A stretch of 64,000 nucleotides of DNA from Candidatus Poribacteria bacterium (GTDB lineage Bacteria > Poribacteria > WGA-4E > PCPOR2b). Where the stretch lies: positions 5,376,001 through 5,440,000 of the forward strand of contig OZ244587.1 of assembly GCA_965218095.1 (NCBI GenBank), in the 5' to 3' direction. The notes beneath the pieces are model-generated. The model was not told the DNA's origin, did not search any database, and was given only the letters and a program-made list of their open reading frames with translations. Position numbers and translations under genes: made by a program. The first letter of the stretch is position 1, and each line of letters starts with the position of its first letter. Shown piece by piece: positions 1-64,000 of the stretch.

Positions 1-303
1 ATCCTTAAAAATGGGAGAGCCGGAGGTTGTGCGGATGCCTTTGGTGTCGACGAGGTCTTTATGCGCTACCGGAAGCCCGTGCAGCGGCCCCACCTCCTCA
101 CCACGTGCAAACATCTCATCGGCGGCACGGGCTTGGTCCACTGCCTGCTCCGGCACGAACGTGACAATTGCGTTCACCTTCGGGTTGACGCGCTCGATCT
201 GCGCTAAATGCGCCTCCATGACCTCCCTGGCGGAAAGGTCCCTTGCACGAATGCGATGGACTAACTCTGTAGCCGCCATAAAGCAGATCTCTGGATTGGA
301 CAT
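1..303 (-). CDS. Amidase (amidase signature/GatA-like), N-terminal part; runs off the window edge
   Basis: Manual translation from CAT 301-303 with upstream GAAAGGAG: MSNPEICFMAATELVHRIRARDLSAREVMEAHLAQIERVNPKVNAIVT...GPLHGLPVAHKDLVDTKGIRTTSGS; not in ORF track. Confidence 0.9.
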   Translation of the reverse strand, partial: MSNPEICFMAATELVHRIRARDLSAREVMEAHLAQIERVNPKVNAIVTFVPEQAVDQARAADEMFARGEEVGPLHGLPVAHKDLVDTKGIRTTSGSPIFKD

Positions 304-678
304 AATGTTCTCCTTTCAAATGTAGCCGGGCCGGACGCTCAATAACCATCCGGAAGCCGCGAGTGACGCGATCGGCAACTTGTCCGGGATGACCCACGCT
401 AACGTTGTCCCATGTGCTGAGGAACCATCTTATTAGATATTCTAACTCCATCAGGTAAGAATGACAACAACTTTATTATTTTCACACCTGCAACAATTAG
501 AAATTTCCCATAAGAAACCCCGATTTGCGATCGGGGTTCATCAACGGATTTGACCGCAAATTTGCGCGGTGTGAGAAACCTTCTGAAGGTTATTTCTAAA
601 TTTAGGAACTTGATCAAATTAACCAAATGGAGTATAATGGGATTTGAAGACCGTTTTACTTACGAAAGGATGCCCTGA

Positions 679-981
679 ATGAATAAGCCCAACATTTTTT
701 ACATCCACTCTCACGACACAGGGTGTTATGTTCAGCCTTACGGTCATGCGATACCGACGTCTCTGCTGTTACGAGCCTCAACGAACGGTACGGATGATGA
801 AAAGTACCTGAACGTATTGAAGAATATGCATCGTCGGTTGGAGCGTTGGAGGGAGGAGACCGATGAGCCATTGTTAGAAGAACCGATAATGAGTCCACCG
901 AAGACCACCGTCGTAAATGATCCGGATGATCTGTTACCGACAAGCGCAATGCACCCAGCGAGAGATTTCATGAGGATTTAG
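679..981 (+). pseudogene. Internally deleted sulfatase remnant
   Basis: Sulfatase N-terminus (MNKPNIFYIHSHDTG..PYGHAIPT) joined directly to a typical C-terminus (LKNMHRRLERWREETDEPLL); no CxPxR core. Confidence 0.7.
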
Positions 982-1034
982 ATTGTATAAATCGCGTATC
1001 AGCTTGCAACACTACTACTGAGGAGTTCAATGCA

Positions 1035-1724
1035 ATGAATTTTGAAGAAATTAAACGGCGACTGTTGGTTCTTGATACCGCTTGTGTATGTGACGCCAAC
1101 AAAGCGCTCAGAATTGCCGATCCCACTGTTAAAGAGCTTAGAGTCATTGACCCTGCCATTCGTCCAATCCGAACCGGCCTCAAACTCGTCGGACGTGCAC
1201 ACACAGTGACGTGTCATGAAGACTTTCTTACGGTAATCAAAGGGCTACGGGACGCTGAACCGGGAGAGGTGCTTGTCATTGATACCCAGGGCAGTCGTAG
1301 GGCGGTGGCGGGTGAACTGTTTCCGACCGAGGCGGCGCGAAAGAATTTAGCCGGAATTGTGATAGATGGTTCCTGCCGGGATACCAAAACGATCAGAACG
1401 CTAGATGTCCCTTATTACGCCCGGTCAATCATCCCCATTGCGGGTACCACTTCTAAGATCTTCGAGACACAAATCCCAATCACGTGTGGAGGCGTTATCG
1501 TGAACCCAGGGGATATCATTTTCGGTGACGACGATGGTATTGTTGTGGCGACCGCGGCTCAACTGTCGGAGCTTATCGCAATTGCCGAGGATATCCAGAA
1601 GAAGGAAGATTTGCTGCTGAAAAAGATGGCAGAGGGCGTGAGCCTGCTTGATATGTTAAATTTCGACGATCATTATGCATCGGTAAGCGCTGGAAAAGCA
1701 AGCAAGTTAGAATTTACGGTTTGA
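1035..1724 (+). CDS. RraA family / HMG aldolase-like protein
   Basis: TACVCDA, LVGRAHTV, GIVIDGSCRD, VNPGDIIFGDDDGIVV motifs; GAGGAG RBS. Confidence 0.9.
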   Translation: MNFEEIKRRLLVLDTACVCDANKALRIADPTVKELRVIDPAIRPIRTGLKLVGRAHTVTCHEDFLTVIKGLRDAEPGEVLVIDTQGSRRAVAGELFPTEAARKNLAGIVIDGSCRDTKTIRTLDVPYYARSIIPIAGTTSKIFETQIPITCGGVIVNPGDIIFGDDDGIVVATAAQLSELIAIAEDIQKKEDLLLKKMAEGVSLLDMLNFDDHYASVSAGKASKLEFTV

Positions 1725-1809
1725 ACACACCCTGATCAGGGTTGAGACCCACACCCAATTGCTACCCTATGCCGCCAATAGGTCGGATCCAAGGTGCGGA
1801 CGCGAGCCT

Positions 1810-1983
1810 TATACTAAATTCGGTTTGAAATTTCTCATTCTAAAAACAGTGGACGCAGGAGGGCAAAGCTCCCGCCGAGCCAACACCGGCTGGATTCGGT
1901 CCGATTTTCGAACGAGCACGGGAGCCTCACCCTCCCAACCCATAAGCCAATTCATGGGAAATCAGAAACCTGAATCTGTATTA
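1810..1983. mobile_element. MITE-like element with imperfect TIRs enclosing a REP-like pair
   Basis: Left TATACTAAATTCGGTTTGAAATTTCTCAT vs reverse complement of right end TAATACAGATTCAGGTTTCTGATTTCCCAT; internal GGAGGGCAAAGCTCCCG ... CGGGAGCCTCACCCTCC. Confidence 0.55.
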
Positions 1984-2781
1984 GCCCATCGATATCCCGC
2001 CATCTACATGGATGGTCTGTCCGGTGATGTTTCGAGCCTCCTCTGATGCCAGGAAGACGACTAGGTTACCGATGTCCTCTGGCGCCTGTTCCCGCTGTAG
2101 TGGCGTGTTCTGTTTCACCCACTGCTCGAACAAAGCACGTGGCTCCAACCCGGCGTAAGCAGGCTCGCCCCTGGCAATCAGCGGCGCCAACTTGTGCCAG
2201 AAAGGGGTCCAGACTAGCCCCGGACAGACTGCATTGACGTTGATGTTATAGGGACCGAGGTCCTTGGCAACGAGCCGCGTCAGGTTCAACAGGGCGTTCT
2301 TCGCCGCCACGTAGGCCGGCACAATCTGCGAGTCCCGCTTTGCCGCGATCGATGATATGTTGATAATCTTCCCAAACTCCCGTTCCATCATGTGAGGAGC
2401 AACCGCCTTGCAGAGGAAAAAGGGACCTTTGACGTGAACTGCATAGTTTTCGTCCCATTCCGCCTCCGTCTGGTTGGTGAACGGAAGTCCAAGCCGCTCA
2501 CCGAAATGCCCAGCGTTGTTGACGAGAATATCCACATGCCCGAACCCCTTGAGGGCTTCCTCCACCAGAGCCTTGCAATCCGCTTCTTTCGTTACGTCCG
2601 ACCGGGCGGCCAACCCACGCCGGCCGGCCTGGCGGACTTTCTCAACACATCGCTGTGCAGCATCGAGGTTCACGTCCGACACAACCACATCTGCACCTTC
2701 TCTTGTAAGACATGTACAGATACCACGCCCCATCCCCCCGCCTCCTCCAGTGACGATGGCGATTCTATCTTTCAAACGCAT
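1981..2781 (-). CDS. SDR family oxidoreductase
   Basis: TGGGGGMG, NNAG, YVAAK, ITGQTIHVDGG. Confidence 0.95.
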   Translation of the reverse strand: MRLKDRIAIVTGGGGGMGRGICTCLTREGADVVVSDVNLDAAQRCVEKVRQAGRRGLAARSDVTKEADCKALVEEALKGFGHVDILVNNAGHFGERLGLPFTNQTEAEWDENYAVHVKGPFFLCKAVAPHMMEREFGKIINISSIAAKRDSQIVPAYVAAKNALLNLTRLVAKDLGPYNINVNAVCPGLVWTPFWHKLAPLIARGEPAYAGLEPRALFEQWVKQNTPLQREQAPEDIGNLVVFLASEEARNITGQTIHVDGGISMG

Positions 2782-3060
2782 GGAAGTCTCCCTTGACTCA
2801 AATTGATATTTTATCCTTTCCCTTCACCATTCTAGCATAAAGCCAAGATCTTCTCAAGCAAAATAATTGTTGCTTTTGCCTCATTGATTGTTATATAATC
2901 GAGAGGTAGTCATTATTGTTGCCATCGGATCCCTGCAAAGGTTTCAAACCTTCGCAAGGTTGAGAATCATAATCAGGCGAAAATCATTGCCAAACACCCC
3001 CGAAAAGGCGCGGCGTTCTCCCTGTCCTGGAAGGGCGAGGTTTCCGCCGCGAAGATTTCT

Positions 3061-4128
3061 ATGAAAAAACACATTTTAGTTGTGACCATTGACACCCTCC
3101 GTGCCGATTACGTCGGCTGTTATAAGGTGCGGTCAATCCGTACACCCAATCTGGATGCTTTCGCCGCTTCCGGCGTCCGTTTCGATCACTACCTGACCAG
3201 TCTAGCGACGACCCTGCCGTCGCATTGCAGCCTGATGACCGGCTGCACCCCTACGGTCCATGGCGTGAACTGGAACAACGTCAAAACTCCGCGCCGACGC
3301 AAAACGTTAGCGGAAATTGCGATTGGAGAGGGTTACACCACAACAGCGATCACCAGTTGGGGCGGCTTCCAGAGCCAGCAGGTTCTCGGCTTCGAAAACG
3401 CCTACAGCAAGAGTAGTGCTGGCTCGGAAGAAAATCGCGGCGACCGCACACTTGAGCGAGTCAAAGAATGGTTGCAAAATGTCGACGAAAAACATCCACA
3501 ACTCCTATGGGTGCATTTCATCGATCCACATACGCCAGATAACTGCCCGCCTCCATATCCTCAGACCTACAGTGGCGAAGTGGAATTCGTTGATTCCTTG
3601 GTGGGTGACTTGTTGACAGGTTGGGATGAGAAACTGGGAGCAGAGGAAACCTTTGCCGTCGTTACAGCAGATCATGGCGAGCATCTCAATGACCACGGTG
3701 TGGAACGGGGCCATGGCACGCTTTGGCATACGAACCTTTGGGTGCCGCTTCTGATGCGGTCACCTGGAATCATCTCACCTCGCACGGTCGTCTCAGAATT
3801 GACCCGTCAGATTGATGTTCTGCCAACTATTCTCGATTATTGCGGTCTGCCTATGCCGTATAACGTGGAAGGCATGTCCCTGCGCGGCCTGATTGAAGGG
3901 ACGGACGTCGATCTTCAGTTCGTCCATCAGGGCCAGGCGATTCATGGCGATACATATACAGTGACGGTACGAAACGAAGAATATGCCTTCCACTTTGGGG
4001 ATGACAAAGATCTAGTACATGTCTTTGACCTGCGCAGCGATTCGGACGAAGAGAATGATCAATGGCTGCGGGAGGGCGAAGCCAGACATTCGGTGGAACA
4101 TTCTGTTCGTGATGCCCAGGCGTGTTGA
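3061..4128 (+). CDS. Sulfatase-like hydrolase (alkaline phosphatase superfamily)
   Basis: VTIDTLRAD, TLPSHCSLMTG, HFIDPH, TADHGE. Confidence 0.9.
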   Translation: MKKHILVVTIDTLRADYVGCYKVRSIRTPNLDAFAASGVRFDHYLTSLATTLPSHCSLMTGCTPTVHGVNWNNVKTPRRRKTLAEIAIGEGYTTTAITSWGGFQSQQVLGFENAYSKSSAGSEENRGDRTLERVKEWLQNVDEKHPQLLWVHFIDPHTPDNCPPPYPQTYSGEVEFVDSLVGDLLTGWDEKLGAEETFAVVTADHGEHLNDHGVERGHGTLWHTNLWVPLLMRSPGIISPRTVVSELTRQIDVLPTILDYCGLPMPYNVEGMSLRGLIEGTDVDLQFVHQGQAIHGDTYTVTVRNEEYAFHFGDDKDLVHVFDLRSDSDEENDQWLREGEARHSVEHSVRDAQAC

Positions 4129-4274
4129 TAAAACAGTTTGTCCCCTTTGCGGACAGCTACCTCCGCATCCGGCGGCTTACCTCAAAATGGGTGGAACTAG
4201 GGTTGAAGTAGGGAAGCGGAGAACCGCTGCTTCGACATACGGAAATGAATCGAAATGGCATAAAGAGGTGAATC

Positions 4275-5255
4275 ATGGAAGAACTTCGTTTCGGCATTAT
4301 CGGTTCCGGCGGCATGGCACACGCCCGTGCGGAGCGGATTACCCGCAACCCGCGGGGACGGTTGATCTGTGTTGCGTCGCGCAATCCCACAACCGGTCAG
4401 GCTTTAGCCAAGGCTTACGGTGTGCCGTTCCTCCCGGACTGGCAGGCGTTGATTGAACGTGAAGATGTGGATGCCCTCCTCGTGGCAACCCATCAGGGGA
4501 CGCACGCACTGATGAGCCTCGCAGCACTAGGAGCCGGAAAGCATGTATTTACCGAGTCACCGATGGCATTGAGTATGGACGATGCCGACGCCATAATTCA
4601 GCGCATGCAGGCTAACGGACTTGCGCTGCGCGTCGGGCACACTAGTGTACTGCAAAACGTACACACGCTGATGAAGATAGAAGCAGGTGCACTTGGCAAC
4701 CTCCTTTTAGCCGTCATGCACATTCACTGGAACAATGACACGCGAGGAGAACAGTTGGCGGGCTTTCATACAGAGATCAGTGGACACCCGTTCTTCATGG
4801 GCATAACGTTAGCGTTTCCAATTTTCGATCTATGTCCCGATGTCACATGGGTTGATGCACACTGTACGTTTCACAACCTCGACGCGGCAGGCGCGTTCGA
4901 CAAGTGTATGGCGAGCATGCAGGTTGGTTTTGCAAACGGCGGCATAGGACAAGTTGTCTATGCACGGGGCCTGGCGCAGCCCGGCAGTGCGTGGCGGCGT
5001 TTCCTCTTTAGCGAAGGCACACTCGAATATCGTCAGGGTGAACCACATGTGCGCAAAGCAACAACGGCGGGCGAAGTCAGCCTCCCTATCCCGGACGTTG
5101 ATGCTTGGCAGGTGGAGGTAGACGACTTCATCACAGGTGTGTTGGATGGCACGCCGCTGCTGGTATCGCCGGAGGAAGCTAGGCGTGTGGTAGTCATCGG
5201 GGCGGAGGCAGTAACATCGGCAACCGAAGGACGGCGGGTGAGTCTCTCTGTCTGA
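4275..5255 (+). CDS. Gfo/Idh/MocA oxidoreductase
   Basis: GIIGSGGMA, AGKHVFTESPMA. Confidence 0.9.
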   Translation: MEELRFGIIGSGGMAHARAERITRNPRGRLICVASRNPTTGQALAKAYGVPFLPDWQALIEREDVDALLVATHQGTHALMSLAALGAGKHVFTESPMALSMDDADAIIQRMQANGLALRVGHTSVLQNVHTLMKIEAGALGNLLLAVMHIHWNNDTRGEQLAGFHTEISGHPFFMGITLAFPIFDLCPDVTWVDAHCTFHNLDAAGAFDKCMASMQVGFANGGIGQVVYARGLAQPGSAWRRFLFSEGTLEYRQGEPHVRKATTAGEVSLPIPDVDAWQVEVDDFITGVLDGTPLLVSPEEARRVVVIGAEAVTSATEGRRVSLSV

Positions 5256-5669
5256 AAAATACCGGACCAACTCTTTCTGCCCGTCAGATCCGTTACCGGA
5301 GGAGATCCAAGAGGACTTGTCGCTGATTAGAGCTGCTTTACAAGACATAAGTACCCACCCCGGTTTTGATAAACTATTGTAAGGGGCAACACCCCATACG
5401 TACTAAGCTAACGTGACGAACCCCGTAGGAGTGGCATGTTTATAGAGCCCGCCTGGTTTCGATACGGCTCCGCCTACTCGACCGGCTATTTTTGTTCTAT
5501 TCCTGATGAAATTGTGCTATAATCAAGTCACAATTGAAATGAGACTTCCGAACTTCCAGGATTCTCATTCCGTTTTTTCGTTGCATTTCAATGTATCTCA
5601 AAATCGGGTTCCCTGTCTTGAAATTGGGGAGTACTATAATATTCCCAAACCCAAAGGAGGAAATGAAAA

Positions 5670-7391
5670 ATGAGACAAAGTTATTGGAGATTTGTCTGTC
5701 TGCTAAGCGCCGGCTTACTTGTGAATATGGCAAGCTGGGCAGGCGGGGTGATTTTGCCTTTTGAACACTAAACTCGACACATGGAGCAGAAACCCGGAGC
5801 AGCGATGTTTGACTACGATAATGATGGCGATCTCAACATCTACGTGACCAATGACGGGCCCAACGCACTCTATCTAAACAATGGCGACGGCACATTCACA
5901 GACATCACAGATTCCGCAGATGTGATCTCGCCATTCCGGTCAAGCACCTGTGCCTTTGCCGACATCGACGATGATGGGTACGTGGATCTCTATGTTGGGA
6001 CAGCCCATTGGTTATATGGCTTCAACGAATTATATTGCAACAACGGTGATTTGACCTTTACAAACATTAGCGAGCAAACCGGAACAGCCGGTGGGTATTC
6101 TTGGTCGGTTGTTTTTTGCGACTACGACAATGACGGTGACTAGGACATTTTCACGGCAAATGATCAAGGGATCTCCAAGGAAGGTGAACGTAACCCGGTC
6201 ATGCTCTTCCGAAACGACGGAAATCTAAATTTTACCAACGTCACAAACGAGGCAGGTTTGAGCGCCACCGGCCTTTGGATGGGGCTTGCGTTCGGTGACT
6301 ATGACCTCGACGGGGATTTTGATCTCTTTGCGACAAACGTTGGTACTTCCCGTGAAGACATTGAATTTCCAGATACCAGGTGCCATGCCCTCTACCGCAA
6401 CAACGGGAATGGCACATTTACGAATGTGGCGGAGGAGTTAGGCCTCGCGCGTTGGGAGTTTGGTTGGGGAACGGCTTTCACCGACTTCGATAATGATGGC
6501 GACAGCGATCTCTACTTTGTTGGAAATTTCCCAACTATGGGCGTTGAAGATAACCCGGGGCATTTGTTTATCAACAATAGCGATGGGACGTTTGCAGAAT
6601 CGACAGGAAAATATGGCCTGTGGACGCAGGATGAGAGTGGGAAAAACACATACGCCGTGGGGCTTGCGGCGGGAGATGTGAACGACGACGGACATGTGTA
6701 CCTATTTGTGGTGAACGCAGCCACCGTGGAAACACTAGGCTATCCGATCCCATTTAGCGAGAAGTTTGATAATAACCATTGGATTCGAGTTCAGTTAGAG
6801 GGGTTGATGAGCAACCGCAGTGGGATTGGCGCGCGGGTTTCTGTGACTGCCGGCGGACGCACTCAAATTCAAGAGGTCGCTAGCGGCGCCAGTAGTTTCT
6901 CGCAGCACAGTCTCGATCTTACCTTCGGGTTAGGAAACCATTCGCAGGCTGATGTGATTGAAATTCGCTGGCCCAGTGGGGCAATTCAAACATTTGAGTC
7001 GGTGGATGCCAATCAAACCGTGAAAATCCGAGAATTCTCTCCGCTTGTTGTCGCTGTCGAACCGGGGGACAAACAACGGATAATGTCTGAGAAAATCGAG
7101 TACAATGTCCTGTTTCAGAACTACCCGAATCCGTTTAATCCTGAAATGTGGATTCCGTACCGGATTGCTTCTGATGTGGAAGTCTCGATCTCCATTTATA
7201 GCGTTGATGGCTTGCTTATTCATCGAATTGAGCTTGGGCAGCAAAGGGCAGGAATATACCTCTCCCGCGAGCGGGCGGCGTACTGGAACAGGCGGGATAT
7301 ACATGGCGAACAGGTTTCAAGCGGTGTATACTTTTACCAAATGAACGCCGGCAATTTCACGTCTCAACGGAAAATGGTTATCCTCAGGTAA
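5670..7391 (+). pseudogene. CRTAC1/FG-GAP repeat + ASPIC/UnbV protein with Poribacteria-type C-terminal domain; two in-frame stops
   Basis: One frame from ATG 5670 (signal-like MRQSYWRFVCLLSAGLL) with TAA 5769-5771 and TAG 6141-6143; DYDNDGD repeats, NRSGIGARV, QNYPNPFNPEMWIPY. Confidence 0.85.
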
Positions 7392-7550
7392 TCAGTATAT
7401 GGATTTTCCAATTTTTTAATCATCCCGAACCCATACTATAACAACTAATCGACTTACTATCTCCGAAACACTATTGCTGTCGGGATGGTTTAATCTTGGA
7501 AACACCCATCACAAACCGCACGCCTCCGTTAAGACTTGAGGTTTTTTTAC

Positions 7551-9494
7551 ATGGGAAAACCACCAGAAAAGGACTTACCAAGCGTCACTCTGCGTGCTTT
7601 TTTGATTGGATTAATCTTAATTCCACCTAACTGTTATTGGGTGGTTCAAAGTGAGGCAGTTTGGGGCACGACCTATTTGACCGTCGTGTCCCTTTTTTTT
7701 AATGTAACCTTCACCCTCCTGGTCTTAGTGGCGCTCAACGCATTATGCAAGCAAATCGTCCCAAAAGGGGCGTTAAAGCAGGGGGAATTGCTCACAATCT
7801 ATGTAATGCTATGTCTGGGCTCCAGCATCGCGGGGAATAACTTCCTCTTGAACCTTGTGCTTACACTCGGATTTCCTTTTTGGTACGCTACACCTGAGAA
7901 TGAATGGTCCCAACTGTTCTTTCGATTTGTGCCCGACTGGTTGGCGGTCAAAGACAAAGCGGCATTGCAGGGATTTTATAAAGGCGAGTCCAGTATCTAT
8001 ATCATGGAATATCTCACCATCTGGCTGAAGCCGCTCGCTTTCTGGGCGGCCTTTTCAATGGTGCTGATATTCACTTTACTGTGTGCCGTGGCACTTGTCA
8101 GAAAACAGTGGACAGAATCTGAAAAGTTGTCTTATCCGATTATTCAAGTCCCGTTGGAGCTGACACGAAACGGCACTGGAAGCGGCCTCTTCTCAAACAG
8201 GTTGTTTCTATTGGGATTTGGACTGATGGCAACGATTACTGTAATCAATGGATTGCATTTTCATTACCCTGTGGTTCCTAACCTTCGTTTGCGGACTTCG
8301 ATCGGTCATCTATTCACGGAAAAACCGTGGAATGCCATCGGTTGGACGCCGCTTGTAATTTATCCGTGGATTGTCGGACTTACGTTTTTTATCCCACTCG
8401 ATTTGTCGTTCTCGGTTTGGTTTTTCTATCTATTTGCCAAAGTACAACGAATCATGGGAGGCTCCATGGGTTGGATGAGTCTGCAAAGTTTTCCCTATCT
8501 CCATCAACAATCAACTGGCGCATGGCTGGGGCTCTTTGTCATTGCATTGTGGTTGACCCGGAAACATCTGAAGGGTGCTTTCGCTGAAGCGTTGAGATTT
8601 CGTGTGAAAACTCAGCAGAGATCTCTTGTTAAAACAGAACCCATGAGTTATCGAACCGCCTTGATAGGCTTGATCTTAGGACTTTCTTTTCTAGCCGTAT
8701 TCTGTATCGCTGCTGGAATGTCTTTCTGGATAACATTATCGTTTCTAATCTTGTTGATCGGTTTGGAAACCGCCATCACTCGGATGCGTGCTGAACTCGG
8801 TCCGCCGATACATGAAATAAATAGAGTCGGTCCGGACTTTTTCCTGGCGACGGCGCTGGGCACTCGGCGTCTAGGCGGGAAAAATTTGACGATGTTAACT
8901 TATCTTTACTTTACTGTCCGTAATCCAACAAGCCACCCCATGCCCCATCAACTGGAAGGCTTCAAACTGGCAGAACTTGTAGGCATCAATTCCAAAAGGC
9001 TTGCCGCCGCGATGATGATAGCAGTCGCGGTTGGGATTATATCCGCTTTATGGGTTTTGCTGCACGCCGCTTACAAAACCGGTGTCGCCTCGGGATTCAC
9101 AGGGTATGTCGGTATACCACGGGAATCGTTCCCCCGGCTAGCGTTGTGGATACAGGAGCCAAGCAACACAAACTACGTTCGATTTGGGTTTATTGGGATC
9201 GGTTTATTGTTTTCCCTGATGCTCATGTTTCTTCGGAGCCAATTTTTATGGTGGTCATTGCACCCTGTCGGATATGCGCTATCAACGAGTGGCTGGGTTA
9301 TCAATTACATCTGGTTCTCATTTATGGTGAGTTGGTTCATCAAGTGGATTATCCTGAGACATGGACACCTCAAAGCATACCGAAACGCAACGCCTTTTTT
9401 CTTTGGCCTCATCTTGGGTGAATATGCAGTCGGTTGCTCCTGGAACCTTCTCGGTATTGTGTTGGGATTCCCGACCTACGGCTTCTTTGAATGA
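7551..9494 (+). CDS. Multi-pass membrane protein, DUF6785/DUF6784-like (OPT-like), expanded in Poribacteria
   Basis: VRKQWTESEKLSYP, TRMRAELGPP, WWSLHPVGY, PFFFGLILGE; many TM helices. Confidence 0.8.
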   Translation: MGKPPEKDLPSVTLRAFLIGLILIPPNCYWVVQSEAVWGTTYLTVVSLFFNVTFTLLVLVALNALCKQIVPKGALKQGELLTIYVMLCLGSSIAGNNFLLNLVLTLGFPFWYATPENEWSQLFFRFVPDWLAVKDKAALQGFYKGESSIYIMEYLTIWLKPLAFWAAFSMVLIFTLLCAVALVRKQWTESEKLSYPIIQVPLELTRNGTGSGLFSNRLFLLGFGLMATITVINGLHFHYPVVPNLRLRTSIGHLFTEKPWNAIGWTPLVIYPWIVGLTFFIPLDLSFSVWFFYLFAKVQRIMGGSMGWMSLQSFPYLHQQSTGAWLGLFVIALWLTRKHLKGAFAEALRFRVKTQQRSLVKTEPMSYRTALIGLILGLSFLAVFCIAAGMSFWITLSFLILLIGLETAITRMRAELGPPIHEINRVGPDFFLATALGTRRLGGKNLTMLTYLYFTVRNPTSHPMPHQLEGFKLAELVGINSKRLAAAMMIAVAVGIISALWVLLHAAYKTGVASGFTGYVGIPRESFPRLALWIQEPSNTNYVRFGFIGIGLLFSLMLMFLRSQFLWWSLHPVGYALSTSGWVINYIWFSFMVSWFIKWIILRHGHLKAYRNATPFFFGLILGEYAVGCSWNLLGIVLGFPTYGFFE

Positions 9495-9875
9495 CCAAAC
9501 CTTGAGTCGAATGCCTCCATTATTGAGAGTATCAGCAACTACAGCCCTTTACTTAGATGGTTATTACTAAATGTTTGGTGCGCACAGGGACAGAATCTCT
9601 GCCTTTTCGTTAATTGGTGACGAGTGGTTCTCACCCCTCAACGATGAGTCGTCACGCATCACTTCTCACTTTTCACGCCGGACGCAGACAACGGGTGCAA
9701 CGTTGGCTGACTTTCTCAAGGGTTTATCGATAGTACACATGCCGATAAGTGCTTGACAAAACCAGTATAAATAGGTTATGTTATGTTCAGTAATTTCTTG
9801 TTAAAATTCTATCGGATACCAGACGAAAAGCTGATTTCGTACATCTTCCCAGCCCGCGTTTTCCGGAGGTAAAAA

Positions 9876-11351
9876 ATGAATGCCAAAAGAACCTCAAGTG
9901 CTTTTCTGACCTCAATGATTCTTCACGGGGTCATTTTCTTCATCGCAGGGATATATCTTGTCACCCAAACCCAACAGTTCAAAGATTTAGTCGGCGCTGA
10001 AGTCCTGCAAGCGAAGGAGCCCCCCAAGCCCAAAGTTCGTAAACCGGTCATCAAACCGGTCGTCAAGCCAACGGTTCCAACCACAAATACCGTCATCGTT
10101 GAGCAAGTGCAAGTCCAACCTAGAGTGACCACTGCAGCTGTGGTTCGGACCACCTCGGTCCAGCCACAGACCGTGCTGGAATTCTCCAATAAAGCGGTGA
10201 AGCTGAACGCACCTATTAATCCAAACCTTCCAAAAGTAGTCACCTCCAATACCCTAGCGCCTCAGGTGGTGACCCACGCTGAGTTGCCTGTTTCGGATGC
10301 GCCCGGCGCGCTGGCATTTTCCGCCCCTGTGGCGACTGCCCCCAGCGCAATGCCGGCGACCCTTGGTCGCGGTGTTGCGGGTGGTATTGTACAGGTGAAA
10401 GTTGCTTTTGAGCGCCCGGTGGGGCTTGCGATGGTCAAGGAAGTAGGCGTGATTCGCGATGCCTTAGGTGATGTCGTTGAAAACATCACACTGGGTAATA
10501 TCGAGGTGCGCCCCCTACCACGTGGTGAACCGGGGGGACGTATTGTTGGTAGAGGTCGTGACTTTCACGCCGTGTTCCGCTTCACTCGGGTTCGTCACAA
10601 CCTCTCTGACTGGTGGGCGGATGCGTCCGCACTGAACGCATTTACCAAATGGCTTAATCAACGCACGCCAATCAAAGCCGACATGAACGTTGAAGGGGGC
10701 GCCCTTACATTTTCTGACATGAACATCATGAAATCGCCGTTGCTCTTCATGACGGGGCATTCTCCTTCACACGCCCGCGGATTGTTGCGTCGTGGTATAG
10801 CTGGAGATAGGCTGGTAAACCGACTCACCGAGCGGGAAGCCACTACATTGCGGCAGTATCTCGTCGAAAAAGGAGGCTTTCTCGTCTTTGACGACTGCGG
10901 TGTGGACGCGCAAGCCCAAGGGATGGCTCGCAGATTCCTCGCTCAGATGCGATATGTGATGCCAGAGTATCACGTTGAACGTATTCCCAACGACCACGAA
11001 CTCTACAACAATTTCTATCAAATGGGTGGCCCGCCGGTTGGGTTCGATATTTTCTGGTGGGGAAGCGCCCAACACGTACGGAATTTCCTAGAAGGGTTCT
11101 CCGTTGGCGAAAGACTTGCCGCCATGCTCGTCCGCCGTGACTATATGTGTTCTATGGAGGCAGTCAGTTTGCCAACCCGTGGCACCCACTACTCTCCCAG
11201 TGTCTATCGTTTCATGACCAACGTCGCGCTCTACTCGCTGACGCACGGTTCGATTTCGGATTACGGGGATTATGTGCCAGAAGATAAGTTGGCAGAGCAG
11301 AAGCTGCCAAGGCGTGCGCCAGAAGTTACAAGAATCGGAGCTCTTAAGTAA
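9876..11351 (+). CDS. DUF4159-like domain protein with N-terminal anchor and Pro-rich linker
   Basis: SMILHGVIFF anchor; PLLFMTGH, LRQYLVEKGGFLVFDDC, IPNDHELY, NVALYSLTH. Confidence 0.8.
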   Translation: MNAKRTSSAFLTSMILHGVIFFIAGIYLVTQTQQFKDLVGAEVLQAKEPPKPKVRKPVIKPVVKPTVPTTNTVIVEQVQVQPRVTTAAVVRTTSVQPQTVLEFSNKAVKLNAPINPNLPKVVTSNTLAPQVVTHAELPVSDAPGALAFSAPVATAPSAMPATLGRGVAGGIVQVKVAFERPVGLAMVKEVGVIRDALGDVVENITLGNIEVRPLPRGEPGGRIVGRGRDFHAVFRFTRVRHNLSDWWADASALNAFTKWLNQRTPIKADMNVEGGALTFSDMNIMKSPLLFMTGHSPSHARGLLRRGIAGDRLVNRLTEREATTLRQYLVEKGGFLVFDDCGVDAQAQGMARRFLAQMRYVMPEYHVERIPNDHELYNNFYQMGGPPVGFDIFWWGSAQHVRNFLEGFSVGERLAAMLVRRDYMCSMEAVSLPTRGTHYSPSVYRFMTNVALYSLTHGSISDYGDYVPEDKLAEQKLPRRAPEVTRIGALK

Positions 11352-11609
11352 TAGCAGGTAGACGGTAATTGTTGTTAAGTAAGCGCGTATTTTTCACCCT
11401 CAGAGGGGGGAGGAAGCCAGTAGAATAGCCTTGGAGGGAGTCGAGCCCGGAGACGAGTTGCTGTTGAGTGTGAATACATTACGAAGGAAGTTGGTCAAGA
11501 ACTATTCCAACAACCTCATCGGCAAACTCGTCACAATAGAGAATAACCCTGATAAATGGTTACCCAAACCGAACAGATCGAAATAATTTCCCGCTCCCTC
11601 GTCTCCTCT

Positions 11610-11848
11610 CTAGGTTCTGTTGACATTTGATAAATTGAACCCATCTTGATGCACTTTGGACGCATTACCCCGGTGATTTAAGACAAATGGAACGGAGATC
11701 TCCGTTCCCTACGAATTAGGCTTGCTTCTATGTACCGGTGGGGCATATCGTAGGGAGCAACGATCGTTGTTCCCTACAACTCATTTACCGTGGCAACACT
11801 TTCCAGCGTTTTCCGAATTGGGAACATCAAAATGTCAACATGCCCTAG
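11610..11848. mobile_element. IS5-derived MITE carrying REP-like palindromes
   Basis: CTAG-GTTCTGTTGACATTT ... AAATGTCAACATGCC-CTAG; left end identical to the TIR of the IS5 copies in this window. Confidence 0.8.
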
Positions 11849-12000
11849 TGAACATCATTGGGAGTGTTTCTCTGGTGGGGACACTTCTATGCAATATCAA
11901 GTAAGGTCAATGGGGAATCCTCGGACTCCCCTTTTACATAGGCATAACAAGAACCAACCTACACAACCAAAATGTAGATTACATACCGAAAGGAGTTATC

Positions 12001-12447
12001 ATGAAAACAATGCGTTTCCAATTTCTGTATCGTATCATGCTATTTGCCACAATCATCGGCATAATATATTGTGCAGGATGTGATGTCATTAATGAAATTA
12101 TTACCGCCCCAGATGAGCCGTCCAATGGCGATGCCGTTGATGATCAATCAATTATTGCAGATATGCCCATCAAAAAGATAGAAGTGCTGCTTGCGGAGAG
12201 TGACCCCGTTCAAGTTACCATTCTAGTTGTTGGGTATCTATCGGATAGTTGTACCGCACACCACGAGACACACCACGAGCAGGAAGGAAACACGATTACT
12301 ATCCAGATGACAACCATCCGTCCGGCAGATGCGGTTTGTGCAGCAATTGTAACAGAGCATCAAGCGCAGTTTGCTATTGGGACCCTTCCGGCGGGTGATT
12401 ATAAAGTCATTGTCAACGACGTAGAGCAGGAGTTCCGCGTTGACTGA
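12001..12447 (+). CDS. Hypothetical lipoprotein
   Basis: Lipobox-like CAGC after a hydrophobic stretch; AAGGAG RBS. Confidence 0.75.
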   Translation: MKTMRFQFLYRIMLFATIIGIIYCAGCDVINEIITAPDEPSNGDAVDDQSIIADMPIKKIEVLLAESDPVQVTILVVGYLSDSCTAHHETHHEQEGNTITIQMTTIRPADAVCAAIVTEHQAQFAIGTLPAGDYKVIVNDVEQEFRVD

Positions 12448-12460
12448 TATGATGTTCTTC

Positions 12461-12490
12461 CGACAGAGGTTCACTAGTGAACCTCTGTCG
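12461..12490. repeat. Perfect 30-bp palindrome (hairpin/REP-like, possibly a terminator)
   Basis: CGACAGAGGTTCACTAGTGAACCTCTGTCG. Confidence 0.8.
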
Positions 12491-12847
12491 TTGCCAATCT
12501 TAAAAGTTCAGCCGATACAAAAGTGCCACTCCGTATTGGGCTGGAAAGCCCAACCTCCGAATTATTGACATTTTACAGATTGCTAATTGCCGACAGCGAA
12601 ATGTCAACATGCCCTAATAACTGAGTTAATTGATCTTCATACATATCAAAATCTCCAATGTCAACAGCGTGGGTCCATATCGTCAATCGACTTCATAAGC
12701 TTAAATGATACTACAGTCCAAACAGATTATCAATTGACGCGGGCTATATTGGACGCCTTGAGTCGTGCGTCCAATGAAACTAAAAGGGGTGAATGTCATT
12801 AGGCTATATATGGACAGCCAAATGTCCAGCCTGATGAACAACCTGCT

Positions 12848-13201
12848 TCATCCGTCACGACCGCACAAATTGACCAGATGCAATCGGAAATTCAACATCT
12901 CCGAGAAGTACTTGACAGCGGCAACCGCAATCGAGATTGTAGACGGCGATTTACCTTCAGCATCGAGCGTGGCAACGTAGACCGCCATCACCTCATCGGA
13001 TAAATCCTCCAACGAAAGCCCCGTTTCAGAAAGCCACTGTCCACACCTATCCCATGCCCCCTGATAGGATCACCTCGAATTGACCGACAACGCTTCCCAT
13101 GCTGCCGCTATTCTGATTCTATCACTATCGCTTATCGTCAATGCCCCAGCATCTTGACCAACGGGTTGGCTTTGCCTATCAGTCCTAACTAAATCGTTCA
13201 T
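12848..13201 (-). pseudogene. N-terminal (core-binding) remnant of a Cre-like tyrosine recombinase
   Basis: Manual translation MNDLVRTD...ALSVNSR*SYQGAWDR...LSDEVMAVYVATLDAEGKSPSTISIAVAAVK resembles LTDALLATYITELYQQGKSPATIAQVVAAAQ of the 14 kb recombinase; internal TGA, no catalytic domain. Confidence 0.7.
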
Positions 13202-13542
13202 CATCTATCCTCCAATCTCGTTATTTTGCGTGTCTTATCAATGACAAAAATCTCATTGCGAAACTGATCAGAGAGTAAGCTAATAGTCTCCCAACCCGTA
13301 GGCTCCCTATCCGCGACAAACACAGCATTTTTTTCCTCGCTGCATTCTAAGCGAATAGCCTCATAGACAGCTCCCCCTCGACTGTGTATCTCATTCCAAA
13401 GAGACACGCCGCTATCCCCCGTCCCGTAACGTCCCAAACTCACTACTAATACCCAACTATTCAAGCATTTTATCACGCTTGCTCTGCCCCTGCTGGCTAA
13501 TTCAATCGCCTTCCTGCCCTGTTTATTGTTGATAGTAATCAT
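13201..13542 (-). CDS. Hypothetical protein
   Basis: ORF with upstream GAGGA; TGATG overlap with the recombinase remnant suggests coupling. Confidence 0.5.
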   Translation of the reverse strand: MITINNKQGRKAIELASRGRASVIKCLNSWVLVVSLGRYGTGDSGVSLWNEIHSRGGAVYEAIRLECSEEKNAVFVADREPTGWETISLLSDQFRNEIFVIDKTRKITRLEDR

Positions 13543-13888
13543 ATTTCCTCGTAAAGACAGGGCGGGGAAACAAAGGCAGCGTAAAGCCGAAAAAGAACGA
13601 TTTAATCGCTACATAGAGAGGCTGGAGAAAGTCATCGGGGATACGCCAGACAAGAGAATCAAGAACGACGACTATAAAACGGAGATCAGCACCATAGAAC
13701 ATTTCTTAGAGAAGGACTTGCTTACTGAACGATAGAGAGAGCACGTCCAAGAGATTTTGAAACGCGTTGTGGTATAGAAATAAATCTCCCTAGATTATGA
13801 AGGTAAATGATGATTGATCAGATTCAGACTTCAACAAGTGAAATTCGTAGGCCATTAAACAATGCTAATTTATCACTAAACGCAGTCA

Positions 13889-13918
13889 TTGACAAGCGTT
13901 TTGTCCGTATGCTATAAT
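13889..13918 (+). promoter_or_regulatory. Consensus sigma-70 promoter for the recombinase
   Basis: TTGACA (13889-13894), 18 nt, TG-C-TATAAT (13913-13918). Confidence 0.7.
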
Positions 13919-13923
13919 GTTCG

Positions 13924-14844
13924 ATAATTCCAGTTACACGACAACAGAACGAAACGGGGCTGGTTATCGGGACCGAGACGAAAGAGTTAATCCAGTCCAG
14001 CATAGCAGATAGCACACTCAGGAGATACCAGAAGTTATCGGAGCAGATAGAAGCATGGCTCAGTGGTCAGATATTGACTGACGCGCTTTTGGCAACATAC
14101 ATCACGGAGCTTTACCAGCAAGGCAAATCCCCTGCAACGATCGCCCAGGTGGTCGCCGCGGCGCAGTGGTTGGCAAAGAATCATGGCGTCGAGGTCGTTA
14201 GTGAGATCACCATTAAAACATTGGCAGATATCCGCCGTGAAGGGAAGGCACGCGGTCGAGGGCAGGTCGAAGGTATAGTCTGGTCCGAGGTGGATCGGGT
14301 CTGCGCGTTTGCGGAATCGGACAATTCCATCGCGGGGCTGAGGGACGCCGCGTTGATTCGGCTCATGAGCGATTGTCTCTTACGTGTCAGTGAAGCGGTC
14401 GCGGTCAACTGTGGCGCCTTCAAAAAGAATACGCTGTTGATTGTGTCCAGTAAGACCGATCAGGAAGGACGGGGCGAAGCACTATATGTCGGTGACTCTA
14501 CCCTCAAACTGATAAGGCGGTATCGGTCGAAGGCAGGTATTGAACGGGGAGCGTTGTTTCGGCGTATCCGCCGGGGCGATCATGTAACCAGTGAGCGGTT
14601 GACTCCTACCAGCGCGAGGCGAATTATCAAAGCACGGGCGGAGGCTGCTGGGGTCAATGGTTTCATCTCTGGGCACTCCCTTCGGGTCGGCTCTGCGGTC
14701 TCGCTGGCACAAGCTGGGGCGTCGGTCGTCGATATGCAGACAGCGGGGCGGTGGAAAGACCCCAAAATGCCATCTCACTATGCGAAAGCCGAGTTAGCGG
14801 AACGGGGCGCAATTGCCCGGTTCAGATATGGTAAAGGTAGGTAA
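13924..14844 (+). CDS. Cre-like tyrosine recombinase (start uncertain; frame open from 13918, track start TTG 14074)
   Basis: RDAALI..LLRVSE, SKTDQEG, SGHSLRVG, AGRW, HY catalytic set; upstream frame SIADSTLRRYQ resembles a core-binding helix. Confidence 0.88.
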   Translation: MIPVTRQQNETGLVIGTETKELIQSSIADSTLRRYQKLSEQIEAWLSGQILTDALLATYITELYQQGKSPATIAQVVAAAQWLAKNHGVEVVSEITIKTLADIRREGKARGRGQVEGIVWSEVDRVCAFAESDNSIAGLRDAALIRLMSDCLLRVSEAVAVNCGAFKKNTLLIVSSKTDQEGRGEALYVGDSTLKLIRRYRSKAGIERGALFRRIRRGDHVTSERLTPTSARRIIKARAEAAGVNGFISGHSLRVGSAVSLAQAGASVVDMQTAGRWKDPKMPSHYAKAELAERGAIARFRYGKGR

Positions 14845-14849
14845 AACTG

Positions 14850-15074
14850 ATGGCAATTGACTGGGCAGGTATCAACTGGAAGAAAGGCTTCAACCGTCTT
14901 TGGTTATTCATCTCTGTTGTTATAGGTGTGATAATGTTCATTTACGTGTATTCTATATCTCCTGAAGAGGCCCCCCTCGTCGCTATCGTGTATTTTGTGA
15001 TAGTGTTCATTGGGGGACATGTCACATTTCGGGTTTTCCTTTGGATTATCAAAGGGTTTCGAGACAAAAGGTAA
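14850..15074 (+). CDS. Small two-TM membrane protein
   Basis: WKKGFNRLW, two TM helices, WIIKGFRDK; 5 nt after recombinase stop. Confidence 0.7.
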   Translation: MAIDWAGINWKKGFNRLWLFISVVIGVIMFIYVYSISPEEAPLVAIVYFVIVFIGGHVTFRVFLWIIKGFRDKR

Positions 15075-15279
15075 ACGTTGGGCCGATATATGGTGGAATC
15101 CACGAAACACCTGTGCTTTGCGATTGCCTCTAATTACGTGCATCTCGGTGCAATTTTTCGCCCATATTTACATGAATTTTCGGTAATTTTTGTAACAATG
15201 TAATTTCTGAATTAACCGCTACATAGGGAGTCATGGCGTGTAGTTGAGGTCAAAACCACACTCACTAGAGATTTTCATG

Positions 15280-16109
15280 TCAACGGAGCCATATAAGAGT
15301 GGAGACAAAGCTGAGAAATCCAAAATAACGGACAGCTAACTTCTCGAACCGAGAGAAGATGCGGCGATACCATTTTATCTTGTTAATGAAACATTCAACC
15401 AGATGTCTCTCAGATGTCTCTCAGATGTCTCTCTTTGTACAGATGTTTGTCGTAATCTCTTTGATCCACACGATGACTTTTTGGCGGTATCACCGCAATC
15501 GCTCCATTCGCCTCAATAACCGCGATAAAATTGTCGGAGTCATATCCCTTGTCTCCAATCACATACTCGCTTTTATATCCAAGTATCAACGCTTCTGCTT
15601 CCGCTATGTCGTTCCTTTGACCGGGCGTCAGATGTATTCTTAGGGGATTACCCAGGCCGTCAACTGTGATGTGAATTTTTGTACTGAATCCCCCGCGAGA
15701 GCAGCCTAACGCTTGGTTTTCAGTGCCACCCTTTTTTTTAAGGCGCCCGCCGCACACGGGTGCGCTCGAATGATTGTACTGTCCACAATAAGCGACTCGA
15801 TATCGGGGTCAGAGGCGAAGTGGTGGTGGATCTGTGTGAAGACCCCTTTGTCGCACCACCGAGCAAAACGCTTGTAGAGGGTGTTCCATTTACCATAGGT
15901 GTCTGGCAGAAGTCTCCATTGAGCACCGCTACGGGTCGCCCAGAGAACCGCTTCGATAAAGCGGCGTGTTATCGCTTCGTTGCCAACATAGATGTTGGGA
16001 CAAGTTAGAAGAAACGAGTATATCTTATTCCATTGGTCATCGGGTAAGGTTATTGGCATCATTCTTCTATTATGCCACAACCTTATACTCAAATGTCAAC
16101 AGAACCTAG
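15280..16109 (-). mobile_element. IS5-family element, defective copy (two-ORF frameshift type; distal TIR degenerate)
   Basis: AAATGTCAACAGAACCTAG end; RSGAQWRLLP, VDSTIIRAH, GDKGYDS; A8 slippery run; 11-bp triplication at 15401-15433. Confidence 0.9.
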
Positions 16110-16999
16110 TGTAGCGCAACACCAATCTCTCGTGCAACATGCCGGATATATTGTTGAGCGGCGATAGTGTCTTCGTATGGGAAGTGTTCAACCCACACCG
16201 TGACATCGTGTTCTAATTCACCTAGCCGTCGAAGGATCATCGCATAGTCCATACCGCCTGTTCCTGGAACCGCTTCGTCTAAGTGAACCACTGATAAACG
16301 CCCGCCGTTCGGCTTCACCCCCGACATCGTCACATCTTTCGCGTGGAGTGCGGTGATTTTATCACTCAGCTCATCAAAAATCTGATTTACCAATTCCGTG
16401 GTTCTGAAGAACATGTGGGGCCATGTCAGATTCACAGGATCCATCAGCGCCTTCAGTCGAGGTGAGGGAACTGCTTCAAAAAGTGCTTTGTACCGCTCGA
16501 CAGAACCGACGGGTGTCACAATATGAGGGTGTACAGCGACATCCACCTGAAACTTCTCCGCAAAAGTGACCAATTCCTCTGTAGCAGCGATACATCGCTC
16601 CCATGTCTCCTCAGACCATATTTCGGGGGTGGTTTCATCACGCTCAATGAAAGTTTTTGAGAATTCTTCATCCCAAACGCCTCCATCGAGGATCGCAAGT
16701 CCAACGCAGTGAGCACCCAGGATGTGGGCGTGGCGTAGTTGGCGGCGATGATGTTCGAGGGCTGCCTGGTAATCGTCCACCTTCGCCGAACCAAACCCGT
16801 TGTGGAACCCACTAAACTCACCGACCCGAATGCCGTGATCGTCGAGGAACCGTTTGGCTTCCTCAACATCTGCATCGCTCCAATCGGCGGGTGTGGACAT
16901 AGAAACGGTTTTCACCTCCATGATTCCGACTTTGTGAAGAAATGCTGCCCGCTCCTCTGTTGTCTTTCCTACATGTATCGCCGGACTCATCAGAATCAT
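16106..16999 (-). CDS. Sugar phosphate isomerase/epimerase (xylose isomerase-like TIM barrel), paralogue 1
   Basis: MDPVN, LHAKD, PGTGGMDY, VEH; GGAGG RBS before ATG 16999. Confidence 0.9.
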   Translation of the reverse strand: MILMSPAIHVGKTTEERAAFLHKVGIMEVKTVSMSTPADWSDADVEEAKRFLDDHGIRVGEFSGFHNGFGSAKVDDYQAALEHHRRQLRHAHILGAHCVGLAILDGGVWDEEFSKTFIERDETTPEIWSEETWERCIAATEELVTFAEKFQVDVAVHPHIVTPVGSVERYKALFEAVPSPRLKALMDPVNLTWPHMFFRTTELVNQIFDELSDKITALHAKDVTMSGVKPNGGRLSVVHLDEAVPGTGGMDYAMILRRLGELEHDVTVWVEHFPYEDTIAAQQYIRHVAREIGVALH

Positions 17000-17089
17000 C
17001 TGACACCTCCTAACACCAATTCTGAATGACAATCAAGCATAACCTTTTCCTTCCGCTCCAATGCTGCATTTTTATTCAGAAACGGTATA

Positions 17090-17330
17090 ATTGCTCTGTT
17101 AAATAAGTTATGAGTAGTTGGGATAAAAGCGAGAGAACTTATCTCTTGTCTTATTAATGCTGAATTGCCAATCTACCTTAATCCGCTTTTGGTTGCGTCT
17201 ATTGACGCAGGCTTGTACCTCTCGCTGTAGGGTTTGTTTATCACCAATCCTTCGATTGAGGCATTGTCGGCTTATCGCTGACAGTTCAATCTCAGCCATA
17301 TTTAACCATGAGCCATTGGTTGGCTATAGT
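17090..17330 (-). mobile_element. IS630-family transposase 3' remnant
   Basis: GSWLNMAEIELSAISRQCLNRRI...VDWQF. Confidence 0.85.
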
Positions 17331-17344
17331 GCATCTCAAATCTC

Positions 17345-17529
17345 TTAGTTAGCTTCAACGCCAATTCTGCATTGAATTCCTGAAAGGTCAGCGTGGCAAG
17401 CATGCCGTCGCCGTTGCTCACCCCGGCAAGAGATGCTGCTGCAAGCGTCACGCGATTTCCAGCGACACCCGGTGGCACAAAGAACGCGCCCGCTGGAGGG
17501 CGAAATGCTCACAGTGGCGTTCGCGTTGG
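17345..17529 (-). pseudogene. Frameshifted cohesin-like tail of the WD40 gene
   Basis: Shifted frames read [11 protein letters not shown] and AGAFFVPPGVAGNRVTLAAASLAGVSNGDGMLATLTF. Confidence 0.6.
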
Positions 17530-19404
17530 CTAAAGGAGCTCCCACAGGAGCACCGTGCCGTCCTCACTTCCACTTGCAAGCGTCGCTCCATCCGGACTGA
17601 ACGATACGCTCAAGACCGGACCCGTATGCCCTGTGAGGTTTTTTTTGTGTGCGCCCGTGACCGCATCCCACAGGCGGATAGTCTTGTCCCTACCCCCACT
17701 TGCAAGCGTCGTCCCATCCGGACTGAACGATACGCTAGTGACCGAACCCGTATGCCCCGTGAGGGTGTTTTTGTGTGTGCCCGTGACCGCATCCCACAGG
17801 CGGATGGTCTTGTCATCACTCCCACTTGCCAGCGTCGCCCCATCCGGGCTGAACACAATGCTCTCAACCCCATGCCCCGTGAGGTTTTTTTTGTGCACGC
17901 CCGTGACGGCATCCCACAGGCGGATGGTCTTGTCATCACTCCCACTTGCCAGCGTCGCCCCATCCGGACTGAACGATACGCTAGTGACCGAACCCGTATG
18001 CCCTGTGAGGTTTTTTTTGTGCGCACCCGTGACGGCATCCCACAGGCGGATGGCACCGTCCCCACTCCCACTTGCCAGCGTCGCCCCATCGGGACTGAAC
18101 GATACGCTCCAGACCCAATCCGTATACCCCGTGAGCGTGTTTTTGTGTGCGCCCGTGACCGCGTCCCACAGGCGGATGGTGCCGTCAGTACTCCCGCTTG
18201 CTAGCGTCGCCCCATCCGGACTGAACGATACGCTATTGACCTCCCAGATCACAAACGACGTATGCCTCGTGAGGTTTTTTTTGTGTGCGCCCGTGACCGC
18301 GTCCCACAGGCGGATGGTGCCCTCCCAACTCCTACTTGCCAGCGTCGCCCCATCCGGACTGAACGATACGCTAGTGACCGAACCCGTATGCCCCGTGAGG
18401 TTTTTTTTGTGTGCGCCCGTGACGGCATCCCACAGGCGGATGGTCTCGTCCCTACCCCCACTTGCAAGCGTCGCTCCATCCGGACTGAACGATACGCTCA
18501 AGACCGGACCCGTATGCCCCGTGAGGTTTTTTTTGTGTGCGCCCGTGACGGCATCCCACAGGCGGATGGTCTTGTCATCACTCCCACTTGCCAGCGTTGC
18601 CCCATCCGGACTGAACGATACGCTAGTGACCCAATCCGTATGCCCTGTGAGGTTTTTTTTGTGTGCGCCCGTGACGGCATCCCACAGGCGGATGGTCTTG
18701 TCCCTACCCCCACTTGTCAGCGTCACCCCATCGGGGCTGAACGATACGCTCAAGACCTCCCGGATCGCAAACGACGTATGCCTCGTGAGGTTTTTTTTGT
18801 GTGCGCCCGTGACGGCATCCCACAGGCGGATGGCGCCGTCCCCACTCCCACTTGCCAGCGTCGCCCCATCCGGACTGAACGATACGCTAGTGACCGAACC
18901 CGTATGCTCCGTGAGGTTTTTTTTGTGTGCGCCCGTGACGGCATCCCACAGGCGGATGGCGCCGTCCGAACTCCCACTAGCAAGCGTCACCCCATCGGGG
19001 CTGAACGATACGCTAGTGACCGAACCCGTATGCCCTGTGAGGGTGTTTTTGTGTGCGCCCGTGACGGCATCCCACAGGCGGATGGTCTTGTCCCAACCCC
19101 CACTTGCCAGCGTCGCCCCATCCGGACTGAACGATACGCTATAGACCCTATCCGTATGCCCCGTGAGCAGGGCGATCTCTTGATGGGTCGCCATATCATA
19201 GAGCCAAATGCCGATGGAACTGCCGACCGCGAGACGAGCACCGTTGGGGGAATACGCGATATTACCAGATATCGAGCCTTTGCCGATGCGCGTTGTGGCG
19301 CCTTCGGGTAAACCCCATTCCGTGTAATCTTGGGCGAAGCTAGTTGGTAGAAACAGGCTAGAAACAAAAAGGATGGTTAAAATGGAAAATAACGTGGTTT
19401 TCAT
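17530..19404 (-). CDS. Secreted WD40-repeat beta-propeller protein
   Basis: Signal peptide [12 protein letters not shown]; [12 protein letters not shown]; 13 near-identical [25 protein letters not shown] repeats plus one divergent blade; GGAG RBS. Confidence 0.95.
17540..19170. repeat. Tandem ~126-bp coding repeats (WD40)
   Basis: Recurring GCCCGTGACGGCATCCCACAGGCGGATGG and GGACTGAACGATACGCT units. Confidence 0.95.
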
Positions 19405-19708
19405 TAGATTCACTCCTTTTTTTGGGGTTCCGGCATTTATTGAAATCCTGTAAACCCTTATCAATACTGAATTCTTCAATTTTTGACAACCCGATGGAAT
19501 CGTGGATTTTATTCGAGTTGCGCCAAAAAACGGTGTTTTTGGCTCCTTGAATTTCATCGCTAGTTCCTCCTTCTAACTGCACTGTGAATTCAGTTTTGGC
19601 GAATGGGATTCAAACCCTTGTAGAATCGGCGTTTTATGCCCTATGGCTTCTTGTTGTCAGAATCTATTTCACGCTGCAATAACCTTATATGAATTAAAAG
19701 ACTGACCA

Positions 19709-20593
19709 CTAATGTAAGATTACACCAATCTCTCGCCCCACATGCCGGATATATTGCTGAGCGGCAATGGTGTCTGGCTCCGAGAAGTGTTCCACATTCA
19801 CCGTGACATCGTGTTCTAGTTCATCTAGCCGTCGAAGGATCGTCGCATAGTCCATACCGCCTTTTCCCGGAGGCGTTTCGTCTACGCGACTGATAATGCT
19901 TATGGGCCGGGCTGACCACATCGTCACATCTTTCGCGTGGAGTGCGGTGATTTTATCCCCCAGCTCATCGAAAATCTGATTCACCAGCTCCGTGGTTCTG
20001 AAGAACATCTGGGGCCATGTGAGATTCACAGGATCCATCAGCGCCTTCAGTCGAGGTGAGGGAACTGCCTCAAAAAGCGCTTTGTACCGCTCCACAGAGC
20101 CGAGCGGGGTGATAATGTGGGGGTGCATGGCAATGTCCATCTGAAACGCCTCGGCAGAAGGGATTAATTCCTCTACGGCAGCGATGCATCGCCGCCACGT
20201 CTCCTCAGACCACATTTGGGGCGTGGTTTCATCACGCTCGGCGAAAGTTTTTGGTAATTCTTCATTCCAAATGCCTCCGTCGAGGATCGCGACGCCGGCG
20301 CAGTGGGCGCCTAAGATGTGAGCATGGCGCAGTTGACGGCGATGGTGTTCGAGGGCTGCTTGGTAATCGTCCGCCTCCGCCGAGCCAAACCCGTTGTGGA
20401 ACCCACTAAACTCACCGACCCGGATGCCGTGGTCATCGAGGAACCGCTTAGCTTCCTCAACATCCGCATCGCTCCAGTCGGCAGGTGTGGACATGGAAAC
20501 GGTTTTCACCTCCATGATTCCGGCTTTGCGGAGGAACGCCTTCCGCTCCCGTGTCGTCTTTCCTAGACGTATGGCGGGACTCATCAGAATCAT
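19709..20593 (-). CDS. Sugar phosphate isomerase/epimerase TIM barrel, paralogue 2
   Basis: Long identical stretches with 16106-16999 (e.g. MEVKTVSMSTPADWSDADVEEAKRFLDDHGIRVGEFSGFHNGFGSA). Confidence 0.9.
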   Translation of the reverse strand: MILMSPAIRLGKTTRERKAFLRKAGIMEVKTVSMSTPADWSDADVEEAKRFLDDHGIRVGEFSGFHNGFGSAEADDYQAALEHHRRQLRHAHILGAHCAGVAILDGGIWNEELPKTFAERDETTPQMWSEETWRRCIAAVEELIPSAEAFQMDIAMHPHIITPLGSVERYKALFEAVPSPRLKALMDPVNLTWPQMFFRTTELVNQIFDELGDKITALHAKDVTMWSARPISIISRVDETPPGKGGMDYATILRRLDELEHDVTVNVEHFSEPDTIAAQQYIRHVGREIGVILH

Positions 20594-20719
20594 CTGACTC
20601 CTCCTAATCCGTTAAGGTTTGTGGAGTACGCCAACGAGATCGGGCATCTACAGTTTGAGCAGTTTGAGCGCAACTGCTTGCATCCCGATCTATCGGGGCG
20701 AACATACCAAGAATCGGGA

Positions 20720-20747
20720 GTAGAGACACGATGTGTCGCATCCCTAC
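20720..20747. repeat. REP-like GTAG...CTAC palindrome
   Basis: GTAGAGACACGATGTGTCGCATCCCTAC. Confidence 0.65.
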
Positions 20748-20829
20748 TGGTTGTCCCCCTTTTGAAAAGGTGGCTTTGCACTCCGAATGAAATGTGAATG
20801 TTAGGTACTAGACTTAAACGAAAACTGGC

Positions 20830-20893
20830 AAAAAAAAAGCCTCCTGATGCCGATAGAAGGTGTTACTCTATTCAATCATGAACATCAGGAGGC
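20830..20893 (-). terminator. Probable intrinsic terminator of the LamG gene
   Basis: 11-bp stem GCCTCCTGATG/CATCAGGAGGC (large loop) followed on - strand by T9. Confidence 0.6.
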
Positions 20894-20912
20894 GGATTCT
20901 GAATTAAATAAC

Positions 20913-21934
20913 GATTAAGGGGCACTAAGCAAATTCCCGCATGAAGTCTAATAACCCATCTCAATGCTGCCCCGAGCGGTTGTTAATTCACGTTTGGGAC
21001 TCACCGCGAGCGGTTTGAGGGGCGCGATAGATTCAATGAGTATAGTCCTTCTTGATGCTACCCCAGGTGGTTGATAATTTACTTTTGGGACTCACCGCGA
21101 GCGGTTTGAGGGGAGCATCGGATGGAACAAATTTAGCCTTCCTCAGGAGACCATGGTTTGCGAACTGCGATTCATCATTCGCGATTCTTCCCTCTCCTTC
21201 ATTAAAATGATAGAGAATTATCGTATTATCATCAGCCTCGAATTCTCTTTCTTGTATCGGATAATCCTTGCCAACATATCTGGCGCTGTCAGATAGGCGG
21301 ACTTCGTCAATAATTCCTTCAAATGGCGCAGTCCACCGTACAACATGGCCAACCGTATACGGATGAACAACTGACTTAATCGGTCCTCCGTTGGCCTCCG
21401 CAAAGTCAAGTTTACCATCAACGTGGGTGTACATATTTTCCCCGTCCATGCTGGTAGCAACATGGTGCCAATTGTTCATTGTGACCTTTGCATTACCTTT
21501 CCAGGCCCAGAACCCATTTGCGCCTGTGCCCCAGACCGCGCCTTTATAGATTAGGCCTTCAGACACTTGCGTTTGATAGGAGTCCTGTCTCCCGACGACG
21601 CAAGCGTGGCTGTTGAAGGTGTTTTTTGCTTCCGTTATAAAAATCCAGGCCTCCATTGTTATTCCGTCCACAATAGAGGCGATACTTCCACTGTGCTGTG
21701 CAATGACCATATTATCATCGTTGTCGTTGTTGAATTCAACAGCAAATTGTGGTGGCGCAGCGAATGCACCCCCGGCAATTATGAGTGAAAGCACAAGGGT
21801 TAAGGTTATGCTCAATAAACAGTTTGTGCGCATTTTCTATATCCCTTTCTAAATGTAGTTAAGAGTTGTTGGTAATAAGTTGTGAAGTTGACATGGTTTA
21901 GGGAAGTTAAATTAACGCTTAGTGCCCCTTAATC
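20913..21934. repeat. 18-bp perfect inverted repeat pair enclosing the LamG gene
   Basis: GATTAAGGGGCACTAAGC (20913-20930) / GCTTAGTGCCCCTTAATC (21917-21934). Confidence 0.9.
21033..21833 (-). CDS. Secreted LamG-like jellyroll protein with Poribacteria C-terminal motif
   Basis: ITMEAWI, WHHVA, FEGIIDEVRLS, LAVSPKSKLSTTWGSIK. Confidence 0.9.
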   Translation of the reverse strand: MRTNCLLSITLTLVLSLIIAGGAFAAPPQFAVEFNNDNDDNMVIAQHSGSIASIVDGITMEAWIFITEAKNTFNSHACVVGRQDSYQTQVSEGLIYKGAVWGTGANGFWAWKGNAKVTMNNWHHVATSMDGENMYTHVDGKLDFAEANGGPIKSVVHPYTVGHVVRWTAPFEGIIDEVRLSDSARYVGKDYPIQEREFEADDNTIILYHFNEGEGRIANDESQFANHGLLRKAKFVPSDAPLKPLAVSPKSKLSTTWGSIKKDYTH

Positions 21935-21946
21935 CAAAATCCGTCA

Positions 21947-21976
21947 AGTGTAACATATTTTTTCCCTTGATGTCAA
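21947..21976 (-). promoter_or_regulatory. Sigma-70-like promoter for the LamG gene
   Basis: - strand TTGACA, 18 nt, TG-T-TACACT. Confidence 0.55.
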
Positions 21977-22001
21977 CCCCGATTTGTGAATTTTGGAAGT
22001 G

Positions 22002-23942
22002 CTATTCAGGCTCATCCGCGTCGGATTCGGATTTAGGGGATGAATCACCCTTGGCAGGAGGTTCGCCTTTAGCCTCCTCCCTTTCCTTCGGCGTTTCGGG
22101 AATTCGATCCACAAAGGTTTTGACCTTCGCTCGTGCGCGGAGTTGGGCGAGCCAACCGTTTCTGAGAGCGTCACGCCTCTCATCTTCAGCGACGATTTCC
22201 ACACGTCGGCGGACATCTGCATCCTCAAACGTCTGTTGGTGCTCCGGTTTATGGTCCTCCTTGCGAAAGATCATGTAATACTCCTGATTGTCGATTTCGA
22301 CGGTAAAGACCTCCTCGTTCATCTGTCCGACGTCTAGCGCAAACGCCGCATCACCCAAAGGTTGTGCCGCTTGTGAAAGGGAATGGCGAGCAAAGTAGCC
22401 GGTATCGCCGGGGTTTTCGGGATTTGACCCAGGCTCTTTCAATTCTCCTTCGTCCGACAGTGTTTTGGCAATCTCAGTGATGTCTTCCCCATCCTTAATC
22501 CGCTGAAAGACCTCCTTCGCTCGGTCCTCGTTTATGAGAGAAATGCATGTGAGACGCACCTTCTCCGGTTCAAGATAATCATTCTTATGCGCTTCATAGT
22601 AAAGCCTGTAGTCTGCCTCGGCCAACTTGAGTTTCTGATCGATTTCAAGCTCTGTAATCTTATCGACCATTAATTCGTGGAGATAATCTTGTGCCGCCTT
22701 CACAACTTCAGATTCTTCATTAAGCTTCCGATCTTTGGCGAGGCAAAGTATCAAACGACTCTCTGCCATGAGGTTCATATATTCCTCAAGTCCCGCTTTA
22801 TCTTTATACTGTTTTTGTTCGTACTTAGAGAGTTCGCTAATTTCCTGTTGCATTTCCTCAAGTGTGATTTGATGTTTTCCGTCCCATTCAAATTCAACGA
22901 TTACAGTTCCATCAGCTTCACCGGATTCAGCTCCCATTTTTCCCGCCTCAGATTTCTCTACCGCTGCGTCTTTCTCGGGTGACGGTTCGGGGATGCGATC
23001 CGGATAGATTTTGAGCTTGCCAGCCTTGCTGACCTCTTCCATCCATTCGGTAAAGCGCTGGCGTTTCTTTTTACTCTCTACTTTCCACTCGATGTCATTC
23101 TTGACCTCATCAAAGGACTGTTGGTATTGAGGTATGTGCTCCTCTTTGCGAAAGATCATATAATAAGTCTGAGCCCTAACTTCGATTTCAAAAACCTCTT
23201 CGGTCATTTCGCCAATTTCCTGTTCAAAGACCGTGTCGACAAACTTCTGCCAACTGGTATAAACGGATCGGGTAAAGGGGGAGGTTGTACCTGGATCATC
23301 TCTGCGGGAACCGGGCCCCGTCAGTTCTCCATTTTCCGACAGTTCCTTCGCCATCTCAATGATGTCTTTCCCGTCTTGAATCTGCGCTAAGGCTTCTTGT
23401 GCGCGATCTCTATCTGTGAGGCAGATGACAGTCGCCCGCACTTTTTCTTCTTCCACATACTCTTCTTTGTGTGTCTCGTAATACTGTCTGAGATCCGCCT
23501 CTGTATAGGAGAATTTCTCATCGACTTCCATTTTTGTCAAGCGTTTGATCATCAGTTGGTACTCAATTTCTTCTACTGTCTTGAGCAATGCCTCGTTTTT
23601 ATCAAATTCCTTCTCGAAGGCAGCAAGGAGTTTCAGTTTTTCATCGATGAGTTCCTCAAGATATTCCGCTTGACCTTCTTTGGAGGCGTAGTTTTCTTGG
23701 CGATACCTCGACAGTTTTCCAATCGCTGCCTTGAGTGCTGCAAGCGAAATCTGGTGTGTGCTGTCCCACTCATATTGAGCCACAATAATCTGGCTCTCGT
23801 CCACAGGTCCGGTGGTGTCCCGCGAACCTCGATGCTTCATCGGGATCCAATCGGACTCCACTCCAACTTGCGACTGGACAATCTGCCAAGCGGTTAAACC
23901 AATTGCCGCGATGACAATTAAAATCATCAACGTTTTTTGCAT
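22002..23942 (-). CDS. Peptidyl-prolyl isomerase/foldase with two parvulin (PpiC-like) modules
   Basis: Two internal repeats YYE.HK..Y.E.EKVR...YMIFRKE.H.P..Q.F; N-terminal signal/anchor. Confidence 0.85.
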   Translation of the reverse strand: MQKTLMILIVIAAIGLTAWQIVQSQVGVESDWIPMKHRGSRDTTGPVDESQIIVAQYEWDSTHQISLAALKAAIGKLSRYRQENYASKEGQAEYLEELIDEKLKLLAAFEKEFDKNEALLKTVEEIEYQLMIKRLTKMEVDEKFSYTEADLRQYYETHKEEYVEEEKVRATVICLTDRDRAQEALAQIQDGKDIIEMAKELSENGELTGPGSRRDDPGTTSPFTRSVYTSWQKFVDTVFEQEIGEMTEEVFEIEVRAQTYYMIFRKEEHIPQYQQSFDEVKNDIEWKVESKKKRQRFTEWMEEVSKAGKLKIYPDRIPEPSPEKDAAVEKSEAGKMGAESGEADGTVIVEFEWDGKHQITLEEMQQEISELSKYEQKQYKDKAGLEEYMNLMAESRLILCLAKDRKLNEESEVVKAAQDYLHELMVDKITELEIDQKLKLAEADYRLYYEAHKNDYLEPEKVRLTCISLINEDRAKEVFQRIKDGEDITEIAKTLSDEGELKEPGSNPENPGDTGYFARHSLSQAAQPLGDAAFALDVGQMNEEVFTVEIDNQEYYMIFRKEDHKPEHQQTFEDADVRRRVEIVAEDERRDALRNGWLAQLRARAKVKTFVDRIPETPKEREEAKGEPPAKGDSSPKSESDADEPE

Positions 23943-24088
23943 TATGTATTTCTCCTTTCTGTCTTAGACCTGACTTTTCGCCTCATGCTGCGATCTCACC
24001 ATCTGACAGAAACTCTGACATAATTGCCTGTGAAAGGACTTCGTTATCTCCCTCAATCATTCGTTGTTGAATCGAAAGATGACCAGTT

Positions 24089-24500
24089 TCACACCGCAAT
24101 GTGGGACAAACTCACGGGCAGACGAGCAATTACCTGATGTGTATTCTGGTCTACCTTTCCCCAAAACGCTAAGGCTGTCGTATTGGGACGGTAAACCATA
24201 ACTTCCCAGTTGCCTTTGAATCTATCGAATATCGAATGAACAACGTATTTCCCTACACCCCTGTGTCGAAACCTACGGAGGATAAAAAACTTAGCAACAT
24301 TGTAGTCTACTTGAGCATTTGTACTCATCCCATCGACGATTGCAAATCCCGCTAGTTCGTTGTCTACTCTCACAACGAAGTTTGAATTCTCCTTATCCGT
24401 AACATAGCCTTCAAATAGCCCGTTCTCTGGGTATTCGTAACCTGTCACGTCTGAACCTGCGTACTCCGAGATGTCATAGGTGAAGGAGTACGCAAAACGG
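24089..24500 (-). pseudogene. GNAT acetyltransferase, apparently truncated at both ends
   Basis: FTYDISEY upstream of track start; ELAGFAIV, FFILRRFRHRGVGK, ALAFW. Confidence 0.7.
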
Positions 24501-24565
24501 TCCTATGAGAGTAGGTGGGATACGCAAACAGCGTTTACGCACACCAACATACATGAATCAAAATG

Positions 24566-26560
24566 CTACTCGGATTTCTGATCCGATGTCCTTTGTGCTG
24601 CAACCTGCTTCTTCAACTGATTGACACGACGATGCACCGCGCGATTACGCGAGTTAGCTCTGAGAGATGCTTTCCATAACGCCATTGCCTCATCCACATT
24701 CCCCTGTGAGACGTAGTATTCACCCAGCGCGATGGGCGCCGCAGCAGAACTCGGATCTTTTTCTATCGACGCCTTGAAGTCAGCGATTGCGGTATCCGTA
24801 TCTCCTCTGAGCAAAGCAAGTTGCCCATGTCCGTAGGGTATCAGCGGATGATCGGGATATTCGGCGGCGAGCGCGTCTATAATCTCTCGCGCCTTATCTT
24901 CCATCCCGCCTTTGTAGCCAGCCATCGCCGCATGTACCCTCGCGTAGACAATCTGGTTATCGAGCATCCGTCTTTCAGCTTCGGCGACATTTTTTTTCTG
25001 TCGTTGGGCAATGCGCGCAGCTACCTCGTATTTTGACTTTGCCCAGCCGTAGTTGCGATATTTATAACAGATATCTCCCAGCTCTTTTTCACCCGCATAG
25101 ACATCGCCTTTCCCATCGACAATATCCTGGAGAATTCCGGCTCTCTCGCTTTCTTTCAGTTGGTAGTGGAGCACTTCGGCGAGGCTCTGGAGGGCGTCAA
25201 TGTAGTCCGTTTTCACAGCAACAGTGCGTTCAAAGGACTCAACTGCTTTGTGCGGCTGGCCCATTTTTTTGTAGGCTAATCCTATTTTCCAATAGATTTC
25301 CGGGTCTTTGGTTCGGTTGAATCCCACGACAGAGTTATAGGTCTCAATTGCTTTTTCGTAATCTCCATCGACGTATTGATTCGTGGCGCTGGTGATGATA
25401 GCGTCAAGCACCCGTCCATCTTTTTTTATAGCATTTGTTACCATTTCGCTCGCACGCTGGTGCATTCCGAGCTTACGATAGCAAACCGCTAGACGCAGAT
25501 AACTCAGTGGCTCTATTGGTGCATTATCCCGTTTGGCGAGTTCAATTGCACGAAAGTACACCGCCCCGGCATCGCGATAGTTTTGAAAATCGAAAACCAT
25601 GTGAGCAATGTTAAGCATCATGTTGTAGTGGTAGATTTTGCCCTCACCAGGTCGGCTGCGTCTCCCAATCATCTCTTTAAAGGGTCTCATCACCCCTTTC
25701 GGGTCTACGCCGAAACCGGAGTCTGCGAATTCGATTGGGCTTCCCATTGCGCGGCTGCGCTCAACCCCACCTCGCGGCCGGTCACGTTCAAGACGCTTTG
25801 CCCGTCTTTCCATTTCGCGATTGTATGGCGTTACCGACGGATCATCCGGTTTGGGGATACTCGCTCCCATCAATCGGAGTTCTCCTTTTGCTTCTCCAAT
25901 CGATTCTTCCGTGCCTTCGATTTTGCCGTACCGCTTGACGACGGATTGGTAGGTTTGCATTGCAGCCGTTTTGTCCTTGAGGTGCACCCGCTGAATTCTG
26001 GCTTTATTGGTCAGTGCTTGTGTCGCGCGTTTGCCTTCTGGATGACGGTTTGCAACGTTGTCGTAGATTTCTGTTGCTTTCTGATAGTCCTTAGCTTCCT
26101 CATAGCTCTTTGCCAACATCAGTTGGGCATTATAGCTCAATTCAAGATGCGGAAATTTGTTCACGATGGCGTCAAAGGATTGCTGCGCCGATGGATAATC
26201 TTTTGTTTTGAAGGCGTAGACGCCCAGGTGCCAGTAGGCTTTTGCGGCTTCCTCGCTGTCGGGCGCTACAGCGATAAGGTCTCGACAAATCTGGAGTCCC
26301 TGTTGGGGGCTATTTATCTTTTCGATATATAACCTGGCGATGCCCAATTGTGCTTTACGGGCTGCCGGCGCTGTGGGTTTGGAATTGATGACCGCTTGAT
26401 ACACATCAACCGCACCTTGATAGTTCTTCTCTTGAATCAGTCTTTCCGCCTGTTTTTGTGTATTGGTTGAAAGACAAGCGTATTGGGTCATTGCTATCAT
26501 AGCAACTAAAAAGAAAATATCAGATCTGATAGCTTTCACAATGTGTCTTCTCCAAACCAT
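24566..26560 (-). CDS. Tetratricopeptide repeat (lipo)protein
   Basis: Multiple TPRs (AQLMLAKSY, YWKIGLAY, IALGEYY); signal with YAC. Confidence 0.9.
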   Translation of the reverse strand: MVWRRHIVKAIRSDIFFLVAMIAMTQYACLSTNTQKQAERLIQEKNYQGAVDVYQAVINSKPTAPAARKAQLGIARLYIEKINSPQQGLQICRDLIAVAPDSEEAAKAYWHLGVYAFKTKDYPSAQQSFDAIVNKFPHLELSYNAQLMLAKSYEEAKDYQKATEIYDNVANRHPEGKRATQALTNKARIQRVHLKDKTAAMQTYQSVVKRYGKIEGTEESIGEAKGELRLMGASIPKPDDPSVTPYNREMERRAKRLERDRPRGGVERSRAMGSPIEFADSGFGVDPKGVMRPFKEMIGRRSRPGEGKIYHYNMMLNIAHMVFDFQNYRDAGAVYFRAIELAKRDNAPIEPLSYLRLAVCYRKLGMHQRASEMVTNAIKKDGRVLDAIITSATNQYVDGDYEKAIETYNSVVGFNRTKDPEIYWKIGLAYKKMGQPHKAVESFERTVAVKTDYIDALQSLAEVLHYQLKESERAGILQDIVDGKGDVYAGEKELGDICYKYRNYGWAKSKYEVAARIAQRQKKNVAEAERRMLDNQIVYARVHAAMAGYKGGMEDKAREIIDALAAEYPDHPLIPYGHGQLALLRGDTDTAIADFKASIEKDPSSAAAPIALGEYYVSQGNVDEAMALWKASLRANSRNRAVHRRVNQLKKQVAAQRTSDQKSE

Positions 26561-26958
26561 GCAAAATGAAACTGAACCGTTACTAGCCTGAGCTCAAGGA
26601 TGATGAGCAGTTCGCCGAGACTGTGTAAGAAGTGGGCGTATCGGTTAAAAGGGTCAGGGTCTTTGTGTAGTATTGCCTGACAGGTGTTCAATAACGAACA
26701 CGCACAACGCGAGACCGGTTATACCTGTCAGGATTTTTTCCCGACTGAGGACCAGAGGACGGGCGAAAATTGGGACATATTTTAGACTCCTCAAAAGCGT
26801 AAAATATGATGCGTAAAACGTAAAATAACACATTTGGCGACAAAAAAGCAAGATTTTTTCCCATTCACTTCCGCCTTGACCACGCTATCAGTCGTGTGAT
26901 AGCATTATGTCGGTTACGCATCAATTTCACACACAAAACCCCCAACTCGGAGTTCATC

Positions 26959-27912
26959 TTGAAAATTCTCGTTACCGGCGCTGCTGGCTTCATCGGTTCT
27001 CACCTTTGCGAAGCGTTGCTGTCTCGCGGCGATGCGGTCATCGCTCTGGACAATTTTAACGATTTTTACAACCCTGCCCGTAAGCAGGCAAACATCGCAT
27101 CGCTACAGAATTGGTCGTGCTGTATTATGGCTGAGGGAGACATCCGCGATGGAGAGGCTATCAACCACCTCTTCGCCGAACACAAACCGGAAGCGGTCGC
27201 ACACCTAGCTGCCTACGGCGCCGTGCGCTACTCCGTTGGGCGTGTCAGACTCTACACCGATGTCAACATCGTTGGTTCAATTAACCTGCTGGAAGCTGCC
27301 CGACACAATGGCGCCGGAAACTTTGTCTTTGCCTCCACTTCCTCCGTGTACGGGAACACGGAGCAATTGCCTTTCGTCGAAACCCATCCCTGCAATCACC
27401 CCCTGGCGCCCTATCCTGCTAGCAAAAAAGCGATCGAGGTCATGGGCTACACTTATCACAATCTGCACGACCTTAATTTCACAGCCTTACGTTTCTTCAA
27501 CGTTTATGGACCTCGCGGACGCCCCGATATGATGCCGTTCATAGTTACAGACCATATCGTTAATCAGCGGGAAATTGTCCTGTTCGAGGCCGGTCAAATG
27601 AAGCGTGATTGGACTTACATAGATGACATCGTTTCTGGCGTGATGGCCGCACTCGATAGGCCGTTGGGCTACGAGATCATCAACCTGGGACGGGGAGAGC
27701 CGGTCCTCATGACAGATTTTGTGGAGATTATCGAGGGGTTGGTTGGTCGTAAAGCAATTCTTTCGACGCCGCCTGCCCTGCCGAGCGAGCCGAAAATCAC
27801 TTTCGCCAATATCGACAAGGCTCGCCGCCTGTTGGGCTATAATCCGCAAACCTCCCTTACAGAGGGATTGCGGAAGTTTTGGGAATGGTATCAGGAAGTG
27901 ATTATGGATTAA
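26959..27912 (+). CDS. NAD-dependent nucleotide-sugar epimerase (UDP-glucuronate 4-epimerase-like)
   Basis: GAAGFIG, STSSVYG, YPASK, FFNVYGPRGRPDM; TTG start after GGAG. Confidence 0.92.
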   Translation: MKILVTGAAGFIGSHLCEALLSRGDAVIALDNFNDFYNPARKQANIASLQNWSCCIMAEGDIRDGEAINHLFAEHKPEAVAHLAAYGAVRYSVGRVRLYTDVNIVGSINLLEAARHNGAGNFVFASTSSVYGNTEQLPFVETHPCNHPLAPYPASKKAIEVMGYTYHNLHDLNFTALRFFNVYGPRGRPDMMPFIVTDHIVNQREIVLFEAGQMKRDWTYIDDIVSGVMAALDRPLGYEIINLGRGEPVLMTDFVEIIEGLVGRKAILSTPPALPSEPKITFANIDKARRLLGYNPQTSLTEGLRKFWEWYQEVIMD

Positions 27913-28145
27913 ACTGGTTAGGCTTGATTCTTCCCATTATGTTCAAGATTTCTGTTAACGGAAGGAAAGGAAAAGAGTTAACTTACGCTTTATACTCTCG
28001 TTCCCTGCTCCGCATGGGAACGCCGTCAGGATGCTTCGCGTCTTTCTCATTCCCGCGTGCTGTGTGAGATGTCGCTAGGACGTTCTATATCAGCACGCGA
28101 TACATATTTCCAACACACCCATATTCTCGTTTCCATAGGAGTCCA

Positions 28146-28955
28146 TCAACTCAGTAAATTAGTGTACAGTTCCTGCTCCACACCTCGCATATCCATCTCG
28201 TATTCGATCCCCATGACCGGTGGACATGCCTGATACCAATGAATGCCGTGGAGTTTTGCCAAGTCTAGCTTCGGCAGTACAATGTCTTCGACGAGACCGC
28301 CGAGTGAATGGACGGTGTAAATGTTGACCCGATTCACTGCATCCCAGGTTGCCCCCAATCCCAGAAGACGCTCCTCCATCACCTTGGCGACATAAGCTGC
28401 TTTCTCTCGCATAGCTTCTAGGTGGGTTTCTCCTCGGCGAAGGATGCCTTCGGGGTTCAGGATGCCCTCCAAAAGCTCACCGGCACCCGCGATGATGAAG
28501 GTTGGCTGAGTCGCTTGATCACAGGGACAAACATAGGAAAAGCTGTAGAGCATCAACTCCTCTGGCGGATCTGTCAAAGGCGCCACATTTGTGCGCGCCA
28601 GTGGGTTGAGATCGCCGACATAGAGCCCCCATTCCTGCAGGACCTGGCAATACTCGCGGTTAAAGGCGATAAATCCATCCATGGTGAAAGGGGCTGGACA
28701 CCGGAGTTGAATCGCACAAAGGGCTGTCCGATTCTGTCCCTGCGCTTTCAGGTAAGCCTCAATGCGCGTAAACCCATCACGCCACGGGATATACTTTTTC
28801 AGGGTGATGTGGACAATTTCGTAACCTTGATTGGCAATGACGCCGCAGGAATATGGATCTATCCCTTTGAGAAAATGGTAATGGCCTTTGGGATTATGGA
28901 TAAGCACAGTTTCCTCCTTTGGGTCTCTGTAATAACCCAAGTTGCCACCTTTCAC
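28146..28955 (-). CDS. CnbZ-like deaminase (RidA-related)
   Basis: GIDPYSCGV, LCAIQLRCPAPFT, NPLARTNVAP, PPVMGIEYEMDMR. Confidence 0.75.
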   Translation of the reverse strand: MKGGNLGYYRDPKEETVLIHNPKGHYHFLKGIDPYSCGVIANQGYEIVHITLKKYIPWRDGFTRIEAYLKAQGQNRTALCAIQLRCPAPFTMDGFIAFNREYCQVLQEWGLYVGDLNPLARTNVAPLTDPPEELMLYSFSYVCPCDQATQPTFIIAGAGELLEGILNPEGILRRGETHLEAMREKAAYVAKVMEERLLGLGATWDAVNRVNIYTVHSLGGLVEDIVLPKLDLAKLHGIHWYQACPPVMGIEYEMDMRGVEQELYTNLLS

Positions 28956-28991
28956 TCCAAACTCGACATTGAGTCATCATCAAACCTCAAC

Positions 28992-30020
28992 TTATGACTG
29001 ATGTGAGTATAAAACCTGATCAACCACCTCCTTGGCGTCGATTGCCATCATACACAAATTGGGCTTATCTTTGCGCATGCACTTTCGCTTGTAGCAAGGA
29101 CGGCACGTCACTGGCTTCTGGATGACGCAATGTCCTTCCCCATACGGGCGATGGCGCGTCGGGCTTGTCGGACCAAACAAGGCAATCGTCGGTGTCCCGA
29201 CAGCCGCTGCAATATGCATCGGGCCGCTGTCACAAGTCAAATAAAGATCGCAGCGTTCGATGAGCACGCCGAGTTGCATCAGCGTTGTCTTTCCGATGAG
29301 ATTGATTGCATTCACTCTGGCAATCTGTGCCAACGCTTCGCCGAGTGGAATTTCAGAAGCGGAACCTGTCAGCAGCATCGGAACGTTGAAACGGTTTTGC
29401 ACCTGCGTGATGACCGCCGCGAAATTCTCTAAACTCCAACGCTTTGTCTGCCACGTCGTACCCAGATTTACCCCCATGACCCGATCTCCGGGGAAGATGC
29501 CGTGAGCTGCAAGGATCTGACTAACAGTGTCGCGATCGGCGTCCGTATACCAAAACTCCAGTTCTGCGTTTGGCTCGTGAATATCGATCAACGCTAACAC
29601 GCGTAGGTAACGGTGGACTTCGTGGAGGTCTGTTCGATCGGGACAAGAGCTCGTCAGCAAGATGCCACGACCGCTTACATTCGAGCCAATTCGTTCAGGA
29701 ACACCCGCCAGAAAGGGAATTAATGCGTTACGGAAGGAGGTTGGGTGCAGGATGATTGCGAGATCGAAGTTTGATCGACGAACATGCCTCACTGACTTCC
29801 AGAGAGATTTCAAACGGCTGCAGGCCCCCGCCTTGCTGTCGATGATCACTTCATCAATATACGGATGAGTCGTCATCAGATTGGCGACAAGTGGGCGGAG
29901 CATCAGTGCCAGATGGGATTGCGGATAAGTGATTTTCAACGCCCTTAATGTGGGCGTGAGCAGTACCATATCCCCGATCCAGCCGCCGGTTTGGGTGACA
30001 AGAATTCGATCTCTCAACAA
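28992..30020 (-). CDS. waaF: LPS heptosyltransferase II-like (GT9)
   Basis: WIGDMVL, KRWS, DSGPMHIAAAVGTPTIALFGPT, CRPC. Confidence 0.85.
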   Translation of the reverse strand: MLRDRILVTQTGGWIGDMVLLTPTLRALKITYPQSHLALMLRPLVANLMTTHPYIDEVIIDSKAGACSRLKSLWKSVRHVRRSNFDLAIILHPTSFRNALIPFLAGVPERIGSNVSGRGILLTSSCPDRTDLHEVHRYLRVLALIDIHEPNAELEFWYTDADRDTVSQILAAHGIFPGDRVMGVNLGTTWQTKRWSLENFAAVITQVQNRFNVPMLLTGSASEIPLGEALAQIARVNAINLIGKTTLMQLGVLIERCDLYLTCDSGPMHIAAAVGTPTIALFGPTSPTRHRPYGEGHCVIQKPVTCRPCYKRKCMRKDKPNLCMMAIDAKEVVDQVLYSHQS

Positions 30021-30067
30021 ATACGACCTCAGTTTTCCAGCTTGGGTTTATTTAATGGGTAGTTTCC

Positions 30068-30271
30068 CTACGGACTATCTGCAATTTGTTTCTGCAAACG
30101 AGCGACTACTTCAGGAGAAAGATCGAGATCTGGTTCAACAACTTCTCGTTCTGCAAATGTCTGTTCAATTTCAGCGTCAGAAGCTCGCCCCAAGTTTCGA
30201 ACCAGTGCATTGTATCGTTCCCGTTGCTTTTCAGCCTCATTTTCCGGTATTCTTTCCACTGTATAAGCCAT
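30068..30271 (-). CDS. Small hypothetical protein (antitoxin-like size)
   Basis: 67-aa ORF with upstream GAAGGA. Confidence 0.5.
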   Translation of the reverse strand: MAYTVERIPENEAEKQRERYNALVRNLGRASDAEIEQTFAEREVVEPDLDLSPEVVARLQKQIADSP

Positions 30272-30423
30272 TGCTTGGTCAATCCTTCAAAGACGACGTT
30301 TGCGTCAATCGCTGCGTAGGGTAAGATACGATTATAGCATGGTATATGGTGTCTTTGTCAACGTGTTTGTGAGTTTTGAGGTTTGATTTCCAATGGCGTC
30401 GTTTTTGTGATATAATTGAACAT

Positions 30424-30771
30424 ATATTTATCACCTGATAGACAAGGCGAATGGGCTATTCCCTGTGACCTACAAGAGTTTCGCGGTTAGCCTATTAGAG
30501 GAAGTGGAGAAACTCAACGGTTCTGAGCTAGTGTTTCGTCAAGTTTAGTTTGATGGATCGGTTGTTTCGATTGAGTCAGGTTGACATGGGAGATTTCTCC
30601 TGCCGAACCGATTTGGCTCGCCCTCCCATCCATCAACTCAAGGTTGACAGACCACTAGCCCTGTTCCGTCAGTCGCTGGGAGCAAAGGTTGTGCGTGAAG
30701 ATCATCTGATGGAAGGTAGCCATAAATGTGCCTGCCGTATTGCCAAAATTCCCAAAAGTAACAAGCCATAA
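30424..30771 (+). pseudogene. Degraded paralogue of the SufR-like regulator, interrupted by a MITE
   Basis: IYHLIDKANGLFPVTYKSFAVSLLEEV and LALFRQSLGAKVVREDHLMEGSHKC align by eye to 34944-35594. Confidence 0.7.
30528..30658. mobile_element. IS630-like MITE
   Basis: CTAGTGTTTCGTCAAGTTTAGTTTGATGGAT vs reverse complement of right end CTAGTGGTCTGTCAACCTTGAGTTGATGGAT. Confidence 0.75.
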
Positions 30772-30835
30772 GGAAGATTAGTTGTGCTGATGTGCAAACG
30801 TCTTATTGAGCGAGAGAGCGAAAGGATTAAGTGAA

Positions 30836-31432
30836 ATGGCAGAATCCGACGCCCCAACGCCGCATGGTAGACGCGCATTCTTCCGGGAAGCATTTACAAG
30901 GCTAGTCCAACCGGTTGCGGAGTACTTAGATACACAGATCGGCGCTTACCTCCCTGACGAGAAATCCCTGTTACGACCACCGGGAGCACTCCCTGAAGCG
31001 ACGTTTTTGGATACCTGTTTGCGGTGTGGAAACTGTGTCGCTAGCTGCCCCGCCGAAGCCATTCAGCCTTTGCAGAACAGTAATCCGGATCTGGCTGGGA
31101 CGCCCTGGATCGATCCGGACGACCAACCATGTGTTGTCTGTGATTCACTTGAATGTATGCAGGTGTGTCCGAGCGGGGCGTTGCAAAAGCTCACAGTTGA
31201 TGCGATTCAGATCGGTTTAGCCGAAGTCAATTATGATGTTTGCCTTCGGACTCAAGGGATCGATTGTCGCTACTGTGTTGATGCCTGCCCAATTGGCGAA
31301 AAAGCAATCCGGCTTGATTCCCAAAAACGCGTCGAGGTCTTTTCCTCGGGTTGTATTGGTTGTGGTGTATGTCAGCATCAGTGTCCAACTGCGCCAAAAT
31401 CTATTATTATCCGACCACTTGTCGTAAACTGA
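30836..31432 (+). CDS. NapG/MauM-type polyferredoxin
   Basis: LRPPGA, CLRCGNCVASCP, CIGCGVCQHQCP. Confidence 0.9.
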   Translation: MAESDAPTPHGRRAFFREAFTRLVQPVAEYLDTQIGAYLPDEKSLLRPPGALPEATFLDTCLRCGNCVASCPAEAIQPLQNSNPDLAGTPWIDPDDQPCVVCDSLECMQVCPSGALQKLTVDAIQIGLAEVNYDVCLRTQGIDCRYCVDACPIGEKAIRLDSQKRVEVFSSGCIGCGVCQHQCPTAPKSIIIRPLVVN

Positions 31433-31434
31433 AC

Positions 31435-32580
31435 ATGAGGTTTCAATTCTTTCGGTTATGGTTCCTTAAGCTGGGTAGATTAAAATCGCAATCCACTGGC
31501 AGTGCACGTCTCCAGGCTCGCGTATCGATCAGATCACAAGTCGGGAGACCCCGATGGATCGGGATGCAAGCACATGCGCTACTACCAACTTTCCACCCTT
31601 TTTCCCTTCTTTCTGTGTGGCTCACCGCTATCTTTGTTTTATCACTTCTGTTCTTCGAGAGTGCATTCGCTCAAGAAGGCATTCACATCCTTTCGCACGA
31701 ATTTGACCCGGACGATATTACAGTCGGTGATGCGGTTCAGTTGCGGTTGCTGATCGAGGCTGATGAGAACCTGCATATTTACCTGGATGCAATTGATCTC
31801 AGCAATCATCAGCATCTGGAAGTCGATAAACCCCAGGTGAAACGGATAAAACCCGAGAGACCGATAATTGGCAAAGCGCTCTATGAAGTGACCTACCTCT
31901 CACGGGCGTTCGCTCCCGGCACACATACCCTCCCACCAATTACAATCAAATACACCGATACCAATGCAAACAATGCAAGCCTCCAGACCCCTGCTTACTC
32001 GTTTGAGGTAAGATCCGTCAAGCCCCCTGATGTCACAGAGATGAAAGACATCAAGCCTCCCTTTCCTGCCCCCCACAGTCTGCTCCCTTACATTTTAGCG
32101 ACGCTGCTGATCATCATGGTCGTCGGTGGACTAATCTTTTTCTATGTCCGCAAACGAGCTAAACCCATCCATCCACAGCCCGAAGTGCAGCCCCAACGTC
32201 CGTCTCACGAGATTGCTTATGAGCAACTCAACCGGATCGAAGCGTTAAACCTCATCGCACAGAGCAAAATGAAGGTATACCACACCGAAATCTCTCAAGC
32301 CATCCGTCAGTATATCGCTGTGCGATACAATATCCCTGCGCTTGAACTAACCACCGAAGATTTGCTAGTCTGTTTGGGTCACGAAGATATTCAGGATGAG
32401 CATCTGAGCCTCATCCAAGACTTTTTCGCCAATTGCGATGTGGTCAAGTTTGCCAGGTATCACCCGACTAAGCCAGAAGCACATGAGCGGATGGATGAGG
32501 CGCGTCGGATTGTCGATGCAACAAAGGAGTTGTGGGAGGATAAGTGTGCAGGGCAAGAAGACGAGGAGGGTGAAACTTGA
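31435..32580 (+). CDS. BatD-like membrane protein
   Basis: ITVGD, PGTHTLPP, DIKPP, TM, ALELTTED, DVVKFA; start uncertain. Confidence 0.75.
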   Translation: MRFQFFRLWFLKLGRLKSQSTGSARLQARVSIRSQVGRPRWIGMQAHALLPTFHPFSLLSVWLTAIFVLSLLFFESAFAQEGIHILSHEFDPDDITVGDAVQLRLLIEADENLHIYLDAIDLSNHQHLEVDKPQVKRIKPERPIIGKALYEVTYLSRAFAPGTHTLPPITIKYTDTNANNASLQTPAYSFEVRSVKPPDVTEMKDIKPPFPAPHSLLPYILATLLIIMVVGGLIFFYVRKRAKPIHPQPEVQPQRPSHEIAYEQLNRIEALNLIAQSKMKVYHTEISQAIRQYIAVRYNIPALELTTEDLLVCLGHEDIQDEHLSLIQDFFANCDVVKFARYHPTKPEAHERMDEARRIVDATKELWEDKCAGQEDEEGET

Positions 32581-33007
32581 TGCGTAAAAAGACTGAAAGA
32601 ATGCAATGAGGCCTGAATCCTTTCATAGATCTGAACAGTACAAGGCAACGCAAAGAATTGAAACGCCAATAGGATCGGATGATGTTCTATCACTAAACCT
32701 GTGAGAAATCTACGCCGTGATTTTCTCGTGCCATGAAAACGAAAAAATGAAACCCCGATAGATCGGGGCAGAGCCTGGTTTCGCGCAGCGGACTCCGATT
32801 CTCGAACTCTCGGAACGGAGCTGTGATGCGTGAAACGTGATGCCTCCTACGCAATACGTTCTCGGCTGATGAAAGCATTACCGCCGGCGGATTTTCTCGC
32901 ACATTTAGTGATAGACATGCGTGTGGACTTCTCGCATCCATTGTGATGGAGGAATTAGACCTCATTGGGGAGCAAAGGGGATGAACCATCCCGGCGGCTC
33001 GTTGACC

Positions 33008-33640
33008 CTACCCTTTGCTCGGTTGATAGTAGGGATTCGTGCCAGCCACATGGTCAGTTGTGTCGATAATATTATTGATTTCAGGGAAGTGTTCCTGGAT
33101 CATCGCCTCGATTCCATGCTTCAAAGTGACATCTGCCATTCCACACCCCTGGCAGCCGCCCCCCATGTGGATGTAAATCGAGTCATCTGAAACGTCCAGC
33201 AGATCGATATGCCCACCGTGAGCCGCAACAGCAGGATTAATCCGGTCGTCGATGAGCTGCTGAATTGCTTGCGCTTTGGGATTATCCCAGGTCGGTGTGT
33301 TGGGATTATCAATATTAAAACCACTTGAGTTGAGGTCTTCAATATAGTCAACGGTTGCGCCCTTGAGATTTTCAGCGCTTTCCGGATCGACAAAGACTTT
33401 GAATTCGCCACAGTCGATCACGACATCGTCCGGGGAAGGTTCTATCTCAAGACCGAGACCGTACTCAAACGCTGATGCCGCGCGCCCGCTAATGCTAACT
33501 CGCAGCCCCTGAACTTCTATCTCCTGCTCCTCGATCACCGATTGAATCTTTTGTTCAGCAGCTTCGGTGACTGTAAGTAGCGGGCCCTCCTGACCTGTTT
33601 CGGGTTGTTTTGCCTTTAGTTTATTCAGTAGGTTTCTCAT
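33008..33640 (-). CDS. nfuA: Fe-S biogenesis protein NfuA (degenerate ATC + NifU C-terminal domain)
   Basis: INPAVAAHGG, GGGCQGCGMA, DTTDH..GTNPYY. Confidence 0.92.
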   Translation of the reverse strand: MRNLLNKLKAKQPETGQEGPLLTVTEAAEQKIQSVIEEQEIEVQGLRVSISGRAASAFEYGLGLEIEPSPDDVVIDCGEFKVFVDPESAENLKGATVDYIEDLNSSGFNIDNPNTPTWDNPKAQAIQQLIDDRINPAVAAHGGHIDLLDVSDDSIYIHMGGGCQGCGMADVTLKHGIEAMIQEHFPEINNIIDTTDHVAGTNPYYQPSKG

Positions 33641-33763
33641 AATCTTGCAGCAATCGCGGAAGGATGCTGCTGCCTCCTTTTGGTTTCAAGAATGGATTTG
33701 ATCTAGATTATAATCGGCGGGGTTTTAATCTGTCAGTGAACGGTTCAATGCGAAAAGGTCCTA

Positions 33764-34744
33764 CTACGCAGCCGGACGACTTGTGTGTTCCTTCGGAATA
33801 CGGAATTCGCCCGTTTCATCGTACAGCCGTTTTAGCCGATCAATTGCCTCAATTTCCAATTGTCGGATTCGCTCCCTTGTAACGTCCAGTTTCTCCCCAA
33901 TTTCACGCAGCGTTTTTTCTTCACCATCTTCAAGCCCAAAGCGCATCTTGAGGACTTCTTGCTCTCTCATTTTCAGTTTACTGAGCAGCGTATTCACTAA
34001 ATCCTGTTCAACCAAATCCACAATGGAACCGACTTCCGGGTTCGCTTGCGGGTCTTCAACCAGATCGCTCAGGGTCATGGCGCTTTTTTCATCGTTAAGC
34101 GGTAACTCAAGCGAGATCGTATCCGAATTGAGCGCCAAAATCTCTTCGATCTGTTTGTCAGTGAGTTCGAGCGCTTCCGATAGCTCTTCAATTGTTGGTT
34201 CGCGATGGAGGTCTTGGCTGAGGTGTGCATAAGCCGAATCGAATTTGCTGACTTTCGCAACGATGTATGATGGCAGACGGATTGAACGCGAGCAATTGTC
34301 GAGCGTCCTCATAATCGCCTGTCGAATCCACCAAATGGCGTAGGTGCTAAACTTAAATCCCTTTCGATAGTCAAATTTACTCGTAGCCCGCATCAACCCG
34401 ATATTTCCTTCCTGGATGAGATCCTCAAGCGGGACATTATGTCCTTGATACTTTGTTGCAACTGAAACCACTAAACGTAAGTTCGCCTGGACCAATTCAT
34501 CACGCGCACGCTCATCCCCTCGTTCAATTCGCTTGGCAAGCTTCACTTCTTGCTCCCTGGACAAAAGCCCGTGCTGTGAAACCGTATGTAGCCAACTACT
34601 TAAAGCATCGATTTGGAGCGTTGGCGTATCGTCGTCTAGCGACGTGAACCACTCTTCCCCGCCCGGATACATTTCCCTATCTTCCATCGGCGCTTCAACG
34701 ATTTCTTGATTTAGTGTTTCATCAAGCGTTTCATCTGCTGTCAT
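33764..34744 (-). CDS. RpoD/RpoS-family sigma-70 factor (group 2-like)
   Basis: NLRLVVS, DLIQEGNIGLM, KFSTYAIWWIRQAI, VTRERIRQLE. Confidence 0.95.
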   Translation of the reverse strand: MTADETLDETLNQEIVEAPMEDREMYPGGEEWFTSLDDDTPTLQIDALSSWLHTVSQHGLLSREQEVKLAKRIERGDERARDELVQANLRLVVSVATKYQGHNVPLEDLIQEGNIGLMRATSKFDYRKGFKFSTYAIWWIRQAIMRTLDNCSRSIRLPSYIVAKVSKFDSAYAHLSQDLHREPTIEELSEALELTDKQIEEILALNSDTISLELPLNDEKSAMTLSDLVEDPQANPEVGSIVDLVEQDLVNTLLSKLKMREQEVLKMRFGLEDGEEKTLREIGEKLDVTRERIRQLEIEAIDRLKRLYDETGEFRIPKEHTSRPAA

Positions 34745-34943
34745 TTGCCTCGATCTCCTGAAAGTCTGTGAAATTCCTGTGCCATAGCAAGATTTAGCAT
34801 AGAATTGATGTTATGAAAAATCGGTGGAATAATAACATTATATTTTAAGTTTTGTCAAGTAAATAACTTAAAAAACCTATTTTGACTTGTAAATGCGTTA
34901 TTTTTCTGATATAATTGGCGGGATCATCGGGGAAGGTAAAAAT

Positions 34944-35594
34944 ATGAAATCGCTACCTAAAGATACACGCGGAGAAATCGTCGATCTTCTGAAACAAAGC
35001 ACGGGTATGACTGCCGGTGAAATTGCTGGGGAATTGGATCTTCACTCCATGACTGTCCGCCAACATCTGTCTATTCTGGAACGGGAAGGCTATATTCAAC
35101 ACTGCCGTGAAAAAATCCGTCGAGGAAGACCCGTCTATGTATATAAACTCACCCGGGAAGCCAAGGAGAATCTATTTCCCAATAACTATCCACGATTTGC
35201 GCTGGGGGCCTTAGATGCCCTGGTTGTGATAGATGGAGCTGAGAAAGTCACCCAACTCCTTGAGTATCAGATGGAAGCTAAGATTGCGGCCTATTTCAAA
35301 AATATTGAGGGTAAGAGTTTAGCAGAAAAAATGAAAATACTCGCTGGGTTTTTGGATGAAGAAGGCTATGCGGTTGAGATTGAAGAAACACCGAATGCCT
35401 ATATCCTCAAAGAGCATAATTGTGCGCTCGATTCGATTGCAAAAGAATATCCCCAACTCTGTCACCTCGAATTATCACTGTTCAAGCGTTTACTCAATGT
35501 TCCGGTTGAACGAGAATGTCACATGCCTGCAGGTGATTCGCTTTGTAGTTATAAAGTCCTTAAAGTCAATACTGCCCAAGAATTAGGGGAATAG
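34944..35594 (+). CDS. SufR-like HTH transcriptional regulator
   Basis: TVRQHL, RGRP..Y.LT, EHNC...C..E...C. Confidence 0.85.
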   Translation: MKSLPKDTRGEIVDLLKQSTGMTAGEIAGELDLHSMTVRQHLSILEREGYIQHCREKIRRGRPVYVYKLTREAKENLFPNNYPRFALGALDALVVIDGAEKVTQLLEYQMEAKIAAYFKNIEGKSLAEKMKILAGFLDEEGYAVEIEETPNAYILKEHNCALDSIAKEYPQLCHLELSLFKRLLNVPVERECHMPAGDSLCSYKVLKVNTAQELGE

Positions 35595-35712
35595 GGTAGG
35601 TCATAGTGCAGACTTTATATTCACGAAGGAACGGATGAAATCTTCCTTCCATTCTTCCTTGCCTTCCGAACTCCCGTCAAGGATGATAGAAAAGTGACAT
35701 TCTGTTGCGATT

Positions 35713-36885
35713 TTATGTACTTAACGCTTTTTTAATCCGATCCAGCGCCTCGTCTAATCGCTCATCCGGCACGGTCAAGACAAGCCGAAAATACCCTTCT
35801 CCATACTCCCCGTAAGATGCTCCCGGCGCAATCACAACCGCCGCCTTTTCAAACATCAACGTTGCAAAATCAACAGAACTCATTCCATCAGGGGTTGGCA
35901 GCCAGAGGTAAAACGTCCCCTTTGGCAGTTCATAATTATCCCAGCCGAGTTTCTTAAAGGTGTCAAGGACTTTTTGACGGCGGCGGGCGTAGATGGGTAG
36001 CATTTTCTCAATGTTATACCGGCATTCTGTCAAAGCCACAATCCCGGCGTACTGAATCGCGTTGAAAATTCCTGAGTCGGTATTCCCTTTAACTTTTGCT
36101 ATCCCCGTGATGAGCTCCGCATTCCCCATCGCCATCCCAATTCGCCACCCTGTCATGTTGAACGGCTTGGATAGAGAATTGAGCTCAACGCCAACCTCCT
36201 TCGCTCCCGGTGTCGAAAGAAAACTCAATGGCTCTTCGCCATCAAAGACAATCTCGCTATAGGGATTATCATGACACACAGTGATGTCGTAAGTCCTGGC
36301 GAATTCAACCACTTCCGCGAAGAACTCGGGCGTTGCGGTCGCACCCGTTGGGTTATTGGGATGGTTCAGGAACATCGCTGTCGCCTGTTTGGCGACCTCC
36401 GACGGAATATCGGCGAGTTTGGGTAGGAAACCGTTTTCCTCCCTGATAGGAATATTGTAAGGCTCGCCCTCCGCCATGAAAATACTGGCGCGATATGCAG
36501 GATAGCCTGGGTCCGTCATCAGTACAGTTTCTCCGGGGTTCACAACAGCGAGAATAAAATGGTGGCAGCCTTCCTTGGATCCGATTAACCCAAGCACTTC
36601 ATCCTCCGGATCTAATTCAACGTTGTATCGTTGGGCATACCAATCCGCTACCGCCTTCCGAAATGCAAACATCCCTTTTTCTTCGTCCGTCGGGTAGCGG
36701 TGGTTTGCCGGGTCCGCTGCTGCCCGGCTGAGTTTGTCGATTACAGGCTGCGGTGTTGGCTCAACCGGATCGCCGATGGCGAGGCTGATGACGTCAATTC
36801 CATCAGCGATTGCCTGGTTAATTTTATTTCGGAGCTCAATAAATAGATAAGGTGGAATCCTCTTGAGTCTATTTGCAATCTGCAT
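35713..36885 (-). CDS. dapL: LL-diaminopimelate aminotransferase
   Basis: IPPYLF, IGSKEG, PNNPTG, SLSKPFNMTGWRIG. Confidence 0.88.
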   Translation of the reverse strand: MQIANRLKRIPPYLFIELRNKINQAIADGIDVISLAIGDPVEPTPQPVIDKLSRAAADPANHRYPTDEEKGMFAFRKAVADWYAQRYNVELDPEDEVLGLIGSKEGCHHFILAVVNPGETVLMTDPGYPAYRASIFMAEGEPYNIPIREENGFLPKLADIPSEVAKQATAMFLNHPNNPTGATATPEFFAEVVEFARTYDITVCHDNPYSEIVFDGEEPLSFLSTPGAKEVGVELNSLSKPFNMTGWRIGMAMGNAELITGIAKVKGNTDSGIFNAIQYAGIVALTECRYNIEKMLPIYARRRQKVLDTFKKLGWDNYELPKGTFYLWLPTPDGMSSVDFATLMFEKAAVVIAPGASYGEYGEGYFRLVLTVPDERLDEALDRIKKALST

Positions 36886-36992
36886 CTTTTCTCCTAAAGT
36901 CTTACAGTCTTTTTAACCAAAAAGCAACGTTTGATAACGTCCTTGAAAATCGGGGACATTGTATCAGAAACGTCGTTTATTTGCAAGTGTTT

Positions 36993-37727
36993 TCAAGATG
37001 ACATGAACATTCCCCCGTTGACATTGAGCGTTACCCCAGTCACATATGAACCTTCATCGGAAGCAAGGAATAGGATGGCATTTGCGACTTCCACTGATTC
37101 AGCGACTCGACCAAGCGGCATCTGCGCTGTCAGGTTAGGATGATTCTTCGTCATATCCGTTTCGGCAACGCCGGGAGCGATTGCGTTGACCGTGATGCCG
37201 TATGGTCCCAAGGCACGGGCACACGACTTGGTTAAACACATAACCCCTGCTTTGGAGGCAGAATACGGCGGAGATGCAACAAGCCCGCCCACTTGGCCCG
37301 CCAGGGAACCGAGATTGATAATCCTGCCGGACTTCTGCTCTTTCATCGTTTTCATTACAGCCTGCGAACAGAGGAAGGGGCCCTTGAGGTTGACGGCCAT
37401 CATTCGATCCCATTCTTCTTCGGTACAATCTTCGATCTGGGTGTAGGTAAAGATCCCCGCATTATTGACCAGAATATCAATCCGCCCAAAGGTGTCAAGG
37501 GTTTGTGCAACCATGGAACGGACAGAATCGCTGTTAGAGACATCGGTTTGGATGGCAAAACTCCGCACCCCAAGCGCTTCGACCTCCGCCCCAACCCCTT
37601 CAGCGGTCGTCGGGTTATGTTCTGCAATAACGATGTTTGCGCCTTCCCTTGCGAAAACAAGGCAGGTTTGTCGCCCGATGCCTTGTCCGCCGCCTGTCAC
37701 AATTGCAACCCGATCTTTTAGTCTCAT
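36993..37727 (-). CDS. SDR oxidoreductase (FabG-like)
   Basis: TGGGQGIG, NNAG, YSASK. Confidence 0.93.
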   Translation of the reverse strand: MRLKDRVAIVTGGGQGIGRQTCLVFAREGANIVIAEHNPTTAEGVGAEVEALGVRSFAIQTDVSNSDSVRSMVAQTLDTFGRIDILVNNAGIFTYTQIEDCTEEEWDRMMAVNLKGPFLCSQAVMKTMKEQKSGRIINLGSLAGQVGGLVASPPYSASKAGVMCLTKSCARALGPYGITVNAIAPGVAETDMTKNHPNLTAQMPLGRVAESVEVANAILFLASDEGSYVTGVTLNVNGGMFMSS

Positions 37728-37878
37728 TGTGCTTCCTCCTCTGTAAACCATTTTTTGTGTTGAGAATCCCAAAGGCTTGTGATAGAATACAACTACGCTG
37801 GATACCTATTATCGCAAAAAGCATCGGATAAATCAACATCAAATGAGGTTTCACGGCATTCCATCATGGAGGATTGTC

Positions 37879-38262
37879 ATGCCACAAAAAAGAATCAAAA
37901 TTACCGCTGAACCTGTTGTCATGGAAGCTGAACTAAACCAATCACAAACAACCCAGAAAATCTGGGATGCGCTGCCGATTGAAGCGCGTGGCAGTAGATG
38001 GGGAGATGAAATCTACTTCTCCATCCCTGTGGAAGCGGAGGCTGAGAACACACAGGAAGTGGTAGAATTGGGCGATCTCGCCTATTGGCCCGCCGGCACA
38101 GCGTTCTGTATTTTCTTTGGACCAACCCCGATGAGCCGAGGGGATGAAATTTGTCCCGCGAGTCCGGTCAACGTAGTCGGCAAGTTGGTCGGCGATCCAA
38201 AGGCGTTTAAACAGGTCAAAAGTGAAAGCGTTGTAAAAATCGAACAAGTTTCTGGTGAATAG
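37879..38262 (+). CDS. Cyclophilin-like fold protein (DUF369/TM1367-like)
   Basis: WGDEIYF, GDLAYWPAG, CIFFGPTP. Confidence 0.88.
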   Translation: MPQKRIKITAEPVVMEAELNQSQTTQKIWDALPIEARGSRWGDEIYFSIPVEAEAENTQEVVELGDLAYWPAGTAFCIFFGPTPMSRGDEICPASPVNVVGKLVGDPKAFKQVKSESVVKIEQVSGE

Positions 38263-38327
38263 CAAAGCACGAAGAATTTTACGCTTCACGCATCACTCGC
38301 TAAACTTATACTCAGGAGGTGAACTTT

Positions 38328-38957
38328 ATGCCACTTAGTGAAGAAGAAAAACAGGCTCTGAAAGAGAAATATAAAGAACAGCGTCAGGCAATGTGGGCGG
38401 GAGAACGTTCTACGCTACGTCCTTCAAGTGAAGATCCGGAGGAGGAATCAGACAACCAAGCAGAGCCTGTGATTTCTTCTCGCCGCGAGGCGGACGATGT
38501 AACGCTCCCAACCGATACTATGTCATCAGACTCGCAAGCTGATCCTTCACTGACAGAAGCGGCTCAGGAGCGGCCGAGCATTCAATCCGATTCGCATGCA
38601 GAAGAACAAGCGCCCGCATCCAATCTCGCGCAAGGCACCGGCGATGAGGAAAATGCTTCCCAAGCACAACAGGCGGTGGTGTCAGAAGATCCCTCGCCAA
38701 CACCCGATGAAGCTGACCGCATCAGAGAGAAGATTCGGGAGCAGAGAGAGGGGATGTGGGAGGGACAATCTTCTGTCCACTCACGTCGTACGAGAGAGCA
38801 GGGTACAGCGAGTGAAGGTGAGAGGGAATTCTGGGAAGAATCAGAGAATAAAGGAAAACCGAGTGTGTTGACATGGAAACTCGCGTTAGGCGTTGTTGGC
38901 GGAGTCATTGTCCTGATCGGTGTGGGAGTTTTGCTAGGATATTGGTTCGCCAGTTAA
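38328..38957 (+). CDS. Acidic low-complexity protein with C-terminal TM
   Basis: CAGGAGG RBS; repeated EQR..MW.G; C-terminal hydrophobic helix. Confidence 0.75.
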   Translation: MPLSEEEKQALKEKYKEQRQAMWAGERSTLRPSSEDPEEESDNQAEPVISSRREADDVTLPTDTMSSDSQADPSLTEAAQERPSIQSDSHAEEQAPASNLAQGTGDEENASQAQQAVVSEDPSPTPDEADRIREKIREQREGMWEGQSSVHSRRTREQGTASEGEREFWEESENKGKPSVLTWKLALGVVGGVIVLIGVGVLLGYWFAS

Positions 38958-39007
38958 TCTCTCAACGCTCATTTCGTAGTTGTATACGAATGGAGATGCT
39001 GGTATTA

Positions 39008-39090
39008 TGCGGAAAAGTCACGATCACAATCAACGAGCAAGTCTACGAAGGTCTACACCGGGTTATAGGCAGCCGTCATATCGGCGCGAG
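39008..39090 (+). pseudogene. Antitoxin fragment
   Basis: KVTITINEQVYEGLHRVIGSRHI. Confidence 0.5.
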
Positions 39091-39104
39091 GAGGAACGAG
39101 AATT

Positions 39105-39541
39105 ATGGCATTATTGACAATTCAGACGACAAACGCCAAAGCCGCGGTACATCTTATTCAATCGGCTTTCACGAAAAAGGCTGCTTTCCTGTGTTTAGGA
39201 ATCGAAAAAACCAAAGCGCGGATTGCTCACTTTGAAGAAAAATATGGTTGTTCGTTGCAAGAATTAAGCAATTTTCAAAAAGAAAGTAATGGTTTGTAGT
39301 GAGGTCTCTAGCGTAGCGAGATCCCGTATAGCGGGACGATTCATCACCATCTCAAACGCGTAATTCATTGCGCTACTACAAACAGAATGTATAGTTTAAT
39401 CCTGAAAATTACTTAATCGCCTCCGCCACAGAAATCGACGGCTTTGATCTGGTGGAATGGGAAGGTAAAACCGAAGTCCTATGCCGTTTGAACGACAAGT
39501 TGAAACAGAACCGGTTGAAACTTTTCACGCTTACAGATTGA
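39105..39541 (+). pseudogene. Antitoxin-like gene split by a MITE
   Basis: Removing the MITE plus one TTAA restores FEEKYGCSLQELIASATEIDGFDLVEWEG...LTD*. Confidence 0.75.
39264..39416. mobile_element. MITE with TTAA ends enclosing a REP-like pair
   Basis: TTAAGCAATTTTCA ... TGAAAATTACTTAA; internal TTTGTAGTGAG ... CGCTACTACAAA. Confidence 0.8.
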
Positions 39542-39656
39542 TGAATTGAAGATACATAATTTTAACTCAAGTCGCCACTTATAGGGTAGGCACCAACTTG
39601 GGTGAATGAGAGGTAAAGCGAGAAAATCACCGCTCGCAGAGGTTCGCTAGGTAAAC

Positions 39657-39684
39657 GTAGGGAACGCAGATCTGCGTTCCCTAC
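39657..39684. repeat. REP-like perfect palindrome
   Basis: GTAGGGAACGCAGATCTGCGTTCCCTAC. Confidence 0.8.
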
Positions 39685-40149
39685 CGTGCGCTCACCCCAA
39701 GTGGATTGACAAATCCACTACACATGCACAGAGATGGCTTGGATATGTCTATCCAAGCCGAGCGGGGGTAATAAATAGCACGCAACGCAGCACACCAAAA
39801 AAGATGCAAAATACTCTAATTTCCAATAGGTAGCAACTTAGGTTAATTTTATTGGTTTTCCACTAAGGATGAGAAAACCAGTCCTGATAGAATCGGGACA
39901 CAAAGTATCAGGGTTAATTTCCTGTAGTTGGGGTTATGGCGTCCAAATACCTGACACGGTGGCATTACATTGCTTGGTGAATTGAACCAGATACTTTCGC
40001 CCCGCGTTCCGGGTATCTTGTCAAATTCAATTGGCACTTGTGTAAGTCTGTCCCGATATAATCGGGAAATTCAAGAATCTCAATGCTTTAGCTTTGGGAG
40101 TATGTCAAAGGCCAGTCGTGTACTTATCGAGAAGGGGCAGATAGATTTC

Positions 40150-40608
40150 ATGAAATCTTTATTCCACACGCTCAGCAAAACAGCTATCCTATTGGTTTGG
40201 CTATTCATCAGCATTTTCGCAAGCCAGGGATCGCTGCCGACCATGGTGCTTTGCATCGGTGCAGATGGTCATGTGGACATCGAAGCGGCGCACAATAGAC
40301 GGTGCGCTTCTTTTCTGACAGCGATGCAGCAGAAATCTTCCGATTTCCTGCCGGTGTATCAGACACCCCCGATTCAGGCTCACTGCGGGCGATGTTTAGA
40401 CTTGCCTATTTTTATGTTGAGTGCTGAGGGACCGTATATTGTTCCGATCCAAAAGAACGCACCGCAGTTTAACACACTGGTGATTACGCTGCTCCCAGTC
40501 ACTCAACTCATTTTAACTTCAATCCCAACTGATATTTCCCTTCCCAATTCCCAACCAAGAGCCAATTCCACACTCGCTTCCCTTCGTACCGTTACCCTTC
40601 TGATCTAG
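40150..40608 (+). CDS. Hypothetical Cys/His protein upstream of czc operon
   Basis: VLCIGADGH, HCGRCLDLP, SLRTVTLLI; typical of leaders of metal RND operons. Confidence 0.65.
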   Translation: MKSLFHTLSKTAILLVWLFISIFASQGSLPTMVLCIGADGHVDIEAAHNRRCASFLTAMQQKSSDFLPVYQTPPIQAHCGRCLDLPIFMLSAEGPYIVPIQKNAPQFNTLVITLLPVTQLILTSIPTDISLPNSQPRANSTLASLRTVTLLI

Positions 40609-40716
40609 ATCTTCCGAAATTCACGACAGATTCTAAAGTACGGGTGAATTGTACCTGTATGTTGTTCAATTCGTAAACTCACCCAATATTTCATTGCATG
40701 TATTTCGGAGGAGGCT

Positions 40717-42069
40717 ATGCGACAAAAAACCATCATGCCCCTTGGCATCACGCTGCTGATTTTACTCATCGGCTGCGGTGGTCACCAAGCGGATGTGGCT
40801 TGGCAAGAAGCCCGTCCTTTGGGCAGAGACCTAACAACCTCAAAACCCTCAATTCACCCCCCAACGGCTGAAAAATCGCCCCAATTCCAAGAGCCAACGG
40901 GGACAACTAATCTACGCCAAGCCCTCGCGCTGGCACTGACGCACAATCCCGACTTGAAAGCCTTCTCTTGGGCTGTCCGTGCCGGAGAAGCCAAAACACT
41001 CCAAGCCGGACTTCGTCCGAACCCGGAGTTAGAAACTAAAATCAAGGAATTCGGTGGGTCGGGTGCCCTTAGCGGTTTCAGCGCAATTGAAACAGCGATT
41101 CAACTCAGCACCCTGATTGAACTCGGTGGGGTGCGCGGCAAACAGAGACAGGTCGCTGCCCTTGAGACGGAACTCGCCGGTTGGGACTACGAAACGGCGC
41201 GTCTCGATGTGCTGACCCAAGTGAACCAAGCCTTCATTGATGTTCTTGCGGCACAAGAGGCGGTCGCTTTGAACGAGGAATTGGTTCGACTGGCGGAACA
41301 GGTTTTCAACACCGTCAAGGCACAGATCGAGGCGGGAAAGGTTTCGCCTGTTGAAGGCACACGAGCTCAAGTTGAACTTGTAAACAGTCGAATAGTCCTT
41401 GAGGGTTCAAGACACGGGCTTGAGGCGGCACGTTTTGCGTTGGCTGCCACTTGGGGGAGCACATCACCAACATTTGAAAGGGTAGAAGGTCAGCTTGAAA
41501 TGACTAACCCCATTCCAACAGCCGGACAGTTGGCAAATCGGCTTTCGCAGCACCCGAACATCGCACGTTGGACGGTTGAGATGGCGCACCGTCGTGCGGT
41601 GATTAAGCTGGAAAAATCAGGGTGCCTCCCTGACCTGTCCATCGGTAGTGGGATGAAGTACCTCAACGAGAGCGATGATGTCGCATTTATCTTCGGGTTA
41701 TCCCTTCCGCTCCCACTTTTTGATCGGAATCAAGGGGCGATTCGTGAAGCTGAATACAACCTCGCAAAGGCGTTTGAGGAACGTAAATCGGCGGAAGTTG
41801 CCGTTCGCACGGCACTCGCGACTGTGTATGGTGTGCTCTCTGCCGCCGCAACTACCGTCACGGTCCTAGAAGACGAAGTGTTGCCGAGTGCGCAAAGTGC
41901 GTTCGATGCCGTAACCGAAGGGTATCGTATCGGCAAATTCGACTTTTTGGAAATGCTCGATGCCCAACGAACCCTCTTTGATGTGAGAGGTTCGTACATC
42001 GATGCTTTGACGAAATACCACAAAGCCGTTGCCGACGTGGAACGGTTGATTGGAGAACCCCTTCGATGA
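40717..42069 (+). CDS. czcC: CzcC/TolC outer membrane efflux protein
   Basis: QAGLRPNP, LPLPLFDRNQG, GYRIGKFDFLEMLDAQR. Confidence 0.9.
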   Translation: MRQKTIMPLGITLLILLIGCGGHQADVAWQEARPLGRDLTTSKPSIHPPTAEKSPQFQEPTGTTNLRQALALALTHNPDLKAFSWAVRAGEAKTLQAGLRPNPELETKIKEFGGSGALSGFSAIETAIQLSTLIELGGVRGKQRQVAALETELAGWDYETARLDVLTQVNQAFIDVLAAQEAVALNEELVRLAEQVFNTVKAQIEAGKVSPVEGTRAQVELVNSRIVLEGSRHGLEAARFALAATWGSTSPTFERVEGQLEMTNPIPTAGQLANRLSQHPNIARWTVEMAHRRAVIKLEKSGCLPDLSIGSGMKYLNESDDVAFIFGLSLPLPLFDRNQGAIREAEYNLAKAFEERKSAEVAVRTALATVYGVLSAAATTVTVLEDEVLPSAQSAFDAVTEGYRIGKFDFLEMLDAQRTLFDVRGSYIDALTKYHKAVADVERLIGEPLR

Positions 42070-42166
42070 GTAGGTGGGGGAGCGAGTACAGGAGGTAGAC
42101 GTTTGGGTTACTTACACAGATACACCCCGATTCGAACACTCTCATATTTTCAAAGGAGATGATTTG

Positions 42167-44053
42167 ATGCAGATTCGGACACTGAAAAATCGAAAAACAT
42201 TACTTATTATCACTGTGGCTGTGTTAGGGTTTTTCGGCGCGTGGCGGATTGGAACAAACGACCTCGCCGCTCAAGATGGGCATGAACACCCTGAAAAGAC
42301 ATCCGACCACGACGACCACGCAGACCACGACGACCACGCAGACCATGATGAGCATGGTGAGCACGACGACCATGAAAAGCATGATGAACATAAAGATGTG
42401 GTCATGCTCTCGGACGCCGATATGAAAAAGTTCGGCATCGAAGTCGCTACGGCGAGCGCGGGGAAACTCCCGGTGGACATCAGCCTGCCCGGCGAAGTCA
42501 CCGTCAATGAAGACCGCATCGCCCACGTCACGCCGCGTGTGCCCGGTGTTGTGCGCGAAGTAAGAAAGACGCTCGGCGATTGTGTTCATGCCGGGGAGAT
42601 CATGGCAATTCTCGATAGCCCGGAGATGGGGGAAGCGCAAGTGGCATACCTCGGTACGAAAGCGGATCTTGATGTTGCCAGAGCGAACGTCAATCTGGCG
42701 GAAACCAAACTTCAGGTCGCCAAAGCACAGCGCGATGTTGCCCGGATACAGGTGGAGGTCACTCAAACCGACTACGATCTTGCCGTCACCCATGTTGCAA
42801 CGGCAAAGACAACCGCTGATGTGAAGCGGGTGGAAGCGAAGATCACAGAGACCGACTATCAGTGGGGTGAAACGGTGCACGACAATACAGGTGAACTCCT
42901 CAAACAGCTTGCGGAAAGCCCGACAATCAACGAAATCGCCATTGCCTTCAAAGGCAAACCGATTGGTGAAAATCGGAAACACATTCTCCAAGCGTATGCC
43001 GAGTTGAATTTTGCCGACGCCGCTTACGATCGGGAGGAGACGCTTCATAAGAAGGGGATTTCCAGCGAGTTTGACTACCTTGAAGCGCAGAAAGGTTACA
43101 CCATCGCGAAAGCGGCGTTTGAAGCCATCACCGAAGAACTGGCGTTCCAGAATCGGTTGGCTTTGATGGAAAAGAAACGGGCGGTTGATGCCGCAATGCG
43201 TGATGTCCAAGAAGCCGGACAGACGCTCAAGTCCGCTAACGGTGCGGTGAAGTCCGCCGCAAGTGTAGTGAACGCCGCCGAAAGTGCGTTGCAAGCGGCG
43301 GAGATGGAAATCCGTGTTGCCGAGCAAGATCTGAAGGTTGCACGGCAGACGCTTGAAGTTGCACGCTTGAAGCTGTGGGCGGCTGAACGGAAACTCTATA
43401 TCTTGGGGTTGGGCGATGACGAAATCGCGGCATTGAATGATATTCCCTCTAATGGGCATCCCGACGTGACCCGGTCCGTGATGTATGCACCGTTTGATGG
43501 CGTCGTTGTCGAAAAACATATCGTCCTCGGCGAAGCCTTAAAGGACGATAGTGAAGCCTTTGTGGTTGCCGATCTGTCTTCGGTGTGGATCAAGATCAAC
43601 GTTTACCAGAAAGATCTGCTCGTTGTGCGGAAAGGGCTCCTTGTTGTGCTTTCCGCCGGACACGGTATTCCCACGGCAAGGGAAAAGATCGCTTGGGTGG
43701 GTCCACTGCTCGATGAGCATACCCGAACCGCGCTGGGGCGAGTTGTGCTCCCAAACCCCGATGGTCACTGGCGTCCGGGACTGTTCGTCACCGCGAAAAT
43801 TGCGGTCGATGAAATCGACGTGCCTCTGCTTGTTCCCAAAGCCGCCCTTCAGACCGTCGAGGACCGGCTCTCCGTTTTCGTCCAGACCGATGAAGGCTTT
43901 GCGCCGCGCCCTGTCACGCTTGGGCGAAGTACCGAAACCTATGCTGAGGTGACAAAGGGATTGCAACCGGGGCAACGGTATGTGACAAAAGGTGCGTTTA
44001 CGCTGAAAGCCGAATTGGTCAAAGGATCTTTTGGTGACGGACACGTTCATTGA
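42167..44053 (+). CDS. czcB: CzcB-type RND periplasmic adaptor, His-rich, with very long coiled coil
   Basis: DHDDHA repeats, VTPRVPG, APFDGVV, DLSSVW, WRPGLFV. Confidence 0.9.
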   Translation: MQIRTLKNRKTLLIITVAVLGFFGAWRIGTNDLAAQDGHEHPEKTSDHDDHADHDDHADHDEHGEHDDHEKHDEHKDVVMLSDADMKKFGIEVATASAGKLPVDISLPGEVTVNEDRIAHVTPRVPGVVREVRKTLGDCVHAGEIMAILDSPEMGEAQVAYLGTKADLDVARANVNLAETKLQVAKAQRDVARIQVEVTQTDYDLAVTHVATAKTTADVKRVEAKITETDYQWGETVHDNTGELLKQLAESPTINEIAIAFKGKPIGENRKHILQAYAELNFADAAYDREETLHKKGISSEFDYLEAQKGYTIAKAAFEAITEELAFQNRLALMEKKRAVDAAMRDVQEAGQTLKSANGAVKSAASVVNAAESALQAAEMEIRVAEQDLKVARQTLEVARLKLWAAERKLYILGLGDDEIAALNDIPSNGHPDVTRSVMYAPFDGVVVEKHIVLGEALKDDSEAFVVADLSSVWIKINVYQKDLLVVRKGLLVVLSAGHGIPTAREKIAWVGPLLDEHTRTALGRVVLPNPDGHWRPGLFVTAKIAVDEIDVPLLVPKAALQTVEDRLSVFVQTDEGFAPRPVTLGRSTETYAEVTKGLQPGQRYVTKGAFTLKAELVKGSFGDGHVH

Positions 44054-44075
44054 AACGTGAAACGTGATGCGTGAA
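44051..44075 (+). repeat. Heptamer tandem array (left arm)
   Basis: TGAAACG-TGAAACG-TGATGCG-TGAA starting at the czcB stop codon. Confidence 0.85.
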
Positions 44076-44095
44076 GGATTTAGGGAGGGAAGAAG

Positions 44096-44558
44096 ATGAA
44101 TTATAAGGATTGGGAAGTAGACGTGCCTGCGGTGCTCAAGAGTGATTCGTTGTGGAAGATGGAGGCATATCGGCAGACGTTGTTTGCTGCTGATTTGGGC
44201 TGGCATGACGTGACGAAGCTGATGAAAGATCGGCGAACAATTGGACTGTCAGATCAATTGTACCGTGCCTTGGGGTCAGTCAGTGCAAATATCGCCGAAG
44301 GCTATTCTCGTGGTACGCGCAAAGACCGAGCACGTTTTTACGAATACGCCCTCGGCTCGGCGCGAGAGAGTCGAGGATGGTACTACAAGGCAAGACATCT
44401 TCTTGGAGAAGTTGTTGCACCGTTTGGAATTGCTTACCATTATCATCCGGCTTCTGTTGAAGATGATTCCACAACATCGAGATGGCACAATCCGCGAATC
44501 TGAAGCCACATACAACACTGATAGCCGAGATATTTTCACTACCGTTCCACTGCCATAA
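44096..44558 (+). pseudogene. Four-helix-bundle protein (23S IVS protein/Avd-like, TIGR02436-type) with a frameshift near 44419
   Basis: DQLYRALGSVSANIAEGYSR, FYEYALGSARE; C-terminus HRLELLTIIIRLLLKMIP in the next frame. Confidence 0.88.
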
Positions 44559-44596
44559 TTACGTTTCACGTTTCACGCTTCACGTTTCACGTTTTA
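44559..44596 (+). repeat. Heptamer tandem array (right arm, inverted)
   Basis: TTACGTTTCACGTTTCACGCTTCACGTTTCACGTTTTA. Confidence 0.85.
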
Positions 44597-44612
44597 ACAC
44601 ATGGAGGCACAA

Positions 44613-47600
44613 ATGCACAAAATCATCGAATTCGCCCTGCATCGCCGCACCCTAATCATCGTCATTGGGATACTGGTCATGGTGGCGGGCTACTACAGTT
44701 ACCGTCAGCTACCCGTCGATGCCTTTCCTGATGTGACACCGGCGTTGGTTCAGGTCTTCACACTCACCGAAGGGCTTGCGCCAGAGGAGGTTGAGCGATA
44801 TGTGACCTACCCGGTCGAGGTTGCCATGAACGGGCTTCCCCATCTCAAGGAGATTCGCTCGGTGTCCAATTTCGGGCTGTCGGTTGTGAATATCTACTTT
44901 AAGGACGGCACGGACATCTACTTCGCCCGGCAGTTGGTGGGTGAAAGACTACAACTCGCCCGCGAGGGGATGCCCGAAGGCTTCGGAGAGCCGGAGATGG
45001 GGCCCATCACGACCGGGCTGGGACAAATTCTCTTTTACTTCGTGGAGGACGAGGACAGGGCTTATGACCTGTTTGAATTGAGAACGATACAGGATTGGCT
45101 CATCAAATTCAATCTTCAAACCGTCCCCGGCGTCACGGAAGTGCTGTCCATCGGCGGAGAGGTCAAGCAATTCCATATCCTCGTTCGTCCCGACGACCTT
45201 CTGCGGTACGACCTGACACTCGACGAAATCGTGGAAACGGTCAAGGCGAACAACGCCAATGTCGGGGCGCAGTTCATCGTAAAAAACTCTGAGGAATACA
45301 TCGTCCGCTCAGTCGGGCTTGCCGAGAAGATTTCCGACCTTGAACAGATTGTGCTGAAATCTAAAGATGGTACGCCGGTGTATCTCAATCAGGTCGCTGA
45401 TGTCACAATTGGCGGGGAAATCCGGCGCGGATTGACAACCATCAACGGTCAAAGCGAGACCGTTGTGGGTATGGTTCTGAAACTCATCGGCGAGAACACC
45501 TCGACCGTTATCCGTGATGTGAAAACACGGATGGAAGCAGTCAACAAGGTGCTGCCGCCCGGAATCGAGGTCAAGACGTACTATGATCAGGCGACACTGA
45601 TTTCTAAATGTGTCAAAACGGTCACCGATGCACTCATTCAGGGGATTATCCTTGTTGCGATTGTCCTTTTGGTATTCATGAGCGGTCTGAGACCGAGTGT
45701 GGTCGTTGCAATCGCCATCCCTTTTTCAATCTTCTTCGCCTTCATTCTGATGAACGCCTTCGGAATTTCAGCGAATCTGATGTCACTCGGCGGGCTTGCG
45801 ATTGCCATTGGCATGATGGTAGACGGTACGATTGTGATGGTGGAAAATGTCGATCGACACCTGCGGATGTCCAACCCGCTGGCGTCACGTCTTCAAGTTG
45901 TTGCGCGTGCCTGCACCGAAGTCGCACGTCCAATTGTCTTTGCGATCTCCATTATTATCATCGTCTTCCTACCGCTGTTTACTTTAGGTGGTGTCGAGGG
46001 GAAAACCTTCCGTCCGCTGGCATACACCGTCGCGCTGGCAATGGGTGGGTCGCTGATTTTCGCGCTATTGATGGCGCCGGTCGCGGCATCGCTTCTTATG
46101 CGGCGACCACGCCAACGCGAAGGCGCAGCGACCGATGGGAATGAAAGCCGAATTGTTCAGTTTTTGGTAATTCCATATCGACCTGTGGTGTGCCTTTTTG
46201 TGCGTTTTCGCTCCTTGGCGGTGGGACTGGCGGTACTGATGCTCGCTGTCGGCGCGATTATCTTTCCGTTTCTTGGCTCGGAGTTCGTTCCCCGCCTCAA
46301 TGAAGGTGACCTGCTGATTCGTGCCACGATGGCCCCGTCGATCTCTTTATTGGACGCCCGTGATACGATTCTCCACCTCGAACGCGATATGCAGGAAAAA
46401 TTTCCAGAGGTGACGCAAATCGTCACACGGGTGGGACGTGGCGAAGTTGGGGCGCACGCCGATCCGGTGAACAATGCGGAGATCTTCATCCGGCTCAAGG
46501 AGCAGCGAGAATGGACCTCGGCAAAAACGCTCGACGAACTTTACGCTAAGATGAGCCACACCTTTGAAGATTTCCCCGGCGTGCAGTTGAATTTCAGTCA
46601 ACCCATCGCCATCGCCGTTGATGAACTCTTGACCGGCGTCAAAGCGGAATTGGCAATCAAAATCTTTGGTCCCGATATGGAGGTGTTGAAAGAAAAAGCC
46701 GCCGAAGTCGAAACGGTCATTCGCACGATAAAGGGCGCGGCAGACGTGCAGAAAGATCAGGTGACTGGCACACCACAGCTTCGTATCACCATCGACCACG
46801 CGGCGATTGCCCGTTATGGGATTAACGTCGAAGATGTGCAGCGTGTCATTCAAACCGCTGTCGGTGGAGAAGAAGCGGGACAGATCTTTGAAGGTATTCG
46901 CCGTTTTGATATTCTGGTTCGCTACACGCCTGAGAGCCGCCGCAGTCTGGAGACTATCGGCCATATCTTGATTTCGGCGCCAGATGGCGTGAAAGTACCG
47001 CTTGATGAATTGACAACGATCGAAGATATTGTCGGTCCGCGCCAAATCACGCGGGAGAACAACCAACGGTTCATCACGGTGCAGACCAATGTTCGCGGCA
47101 GGGACATCGGCTCTTTTGTCGAAGAGGCACAAGAAGCCATTGACGCAAGCGTTCAGTTTCCGCCCGGCTATCTTGTAAGTTGGGGCGGTCAGTTTGAACT
47201 CCAACAGGAAGCGAATAAACGGCTGTCCCTTGTTGTCCCAATAACGCTACTCATCGTCTTTCTGCTACTGTTTTCGAGTTTCAACTCCCTGAAGAATGCG
47301 TTGCTAATTATCCTCAACATTCCATTGGCGTTAGTCGGGGGTGTCGTTGGACTCTGGCTGACAGGGCAGAATCTCTCCGTGCCTGCCTCTGTCGGATTCA
47401 TCGCCCTGTTCGGCATAGCGCTGGAGAACGGCATGGTGCTGGTCACCTATCTTAACCTGCTTCTCCGCGATGGTACCCCAATGGATGAGGCATCGGTGGA
47501 GGGGGCGTGTCAACGACTCAGACCTGTATTGATGACTGCGATTACTACCACGCTGGGGCTGATTCCGCTGTTAGTTTCACAAGGCACTGGCAGCGAGGTG

Positions 47601-47732
47601 CAGCGTCCGTTGGCGACGGTGGTCGTCGGGGGTTTGGTCACATCAACCATTCTGACATTGTTGGTGATTCCCGCACTTTATAAGTGGTTCTCCGTTCGGA
47701 TTGAGCCGGAAGCCGTATCCGCAGCCAATTAG
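44613..47732 (+). CDS. czcA: CzcA/CusA heavy-metal RND permease
   Basis: LPVDAFPDVT, AIGMMVDG, RLRPVLMTA; GGAGG before ATG 44613. Confidence 0.95.
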   Translation: MHKIIEFALHRRTLIIVIGILVMVAGYYSYRQLPVDAFPDVTPALVQVFTLTEGLAPEEVERYVTYPVEVAMNGLPHLKEIRSVSNFGLSVVNIYFKDGTDIYFARQLVGERLQLAREGMPEGFGEPEMGPITTGLGQILFYFVEDEDRAYDLFELRTIQDWLIKFNLQTVPGVTEVLSIGGEVKQFHILVRPDDLLRYDLTLDEIVETVKANNANVGAQFIVKNSEEYIVRSVGLAEKISDLEQIVLKSKDGTPVYLNQVADVTIGGEIRRGLTTINGQSETVVGMVLKLIGENTSTVIRDVKTRMEAVNKVLPPGIEVKTYYDQATLISKCVKTVTDALIQGIILVAIVLLVFMSGLRPSVVVAIAIPFSIFFAFILMNAFGISANLMSLGGLAIAIGMMVDGTIVMVENVDRHLRMSNPLASRLQVVARACTEVARPIVFAISIIIIVFLPLFTLGGVEGKTFRPLAYTVALAMGGSLIFALLMAPVAASLLMRRPRQREGAATDGNESRIVQFLVIPYRPVVCLFVRFRSLAVGLAVLMLAVGAIIFPFLGSEFVPRLNEGDLLIRATMAPSISLLDARDTILHLERDMQEKFPEVTQIVTRVGRGEVGAHADPVNNAEIFIRLKEQREWTSAKTLDELYAKMSHTFEDFPGVQLNFSQPIAIAVDELLTGVKAELAIKIFGPDMEVLKEKAAEVETVIRTIKGAADVQKDQVTGTPQLRITIDHAAIARYGINVEDVQRVIQTAVGGEEAGQIFEGIRRFDILVRYTPESRRSLETIGHILISAPDGVKVPLDELTTIEDIVGPRQITRENNQRFITVQTNVRGRDIGSFVEEAQEAIDASVQFPPGYLVSWGGQFELQQEANKRLSLVVPITLLIVFLLLFSSFNSLKNALLIILNIPLALVGGVVGLWLTGQNLSVPASVGFIALFGIALENGMVLVTYLNLLLRDGTPMDEASVEGACQRLRPVLMTAITTTLGLIPLLVSQGTGSEVQRPLATVVVGGLVTSTILTLLVIPALYKWFSVRIEPEAVSAAN

Positions 47733-47912
47733 GGAATAGGATAACCCACAAGCAGATTCTGGTTTCTCCATACTGTTAGCTCCTCTGCGACGCTCAACCT
47801 GACCGTTGCTTTCCCGACTTTTCCCGGTTCAATTTCCGGATTGAAACTTGAACCTGAGTTATGGTAGACTTTCTTATAACAGATTACTTTGACCCAGTAA
47901 GGAGATGAATCA

Positions 47913-49175
47913 ATGAGCCAAACAATTCACGAAATGATCCGTTCAAAAGCCCAATCCGCCAAAGCCGCCATGCGGAAACTCTCCAGCACATCGGTTGATG
48001 TGCGCAATGGTGCGTTGCTGGCGATGGCAGATAGCATCTTAACGTTCAAGGACAAAATCCAGGAAGCCAATCAGATGGATCTGGAGGAAGGACAAAAAAC
48101 GGGACTCGCCGAACCGCTTATGCAGCGACTGGCATTGGATGAGAAGAAGATTGCGCGGATGGCGGATAATCTGAGGCAGGTTGCTGCCTTGCCAGATCCA
48201 ATTGGAGAGGTCGCACATATTCGGGAGCGGCCCAACGGTCTACAAATAGGGCGCGTCAGTGTCCCAATCGGGGTGGTCGGCGTCATCTATGAATCACGTC
48301 CCGATGTTACCATTGAGGTCTCTGCCTTATGTATCAAGTCCGGCAACGGTGTCATCTTGCGCGGTGGTTCAGAGGCGATTCGTTCTAACATGACACTTGC
48401 CAGCATTCTGAGCGAAACTGCGGAGCGGGAAGGTATAAAGAATGCTGTCCAGTTTGTTGATATTACAGATCGGAAAGCGGTACAAGAGATGATTTCAATG
48501 GCGGATCTGATTGATCTGATTGTCCCACGCGGAAGTCAGGAATTTATCCGTTATATCATGAAAACGTCGGATATACCTGTTGTTGGACATGCGGACGGAA
48601 TCTGCCATGTTTACGTCGATGAGGCGGCTGACATCGATATGGCAGAGGAGATCTGTATCAACGCAAAAATCGGATACAAAGTCGCTGTTTGCAACGCGAT
48701 GGAAACCCTGCTCGTCCACGAGAAGATCGCCCCTGGCTTTCTCCCGTCAATGTGTGAGAAATTCGCCGCCGAAGGAGTTGAACTGCGCGGGTGTGAGCAA
48801 ACGCGAGGGATATGTCCAGACCTCCTCCCTGCTACCGAAGAAGATTGGAGAACAGAATACCTCGATCGCATCCTATCAATTCGAGTCGTCTCAGATTTCG
48901 ACGCAGCGGTGGAGCATATCGAAACCTACGGCTCACACCACTCGGACACGATTGTGACGGAGAACTACACCACAGCGCAACGCTTCCTCAAGGAGGTTGA
49001 CTCGGCGGCGGTCTATGTCAACGCGAGCACCTGCTTCACCGATGGTTACGAATTTGGACTCGGCGCCGAGGTCGGCATCAGCACACAAAAGCTGCACTGC
49101 CGGGGTCCCATGGGGCTTGAGGGGCTGACAAGCTATAAGTACATTATCTACGGGAATGGGCAGGTGCGGACGTAG
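47913..49175 (+). CDS. proA: Glutamate-5-semialdehyde dehydrogenase
   Basis: IYESRP, VCNAMETLLV, GAEVGISTQKLHCRGPMGL. Confidence 0.97.
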   Translation: MSQTIHEMIRSKAQSAKAAMRKLSSTSVDVRNGALLAMADSILTFKDKIQEANQMDLEEGQKTGLAEPLMQRLALDEKKIARMADNLRQVAALPDPIGEVAHIRERPNGLQIGRVSVPIGVVGVIYESRPDVTIEVSALCIKSGNGVILRGGSEAIRSNMTLASILSETAEREGIKNAVQFVDITDRKAVQEMISMADLIDLIVPRGSQEFIRYIMKTSDIPVVGHADGICHVYVDEAADIDMAEEICINAKIGYKVAVCNAMETLLVHEKIAPGFLPSMCEKFAAEGVELRGCEQTRGICPDLLPATEEDWRTEYLDRILSIRVVSDFDAAVEHIETYGSHHSDTIVTENYTTAQRFLKEVDSAAVYVNASTCFTDGYEFGLGAEVGISTQKLHCRGPMGLEGLTSYKYIIYGNGQVRT

Positions 49176-49304
49176 TTAGCTTTCCTTTTTTCGTTCAACA
49201 ATTCATACGGTCTACTAAAGCAAAATTCACAAACGAATCTTGACAATAAAGGTTGAATTATATAAACTTAAGTCTTTAACTGAAGTTATTTCAAGGGGTC
49301 GTCT

Positions 49305-50192
49305 ATGACTGATCGTAACAAGCAAGAACAGGTAGAGACAGAAGTCGCCTACCAGACTTTTTCTGAGTTTCTGCAAAACACTCCCCCGAATCAATTAGGG
49401 TATATATCAGATTTAGCCGTATCACAAAACGTAGGCCCATATCCTAACATTGAAAAGAAAATTAACGCACCTGAATTGAGACTCCACTGTCTGCATGAAT
49501 TGTGCAATGGAGTTCGATTTTTTCGCTGCATCGATCTTCCTGTCGACAGAAAATCTTTAGATCATCGTACTATTAACTTGTATGTTAAGTATCAATGCTC
49601 CAATTGCAAAGAAACACTAAAAGTATATGCTTTGGCGGCGAAAATTGATATAATTGGAAAACTTCACGGGGTGTGTTATAAGTTAGGTGAATTTCCTCCG
49701 TACGGACCGCCTGTTCCGTCAAGACTTATCAAACTAATTGGCCCAGATAGGGATATTTTTCTAAAAGGACGTAGATGCGAGAATCAGGGGCTTGGTATAG
49801 GTGCTTTTGCTTATTATCGACGGGTAGTGGAGAATCAAAAGAATAGAATTTTGGAAGAAATTGTCAAAGTATCGGAGAAAATCGAGGCATCACAGGACAA
49901 AATTAATACATTACGCAAAGCGATTAACGAAACGCAATTTAGCACAGCCCTTAAAATGACAAGGGATGTCATGCCAGACAGCCTACTTATTAATGGTCAG
50001 AATCCAATGCTTTTGTTGCATGGTGCGCTTAGTCAGGGCGTGCATGAATTACCTGATGAGGAATGTCTGGAACTTGCTAGCACTGTTAGGCTCGTTCTAG
50101 GCGAACTGTCTGAAAGATTATCCATCCTCTTAAAAGACAAAGCAGAGTTGACGAAAGCTATATCCACATTAATGCATCATGAAAATAGCTAG
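49305..50192 (+). CDS. Hypothetical AT-rich protein with Cys pairs and a DUF4145-like helical C-terminus
   Basis: CLHELC, CSNC, GIGAFAYYRRVVE, LSQGVH; first gene of island. Confidence 0.7.
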   Translation: MTDRNKQEQVETEVAYQTFSEFLQNTPPNQLGYISDLAVSQNVGPYPNIEKKINAPELRLHCLHELCNGVRFFRCIDLPVDRKSLDHRTINLYVKYQCSNCKETLKVYALAAKIDIIGKLHGVCYKLGEFPPYGPPVPSRLIKLIGPDRDIFLKGRRCENQGLGIGAFAYYRRVVENQKNRILEEIVKVSEKIEASQDKINTLRKAINETQFSTALKMTRDVMPDSLLINGQNPMLLLHGALSQGVHELPDEECLELASTVRLVLGELSERLSILLKDKAELTKAISTLMHHENS

Positions 50193-51015
50193 GTTCTGTT
50201 GATATTTCATCGTAACCAGAGAATCGTGGCAACGAGACTCAGAAATCCCAAATACCTTACAGCTAATTTATCAAACCGAGAGGAGATACGTCTATATTGC
50301 TTGATTTTGTTGATGAAACATTCCACCAGATGCCTCTGTTGGTATAGATGCACATCATAAGTGCGTGAATCACGGCGGTTGGCACGTGGCGGTATCACCG
50401 GCACTGCACCCCTACGGGTTATCGACTCAATAAATGCCATAGCGTCATATGACGTGTCGGCTATCACATACTCACTGCTATATCCGTCAATCAACGCTTC
50501 AGCACAAATAATGTCGTGCCGTTGACTGGCAGTCAACATAAAACGTAATGGATTGCCTAAGCCATTGACGGCGATGTGAATCTTGGTTGAAAAGCCACCC
50601 CGACTGCGTCCGAGTGCTTGTGAGGCTTGACCCCCACTTGTTTTCAATGCACCCGCAGCACATGGGTGCGCCCGAATGATAGTGGTGTCAATGATGAGCC
50701 ACTCCATATCAGGGTCTTGGACAAAATGGTGGTGCAACCGTTGAAAGATACCTTTATCGCACCATCGAGCGAATCGTTTATAGACGCTGTTCCAGTTGCC
50801 ATAGGTGTCTGGCAGAATCCGCCATTGAGCACCGCTACGGGTCGCCCAGAGAACAGTTTCGATAAAGCGGCGTGTAGAAGCTTCGTTGCCAACATAGATG
50901 GTCGGACAAGTTAGAAGAAACGAGTATATCTTTTTCCATTGGTCATCGGGTAAGGTTATTGGCATCATTCTTCTATTATGCCACAACCTTATACTCAAAT
51001 GTCAACAGAACCTAG
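50189..51015 (-). mobile_element. IS5-family element with uninterrupted transposase ORF (50207-50968)
   Basis: CTAG-GTTCTGTTGATATTT ... AAATGTCAACAGAAC-CTAG; IDTTIIRAH, ADTSYD, RHLVECFINKIK. Confidence 0.93.
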
Positions 51016-51472
51016 TGAGGTTGCCGCGGTCAATATCGGAGATCTCAAGGATAATACGCTCACTATCCGGCAGAGCAAAACGGATCAACTCGGCGAGGGA
51101 CGGGTGTTGTTTGTTGGGGATGAGACGGTGCAGGTCATCGAGGAACTTAAAGCGAAAGCGACCATCTCACGCGGGGCTTTGTTCCGCCGGGTGCTGAAGA
51201 ACGGCAAAATGACGACCACACGGCTCACGCCAGAAGCAATCAGAGAGATCGTTAAGAAACGCAGTCAAGGCATTCGAGAAGTCAAAGGTCGGGTGTCGGG
51301 GCACTCGTTACGGGTTGGCTCGGCGGTGTCATTGGCTAGGGGGAATGCGTCGCTAGTGGAAATGCAGGTTGATGGCAGATGGAAGGATTCTCGGATGCCG
51401 TCTCATTATGCAAGCGCAGAAATCGCTCAAAATAGTGCGACGGCGCGGATTAAGTATGGGAAACGGAGGTAA
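51014..51472 (+). pseudogene. C-terminal half of a Cre-like tyrosine recombinase truncated by IS5
   Basis: SEVAAVN, SKTDQLGEG, SGHSLRVG, GRWKD, HYA; starts just after the catalytic-Arg position. Confidence 0.9.
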
Positions 51473-51482
51473 CTGAGAAGAA

Positions 51483-51510
51483 ATATCCGATAAGGGGGCT
51501 TATCGGATAT
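51483..51510. other. Symmetric dif/lox-like recombination site candidate 1
   Basis: ATATCCGATAA-GGGGGC-TTATCGGATAT (11-6-11). Confidence 0.7.
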
Positions 51511-51643
51511 TCCAGCTACAGCATCCAATAGATTCGTGCGTAACTCCTTTACTTATAAGTTTTTGTTGCTGACATTTTATCAAAATTACACATAAATTAT
51601 AAGCCTAAAACTTTTAATTGGGCAATTTTTGCAGGAGGTCTAA

Positions 51644-53629
51644 ATGTCCGAAACAACAGAACAATCTGATCTTGGCTCGACACAGGGGAGTGAAAAAGTG
51701 AGATTTGACGAAAAACTCATCAATCTGCTCAAAACCAATCCAGACTTTGTTGATGACACAGATGAATTGCTCCGCGACAGAATCAAACACTTCGCATGGC
51801 AGTTTGACCATGACCTGATCAACCTGTTACTCACTGATAAGGAGATAGAATCAAAGTTTTTTGAGGAGGTCAATGGACGTTGGATTTTCAACAATAATAC
51901 CTTTGTTGACTACATCAATGATAAGAACTTCCTTGACGATTCCTATACTCGATTTCGCAATAAGGTTGGCTTGAACATTGGCGATAAATTCCTCCGCGAA
52001 CGGGAGGAAGTAGCACTTGTTTTTCCTTATAAGGACTGCGTGCTGGAAGGAGGGCAGACGAAGGAGGAAGAAAAACGTCGCGAGATTTTTTTTAATGAAC
52101 TTCTGGCCCAAGACGAAATTAACCGGATGCTCGATCCGAAGGTGCTTACCAACTGGAAACGCCATACTGCTAACGGTGAGGAAGATGTGACCGACATCCG
52201 GCGGGCTGAGAACGGACTAATCCGTGAGAACCTTCTCATCAAGGGGAATAACCTCATTGCACTCCACTGTCTGAAACAGCTATTCCGGGGGCAGGTAAAA
52301 CTGATTTACATTGACCCTCCGTACAATACCGGAAGTGACAGTTTTGGATATAACGACAGCTTTAACCACTCCAGTTGGCTAACGTTTATGAAAAATCGGC
52401 TAGAAGTTGCAAGCCAATTATTAAGAGCTGATGGAGTTATTTTTGTTCAGTGCGACGATAATGAACAAGCGTATCTGAAAGTGTTAATGGATGAGCTTTT
52501 CGGTAATAAACATTTTGTCTCAAATTCTGCTGTCATAGTAAACAGAGGGGGCAGAGACTATGGGGGGATTGCGCGAACCCATGAATACCTGCTTATATAT
52601 TCAAAGGAACCCGGAACAGAACTCAATCAAATGGAAGAAAAAAATAAGAAGTTTGATTATGTAGATGAAATCGGTGGCTTTAACCTAATGGAGTTAAGAA
52701 ATCGCAATATCCGATTCAACGTCGAAAACCGGCCCAATTTGTGTTACCCATTTTATGTTAATCCGACTGATCCAGACGCAGCAGATTTATTGGAAGTATC
52801 CTTGGAACAAAAGGAGGGATTTGTTGAGGTGATGCCATTACAATCGCAAGGGGTGCAAACAGTTTGGAGGTGGGGCAAGGAAAAAGCACGCGCATACTTA
52901 AATACAGAAATCAAAGGAAAAGCGAAACGGGATGGAGGCTATATGATTGTCCAAAAACACAGAAAATCTACCAAACGGCAAAGAAGCATCTGGGATGAGA
53001 AGGAATTTATAAACGAGAGGGGAACTGAACACATAAAAGCACTATTCACTCAAAGGGTCTTTGACTACCCAAAGTCAGAACATCTGATTTCACGGATTAT
53101 CGAACTCGGCAGCGATGTAGGAGACATTGTGCTAGATTTCCACCTAGGCAGCGGCACAACTGCTGCTGCTGCGCATAAGATGGACAGGCAATACATCGGC
53201 ATTGAGCAAATGGATTACGTCGCAAACATTCCCGTTGAAAGGCAGAAAAAGGTGATTGCCGGCGAGCAGGGTGGCATTTCTGAATCTGTCAATTGGCAGG
53301 GTGGTGGTGACTTCATCCATTGCGAACTGATGCCATACAACGGGGCATTCACGGAACGGATCCTGTCAGCACAATCTACCAGAGAACTTTTGGACATCTG
53401 GCGTGAGATGTCCAGAGAATCTTTTCTGAACTGGTATGTCAAACCTGAGAGACCGGAAGGAGCGGAAGCCCACTTCATCGCCATCAACGATGTGGATAAA
53501 CAGAAAACCCTGTTGATGGGGTTGCTTGATAAGAACCAGCTCTATGTCCATCTTTCCGAAATAGACGATGTGGATTTGGGGATCAGCGAGGAAGACAAAG
53601 CACTTAATCGTGAGTTTTATTGTGAGTAA
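51644..53629 (+). CDS. mod: Type III R-M methyltransferase (Mod)
   Basis: IKGNNL, IYIDPPYN, WLTFMKNRL, PKSE, DFHLGSGTT. Confidence 0.95.
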   Translation: MSETTEQSDLGSTQGSEKVRFDEKLINLLKTNPDFVDDTDELLRDRIKHFAWQFDHDLINLLLTDKEIESKFFEEVNGRWIFNNNTFVDYINDKNFLDDSYTRFRNKVGLNIGDKFLREREEVALVFPYKDCVLEGGQTKEEEKRREIFFNELLAQDEINRMLDPKVLTNWKRHTANGEEDVTDIRRAENGLIRENLLIKGNNLIALHCLKQLFRGQVKLIYIDPPYNTGSDSFGYNDSFNHSSWLTFMKNRLEVASQLLRADGVIFVQCDDNEQAYLKVLMDELFGNKHFVSNSAVIVNRGGRDYGGIARTHEYLLIYSKEPGTELNQMEEKNKKFDYVDEIGGFNLMELRNRNIRFNVENRPNLCYPFYVNPTDPDAADLLEVSLEQKEGFVEVMPLQSQGVQTVWRWGKEKARAYLNTEIKGKAKRDGGYMIVQKHRKSTKRQRSIWDEKEFINERGTEHIKALFTQRVFDYPKSEHLISRIIELGSDVGDIVLDFHLGSGTTAAAAHKMDRQYIGIEQMDYVANIPVERQKKVIAGEQGGISESVNWQGGGDFIHCELMPYNGAFTERILSAQSTRELLDIWREMSRESFLNWYVKPERPEGAEAHFIAINDVDKQKTLLMGLLDKNQLYVHLSEIDDVDLGISEEDKALNREFYCE

Positions 53630-53673
53630 ACATCTATCAACTGCCGACTACTAAAATGTTAGGGGAGAATGAG

Positions 53674-54231
53674 ATGAACAAAATGTATTCATTTGAGGAC
53701 AACGTAGACTATGCCGACAAGAATCGAAATCATGAGCGTTGGAATCAAGCATATCGCTTCTTTTTTCCTGAAATGTCTCATATGGAAGAGATTCCTAAGA
53801 AGGATAAACGTCAGAGGGTCGGAATCGACTGGATAGTCTATCTGAAAGATGGAACGCAATATAACATAGATGAAAAGGTGGACTGGAAAGGATACCCTCG
53901 TTTTCCTATAGAAATCTGGCAAGCCTATAACAAACAGTATCTCGGTTGGGCATTGAAAGAAGGTCAGGAGACAGATTATATTGCCTATCTTGTTGATCCC
54001 GATCAAGACTATTATCTGATTCCTTATAAAGAGCTGAAAGATGTTTATCGTAGAAATGAGCAGCAGTGGTTACCCAATGCCAAATATCGTCAAAACGGTT
54101 TTGTCTATGGGAAAACGTGGAATAACACAGTAGATGGTGAACCGTGGAATACTCACAATGTTTGTGTGCCGTTTGATGTTCTAATGGATCATATTCCTGC
54201 TATACAGTTATGGAATCCGAACAAAAATTGA
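53674..54231 (+). CDS. Putative PD-(D/E)xK-fold nuclease
   Basis: GID-x13-DEK, then PIE, GW, TDYIAY pattern. Confidence 0.65.
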   Translation: MNKMYSFEDNVDYADKNRNHERWNQAYRFFFPEMSHMEEIPKKDKRQRVGIDWIVYLKDGTQYNIDEKVDWKGYPRFPIEIWQAYNKQYLGWALKEGQETDYIAYLVDPDQDYYLIPYKELKDVYRRNEQQWLPNAKYRQNGFVYGKTWNNTVDGEPWNTHNVCVPFDVLMDHIPAIQLWNPNKN

Positions 54232-54254
54232 ATAAAATTTACAAGGAGACGCTG

Positions 54255-56906
54255 ATGCGGGATCTATTTAACCATCAACGACCATTTCTTTATCAAGACT
54301 TTGATGATAGTCCGCTTTTTTTTAGAACTTCGGATGTAGAGATCCCTGAGAGTATTACGCGGAATCTGAATCCCACATTTGAGATTCGTGAGTATCAAGA
54401 GGAAGCGTTTGCGAGATTCATTCACTGTTTCAATGAAGATTTCACAGGCAAGGAGAAGCCGTTACATCTGCTGTTTAACATGGCGACTGGCAGCGGTAAA
54501 ACGTTTATCATGGCGGGGCTGATACTCTATCTTTACGAGAGGGGGTATCGGGATTTTCTTTTTTTCGTCAACTCTACCAACATCATTAAAAAGACGGAGG
54601 ACAACTTCCTGAATCCGCTCGCCTCAAAATATCTCTTTAACAGGGAGATCCATATTGGAGGGAGGCGAATCAGATTGACGGAGGTTGAGAGTTTTGAAGG
54701 AGTCAACCATAACGACATCAACATCTGTTTTACCACGATTCAGCAGCTTCATTTGGACATGACGACGGATAGGGAGAATGCGCTCACTCTGGAGGATTTC
54801 GCGGACAAGAAGATCGTCCTCTTATCTGACGAAGCGCATCACATGAATACCAGCACTCAACGGGAACTCTTTGAAAGTTGGGAAAAAACGGTGGAGCGTA
54901 TATTCAAGTCCAACGCAGACAATCTACTATTGGAGTTCACCGCCACACACGACTACGAAAATAGTGCGATGGTCGAGAAGTATCGGAACAAAGTTGTCTA
55001 CCGTTACGATCTGAAAGACTTCCGTAATCATAGGTACTCAAAGGATATTGAGCTCGTGAGGTCGGATTTTGGTCAGGAGGATCGGATGTTACAGGCAATC
55101 ATCCTGAATCACTATAAGCAGCATGTTGCGGCGGAATATGGGATTCAACTGAAACCGGTGATACTGTTCAAGGCGCAGAAGACAATCGCTCAATCACGAG
55201 AGAACAAGGCAGATTTCCACAAGCTGATTGATGAACTTACTGGAAGCCAGATTGACAGGATTAGGGCGTCGGAGGTTGAGGTGGTGCAGCGAGCGTTCCG
55301 CTTTTTTGATGAGAACTGCATCACTTCAGGACAGTTGGCGCAACGTCTGAAATCGGATTTTCAGGAGAGATATTGTCTCTCTGACAACAGCAAGGAGGAG
55401 AAGGAAACCAATCAGATTCTCGTTAATACTCTTGAGGACAGAGACAACCCGATCCGTGCAATCTTTGCGGTGGAGAAACTCAATGAGGGGTGGGATGTCC
55501 TTAATCTCTTTGACATTGTTCGTTGTTATGAAACTCGTGATTCAAGAAACAACAGACCGGGCAAAACGACGATTCGTGAGGCACAGCTTATCGGGCGCGG
55601 GGCACGGTATTTTCCCTTTGTCCTGCCTGAAAGCGATGACGGTCCCAACCGCTCTATAGGCGATGACAAGTTTCGCAGGAAATTCGACAGAGATCTTGAT
55701 CATGACCTCCGTGTGCTGGAAGAACTTCACTATCATAGCATCAACGATTCGAGATACATTACTGAAATCCGCAGTGCACTGGTTAAGCAAGGTATCATCG
55801 ACGAAACGGTAGTGCCTCGAAAACTGAAATTGAAAGATTCATTCACGGAAACGGATCTCTACCAATACGGAGTTGTCTGGTTGAATGAACGTGAACCGAG
55901 AGACTATCAAGATGTCATATCTTTTGCGGATTTGGCAAATCTGAGTGTGAGAGAGCAAAATCATGAACATACTATTCACGGGGCGACCGGGGGCATGACG
56001 ACCGTAATGGAGGATAGGGAAGCTGAGGGCAGGCAGGAGATAGGCAGGCATCCCATACGACTGGTTGAGATTGAACGGAATATCGTTCAATCTGCGATTG
56101 CGCGAAATCCGTTTTTCAAGTTTTCATCACTCAAGCGATATTTTCCTCAGTTGAGAACGATGGACGAGTTTCGGACCTCGGAAAACTACCTCGGTGGGCT
56201 GGCAATCACCTTCAGAGGGGATTTGTCGCAGTTGGAGGAGAACCCTTTGGAAAAGCTCAGGGCGTGTTGTGATTTGTTAGAGCAAGTCGAATCCGAACTG
56301 CGTGAACGAATTACCGATTATAAAGGCACAACCGACTTTCGCAGGAAACAGATTAACGCTATTTTCACTGATAAAACGCTGAACCTCAATGTTGGCAGCT
56401 CTCGCGTTGATGAGGGGTTCGACGAGCGTTTCATAAAAATAAAAGATTGGTTTGCCTTCGATGCGCTCTATGGAACGAGTGAGGAGCGGGAGTTGGTGAA
56501 ACTGCTAGACCGATGGATAAGAAATTCGGGGGAAATCTATGAGGGGATCTATCTGCTCCGTAACGAGAGACATTTTGCGCTCTATAACTTCTCTGACGGA
56601 CGAGCGTTTGAACCCGACTTTGTGCTGTTCTTAGACGCAAAACAGAAGGATGCGCTGACCTACCAACTTTTCATTGAACCGAAAGGTAAGCATCTTCAAC
56701 CCAAAGATCGCTGGAAAGAAAGTTTTTTGAAAGAGATCGATGTTGAGCGGATCGGTGGTGATTACCACAGAAGGCTCATGATAGAGAATAGAAAATACCG
56801 CATCATTGGCATCCCCTTCTTTGACTCGAATCATAAAGCTGAATTCATAGACACCCTCAATACGACGTTGGAAAATGCCTGCAATCGAAGCGCATTGTCC
56901 ATGTGA
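54255..56906 (+). CDS. res: Type III R-M restriction subunit (Res)
   Basis: MATGSGKT, DEAH, EGWD, QLIGRGAR, PDF..IEPK. Confidence 0.95.
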   Translation: MRDLFNHQRPFLYQDFDDSPLFFRTSDVEIPESITRNLNPTFEIREYQEEAFARFIHCFNEDFTGKEKPLHLLFNMATGSGKTFIMAGLILYLYERGYRDFLFFVNSTNIIKKTEDNFLNPLASKYLFNREIHIGGRRIRLTEVESFEGVNHNDINICFTTIQQLHLDMTTDRENALTLEDFADKKIVLLSDEAHHMNTSTQRELFESWEKTVERIFKSNADNLLLEFTATHDYENSAMVEKYRNKVVYRYDLKDFRNHRYSKDIELVRSDFGQEDRMLQAIILNHYKQHVAAEYGIQLKPVILFKAQKTIAQSRENKADFHKLIDELTGSQIDRIRASEVEVVQRAFRFFDENCITSGQLAQRLKSDFQERYCLSDNSKEEKETNQILVNTLEDRDNPIRAIFAVEKLNEGWDVLNLFDIVRCYETRDSRNNRPGKTTIREAQLIGRGARYFPFVLPESDDGPNRSIGDDKFRRKFDRDLDHDLRVLEELHYHSINDSRYITEIRSALVKQGIIDETVVPRKLKLKDSFTETDLYQYGVVWLNEREPRDYQDVISFADLANLSVREQNHEHTIHGATGGMTTVMEDREAEGRQEIGRHPIRLVEIERNIVQSAIARNPFFKFSSLKRYFPQLRTMDEFRTSENYLGGLAITFRGDLSQLEENPLEKLRACCDLLEQVESELRERITDYKGTTDFRRKQINAIFTDKTLNLNVGSSRVDEGFDERFIKIKDWFAFDALYGTSEERELVKLLDRWIRNSGEIYEGIYLLRNERHFALYNFSDGRAFEPDFVLFLDAKQKDALTYQLFIEPKGKHLQPKDRWKESFLKEIDVERIGGDYHRRLMIENRKYRIIGIPFFDSNHKAEFIDTLNTTLENACNRSALSM

Positions 56907-57016
56907 GCGTGGAATCGACGCTGATTATTGAAGCACTGTCGTCTCCGTTGCCTGATAGCCCACAGGCGTAAAACTCCATAACGGTATTGAAAATCAGATC
57001 ACTAAACATAACGCAA

Positions 57017-57044
57017 ACATCCGATAATTATTCTTATCGGACAT
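57017..57044. other. Symmetric dif/lox-like recombination site candidate 2
   Basis: ACATCCGATAA-TTATTC-TTATCGGACAT (11-6-11). Confidence 0.7.
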
Positions 57045-57176
57045 CTTTGCCCGCCTTAACTTTCTTACCTCCGCCTCAATCCCCTCCAAAAAAGAGTTGC
57101 AATCTTCATGGTAAATCTGCCATAATATGGCAAGTCTACCATGAAGTGAGAGGAAGATATAATTTTGAACGAAGCG

Positions 57177-57515
57177 ATGAAAGATGTAACTTGGATTGGG
57201 GATTCTCGCGAGCAAGTCCGACGTTTTCCTAAAGCCGTAAGACGGGCAGTCGGTGAAGCGTTACGTTTTGCCCAGCGCGGTGCGAAACACCCTAAAGCAA
57301 AACCGATGCGGGGCATTGGATTTGGCGTGTGGGAAATTGTCGCACGTTACGATACAGACACATATCGTGCTGTTTACACTGTCAAAATTGGCGAGAAAAT
57401 CTATGTGCTCCATGCGTTTCAAAAGAAATCGACTCGCGGCATCAGAACCCCAAAACAGGAAATTGATTTGATAAAACAGCGACTCACCATCGCGCAACAA
57501 CTGGAGGAAAAATAA
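57177..57515 (+). CDS. HigB/RelE-family (Gp49-like) toxin
   Basis: WIGDS, GVWEI, YRAVY, VLHAFQKKS. Confidence 0.92.
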   Translation: MKDVTWIGDSREQVRRFPKAVRRAVGEALRFAQRGAKHPKAKPMRGIGFGVWEIVARYDTDTYRAVYTVKIGEKIYVLHAFQKKSTRGIRTPKQEIDLIKQRLTIAQQLEEK

Positions 57516-57844
57516 TGAATGAAGATGTTAAAGTCGAGCAGAGCTCCGGGAATGTGTTTAAGGATTTGGGATTTGCTGATGCCGAAGCCGAGCGAGCGTT
57601 GTTGAAGGTAGATTTAGCTCTTGAGATCTACAACATCATTGAAGCGCAAAAACTCACACAGGCAAAAGCAGGGAAAATTCTCGGTGTTGACCCCTCCGAC
57701 ATTTCAAGACTGAAGGCTGGTGATTTTAACCGCTTTAGCGTAGAGCGACTGTTTACACTTCTCAATCGTTTTAACCGTAACATTGAGATTCGGATTACAC
57801 CGGCAGAAGATAGAGGGGGACATCAGCGGGTCGTTGCGGTTTAG
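57515..57844 (+). CDS. HigA-like XRE HTH antitoxin
   Basis: SSGNVFKDLG, LTQAKAG, FSVERL. Confidence 0.92.
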   Translation: MNEDVKVEQSSGNVFKDLGFADAEAERALLKVDLALEIYNIIEAQKLTQAKAGKILGVDPSDISRLKAGDFNRFSVERLFTLLNRFNRNIEIRITPAEDRGGHQRVVAV

Positions 57845-57864
57845 GGTCGTTTATCACACACACA

Positions 57865-58212
57865 TTGAAGGACATTAAGGAGATAGTTAAATATGGGAAT
57901 TTACATGGCTTAGAGCCTGAGCAACTCGCTCGGATTGGTATGTTTTATCTTGAGGAGGCAGTATTAGAAACTTTGCATGAGGCAAGGCATAGCGAGGATG
58001 AGGAGGAGCAGTGGCTTCAGCCCGCAGATATTAGTAAGAGGTTAGGTATTCGTGCTGCTGAGTATATTCGTGCTCCTGATTATCCAGCTATTATGGCTGC
58101 TTTGGATAAACTACTGGGGACGTGGTGTGTTGAGCAGAAACATCCAAATGAAAGCGGTGCCCCTTATCGACTCACGGAGAAGGAGTTTGAACGTCGCTGT
58201 GATGATTTATAA
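57865..58212 (+). CDS. Hypothetical protein (wHTH-like)
   Basis: LEEAVLETL..ADISKRLGI..YRLT. Confidence 0.55.
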   Translation: MKDIKEIVKYGNLHGLEPEQLARIGMFYLEEAVLETLHEARHSEDEEEQWLQPADISKRLGIRAAEYIRAPDYPAIMAALDKLLGTWCVEQKHPNESGAPYRLTEKEFERRCDDL

Positions 58213-58295
58213 AAACCACAAGGCGGGCATACGTCCCCATGCCCCCTTTGTGGCAAAACGTCAAGAGATGGGGATTTGAAAGGAGATTTTTTATT

Positions 58296-58547
58296 ATGGC
58301 AACATCAGTGTTTGCAGGTTATTTGATAAAGGGGATAGATGAGACAAGATGTCCAAAAGAGTATAAATTGAGTAAAGGGGAAGAAGGCAATTCCTATACT
58401 GTATATCTCCGTCTTGAACCTATTGAAACGAATAGTGATGTATATGACGTGCCTCCTGGCATTGATTCAGAGCTTCGGACATTCTGGGGCGAACTTCTCA
58501 AAGAACGTGTCCTCAAAGTGATTAGAGAAAATAAGAATTCTCTATGA
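58296..58547 (+). CDS. Hypothetical protein
   Basis: AAGGAG RBS, 83-aa ORF. Confidence 0.55.
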   Translation: MATSVFAGYLIKGIDETRCPKEYKLSKGEEGNSYTVYLRLEPIETNSDVYDVPPGIDSELRTFWGELLKERVLKVIRENKNSL

Positions 58548-58769
58548 TCAGATGTCAAGTATTGCGAGAGAGAAGATGGTCCGATGCTTGCAGTTCACGG
58601 GACCACTCTTGAAAAAATACGAGCAGACCAAGTAGAGGCAGGGAGAAATAGATGGGGTAGCGTTTTAGAACTTCTTGTGTATTATCCTAATAATGGAATG
58701 CGGGAGGAACTCAATAGAAGGCATGTATTCAGAGAAAATGCAGTGGCAATTAAATTTCAGAAAGATCGT

Positions 58770-59030
58770 CAAACCTAAACACTTAGAAATTATTCGTTGG
58801 GGAGATAATCCTGAATGTCCTTATTGCGAAAGCGGCCATGTTGCGCCAAAGCAAGTATATGGTAAAGTAGGGCGTTGGAATTGTCATAGTTGTAAATCCA
58901 GTTTCAATGTTTTGCAAGGAACACTATTTCAGGGAACGAAGATTCCGCTTCAGAAGTGGTTTATCGCTATTTTTTTGATGGGCGATGCGAAGAAATCATT
59001 GTCCAGTTGCCAACTTGCCCGACACTTAGA
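58770..59030 (+). mobile_element. IS1595-family transposase N-terminal remnant
   Basis: RWGDNPECPYC, CHSC, GTLFQGTKIPLQKW, SSCQLARHL. Confidence 0.85.
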
Positions 59031-59102
59031 CGGGAAATTCGCCTGTAAATTTCTCAAGAAGCAGATAGTTAGTGCATTGATTCATCAGTTATACGTACTG
59101 TC

Positions 59103-59121
59103 AAATGTCAATACGCCCTAG
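59103..59121. mobile_element. Orphan IS5-type terminal repeat
   Basis: AAATGTCAATACGCCCTAG. Confidence 0.6.
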
Positions 59122-59177
59122 CAACTTGGGTTATTTTAAGAAACCGTTTCAAAAGAAGATTAAAGGAGGGAATTGAA

Positions 59178-59435
59178 ATGAATTTAACTGTTGAACTAAC
59201 AACTGATCAAGTTGTTGGTTTTGTCCAACAGATGCCAGCGGAAGAAAGACAGTCACTACTGCTCGCAATTGCAGAGCAGGCAGCAGCCAATCGAGAGGCG
59301 CGTATAGACCGTGCTGAAGCACAGTTGCGGCAATTATGTACGGATCGGGGGTTGGATTGGGATGCCATGACCGAAGCGGAGCGCGAAAATTTTGTTGATG
59401 ACCTCATCCACGAGGATCGTGAATGCAACCAATAG
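59178..59435 (+). CDS. Putative antitoxin
   Basis: Acidic 85 aa, overlaps PIN gene. Confidence 0.75.
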   Translation: MNLTVELTTDQVVGFVQQMPAEERQSLLLAIAEQAAANREARIDRAEAQLRQLCTDRGLDWDAMTEAERENFVDDLIHEDRECNQ

Positions 59436-59830
59436 CCGTTTGCGATACAAACATTCTGTTGTCAGGTATCGGTTGGAGAGGTAGTCCTTATCGTTGTCTT
59501 GAACTGGCATGGCAGGGTAGCGTTGAAGGGTTGACCTGTTCTGAAATACTGGACGAATTGGCAGAGAAATTAACGACTAAACTCAACTTTTCGCTGTCTG
59601 AAACTACCGATGTAATCGCAGATCTCCTTGGTTTCTTGCAGATGGTCAAGATTACCAACACGCTCAAAGCCATCCCCGCCGATTCGGAGGACGACAAAGT
59701 CATTGAATGTGCCGTTGTGGGGGAGGCAACCCATGTTGTGACCGGTGATCGCCGTCATCTGTTGCCACTTGGCAGCTATCAAGGTGTCCTTATTGTCACA
59801 GCGGCAGACTTTCTTGCACAGTTTTCATGA
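59423..59830 (+). CDS. PIN-domain (VapC-like) toxin
   Basis: DTNILLS, DSEDDKVIECA, VTGD.HLL. Confidence 0.92.
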   Translation: MQPIAVCDTNILLSGIGWRGSPYRCLELAWQGSVEGLTCSEILDELAEKLTTKLNFSLSETTDVIADLLGFLQMVKITNTLKAIPADSEDDKVIECAVVGEATHVVTGDRRHLLPLGSYQGVLIVTAADFLAQFS

Positions 59831-59865
59831 AATGAAAAAGATCTACTGAAGATAAAAGTTGAGAA

Positions 59866-60706
59866 CTAGGTTCTGTTGACATTTGAGCATAAGGTTGTGG
59901 CATAATAGAAGAATGACGCCAATAACCTTACCTGATGAACAATGGAATAAGATATACCGGTTTCTTCTAAGCTGTCCCACCATCTATGTTGGCGACGAAG
60001 CTGCTACACGCCGCTTCGTCGAAGCTGTCCTGTGGGTGACTCGTAGCGGCGCTCAATGGAGACTTCTACCAGACCCTATGGCAAATGGAACACCCGCTAC
60101 AAGCGGTTTGCACGGTGGTGCGACAAAGGTATCTTCACACAGATGCACCACCACTTTGCCTCTGACCCCGATATCGAGTCGCTTATTGTGGACAGTACCA
60201 TCTGCCGCGCTCACCCATCTGCGGCGGGCGCCTTAAAAAAAAGGGTGGCACTGAAAACCAAGCATTAGGTCGGTCTCGGGGCGGTTTCAGTACAAAAAAT
60301 CACATCACCGTTGACGGACTAGGCAATCCCCTAAGAATTCATCTGACCCCCGGTCAGAGACATGACATAACTGAGGCGGAAGGGTTGATAATCGGATATA
60401 ACAGTGAATATGTGATTGGAGACAAGGGGTACGATTCGGACGCTTTTATCGCGGTTATTGAGGCGAATGGAGCGATTGCGGTGATACCGCCAAAAAGTCA
60501 TCGTGTTGACCAAAGAACGTATGACAAACGCTTATACAAAGAGAGGCATCTACAAAGAGAGACATCGGGTTGAATGTTTCATCAACAAGATAAAATGGTA
60601 TCGTCGTATCTTCTCTTGGTTTGAGAAGCTAGCTGTCCGTTATTTTGGATTTCTCAGCTTTGTCGCCACTCTTATATGGCTCCCTTGAAATGTCAACAGA
60701 ACCTAG
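59866..60706 (+). mobile_element. IS5-family element, defective (extra frameshift ~60075, 16-bp duplication ~60535-60566)
   Basis: Perfect TIRs GTTCTGTTGACATTT with CTAG on both sides; A8 slippery run. Confidence 0.93.
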
Positions 60707-60885
60707 TACGTACAGTTTACTTTTCCCGCATGGTAGCCTATAAGATTATTGACAACTGTTTAGACCGTGACACGTTGATGCTTTTTACAAAAGACAAAGT
60801 CACCTTTTTCGCTATACTTTCTTTCAGAATTGTGCTAAACTTTTGTTATCTTTCAGGCATGTTCAAACGATTTTAGGAGGCAAAC

Positions 60886-61779
60886 ATGGCAAACTTAGAT
60901 TACAAAATCGGTGTTGTGGGTGTGGGCAGGATGGGAGCAAACATCGCACGCCACTTAAATGATGAAGGATTTCCGGTCGTCGTTGTCTATGACGCTGACG
61001 CAGACCGCGCGAAGTCTCTCGGCGAAGAGATTGGCGCGGAAGCAACGAATCGGCTTGCACGAGTGACGGAGCTCGCGGAGTATATCATCACCGTCGTTAC
61101 CGACGACAACGCGATGCGGCAGATCTTCTTGGAAGATGCCGAAGACAGCCTGCTCAAAGGCGCAAGTGGAACGCTGTTTATCAATTGCGCGACAATCTCG
61201 CCGCAGGTTCATGTGGATGTCGAAAAGCTGGCGGAGAGGCACGGCGCATCGAGTCTTGAGGGCTGTATGGCAAGTAGTATCACCCAAGCCCGCGAAGGTA
61301 CGCTGTATCTGATGTGTGGTGGGAAAGAGGAGGCGTTCAACCGCGCAAAACCGATCCTCGATTCAATGAGCATCTCTCTCCGTTACATCGGTGAGGCAGG
61401 ACGGGCTGCCCAGGTCAAAGCCCTTGTGAATATGGTCATGAATATCAACACCGCGGGCCTGGCAGAAGGACTAGGGCTTGGAGCTGCGCTTGGTTTGGAT
61501 TTGACAATACTGCAAGAGGTCTTCGCCCAGACCGGGGCAAACTCCCGTGTCCTAGAAACAGATGGCGAAGATATGCAGAATCGCGACCACGAGTGCTACT
61601 TCTCTTCGGCGCACGCATCGAAGGACTCGGGAATTGCGCTTGACCTTGCTAAAGCCGCCGGATTGAACCTGCCGCTCGCCGAGGCGACCAAAAAGCAGTA
61701 TGACAAAATGATCGAGCTTGGCAAAGGGGAATTGGATAAATCTGGCGTTGCTGAACTCACTTTCCCCGGTAGAGGGTAA
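60886..61779 (+). CDS. NAD(P)-dependent beta-hydroxyacid dehydrogenase family protein
   Basis: GVGRMG, VKALVN, KD.GIA. Confidence 0.9.
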   Translation: MANLDYKIGVVGVGRMGANIARHLNDEGFPVVVVYDADADRAKSLGEEIGAEATNRLARVTELAEYIITVVTDDNAMRQIFLEDAEDSLLKGASGTLFINCATISPQVHVDVEKLAERHGASSLEGCMASSITQAREGTLYLMCGGKEEAFNRAKPILDSMSISLRYIGEAGRAAQVKALVNMVMNINTAGLAEGLGLGAALGLDLTILQEVFAQTGANSRVLETDGEDMQNRDHECYFSSAHASKDSGIALDLAKAAGLNLPLAEATKKQYDKMIELGKGELDKSGVAELTFPGRG

Positions 61780-61808
61780 CCCGAGTTGCTACCTTGATAA
61801 GTGTGAAA

Positions 61809-61833
61809 GGGCAGGCACAAGGCCTGCCCCTAC
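61809..61833. repeat. REP-like palindrome
   Basis: GGGCAGGCACAAGGCCTGCCCCTAC. Confidence 0.7.
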
Positions 61834-61875
61834 GGTTGCTAGGGTAAAAACTAGTTCGATGTTAGCCGCACGACT

Positions 61876-63063
61876 TCAAGCGGGAGAGAATGTCCCGAGC
61901 ACCATCGGTTGCGATGCCCCTGTGACCTGTGGTAGGTTCGCTGGATGCCCATGAATCGCTTCGTTGGCGAGGATAGCAAAGGCAACCGCTTCCTTTGCAT
62001 CGCTCGAAATCCCGATGGAATCAACTGACAACAGCGGAATTGGCTGGAATAGTGTCTTTAGGTGTTGCATCAACGTGAGATTATGACTGCCTCCCCCGCT
62101 GATATAGATTTCATCGACGGAATAGTGCGGAAATAAAAACCGACGATAGTAGTCAAAGATTGTTTGTGCCGTAAACGCTGTTAAGGTAGCAACCAAATCC
62201 GCCTGCCCCAAGTTTTGAGTTTGTGCCCGCTGGATTGCCCCATTCGCAAACTGCCTGCCGAATGCTTCACGTCCTGTTGTCTTGGGGGGCCGTGCGCCTA
62301 TAAAGGGGTGTTGCAACCACTCTCCTAGCAGCGACTCACAAACGCTCCCCTGCGCAGCAAACTGCCCCGCATTATCATACATTTCCTCTCCATCCGTGAG
62401 AATTTCCATAACCGAATCAATAATCATGTTCCCCGGTCCGGTGTCGGAGGCGAGAACGTCGCACCCCGCTGCACCTGCAGGTATGAGCGTCACATTGGAA
62501 ATGCCACCAATGTTTTGAAGCGCAATCGTCCGACTCGTCTGCCGAAAGAGCAGAAAGTCAACATACGGAACAAGCGGCGCCCCTTGCCCTCCCGCTGCGA
62601 CATCTGCCACCCTGAAATCCGCGACTGTCGGGATGCCTGTGCGATGCGCAATGACAGCCGGTTCACCGAGTTGTAGCGTTGATGGAATGTACTGCGCTCC
62701 TGTTTGAGGCGGGAGGTGATAGATCGTCTGTCCATGCGATCCGATCAGATCGATTTTGTCCACCCCCAATTTGGCACGTTGAACAACTGCCAACGCTGCA
62801 TTGGCAAAAATTTCCCCGATGAGAAAGTTCATCTGACAGATCTGGTCAACGCGGCTCGTCTCCGGTTGAAAGAGATCAAAAATCCGGGCTCGAACTTCCG
62901 TATCAAAGGGGAGAGAATCGAACGCGAGCAACTCAACCTTTGTCTCTAAACCGTACCCCTGAATTTCCACAAGCGTAGCATCAACACCATCGACTGATGT
63001 GCCAGACATTAACCCGATGACTTTTTTCGTCTGTTTTTGGGAAAGATGATGAAAGGATTTCAT
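61876..63063 (-). CDS. anmK: Anhydro-N-acetylmuramic acid kinase
   Basis: GLMSGTSVDG, GSHGQT, GGQGAPL, DTGPGN, AKEA. Confidence 0.96.
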   Translation of the reverse strand: MKSFHHLSQKQTKKVIGLMSGTSVDGVDATLVEIQGYGLETKVELLAFDSLPFDTEVRARIFDLFQPETSRVDQICQMNFLIGEIFANAALAVVQRAKLGVDKIDLIGSHGQTIYHLPPQTGAQYIPSTLQLGEPAVIAHRTGIPTVADFRVADVAAGGQGAPLVPYVDFLLFRQTSRTIALQNIGGISNVTLIPAGAAGCDVLASDTGPGNMIIDSVMEILTDGEEMYDNAGQFAAQGSVCESLLGEWLQHPFIGARPPKTTGREAFGRQFANGAIQRAQTQNLGQADLVATLTAFTAQTIFDYYRRFLFPHYSVDEIYISGGGSHNLTLMQHLKTLFQPIPLLSVDSIGISSDAKEAVAFAILANEAIHGHPANLPQVTGASQPMVLGTFSPA

Positions 63064-63188
63064 GAACGTGATGCGTAAAACGTAATCAATCAGCAATTTG
63101 CAATTGAGATTTGCGCCATCTGCCTCGACTGTGGCCTTACCGTTTAACAGGAAATGTCTGGGATGCCTTGGTAGTTTTGCGCATGCGT

Positions 63189-64000
63189 TTATTCCGCGTT
63201 GCAGTAAAGCAGATATGGCCTGTGTTTCTTGGTAAATTCCTCCACCTCCGCCCCCCAACCCTGAACAATTTCGGTGGGTGATTCTCCACCCAGAAGCCTC
63301 AACCGCAAGCGATCCGTCCCAGCGAGCAAATCAAAGGTGTATCGCCCCCGATTTTCTCGAAACGCAAATCGATCCGGATAGTCACGCATGATAGTTGAGA
63401 TGAGATGAAGAGCGACTTCGATCGGTTTCAATTCCTCCCGATTCATGACGTGAACCTGCACGCCGTGGCACTGTTGATTAGCGTGTTTGGAAAAGGTGGG
63501 TGTAAAATGTACAGGACGGAAGCGAACGCCCGGCAAGTCGAAATCGTTCAACCTTTCTGCCCATCTATCTGCGTCAATCCATGGCGCCCCGATCCACTCA
63601 AACGGCTTCGTGGTGCCGCGGCCTTCGGAAAGGTTCGTGCCTTCGATGAGACAGGTCCCGGGATACAGCATCGCAGTTTCGAGGATCGGCATATTGGGTG
63701 AGGGAGGCGCCCACGGCAGCCCAGTCTGATCGTACCACATCGATCTTGCCCAACCGCACATTGGAACAACCTCAAGCTGGAGATTCAAATCGAGTTCCGC
63801 TTTGAAAAGTTGCGCAAGTTCACCGACCGTCATACCGTGCCGGATTGGGAGCAGATACGCTCCAACAAAGGATTGGAACGCCGGTTGTAACAGATTCCCC
63901 TCAATACGATCGCCCCGGATCGGATTTGGGCGATCGAGGACGAGAAAATCCACATTGCCGGCTGCGGCCGCTTTCATCGCTAGAAGCAACGTCGAAATGT
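63189..64000 (-). CDS. namZ: DUF1343 exo-beta-N-acetylmuramidase NamZ-like, C-terminal part (start outside window)
   Basis: VLDRPNP, RHGMTVGE, PPSPNMP, EGRGTTKPFE. Confidence 0.9.
   Translation of the reverse strand, partial: ISTLLLAMKAAAAGNVDFLVLDRPNPIRGDRIEGNLLQPAFQSFVGAYLLPIRHGMTVGELAQLFKAELDLNLQLEVVPMCGWARSMWYDQTGLPWAPPSPNMPILETAMLYPGTCLIEGTNLSEGRGTTKPFEWIGAPWIDADRWAERLNDFDLPGVRFRPVHFTPTFSKHANQQCHGVQVHVMNREELKPIEVALHLISTIMRDYPDRFAFRENRGRYTFDLLAGTDRLRLRLLGGESPTEIVQGWGAEVEEFTKKHRPYLLYCNAE

What the first reader, a model, noticed from the sequence alone, without database searches (positions are those of the whole stretch)
20892..21943. LamG gene enclosed by an 18-bp perfect inverted repeat that would pair its 5' and 3' UTRs
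Seen: GATTAAGGGGCACTAAGC (20913-20930) and its exact reverse complement (21917-21934) lie between the predicted promoter (21947-21976) and terminator (20830-20893). On the transcript, pairing extends past an 11-nt bulge (GAUUUUG with CAGAAUC, including a G-U). No target duplication or transposase is evident. Inference: either a closed-loop mRNA (RNase III processing, stabilisation or circularisation, like rRNA leader-trailer stems), or a 1-kb invertible segment that would flip the gene away from its promoter as a phase switch. The G-U pair favours the RNA explanation.
Basis: partly seen in the sequence, partly recalled or inferred. Interest (0 to 1): 0.75.

Follow-up and report, generated by a model that had tools for sequence, protein, structure and literature searches.

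The report
End-clamped mRNA without RNase III
A gene for a likely secreted lectin-like protein in a sponge-associated bacterium is bracketed by a unique 18-base mirror repeat that likely pairs the two ends of its messenger RNA to shield it from decay, in a lineage where the enzyme that normally cuts such RNA helices was not found.

Summary
The repeat is real and not chance: the 18-mer occurs only twice in 6.35 Mb, and only 2 of 5,930 called genes have a low-copy perfect flank-to-flank repeat of 16 bp or more (0 in ten cross-gene controls). Both are LamG genes with the same C-terminal motif and terminator family, but with unrelated arms. For the second gene, 11 of 13 orthologs keep the helix with G-U pairs, and three pairs change on both sides (adjacent, in one genome). 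For the window gene itself no covariation could be measured. Read contigs cross the arms in one orientation only, with no inversion or circle joint. Best reading (about 0.6): a 5'/3'-UTR helix like that of Bacillus subtilis hbs, closing the predicted 5' end against the terminator and likely slowing decay. Pairing and function are untested. Earlier notes of this scan report such helices in other genomes and the RNase III loss.

The parts
21947..21976 (-). predicted sigma-70-type promoter, TTGACA-18-TG-containing spacer-TACACT; start site inferred near 21940-21941
   Evidence: 10 of 12 consensus matches; start site not mapped
21935..21943 (-). 5' outer segment, pairs with 20893-20901 (9 bp, one G-U; 6-7 bp if the start is 21940-21941)
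   Evidence: variant A21939G in RNA run X8 breaks one pair
21917..21934 (-). 5' arm of the 18-bp repeat, in the predicted 5' UTR
21842..21849 (-). probable ribosome-binding site GAAAGGGA, about 70 nt downstream of the 5' arm and not covered by the helix
   Evidence: sequence; accessibility about 0.3 with or without the arm blocked
21033..21833 (-). LamG (PF13385) protein, 266 aa, hydrophobic N-terminus read by eye as a signal peptide, C-terminal K-L-x-T-T-W-G-x-I-K motif
20951..21041 (-). decayed 91-nt tandem copy of the gene's last 91 nt (21042-21132), lengthening the 3' UTR
   Evidence: 76% identity; also in ortholog L063
20913..20930 (-). 3' arm of the 18-bp repeat, in the 3' UTR
   Evidence: 16 of 18 nt kept in L063
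20902..20912 (-). 11-nt bulge on the 3' strand
20893..20901 (-). 3' outer segment, abutting the terminator stem
20830..20893 (-). long-hairpin intrinsic terminator of a family found behind LamG genes

Best explanation
The two arms lie in the predicted 5' and 3' UTRs of a LamG gene and likely pair in the finished mRNA as an 18-bp helix plus a 6-9-bp extension, which would bury the 5' end next to the terminator hairpin and likely slow decay. Shown: the repeat, its uniqueness, a second LamG gene with its own unrelated arms, retention of that second helix in relatives, and the nuclease set (RNase J and E/G found; RNase III and RNase Y not found). Predicted: the helix (about -38 to -43 kcal/mol as a duplex), which replaces a weak local 5' hairpin once the 3' UTR is made and leaves the ribosome site unchanged. 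Inferred: because RNase J and the 5'-end-dependent route of RNase E need a free single-stranded 5' end (established knowledge, recalled) and no RNase III is there to cut a long helix, the clamp would stabilise only complete transcripts and can be gained gene by gene; a stand-alone dsRNA-binding protein in this genome might bind it (speculative).
For: Rarity: 2 of 5,930 called genes have a low-copy perfect flank-to-flank repeat of 16 bp or more, 0 in 10 cross-gene pairings of the same flanks; both are among 40 C-terminal-motif genes (Fisher p 0.007 leaving the index gene out) and both are PF13385, yet the proteins align only in short patches and the arms use different sequence, so two origins. 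Second gene (L031/L096): 11 of 13 best-hit orthologs at 56-57% identity have the 5' arm; in them 143 of 154 cells pair over 14 positions (116 Watson-Crick, 27 G-U, 9 A-C, 2 other), against 42-58% for slid registers; three pairs change on both sides between G000 and the orthologs, 0 of 500 shuffles. Its 3' arm is weakly paired or unpaired in the terminator's side loop. Placement: the helix starts at the predicted start site and ends at the terminator stem, pair probabilities 0.76-1.0. RNA-library contigs cover both arms; one 1,080-nt contig holds the 3' arm and 14 of 18 nt of the 5' arm. RNase III domain 0 of 159 in the order, 14 of 17 outside it; RNase E/G and J found. Precedent: hbs.
Against: No covariation for the window gene: 8 syntenic orthologs at 40-42% identity aligned (12) have no such helix, and the one close ortholog (L063, 80%) lacks the 5' arm on its contig and differs at 2 of 18 nt in the 3' arm. 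The three double changes are adjacent and in one genome, so may be one event; 'further pair types' is at the shuffle mean (453 of 500); counted as events, G-U and A-C changes in the orthologs are about equal (my reading); arm columns are no more conserved than the rest of those UTRs (0.92 against 0.90 and 0.96); in an unguided scan the ortholog helix scored 7.1, within the range of cross-group controls; 2 of 13 orthologs lost the arm. Both G000 repeats are perfect with no G-U in the core, as DNA copying would also give. RNA run X8 has a pair-breaking variant in the outer helix. Start site, pairing and half-life are unmeasured.
Confidence: 0.6

Rival explanations
1. The repeat is a DNA-level by-product with little or no function: a piece of the 3' UTR was copied in inverted form into the 5' UTR, or an imperfect repeat was perfected, by template switching during replication.
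For: Both G000 repeats are perfect and about 1 kb apart (986 and 1,018 nt); weaker similarity runs on beyond the 18-mer on both sides; complementarity extends 2 bp upstream of the likely start site; the window helix is missing in distant orthologs; the three adjacent double changes could be one copying event.
Against: It would not favour LamG genes (2 of 40 against 0 of 5,890); the second helix persists with wobbles in 11 of 13 orthologs at 56-57% protein identity.
Confidence: 0.17
2. The 1-kb segment is invertible: a site-specific recombinase flips the gene away from its promoter as an on/off switch.
For: Perfect arms of suitable length around a gene for a likely exported protein, promoter outside; a tyrosine recombinase gene lies 6 kb away at 14074-14844. 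Contigs drop rare variants.
Against: No inversion joint in 8 runs; contigs bridge the 3' arm in 5 of 8 runs and the 5' arm in 4 of 8 (31 or more letters each side), always in the reference orientation (loose-end tables were cut). L063 and distant orthologs keep gene-terminator order; all 12 aligned copies of the second gene have one orientation, and 11 have mismatched arms.
Confidence: 0.08
3. The arms are two binding sites for a regulator, one just after the promoter and one behind the gene, perhaps looping the DNA.
For: The 5' arm sits at about +7 to +25, a usual repressor position (general knowledge); a third LamG gene in this genome has a flank repeat built on a 21-copy promoter-proximal motif; the second gene's conserved 5' motif runs past the paired part.
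Against: The 18-mer is not palindromic and has no other copy within 2 mismatches; the two genes share no arm sequence; matched changes on both sides and tolerated G-U pairs are not expected of protein sites.
Confidence: 0.08
4. The helix is a processing stem like an rRNA leader-trailer helix, cut by RNase III or another nuclease, or joined into a circle.
For: Length and bulge resemble such stems; this genome keeps rRNA leader-trailer stems without RNase III; two RNA contigs stop 3-4 nt inside the 5' arm (one study, contigs cannot show ends).
Against: RNase III domain 0 of 159 in the order; no back-joint in 4 RNA runs; RNA contigs run through the 3' arm to the terminator in 3 of 4 runs.
Confidence: 0.04
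5. The arms are the ends of a non-autonomous transposon that carries the LamG gene.
For: The genome has hundreds of IS ends of 15-20 bp spaced 0.8-1.1 kb apart.
Against: Two copies only; no target duplication; the terminator and next gene outside the 3' arm are linked to the gene in distant orthologs, so the arm is no insertion boundary.
Confidence: 0.03

Closest known systems
Bacillus subtilis hbs mRNA 5'/3'-UTR long-range interaction (PMC5737220; abstract and section 16 read)
   Same: A short, fully complementary 5'-UTR segment pairs with one just upstream of the terminator (14 nt there; 18 and 16 here) and does not cover the ribosome site; shown there by compensatory mutants to limit nuclease cleavage. 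The second gene also has a 5' hairpin before its arm, as hbs does.
   Different: hbs limits RNase Y, which was not found here; the window helix starts at the predicted 5' end and abuts the terminator; the host lineage lacks RNase III; nothing is tested here.
Staphylococcus aureus icaR 5'/3'-UTR pairing (PMC3868564; abstract read)
   Same: Pairing between the two UTRs of one mRNA.
   Different: icaR pairing covers the Shine-Dalgarno site, blocks initiation and feeds RNase III; here the ribosome site is outside the helix, its predicted accessibility does not fall, and RNase III is not found.
rRNA leader-trailer helices, including those of RNase III-less Deinococcota (PMC11404451; passages read)
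   Same: A long helix closes the two ends of a transcript and can exist without RNase III.
   Different: Those flank rRNA and serve ribosome assembly and processing; this one flanks a coding sequence and shows no sign of processing.
Invertons (bioRxiv 10.1101/2023.03.11.532203; passages read)
   Same: A pair of inverted repeats around a DNA segment.
   Different: Defined by reads in both orientations, which were not seen in contigs; the second gene's orthologs have mismatched arms.

Membership tests
hbs-type 5'/3'-UTR long-range interaction | Complementary segments in the two flanks of one gene, beyond chance | tested here: met
hbs-type 5'/3'-UTR long-range interaction | Both segments are on one transcript | tested here: inconclusive
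   Between predicted promoter and terminator; RNA-library contigs cover both, but contigs show neither ends nor single molecules
hbs-type 5'/3'-UTR long-range interaction | Pairing kept in evolution by compensatory or wobble changes | tested here: inconclusive
   Met weakly for the second gene; not measurable for the window gene
hbs-type 5'/3'-UTR long-range interaction | Pairing changes cleavage or half-life in vivo | not testable with these tools
   needs mutants
icaR-type translation block | 3' UTR pairs with the Shine-Dalgarno site | tested here: not met
   helix ends about 70 nt upstream of the site; accessibility 0.26-0.32 with or without the arm blocked, 0.40 in the full-length fold
RNase III processing stem | Host encodes RNase III | tested here: not met
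   PF14622 and PF00636 not found in G000 (94% complete); PF00636 0 of 159 in the order
Inverton | Both orientations present in reads or strains | tested here: not met
   (contigs only; rare forms invisible)
Inverton | A cognate recombinase acts on the arms | not testable with these tools
   a tyrosine recombinase lies 6 kb away; no link tested
IS / MITE ends | Multi-copy terminal repeat with target duplication | tested here: not met
Rfam RNA family | Match to a curated model | tested here: not met

The most novel reading that the evidence does not exclude
Loss of RNase III has freed a whole bacterial order to use long end-to-end helices as mRNA caps: surface-protein genes gain them independently, gene by gene, the helix docks the 5' end on the terminator so that only complete transcripts resist RNase J and E, and the lineage's stand-alone dsRNA-binding protein recognises them.
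Probability: 0.12. Interest if true: 0.8.

Novelty: new variant of a known kind. Interest (0 to 1): 0.5.

Why it matters
Pairing between the two UTRs of a bacterial mRNA has been shown for few genes (hbs and icaR are the two I read), and those organisms have RNase III. Here two such helices appear to have arisen separately on related genes in a lineage without it, giving a test of what an end-to-end helix does when it cannot be diced, and of how fast such clamps are gained and lost. It is not a genome-wide trait (2 genes of 5,930).

Tried and rejected
A third LamG gene (G000:C1:4644318-4645229) with a 24-nt flank repeat (2 G-U, 1 mismatch) first looked like support; its core is a 21-copy motif found mostly just behind promoter-like boxes, so it was dropped as independent evidence. 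A genome-wide excess of G-U-tolerant helices was not found: score 16 or more, 11 sense, 11 antisense-wobble, 4 cross-gene. A translation switch via a freed anti-SD was tested and rejected. Among 133 motif genes from relatives the longest perfect flank match was 12 bp, in an ortholog of the second gene. The 5' arm of a close ortholog could not be obtained: 176 genomes of the phylum by DNA, arm patterns in genome and viral collections, and P0002 (76% identity) in viral contigs gave nothing; L063 starts 47 nt before the start codon. RNA runs have no cover at 22075-22400 and contigs stop at 20830-20851 and 21930-22010: one study, contigs only, no silent control laid, so not used as proof of transcript ends; two contigs run past the predicted start, which may be read-through or DNA. 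Runs X14 and X12 covered too little of the arms to count. No Rfam match. Paper searches: 'Poribacteria' with 'RNase III' gave 0 papers; searches gave nothing on these genes; passages held nothing on end pairing. Supplements were not read.

Full report
Observation. They enclose one ORF, 21033-21833 (-), a 266-aa PF13385 LamG protein with an N-terminus that I read by eye as a signal peptide and a C-terminal K-L-x-T-T-W-G-x-I-K motif shared by about 40 genes of this genome. A promoter-like site lies at 21976-21947 and a long hairpin with a 9-U tail at 20830-20893. Folding puts the 18-bp helix and a further 8-9 bp beyond an 11-nt bulge at pair probabilities of 0.76-1.0, ending at the terminator stem. 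No tool named the organism; sponge metatranscriptomes hold the stretch and earlier scan notes call the genome Poribacteria, which I did not verify.

More than chance. With a crude gene caller of my own (5,930 genes), exactly 2 genes have a low-copy perfect match of 16 bp or more between their 250-nt 5' and 3' flanks; ten cross-gene pairings of the same flanks gave 0 each. The second is another LamG gene (G000:C1:3735196-3736092; L031, L096) with the same C-terminal motif and terminator family. The proteins align only in short patches and the arms are unrelated, the second gene's 3' arm lying inside the terminator's side loop. Leaving out the index gene, 1 of 39 motif genes against 0 of 5,890 others gives p = 0.007. 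There is no genome-wide excess of looser helices. A third candidate was dropped because its core is a 21-copy motif.

Not a transposon end, and no sign of flipping. There is no target duplication, and orthologs at 40-42% identity keep the order gene, terminator, sugar-isomerase-like gene, so the 3' arm is not an insertion boundary. Four RNA runs of one study and four large runs of unrecorded kind from three studies, all kept as contigs, show no joint at either arm. Contigs bridge the 3' arm in 5 of 8 runs and the 5' arm in 4 of 8, always in the reference orientation; two runs covered too little. Contigs drop rare variants and some tables were cut, so a low-frequency inversion is not excluded. 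A tyrosine recombinase 6 kb away has no shown link.

Evolutionary evidence. For the window gene it is thin. Distant orthologs have no comparable helix. One close ortholog, L063 (80% identity), keeps 16 of 18 nt of the 3' arm and the bulge, but its contig begins after the place of the 5' arm; its 3' segment would still pair with the window's 5' segment at -26 against -38 kcal/mol. The strains in the read sets show no change in the arms in the listed pieces, but differ too little to inform; run X8 has a variant that breaks one outer pair. For the second gene, 13 best-hit orthologs at 56-57% identity were fetched; 11 have the 5' arm and 2 have lost it. In the 11, 143 of 154 cells pair over 14 positions (27 G-U, 9 A-C mismatches), against 42-58% when the register is slid. 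Between G000 and these, three pairs change on both sides (C-G/U-A, A-U/G-C, G-C/A-U), two swap A-U for G-U in 9 of 11, and two extra pairs exist only in G000. Limits: the three changes are adjacent and in one genome; the alignment was anchored on the arms; pair-type diversity is at the shuffle mean; the arms are no better conserved than the rest of the UTRs; and unguided, the ortholog helix does not stand above cross-group controls.

Which enzymes could act. RNase III was not found in G000 with two Pfam models nor in any of 158 other genomes of the order, but was found in 14 of 17 genomes outside it (one search agrees). RNase E/G and RNase J are present, RNase Y was not found, and there is one stand-alone dsRNA-binding-domain gene, a lead taken from earlier scan notes. 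The rRNA operon is linked and keeps leader-trailer stems, as in other RNase III-less bacteria (PMC11404451, passages). The RNase III reading therefore fails for lack of the enzyme.

Mechanism. The nascent 5' UTR folds weakly (about -12 kcal/mol, no better than shuffles); the long-range duplex is -38 to -43, so once the 3' UTR is made the ends should pair. The ribosome site is about 70 nt away and its predicted accessibility does not fall, so this is not an icaR-type block (PMC3868564, abstract). The nearest tested case is B. subtilis hbs, where a 14-nt perfect pairing between the 5' UTR and a segment just before the terminator limits cleavage, shown with compensatory mutants (PMC5737220, section 16). 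I infer a like role: a paired 5' end is a poor substrate for RNase J and for 5'-dependent RNase E (recalled knowledge), and without RNase III the helix carries no cost. Pairing in vivo, the start site and any effect on half-life are untested. The main rival is a DNA copying accident that made or perfected the repeat; both could be true, mutation making the arm and selection keeping it.

Novelty. The kind is known (hbs), and earlier notes of this scan list several such helices in other genomes (unchecked) and the RNase III loss (checked here). What is added is two apparently separate gains on related genes in an RNase III-less lineage, one closing the predicted 5' end against the terminator. 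A search for 'Poribacteria' with 'RNase III' found no paper in the held library. Verdict: real feature, likely an RNA end clamp (0.6), new variant of a known kind, interest 0.5.

Noticed in passing
G000 and 158 genomes of its order: RNase III domain not found in any, but in 14 of 17 genomes outside the order; a stand-alone dsRNA-binding-domain gene lies at G000:C1:162918-163118. Noted before by this scan.
   Followed up: partly
G000:C1:1366700-1370421 (L095), flanks of 23S rRNA: Two complementary segment pairs (9 bp and 24 bp) flank the 23S gene in crossing order, A-B before and A'-B' after, so they cannot both form as a nested stem (read by eye).
   Followed up: no
G000, 21 places, e.g. C1:4645368: The 12-mer AAAATGAACCAT recurs, often just behind -10-like boxes, probably a regulator site; LamG gene C1:4644318-4645229 has one copy in its leader and an inverted one 11 nt after its stop, giving a possible 24-nt helix.
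   Followed up: partly
window 20951-21132: Tandem 91-nt duplication of the gene's end; the copy is open in another frame and would encode a second, degenerate C-terminal motif, but is disrupted in L063.
   Followed up: partly
L031:2075-2105: The second LamG gene's terminator is interrupted by a short palindromic repeat-family insertion that its orthologs lack.
   Followed up: no
L101 and L109, upstream of the gene: Two orthologs of the second gene have a replaced leader without the 5' arm; the new sequence resembles small mobile-element ends. Natural clamp-less variants.
   Followed up: no
G000:C1:997377-999794 and C1:1225349-1225840: Two more genes with long imperfect flank-to-flank complementarity: 33 nt of repeat-like sequence, and 17 contiguous pairs with two G-U on the transcript strand.
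   Followed up: no
G000, whole genome: One IS end 18-mer occurs 296 times and other IS ends dozens of times; one such transposase remnant lies at window 15410-16092.
   Followed up: no
window 14074-14844: Tyrosine recombinase (PF00589) below the curated cut-offs of XerC and XerD, 6 kb from the repeat.
   Followed up: partly

Follow-up and report, generated by a model that had tools for sequence, protein, structure and literature searches.

Intervening sequences (IVSs) bearing open reading frames (ORFs) are present in 23S rRNA of Coxiella burnetii, in helix 45, and of Leptospira (PMC4990558, citing Ralph and McClelland 1993). According to the available portion of that paper, the function of the S23p/PF05635 proteins and the origin of the IVSs have been open for ~30 years. 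The PF05635 family resembles Avd, and structure 2GSC has been compared with 4DWL in this context (PMC10053308, seen in part). Direct heptamer repeats of TAACTGA type are described in the accessible text of PMC4679880 for Beggiatoaceae, cyanobacteria and Bacteroidetes. The locus considered here lies in the window, which is the whole stretch of 64,000 nt that was analyzed from a Candidatus Poribacteria genome, and comprises a PF05635 gene placed between inverted heptamer arrays at the czcB-czcA junction of a heavy-metal efflux operon. The features are as follows.

40717..42069, + strand: czcC-like outer-membrane factor gene (PF02321 OEP, E 3.9e-46), included as context only
42074..44053, + strand: czcB-like periplasmic adaptor gene (PF16576, E 2.3e-39; TIGR01730, 119.5 bits, cut-off 94.9)
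44051..44075, + strand: left array, 3.6 units of TGAAACG/TGATGCG (Tandem Repeats Finder, period 7 x 3.6; inverted-repeat search)
44083..44089, + strand: putative Shine-Dalgarno-like GGGAGGG of the cassette gene, 6 nt before ATG 44096 (from sequence)
44096..44416, + strand: 5' part of the four-helix-bundle gene, frame 1, helices 1-3 (PF05635, TIGR02436 and the model of alignment A1)
44414..44418, + strand: frameshift, ~5 nt shorter here than in intact relatives (reading frames compared with relatives)
44418..44558, + strand: 3' part of the gene in a second frame, last helix and C-terminus (translation compared with alignment A1)
44561..44596, + strand: right array, 4.9 units of ACGTTTC/ACGCTTC (Tandem Repeats Finder, 44561-44594, period 7 x 4.9)
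44603..44607, + strand: czcA Shine-Dalgarno GGAGG, kept from the uninterrupted junction (sequence and orthologs)
44613..47732, + strand: czcA, encoding a CusA/CzcA-family heavy-metal efflux RND pump (TIGR00914, 1113.8 bits, cut-off 701.45; PF00873)

Like the 23S IVSs as portrayed in the available sources, the element is an insert in the range of 400-760 nt within a transcribed region, has terminal inverted repeats that can form a long stem enclosing the ORF, carries an S23p/PF05635 four-helix-bundle ORF, and is sporadically distributed with suspected mobility. In contrast to the rRNA elements, which occupy helix 9, 25 or 45, it is situated in an mRNA between two cistrons. Moreover, its arms differ in consisting of tandem 7-nt units (8-nt units elsewhere) of variable copy number, and gene-less arrays and hairpins of the cassette units are dispersed genome-wide. 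The sole LSU rRNA gene of the genome (G000:C1:1367066-1370084; 3019 nt against a model of 2925 positions) lacks a 23S insert and contains none of the six PF05635 matches.

RAYT proteins are HUH/Y1 transposases with known chemistry, and REP/REPIN sequences are dispersed singly or as hairpin pairs. The organization of the window element is reminiscent of this system in that one protein gene lies between inverted short elements, which are dispersed intergenically, alone or as hairpin pairs, in copies that are more numerous and more persistent than the gene. However, the flanked gene belongs to PF05635/TIGR02436 and specifies a small helical bundle instead of an HUH/Y1 transposase, and the arms are tandem arrays instead of single palindromes. 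The element differs also from DNA transposons with terminal inverted repeats and from MITEs, as the four-helix-bundle gene is its sole ORF and no transposase is encoded. The fold family is shared with Avd of diversity-generating retroelements (PMC10053308, in part), but no reverse transcriptase, template repeat or variable repeat adjoins the window gene. The TAACTGA repeats have in common with the arrays the tandem 7-nt units with stop codons, the almost wholly intergenic location, the orientation relative to the neighboring gene and the occurrence in distant phyla. They differ in that they are directly repeated and immediately precede start codons, with a single inverted pair, as far as the accessible text describes them (PMC4679880); that text makes no mention of 'intervening', 'four helix' or 'S23'.

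The czcB-czcA junction was compared in six relatives whose orthologous czcA products share 87-93% amino-acid identity with that of the window. In five of the six orthologous Poribacteria operons the junction is empty: the stop codon is followed by ~4 nt, GGAGG and ATG, with neither arrays nor gene. The two genes are normally adjacent, as the earlier note on this DNA had stated. Because these five junctions are empty, the segment 44051-44596 is, on comparative grounds, an acquired insert in the czcB-czcA gap, which is normally tight. The sixth ortholog (G014) possesses a different PF05635 cassette of 520 nt at the same place, with a protein of another subfamily and 8-nt units. In the czcA tree G014 groups with G017 and G022, which have empty junctions (support 100/100), and the window genome (G000) falls outside this group. 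According to this tree, the two cassettes were gained independently, and the junction received different cassette types twice. Two hits need not mean targeting, as a 15-18-nt spacer has no place other than the gap between stop and Shine-Dalgarno sequence that would take an insert harmlessly.

Similarly clean filled and empty sites were evident at other junctions. Between atpA and atpG, 26 genomes comprise eight with a full cassette, seven with an internally deleted form, three with array traces, seven that are empty and one with another insert, and the relatives thereby document successive stages of decay, from the complete cassette down to arrays alone. An intact PF05635 copy of this genome (L001) occupies a site that is without a copy in all 28 relatives compared, although its own relatives are found at other sites in at least six genomes. 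No target-site duplication was detected at the atp junction; the borders of the L001 insert have a possible 5-7-nt repeat.

The ORF at 44096-44503 matches PF05635 (E 4.5e-16; 59.4 bits, cut-off 33.8) and TIGR02436 (63.7 bits, cut-off 24). As both scores surpass the curated cut-offs, assignment of the enclosed gene to the four-helix-bundle family is upheld. Positions 1-108 of the alignment A1 model match the 5' part of the gene with an E value of 1.0e-56, and the subfamily profile retrieved PDB entry 2gsc_A (E 1.8e-5). However, the ORF is not a complete four-helix protein: the Pfam match stops at position 81 of the 106 in the profile, frame 1 extends to ~44416, and the conserved last helix and C-terminus are in the frame of ORF 44241-44558, which terminates with TAA at 44556-44558, 2 nt before the right array. 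Contigs of three runs (X1, X3 and X10) share the frameshift and contain no additional indels. Read from the sequence, the window gene is a pseudogene, barring recoding of the frame, and this copy of the cassette is decaying after inactivation of its gene by the frameshift. Decay is frequent, as ~14 of 29 loci of the window subfamily are broken. The frameshift had been overlooked in the first reading of the locus.

The arrays frame the gene closely. The left array opens with the czcB TGA stop codon (44051-44053), which is provided by its first unit, where czcB orthologs have TAA at the same codon. Further TGA triplets at 44058, 44065 and 44072 close all three reading frames together with that at 44051. 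The units of the right array are the inverse complement of those on the left, and the array is one unit shorter in contigs of runs X10 and X1. The right arm ends at 44596, 6 nt before the GGAGG motif, exactly as the earlier note had placed it, and ortholog comparison placed the true start of czcA at ATG 44613 and not at 44601. An inverted-repeat search delineated arms of 26 nt (44050-44075 and 44572-44597) that are 92% complementary and 496 nt apart. Base-by-base inspection of the 25-nt arms reproduced the claimed 23 Watson-Crick pairs plus one G-U, the remaining pair being U-U. That the arms match so exactly seems to follow simply from both arrays consisting of units of one family in inverted orientation. 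Terminator-like sites were absent from 43700-44900, no Rfam family matched within 43800-44800 at E values up to 1, and the single promoter-like site did not exceed the count in shuffled sequences.

The architecture recurs throughout the family. All six PF05635 copies in this genome lie between co-directional genes, which for the window copy are czcB and czcA, and five of the six have periodic arms on both sides. The window subfamily has one two-armed copy here, the frameshifted one; its other copy is a fragment. Unit periods were taken from an autocorrelation scan, as a strict adjacent-unit detector misses 8-nt arrays. The period was 7/7 in eight of nine cassettes of the window subfamily, and 8/8 in all seven of subfamily B and all six of subfamily C. 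A wider search recovered 506 relatives. Among 78 loci with flanks, a left-type array was upstream in 45 and a right-type array downstream in 55, with the opposite polarity in only five and five, and the same subfamily, heptamer family and polarity were encountered in Chloroflexota, Verrucomicrobiota, Acidobacteriota and other phyla. For 65 related genes, adjacent windows on the correct side held arrays in 38/65 and 44/65 cases compared to 3/520 tests in distant control windows 500-1000 nt off. The association of arrays with the gene exceeds chance. Of 34 loci, 32 have an ORF on the same strand that terminates at the left array, and 31 have one that begins a median of 30 nt past the right array.

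The distant windows served as controls in place of a cross-locus permutation of arms (own median 14.5, cross-locus median 10; six of 78 loci above the 99th percentile), which does not discriminate because the cassettes share one unit family. RNAduplex on 220-nt flanks also was uninformative, as duplexes extended across the whole flanks. No relative of the window subfamily was found in viral contigs, and literature searches returned no paper on such cassettes outside rRNA and none containing the 13-nt double-unit strings. The hairpin-armed cassettes constitute a widespread family of insertable elements that apparently has not been described.

Arrays also occur without the gene. This genome has 263 compared to 1-18 for 12 control cores, and short gene-less pairs are overwhelmingly left-right (42 versus one right-left); 41 of these 42 hairpins are located between gene calls and one is inside an ORF call. 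Five gene-carrying genomes of other phyla have the same arrays genome-wide. Genomes without a gene of the window subfamily nevertheless gave array matches (51 in G003, 72 in G015 and 55 in G014), and array number correlated weakly with that of intact genes (rho 0.30, p 0.11); thus, the arrays need no resident intact protein. Cyanobacterial STRR-type repeats were considered as an identity for the arrays and rejected, as the genome has no Photo_RC gene and no HIP1 excess.

Taken as a whole, the observations are probably best explained if 44051-44596 is a decaying insertable cassette whose spread is tied to a protein that recognizes its own arrays. From left to right, the cassette comprises an array of tandem units, a putative ribosome-binding site for its gene, the PF05635 gene and an inverse-complement array. 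As the empty orthologous junctions show, it entered an operon of czcCBA type as DNA, within the 3-5 nt that separate the stop codon of czcB from the Shine-Dalgarno sequence of czcA. On this reading it is tolerated because the signals for czcB termination and czcA initiation were left in place: the left array closes each frame with a stop codon, and the right array stops short of the ribosome-binding site of czcA. No terminator-like site lies inside, and co-transcription with the operon is probable. Recognition of the arrays by the PF05635 protein, as RNA or hairpin DNA, would underlie the spread. We infer this self-recognition from the finding that unit length and sequence follow the protein subfamily, 7-nt ACG-type units accompanying the subfamily of the window also in other phyla and 8-nt units accompanying two further subfamilies, although common descent alone may cause this linkage. 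Hairpins that lack the gene, and arrays that stand alone, would represent scars or non-autonomous derivatives, in the manner in which REP relates to the RAYT gene. Against this explanation, the cassette encodes no transposase, recombinase or reverse transcriptase, and a helical bundle of 150 residues is not known to act as a catalyst. With its patchy distribution, frequent breakage and sites that differ between genomes, the element behaves as selfish or neutral. The description of a selfish insert in the earlier note therefore is sustained with respect to the insert and to a selfish or neutral character, but its proposal that the insert neutralizes itself by folding is not.

The locus shows a unit of gene plus inverted arms acting as an insert in ordinary operons, and links this cassette to abundant periodic arrays that provide stop codons at gene ends. 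It is of relevance also for annotation, both of operon junctions with their small genes and repeats and of stop codons supplied by repeats. More tentatively, PF05635 proteins might be the sequence-reading subunits of very widespread cassettes, each protein subfamily recognizing its own 7- or 8-nt unit. These cassettes would have seeded hundreds of arrays and gene-less hairpins at gene boundaries in many phyla, and the ORF-bearing 23S IVSs would be merely the special case of arrival in rRNA. If correct, this proposal would account jointly for the protein family, the IVSs and the so far unexplained heptamer arrays found in many genomes.

An explanation at the RNA level, in which the arrays pair in the czcCBA transcript and the stem either places the ribosome-binding site of czcA beside the czcB stop, with coupling restored, or serves as a substrate of RNase III as in the 23S IVSs, is improbable though better placed than the other alternatives. 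The long-range stem is present in both minimum free energy and centroid folds of 44040-44625 (-187.9 kcal/mol, z -2.73, with none of 100 shuffles as stable), the arms form the 23 of 25 Watson-Crick pairs and G-U pair noted above, and RNase III is described as cutting ORF-bearing IVSs whose terminal stem is 28 bp long (PMC4990558, available part). However, arm mismatches in 69 related cassettes comprise 80 sense G:T (G:U) against 107 A:C, and hence there is no wobble excess in sense RNA. In orthologous atp cassettes the order of left units changes and the right side shows no compensation. In contigs from RNA libraries the arrays are continuous with czcB and czcA. A joint bypassing the insert was seen in none of the RNA or DNA contigs of four runs, although contigs cannot show cleavage and those of run X10 do not cover 43553-44137. 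Furthermore, the left arm would be opened by any ribosome that terminates on the czcB stop codon. In the absence of G:U excess, compensatory change and insert-skipping joints, the RNA-stem component of the earlier proposal is not backed.

It is more doubtful still that the cassette is a host regulatory module, with a sequence-specific RNA- or DNA-binding regulator, boundary arrays that tag its regulon and czcA under its control. In left-type orientation an ORF of at least 80 aa ends at or in the array for 102 of 263 arrays compared to 27 of 260 random sites; in 63 of the 102 the stop codon belongs to the array. The entries of the solved relatives 2gsc and 2rld each contain five chains, an arrangement that would go well with tandem repeats, and a regulatory role has been proposed for the intergenic TAACTGA heptamers of Beggiatoaceae (PMC4679880, accessible text). 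Against a regulator, the subfamily has in this genome a single two-armed copy, which is frameshifted, and otherwise a fragment, array-rich genomes lack a gene of the window subfamily, about half of the loci of the family are broken, and the sites in close relatives are variously filled, scarred or empty. Finally, the reading that a REP-like host repeat gathers at gene boundaries and that a small gene merely happens to lie between two arrays is disfavored and very improbable. In its favor, left-right pairs within 2 kb in this genome number seven, no commoner than other combinations (5, 13 and 11), and four of the seven enclose ordinary genes, but arrays and gene alike are missing from the empty orthologous junctions, the same polarity recurs around the subfamily in many phyla and almost absent 500-1000 nt off, and the unit period follows the protein subfamily.

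The segment between czcB and czcA is a genuine acquisition, by now inactivated, that belongs to a widespread family of cassettes in which a gene for a PF05635 four-helix-bundle protein lies between a left array of short repeats and a right array that is its inverse complement. The cassette was inserted into DNA, past the czcB stop codon and ahead of the ribosome-binding site of czcA. The region is organized as follows.

42074-44053, czcB; its stop codon TGA (44051-44053) forms the first three bases of the left array
44051-44075, left array of 7-nt units, TGAAACG/TGATGCG (period 7, 3.6 copies)
44083-44089, GGGAGGG, upstream of the cassette ORF
44096, start of the cassette ORF
44561-44594, right array of units ACGTTTC/ACGCTTC (period 7, 4.9 copies)
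44603-44607, GGAGG, between the right array and czcA
44613, czcA start, position set from orthologs

The earlier note had described a left arm that begins at the czcB stop, inverted 7-nt arrays, an enclosed four-helix-bundle gene and a right arm that ends shortly before the GGAGG of czcA, and this structural description was correct. The arms span 26 nt each (44050-44075 and 44572-44597) and are 92% complementary; the 25-nt arms delimited previously form 23 Watson-Crick pairs, one G-U and one U-U. The cassette ORF matched PF05635 with 59.4 bits (cut-off 33.8) and TIGR02436, "four helix bundle protein", with 63.7 bits (cut-off 24). The czcA product is a CusA/CzcA-family pump (TIGR00914, 1113.8 bits; cut-off 701.45), and the genes upstream of the insert encode an RND adaptor and an outer-membrane factor. 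Neither a terminator-like site nor a match to an Rfam family was found in the cassette region. The 5' part of czcB contains coding repeats of period 9/18/27 (42304-42387) that would encode a His/Asp-rich run, probably a metal-binding stretch. A long tandem repeat also is present at 17559-19167 (126 nt in 12.6 copies, alternatively 390 nt in 4.2 copies; 84% matches).

The source genome (G000) is assembled as a single contig of 6.35 Mb. Orthologs of czcA with 87-93% amino-acid identity were found in six related Poribacteria genomes. In five of these (G017, G022, G003, G016 and G027) the czcB TAA is followed by about 4 nt, GGAGG and then ATG, with neither arrays nor gene at the junction. Thus, the comparison of junctions in relatives that the earlier note had advocated, in which five of six were empty, identifies the segment as an insert. 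The gap in the sixth genome, G014, is occupied by another kind of insert, about 520 nt long, whose PF05635 gene belongs to another subfamily, contains an in-frame TAG and is flanked by GC-rich, inverted arms of 8-nt period. As G014 clusters with the empty G017 and G022 in the czcA tree (support 100/100) and G000 lies outside this group, the fillings in G000 and G014 are independent gains. Two inserts in one junction need not mean targeting, as it is only the stop-to-ribosome-binding-site gap of a 15-18-nt spacer that accepts an insert harmlessly. Protein copies of czcA that are 87-93% identical occur in another genus and another family (G027), and 6 of 16 genomes of that other genus gave a czcA match at E 1e-100; the czc operon itself (40717-47732; loci L008-L013) looks horizontally mobile.

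Intact relatives of the cassette protein comprise about 150-156 residues. The window gene tracks these relatives in frame 1 up to about position 44416, and the conserved last helix and C-terminus are in the frame of an ORF at 44241-44558 that stops at TAA (44556-44558), 2 nt 5' of the right array. Compared to intact relatives, the window gene lacks about 5 nt. Contigs from the three sequencing runs that cover the frameshift stretch (X1, X3 and X10) showed no indel relative to the window, and X3 had 18 differences from it elsewhere along 885 nt. Thus, the frameshift is real and is common to diverged strains. Family-wide, 13 of 72 PF05635 matches contain in-frame stop codons, with at least one TAG in nine of the 13 and TAG as the sole stop in six.

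The window subfamily also occupies the atpA-atpG junction in relatives, which was recovered in 26 genomes outside G000, G019 and G002. Eight carry a full cassette (G009, G024, G018, G017, G043, G005, G001 and G010), seven an internal deletion with both arrays kept (G013, G016, G020, G021, G023, G041 and G042), three array traces only (G015, G007 and G004), and seven are empty (G011, G014, G022, G003, G044, G008 and G006). The remaining junction (G012, L178) is filled by an unrelated insert of 504 nt that carries a small ORF of its own. The G000 junction, read separately, is empty. At filled sites the first left unit begins with the atpA stop codon. The series indicates that gene-less hairpins and solitary arrays can arise from full cassettes. 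The G010 cassette (L181) has very long arrays, with about 1 kb between anchors, and departs from the usual polarity in that right-type units also precede its gene.

There are six PF05635 places in G000, all between co-directional genes. Of the five besides the copy at czcB-czcA, four have arms on both sides, and the 5'-truncated copy L006 has a right arm only. L001 is an intact gene with arms of 8-nt period that begins directly after the upstream stop; L005 is an interrupted gene with 7-nt arms of another unit, between small- and large-subunit genes; L004 is a window-subfamily fragment with arms; and in L003 the copy is degenerate, one arm being purine-rich and the other pyrimidine-rich. None of the 28 relatives searched has the L001 cassette at this site, and the genes that flank it abut there, with 45-272 nt between anchors at the 18 loci for which both flanks could be located. 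Relatives of the L001 gene occupy other sites in G007, G011, G020, G005, G009 and G043. Short palindromes of the type CCCGAT..ATCGGG lie directly 3' of some left arrays (G000:C1:1340833-1340863 and 2380094-2380130) and within L003, and may represent another small insert.

Arm type follows protein subfamily. When the best period of both arms was compared at 28 Poribacteria-family loci, it was 7/7 in eight of nine window-subfamily cassettes, and 8/8 in all seven of subfamily B and all six of subfamily C; the other six loci had mixed periods. Left arrays of subfamily C (L031, L035, L044, L048 and L036) consist of purine-rich 8-nt units in which GGAGG-like motifs abound and the right arrays are CCTCC-rich complements, so that the arms look like multiple copies of Shine-Dalgarno and anti-Shine-Dalgarno sequences.

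Arrays of at least three units are dispersed in G000, with 137 of left type and 126 of right type, a total of 263 compared to 1-18 for twelve control cores. Pairs of arrays of two or more units within 80 nt were left-right in 42 cases and right-left in one, which denotes a polar hairpin element, with 12 left-left and 14 right-right pairs. The hairpin has loops of 5-68 nt and occurs in intergenic regions of every configuration. When arrays were read as left-type, an ORF of at least 80 aa ended between 30 nt upstream and the array interior in 102 of 263 cases, compared to 27 of 260 random control sites, and in 63 of the 102 the stop was the array's own TGA or TAA. The unit length of 7 is not divisible by 3, so that three successive units place a stop in every frame (44051, 44058 and 44065 in the window). 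Among 29 family genomes the median array number was 70 with any subfamily gene or remnant versus 11 without (p 0.002, uncorrected for kinship). The correlation between array number and intact genes was only weak (rho 0.30, p 0.11), and arrays are plentiful in three family genomes without any subfamily gene.

A profile (A1) built from seven intact relatives retrieved 506 relatives from a species-genome collection. The best 80 of these show 59-76% identity to the Poribacteria protein and include Anaerolineae and other Chloroflexota, Verrucomicrobiota, Acidobacteriota, Marinimicrobia, Rhodothermales, Ignavibacteria and Lentisphaeria. The search for arrays of at least three units covered the 78 loci that have 100 nt or more on each side. 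Left-type arrays (CGTR every 7 nt) were present within 200 nt upstream at 45 loci and right-type arrays (YACG every 7 nt) within 200 nt downstream at 55, with reversed polarity at 5 and 5; 12 loci had neither. For the 65 loci with long flanks, adjacent windows contained arrays in 38 and 44 cases, and control windows 500-700 and 800-1000 nt away in 3 of 520 tests. At the 34 loci with both arrays, a same-strand ORF ends at the left array in 32 and another begins, a median of 30 nt past the right array, in 31. Five gene-bearing genomes of other phyla had 17-209 genome-wide array matches versus 0-27 for the reversed pattern.

The earlier note had proposed that the insert is neutralized by folding of the mRNA, as in an intervening sequence. 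A long-range stem between the arms is present in the MFE and centroid folds (z -2.73). However, when the arms of 69 cassettes were optimally aligned, the sense-strand mismatches (80 G:T, 107 A:C and 160 other) showed no wobble excess, left-unit order differs between orthologous atp cassettes while the right array is constant, and strains differ in unit number on a single arm at a time (left +1 in X11; right -1 in X10 and X1). These patterns speak against selection for an RNA helix. In RNA-library contigs, czcB is connected to the left array (run X11), and the 3' part of the gene continues through the right array into czcA (run X10). No joint skipping the insert was found in four runs, which were compared as contigs and thus are silent on cleavage. 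The putative folding or excision mechanism received no comparative support.

No description of such cassettes outside rRNA was found in the literature. In the REP/RAYT arrangement, inverted copies of an element flank a single gene, and the element is dispersed elsewhere as well. By analogy the window cassette may work most like this arrangement, although its protein is no known transposase. ORF-bearing 23S rRNA intervening sequences have the protein family, size and terminal stem in common with the window insert, and their origin and mobility are described as unexplained (PMC4990558). However, the window insert is outside rRNA and the single 23S gene of G000 has no such insert; thus, it is not an intervening sequence though built like one, as the defining location in 23S rRNA is lacking. 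Avd of diversity-generating retroelements shares the fold of the cassette protein (PMC10053308), but no retroelement parts are adjacent to the window gene. The TAACTGA heptamer repeats of Beggiatoaceae (PMC4679880) are a further parallel to the window arrays.

Follow-up and report, generated by a model that had tools for sequence, protein, structure and literature searches.

Gene content of the R-M locus

In the window, by which we mean the whole 64,000-nucleotide stretch of DNA analysed, a Type III restriction-modification (R-M) unit lies between two palindromic sites. Site A (51483-51510, no strand assigned) is an 11-6-11 dif-type palindrome that reads ATATCCGATAA-GGGGGC-TTATCGGATAT and forms the left boundary of the unit. 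Site B (57017-57044, likewise unstranded) reads ACATCCGATAA-TTATTC-TTATCGGACAT and forms both the right boundary of the R-M unit and the left boundary of a toxin-antitoxin (TA) cassette. Site A starts 10 nt after the TAA stop codon (51470-51472) of a recombinase-like ORF (50978-51472), the start codon of mod follows 133 nt after site A, and the stop of res at 56906 is separated from site B by 110 nt. The content between the two sites is exactly three ORFs (51644-53629, 53656-54231 and 54210-56906), so the bracketing described in the original prediction agrees with both the coordinates and the ORF list.

All three ORFs lie on the plus strand. The first, mod (51644-53629), encodes a Type III methyltransferase of 661 aa that matched PF01555 (145.9 bits), PF12564 (73.2 bits) and the PADLOC model MTase_III (604.9 bits). 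The third, res (54210-56906), encodes a Type III restriction subunit of 898 aa that matched PF04851 (108.8 bits) and PADLOC REase_III (492.4 bits), and it overlaps the end of the middle ORF. Mod combines an N6/N4 methylase with a Type III Mod N-terminal domain, and Res, encoded near mod on the same strand, carries a ResIII helicase-nuclease domain, as expected of a Type III R-M system. The 191-aa ORF between them (53656-54231) had no match in profile searches of Pfam, NCBIfam or PADLOC. In the Atlas it led to unnamed, mostly viral clusters with weak NOV_C/PDDEXK_14 leads, and the "nuclease-like" label it had been given could not be upheld on a PDDEXK_14 lead that represents 13% of one neighbouring cluster.

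We scanned the window for TCCGATAA-N6-TTATCGGA with up to 2 mismatches. The results showed that sites A and B were the only matches, as the original prediction had claimed, against an expected count of 0.02 (sd 0.14); two or more sites occurred in 0 of 100 dinucleotide-preserving shuffles. The arms of these dif-like sites are symmetric, which fits the action of one recombinase, again as predicted.

Variable island around the R-M unit

The R-M unit, its sites, the TA cassette, a Cre-like remnant and an insertion sequence (IS) are all contained in a variable island of 11.6 kb (49190-60803, unstranded), which is inserted between an aldehyde-dehydrogenase-like gene (47913-49175) and the genes at 60886-63258. 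These flanking genes neighbour each other in at least 11 relatives, with gaps of 0-460 bp in G003, G009, G011, G014, G015, G016, G018, G020, G021, G022 and G023. Taken as a whole, the island does not occupy a site, and gaps at the "empty" locus go down to 13 bp in relatives. The IS (50186-51014, minus strand) belongs to the IS4/IS5 family, has terminal inverted repeats and a transposase ORF (50207-50998) with DUF4096 and DDE_Tnp_1 matches, and cuts the Cre-like gene. Related copies lie at 15276-16108 and 59867-60707 of the window and also elsewhere. Since the island is bordered by IS copies and does not sit at a site, other processes have also shaped this region.

We compared the contigs of four public runs with positions 47000-62000 of the window. 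One run (X6) yielded an identical contig of 5,900 nt over 51180-57079, and a contig of the same run joined 49175 to 60851. No joint between sites A and B was present among the 15 of 26 joints listed for the four runs; because contigs lose rare variants, this says nothing on excision. In another run (X1), a contig of low depth (4.2) joined position 51507, the end of the core of site A, to 58270 with 18 other letters between, and site A may have a different neighbour in some other population.

Homologues of res were found in 20 of 40 relatives at 56-62% identity. None of the 11 such loci fetched had a site within 1.5 kb, and with this identity and no site they were rejected as copies of the same cassette. 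A metagenome scan with Res returned 20 loci, whose identity of 55-71% is too low for the same cassette. A second copy of the R-M unit in another context was thus found neither among the relatives nor among the metagenome loci.

Distribution of the motif in the order

The motif (up to 1 mismatch) was detected in 36 of the 41 genomes of the order, with 1-19 copies each, while a reversed-pattern control gave 0 matches in 39 genomes and 1 match in 2. The arm sequence is kept across at least four families, and the spacer varies at a length nearly fixed at 6; a minority of sites have a spacer of 5 or 7. The sites are clustered: of the gaps between sites, 3 of 6 in this genome (G000), 6 of 18 in G017, 5 of 16 in G013 and 4 of 12 in G007 measured 7 kb or less, where 0.05-0.34 such gaps were expected. 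In a scan of viral contigs the 16-base core matched 53, only 4 of which had the extended arms (at least 5 of 6 flanking positions); most of these core matches look like chance or dif-type sites of other organisms.

A single Xer-like recombinase and its upstream site

This genome has one strong Xer-like match, a tyrosine recombinase gene outside the window (contig C1, 860652-861557, minus strand; PF00589, 134.4 bits), with runners-up at 71 bits or less. A tblastn search of the genome with this protein returned the gene itself, a 53-residue fragment and nothing else. NCBIfam models scored 194.9 (XerC), 192.5 (XerD) and 180.8 bits (XerA), below the equivalog cut-offs of 220-335; the protein also fell below the XerS cut-off, and therefore is not a member of the named equivalogs XerC, XerD, XerA or XerS. 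The nearest solved structures were XerA (5hxy, E 3.8e-24) and XerD (1a0p), and the alignment to XerA spans the regions of the conserved R, H-x-x-R, H and Y motifs.

This xer gene has a full site about 111 nt ahead of its ATG, accompanied by two half-sites, TTATCGGACAT, about 86-96 and 16-26 nt upstream of the ATG. We compared 27 poribacterial xer loci, whose orthologues share 72-82% identity. The full site and both half-sites were found at the same positions in 26 of them, and the exception (L038) carries a deletion from the left arm to the proximal half-site. Each of 29 genomes has a single Xer match (E<=1e-20), and all 29 carry the motif; Xer is missing in all 5 genomes that lack it. The other seven of the 12 genomes without an Xer orthologue do have the motif; all are fragmented assemblies of 100-910 contigs, so that xer may simply be unassembled. 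In G008, G012, G026 and G035 the only copy of the motif is the one adjacent to xer.

One Xer-like gene per genome and a 28-bp 11-6-11 site conserved along with it correspond to a single-recombinase Xer/dif arrangement, and the xer-proximal site is probably the chromosomal dif of Poribacteria. By rounded genome sizes, the distance of this site from dnaA amounts to 43-51% of the chromosome in all four one-contig genomes of genus g5, and to 29%, not about 50%, in the present genome, where GC skew was too weak and irregular to locate the terminus. The likely partner of sites A and B, judged by association, is the only Xer-like recombinase of the genome and not the neighbouring Cre-like gene. The original prediction had offered "a host Xer enzyme" as an alternative, and it is this option that the conserved layout upstream of xer and the shared distribution of motif and Xer favour.

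Breakpoints, cassettes and cargo

We inspected where homology between genomes ends, and in each case it ended within the 28-bp site. At one xer locus (L044), a cassette of 973 bp is inserted exactly at the xer-proximal site, and the site is duplicated. The arrays of G017 and G007 have common flanks and interiors that diverge inward from the last site; no recognisable site was found at their left edge. Between the present genome and G003, homology begins at the site adjoining a PD-T4-4 module. These comparisons bear out the expectation that the sites coincide with gene-content breakpoints.

The TA cassette (57045-57858, plus strand), to the right of site B, encodes a Gp49/HigB-like protein (57165-57515) and an HTH_37 antitoxin (57515-57844). 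Copies 88-94% identical occur in G007, G009, G013, G016 and G024, with homology starting inside site B, and in G016 and G009 the cassette is flanked by sites on both sides. Cassettes from an array at 2.86 Mb of the present genome (contig C1, 2859617-2862935) were found singly in other genomes. Most cassettes measure about 0.3-3 kb, and modules of 2.6-5.4 kb lie between sites in relatives. Their orientation is mixed, and some ORFs end, with the stop codon, within a site. The spacer travels with differing sides of the site from case to case, so that no order of strand exchange is concluded.

Defence genes are part of this cargo, as had been predicted. In addition to the Type III R-M unit, a PD-T4-4/PDC-M47 defence pair identified by PADLOC lies between two sites at a second locus of the genome. 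Further array cargo includes an AAA_21 ATPase with DUF4276, an N6_N4 methylase, and ParB-like, DUF559-TPR and FRG-TPR proteins, as well as non-defence genes.

Cre-like recombinases

The ORF that ends next to site A (50978-51472, plus strand; PF00589, 30.3 bits) is the C-terminal half of a Cre-like tyrosine recombinase. It shares 56% identity with residues 158-308 of a full-length copy in the window, a 308-aa open frame at 13918-14844 on the plus strand, whose 5' end is overlain by a degenerate site-like 28-mer (13917-13944). The ORF upstream of the IS is unrelated to the Cre-like gene. The window therefore holds two members of this family, at 13918-14844 and 50978-51472, where three had been counted.

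Evaluation of alternative explanations

The proposal that a Cre-like recombinase acts on the sites, with the R-M unit as cargo of a Cre-like-driven element, is quite improbable on the present evidence. It draws on proximity. The Cre-like ORF stops 10 nt short of site A. Past the site of the PD-T4-4 module, at a distance of 1.7 kb, there is a 323-aa Cre-like gene, which is accompanied in both G000 and G003 by a hybrid site with one degenerate arm. In G013 and G016, Cre-like fragments are found some 2 kb away from the TA cassette and its sites, and a degenerate site covers the 5' end of the full-length copy in the window. However, the neighbour of site A is an IS-truncated C-terminal half, and 27 of 30 Cre-like loci fetched had no site within 1.5 kb, the other 3 having degenerate sites only. 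In addition, 15 of the 41 genomes have no Cre-like match (E<=1e-30) yet up to 12 sites (12 in G036, 9 in G015 and 7 in G014, for example). The family has between 0 and 11 members per genome, a pattern that recalls a recombinase belonging to some other mobile element, and no fixed arrangement of site and half-sites, as at xer, was seen beside its genes. Of the original prediction as a whole, the dif-like sites, the breakpoints, the defence cargo and the host Xer option stood, and the Cre-like partner did not. It is more doubtful still that the palindromes act not in recombination but as hairpins in RNA or DNA (as terminators or REP-like repeats) or as transcription-factor operators, a reading we consider very unlikely. 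The predicted RNA folds are stable (-20.6 and -12.5 kcal/mol, z -5.4 and -4.6), the palindromes lie shortly after stop codons, the minus strand of site B was flagged as terminator-like, and the half-sites near the xer start could be operators. Yet the arm sequence is conserved across four families beyond what mere pairing would need, around a spacer that varies at a near-fixed length of 6, and arm variants such as CCGGTAA versus TTATCGG disrupt pairing with no compensation. The isolated half-sites upstream of xer are unable to form a hairpin, and homology between genomes breaks within the 28-mer. A terminator function was rejected, as on the coding strand site A does not resemble a terminator and neither site is followed by a T-tract.

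A further question is whether the R-M unit itself belongs to the cassettes. The Xer/dif-type sites and the cassette boundaries could be real while the R-M unit merely lies between the ends of neighbouring units, or arrived through an IS or other recombination. No other site-flanked copy of the unit was found in relatives or metagenomes, the island around it has IS copies at its borders and does not occupy a site, and with three genes in 5.5 kb the unit exceeds most cassettes (about 0.3-3 kb). We nevertheless regard this account as unlikely: the sites closely flank the unit, leaving 133 nt to the start codon of mod on one side and 110 nt from the stop of res on the other, and enclose nothing further; the PD-T4-4 module, which also consists of several defence genes, is likewise enclosed by sites, and homology to a relative breaks at its site; and relatives carry modules of 2.6-5.4 kb between sites. 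By analogy with these cases, the R-M unit, which spans about 5.5 kb between sites A and B, is most likely a cassette of this kind, and it is from the same analogy that we infer its mobility.

Proposed model

The reading we favour, and consider fairly probable from sequence comparison, is that the palindromes are recombination sites of the single Xer of Poribacteria and that secondary copies bound mobile cassettes, the R-M unit most likely being one of them. What was observed directly comprises the sites with their conservation and clustering, the link between them and xer, and the homology breakpoints inside the site; binding and recombination of the sites by Xer, and the arrival of the R-M unit by the cassette route, are what we infer from them. 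Under this model, the primary site just upstream of xer, with its two half-sites, would be the probable chromosomal dif, and secondary copies would mark the borders of mobile cassettes, whether single, paired or in arrays. A circular cassette with one site would recombine with a resident site: the two sites would be occupied by four Xer monomers, strand exchange would take place where the arms meet the 6-bp spacer, and the integrated cassette would have a hybrid site on either side. On this view, the R-M unit would stand in a short array (Cre-like remnant, R-M, toxin-antitoxin) within the 11.6-kb variable island. Because the spacers of sites A and B differ (GGGGGC versus TTATTC), its re-excision should be inefficient.

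A broader proposal is put forward only tentatively, as we give it slightly less than even chances: the housekeeping Xer may serve as the integrase of an integron-like chromosomal cassette system, with a primary site upstream of xer and dozens of secondary sites bounding cassettes and Type III R-M, PD-T4-4 and TA modules that are shuffled between arrays and genomes across the phylum. If true, gene-cassette arrays could form by a second and independent route, one that relies on double-strand dif sites in place of attC hairpins. In the literature we found, modules with dif-like sites are essentially confined to Acinetobacter and depend on XerC/XerD. Here they occur in the chromosomes of an uncultivated, sponge-associated phylum that has a single recombinase and sites that are palindromic, and these sites bound whole defence systems in addition to arrays of small cassettes. 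A search of the main texts of the literature found no report that covers both Poribacteria and tyrosine recombinases; dif predictions for other phyla may exist in supplementary files. Should the link to Xer hold, it would define a so far undescribed dimer-resolution module of Poribacteria, supply a 28-bp sequence by which mobile defence cargo could easily be traced in metagenomes, and offer a natural case in which to study how a housekeeping recombinase serves gene exchange without destabilising the chromosome.

Comparison with known systems

Symmetric arms around an asymmetric spacer, and a Cre-like family in the genome, recall Cre/loxP. However, loxP has a 13-8-13 layout where the poribacterial sites are 11-6-11, and Cre-like genes do not generally adjoin the sites. 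Integrons resemble the present system in architecture, with arrays of short, often single-ORF cassettes that each have a terminal palindromic site, and a recombinase gene with a complex upstream primary site (a full site and two repeats that resemble binding sites). The differences lie in the sites, which are 28-bp and of the double-strand 11-6-11 type, and in the arrays, most of which are far from the recombinase gene and of mixed orientation. Integron attC sites are hairpins of 57-141 bp with a GTTRRRY core. We rejected an attC reading, as the 28-bp sites lack this core and the integron-integrase model scored 86.6 bits on the Xer-like protein against a cut-off of 265. An IntI-like C-terminal remnant is present elsewhere in the genome.

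IMEX are elements without their own integrase that insert at dif and end up flanked by one good and one hybrid site, and the cassette at L044 is exactly such a case. Unlike IMEX, most poribacterial units are at secondary sites and, at 0.3-5.5 kb, rank as small cassettes rather than as phages or large islands. The R-M unit itself departs from IMEX in position, being about 1.8 Mb (the shorter arc of the 6.35-Mb chromosome) from the xer-proximal site.

Among single-recombinase Xer systems, the accessible portions of the reports on XerS/difSL (PMC1914069), XerL/dif of Legionellales (PMC9765430), and XerH and XerA (PMC5357621) describe, as here by association, one tyrosine recombinase and one site. 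As in difSL-xerS (PMC1914069), to the extent covered in that text, the poribacterial site lies immediately upstream of the recombinase gene, forming a single module, and as with LME-1 and XerL in the available text of PMC9765430, mobile DNA with a dif mimic would use the site. The closest solved relative of the poribacterial Xer is archaeal XerA. In what they describe of the XerS, XerL, XerH and XerA systems, these sources make no mention of two additional half-sites, numerous secondary sites or arrays of cassettes.

The dif modules of Acinetobacter, which comprise pdif modules on plasmids and chromosomal "dif module islands" (PMC12907356; see also PMC6449649, PMC13141974), have much the same organization: 28-bp 11-6-11 Xer-type boundaries, linear arrays of several modules, modules that recur in different contexts, toxin-antitoxin or adaptive cargo, and no recombinase encoded inside. 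Sites on both sides, differing contexts and boundaries at the sites were found here with the TA cassette, other cassettes and the PD-T4-4 module. In contrast to the XerC and XerD half-sites of Acinetobacter, Poribacteria have one Xer-like recombinase and near-palindromic arms; their modules are chromosomal and in an uncultivated phylum, the primary site by xer has two extra half-sites, and the cargo found here comprises phage-defence genes and small unknown ORFs, not antibiotic resistance. We read this system as a chromosomal, single-recombinase counterpart of the Acinetobacter dif modules, with integron-like arrays.

Two palindromic sites bracket the Type III R-M unit

We located both predicted palindromes at their predicted positions. 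Site A, ATATCCGATAA-GGGGGC-TTATCGGATAT, occupies window positions 51483-51510, 10 nt past the stop of ORF 50978-51472, and site B, ACATCCGATAA-TTATTC-TTATCGGACAT, occupies 57017-57044, 110 nt past the res stop. We then scanned the whole window with the core TCCGATAA-N6-TTATCGGA, allowing up to two mismatches. The results agreed with the original prediction that the window holds no further site: A and B were the sole matches (2 observed, 0.02 expected), and none of 100 shuffles gave two or more. Three ORFs lie between the sites. Type III Mod (51644-53629) and Res (54210-56906) were confirmed; for the 191-aa ORF between them (53656-54231), predicted to be nuclease-like, Atlas returned weak leads, and Pfam, NCBIfam and PADLOC returned no match.

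In the source genome G000 (6.35 Mb, one contig; window at C1:5376001-5440000), the 11-6-11 site is clearly recognisable about ten times. Besides A and B, there is one site near xer (861669), one at 1161189 that is paired with a half-degenerate site at 1163626, and a group of six within 3.3 kb (2859617-2862935). The 1.16-Mb pair flanks a two-gene PD-T4-4/PDC-M47 defence system. The 2.86-Mb cluster repeats a layout of site, ribosome-binding site, short ORF and site, and one of its cassettes encodes RNase H. Two cassette ORFs of this array (locus L007, 9618-9645 and 12905-12933) stop on the left-arm TAA, so the site overlaps coding sequence. An element of some 80 nt containing the inverted repeat CCACAAGG...CCTTTGTGG is also conserved (window 58225-58295; L007 12560-12640); followed by a ribosome-binding site, it precedes small ORFs in both the window and the 2.86-Mb array. 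One contig from public run X1 connects site A to a point within this element.

Sites form cassette boundaries

In four complete genomes, 3 of 6, 6 of 18, 5 of 16 and 4 of 12 gaps between sites measured 7 kb or less (expected counts 0.05-0.34), and the sites thus cluster far beyond random scatter. As the original prediction had proposed, we checked whether sites fall at gene-content breakpoints, and homology between genomes broke inside the 28-mer. Locus L044 carries a 973-bp cassette precisely at its xer-proximal site, which is duplicated, and the old flank is displaced. The arrays of relatives G017 and G007 have common flanks (87-91% identical) and different cassettes, with the right-hand break in the last site. 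G000 and relative G003 have a Cre-like module in common up to the site, beyond which the PD-T4-4 pair is present in G000 only. The toxin-antitoxin (TA) cassette that adjoins site B on the right (57045-57858) has copies of 88-94% identity in five further genomes; the homology starts within the site, and both ends are site-flanked in G016 and G009. Single cassettes of the G000 array were found again in other arrays and in other genomes. The side with which the spacer travels varied by case, so we draw no conclusion on strand-exchange order. These findings indicate that the site-bounded cassette feature is real and conserved.

The predicted cassette idea is largely right. Movement of the R-M unit itself is proposed by analogy. 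We found no second copy of the R-M cassette in another context among res homologues in relatives or in a metagenome scan, and no site A-to-site B junction among the joints listed for contigs of four public runs. Mobility of the R-M unit therefore rests on its likeness to the TA and PD-T4-4 units. A second Type III res paralogue in G000 (C1:3062119-3064734) shows 58% identity and contains one in-frame TGA. A third full-length Cre-like gene (C1:3073056-3073898) lies some 9 kb away from it, and no motif copy was found there.

Six small viral contigs of 4-14 kb (L155, L157, L158, L164, L170 and L188) carry the core of the site with spacer TTAAAG and differing outer arms. These may represent dif mimicry by small phages infecting another group of hosts.

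A conserved site lies upstream of xer

G000 has a single strong Xer-like tyrosine recombinase (301 aa, C1:860652-861557, minus strand); among solved structures, archaeal XerA is its nearest relative. About 111 nt separate its start codon from the upstream site at 861669, and two extra half-sites, TTATCGGACAT, lie in this interval. The full site and both half-sites occupied the same positions in 26 of 27 poribacterial loci with an Xer orthologue (72-82% identity); the exception, L038 (on the same contig as G019), shows a deletion between the full site's left arm and the proximal half-site. The motif was present in 36 of the 41 genomes of the order (1-19 copies each), whereas the reversed-pattern control gave no copy in 39 genomes and one in two. 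All 29 genomes with an Xer orthologue carried the motif, as did seven of the 12 without an Xer match, these seven being assemblies of 100-910 contigs, and five had neither; because kin are not independent, the counts are descriptive and do not serve as statistical tests. The xer-adjacent copy was the sole motif copy in four genomes. In all four one-contig genomes of one genus, the xer-proximal site lay 43-51% of the chromosome from dnaA; in G000 the distance was only 29%, and GC skew was uninformative.

In G019 (L038, L088; xer at C1:1934258-1935163), where the deletion removed the full site upstream of xer, only two motif copies were found, both perfect and 4.4 kb apart (C1:2950336 and 2954802). 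They have an identical spacer in inverted orientation (GAACAA/TTGTTC) and flank DUF6785/DUF6784 and FG-GAP genes. The pair may represent either a dif that has relocated or a segment able to invert. Elsewhere in G000 (C1:2745024-2745215) lies a tyrosine recombinase C-terminal remnant (136-aa open frame, PF00589, 71 bits). Its ending resembles the C-terminus of the integron integrase IntI, and it is probably a dead integron integrase.

Alternative readings of the sites

As partner enzyme, the original prediction named a Cre-like family said to occur three times in the window, or a host Xer enzyme; we found two Cre-like members. The ORF adjoining site A (50978-51472) is a remnant: it aligns at 56% identity with the 308-aa protein of this family (13918-14844), over residues 158-308 of the latter. 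ORF 49305-50192, to the left of the IS that precedes the remnant, is unrelated. The family is multi-copy (0-11 per genome); 15 of the 41 genomes gave no match yet carry up to 12 sites, and 27 of 30 Cre-like loci had no site within 1.5 kb. The Cre-like choice of partner is probably wrong. Cre-like genes near sites look like a separate element that occasionally inserts at a hybrid site or brings one along. A reading of the palindromes as hairpins or terminators fails, given the conservation of arm sequence, the lack of compensation in arm variants, the occurrence of isolated half-sites and the absence of T-tracts.

A degenerate site-like 28-mer (13917-13944; arm matches 10/11 and 7/11) overlaps the full-length Cre-like gene at its 5' end; in that ORF, no ATG, GTG or TTG start codon occurs upstream of 14074.

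The R-M unit lies within a variable island

At least 11 relatives have the aldehyde-dehydrogenase-like gene at 47913-49175 directly adjoining genes 60886-63258. Three more relatives have different insertions of 3-6.7 kb at this place, and one public-run contig joins 49175 to 60851, indicating that 49.2-60.8 kb is a variable island. Its order is an unknown ORF, IS, Cre-like remnant, site A, R-M, site B, TA cassette, small ORFs and a further IS. The insertion point of the entire island is not a site, and the site-bounded structure is internal to it. The IS directly upstream of the Cre-like remnant (about 50186-51014) encodes a DDE transposase between terminal inverted repeats, and two IS4/IS5-type copies in opposite orientation flank the recombinase, R-M and TA block. 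This IS family occurs in G000 at window positions 15276-16108, 50186-51014 and 59867-60707 and in at least six other places (74-96% identity).

A unit of about 700 bp (59145-59869) contains two small ORFs that overlap (59178-59435 and 59423-59830). Seven relatives have copies of it with 87-91% identity at unlinked places, with no motif copy among the matches listed nearby in G007 or G017. This unit may likewise be a small mobile pair, one that uses a different route.

Comparison with known systems

Our literature search, confined to the papers proper, found no paper with both 'Poribacteria' and 'tyrosine recombinase', and no mention of Poribacteria in the papers listed for that name combined with XerC, XerD, integron or 'dif site'. 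Integrons differ from the poribacterial system in recombinase type and site type; their attC sites overlap cassette ORF ends, a likeness to the two 2.86-Mb cassette ORFs that end in a site. The nearest counterparts are the dif modules of Acinetobacter, among them chromosomal module islands (PMC12907356), followed by single-recombinase Xer modules that have dif beside the gene, namely XerS/difSL (PMC1914069) and XerL with its dif-mimicking element (PMC9765430), and then by IMEX (PMC5357621). Unlike the Acinetobacter modules, the system described here has one recombinase and palindromic arms and lies in the chromosomes of another phylum.
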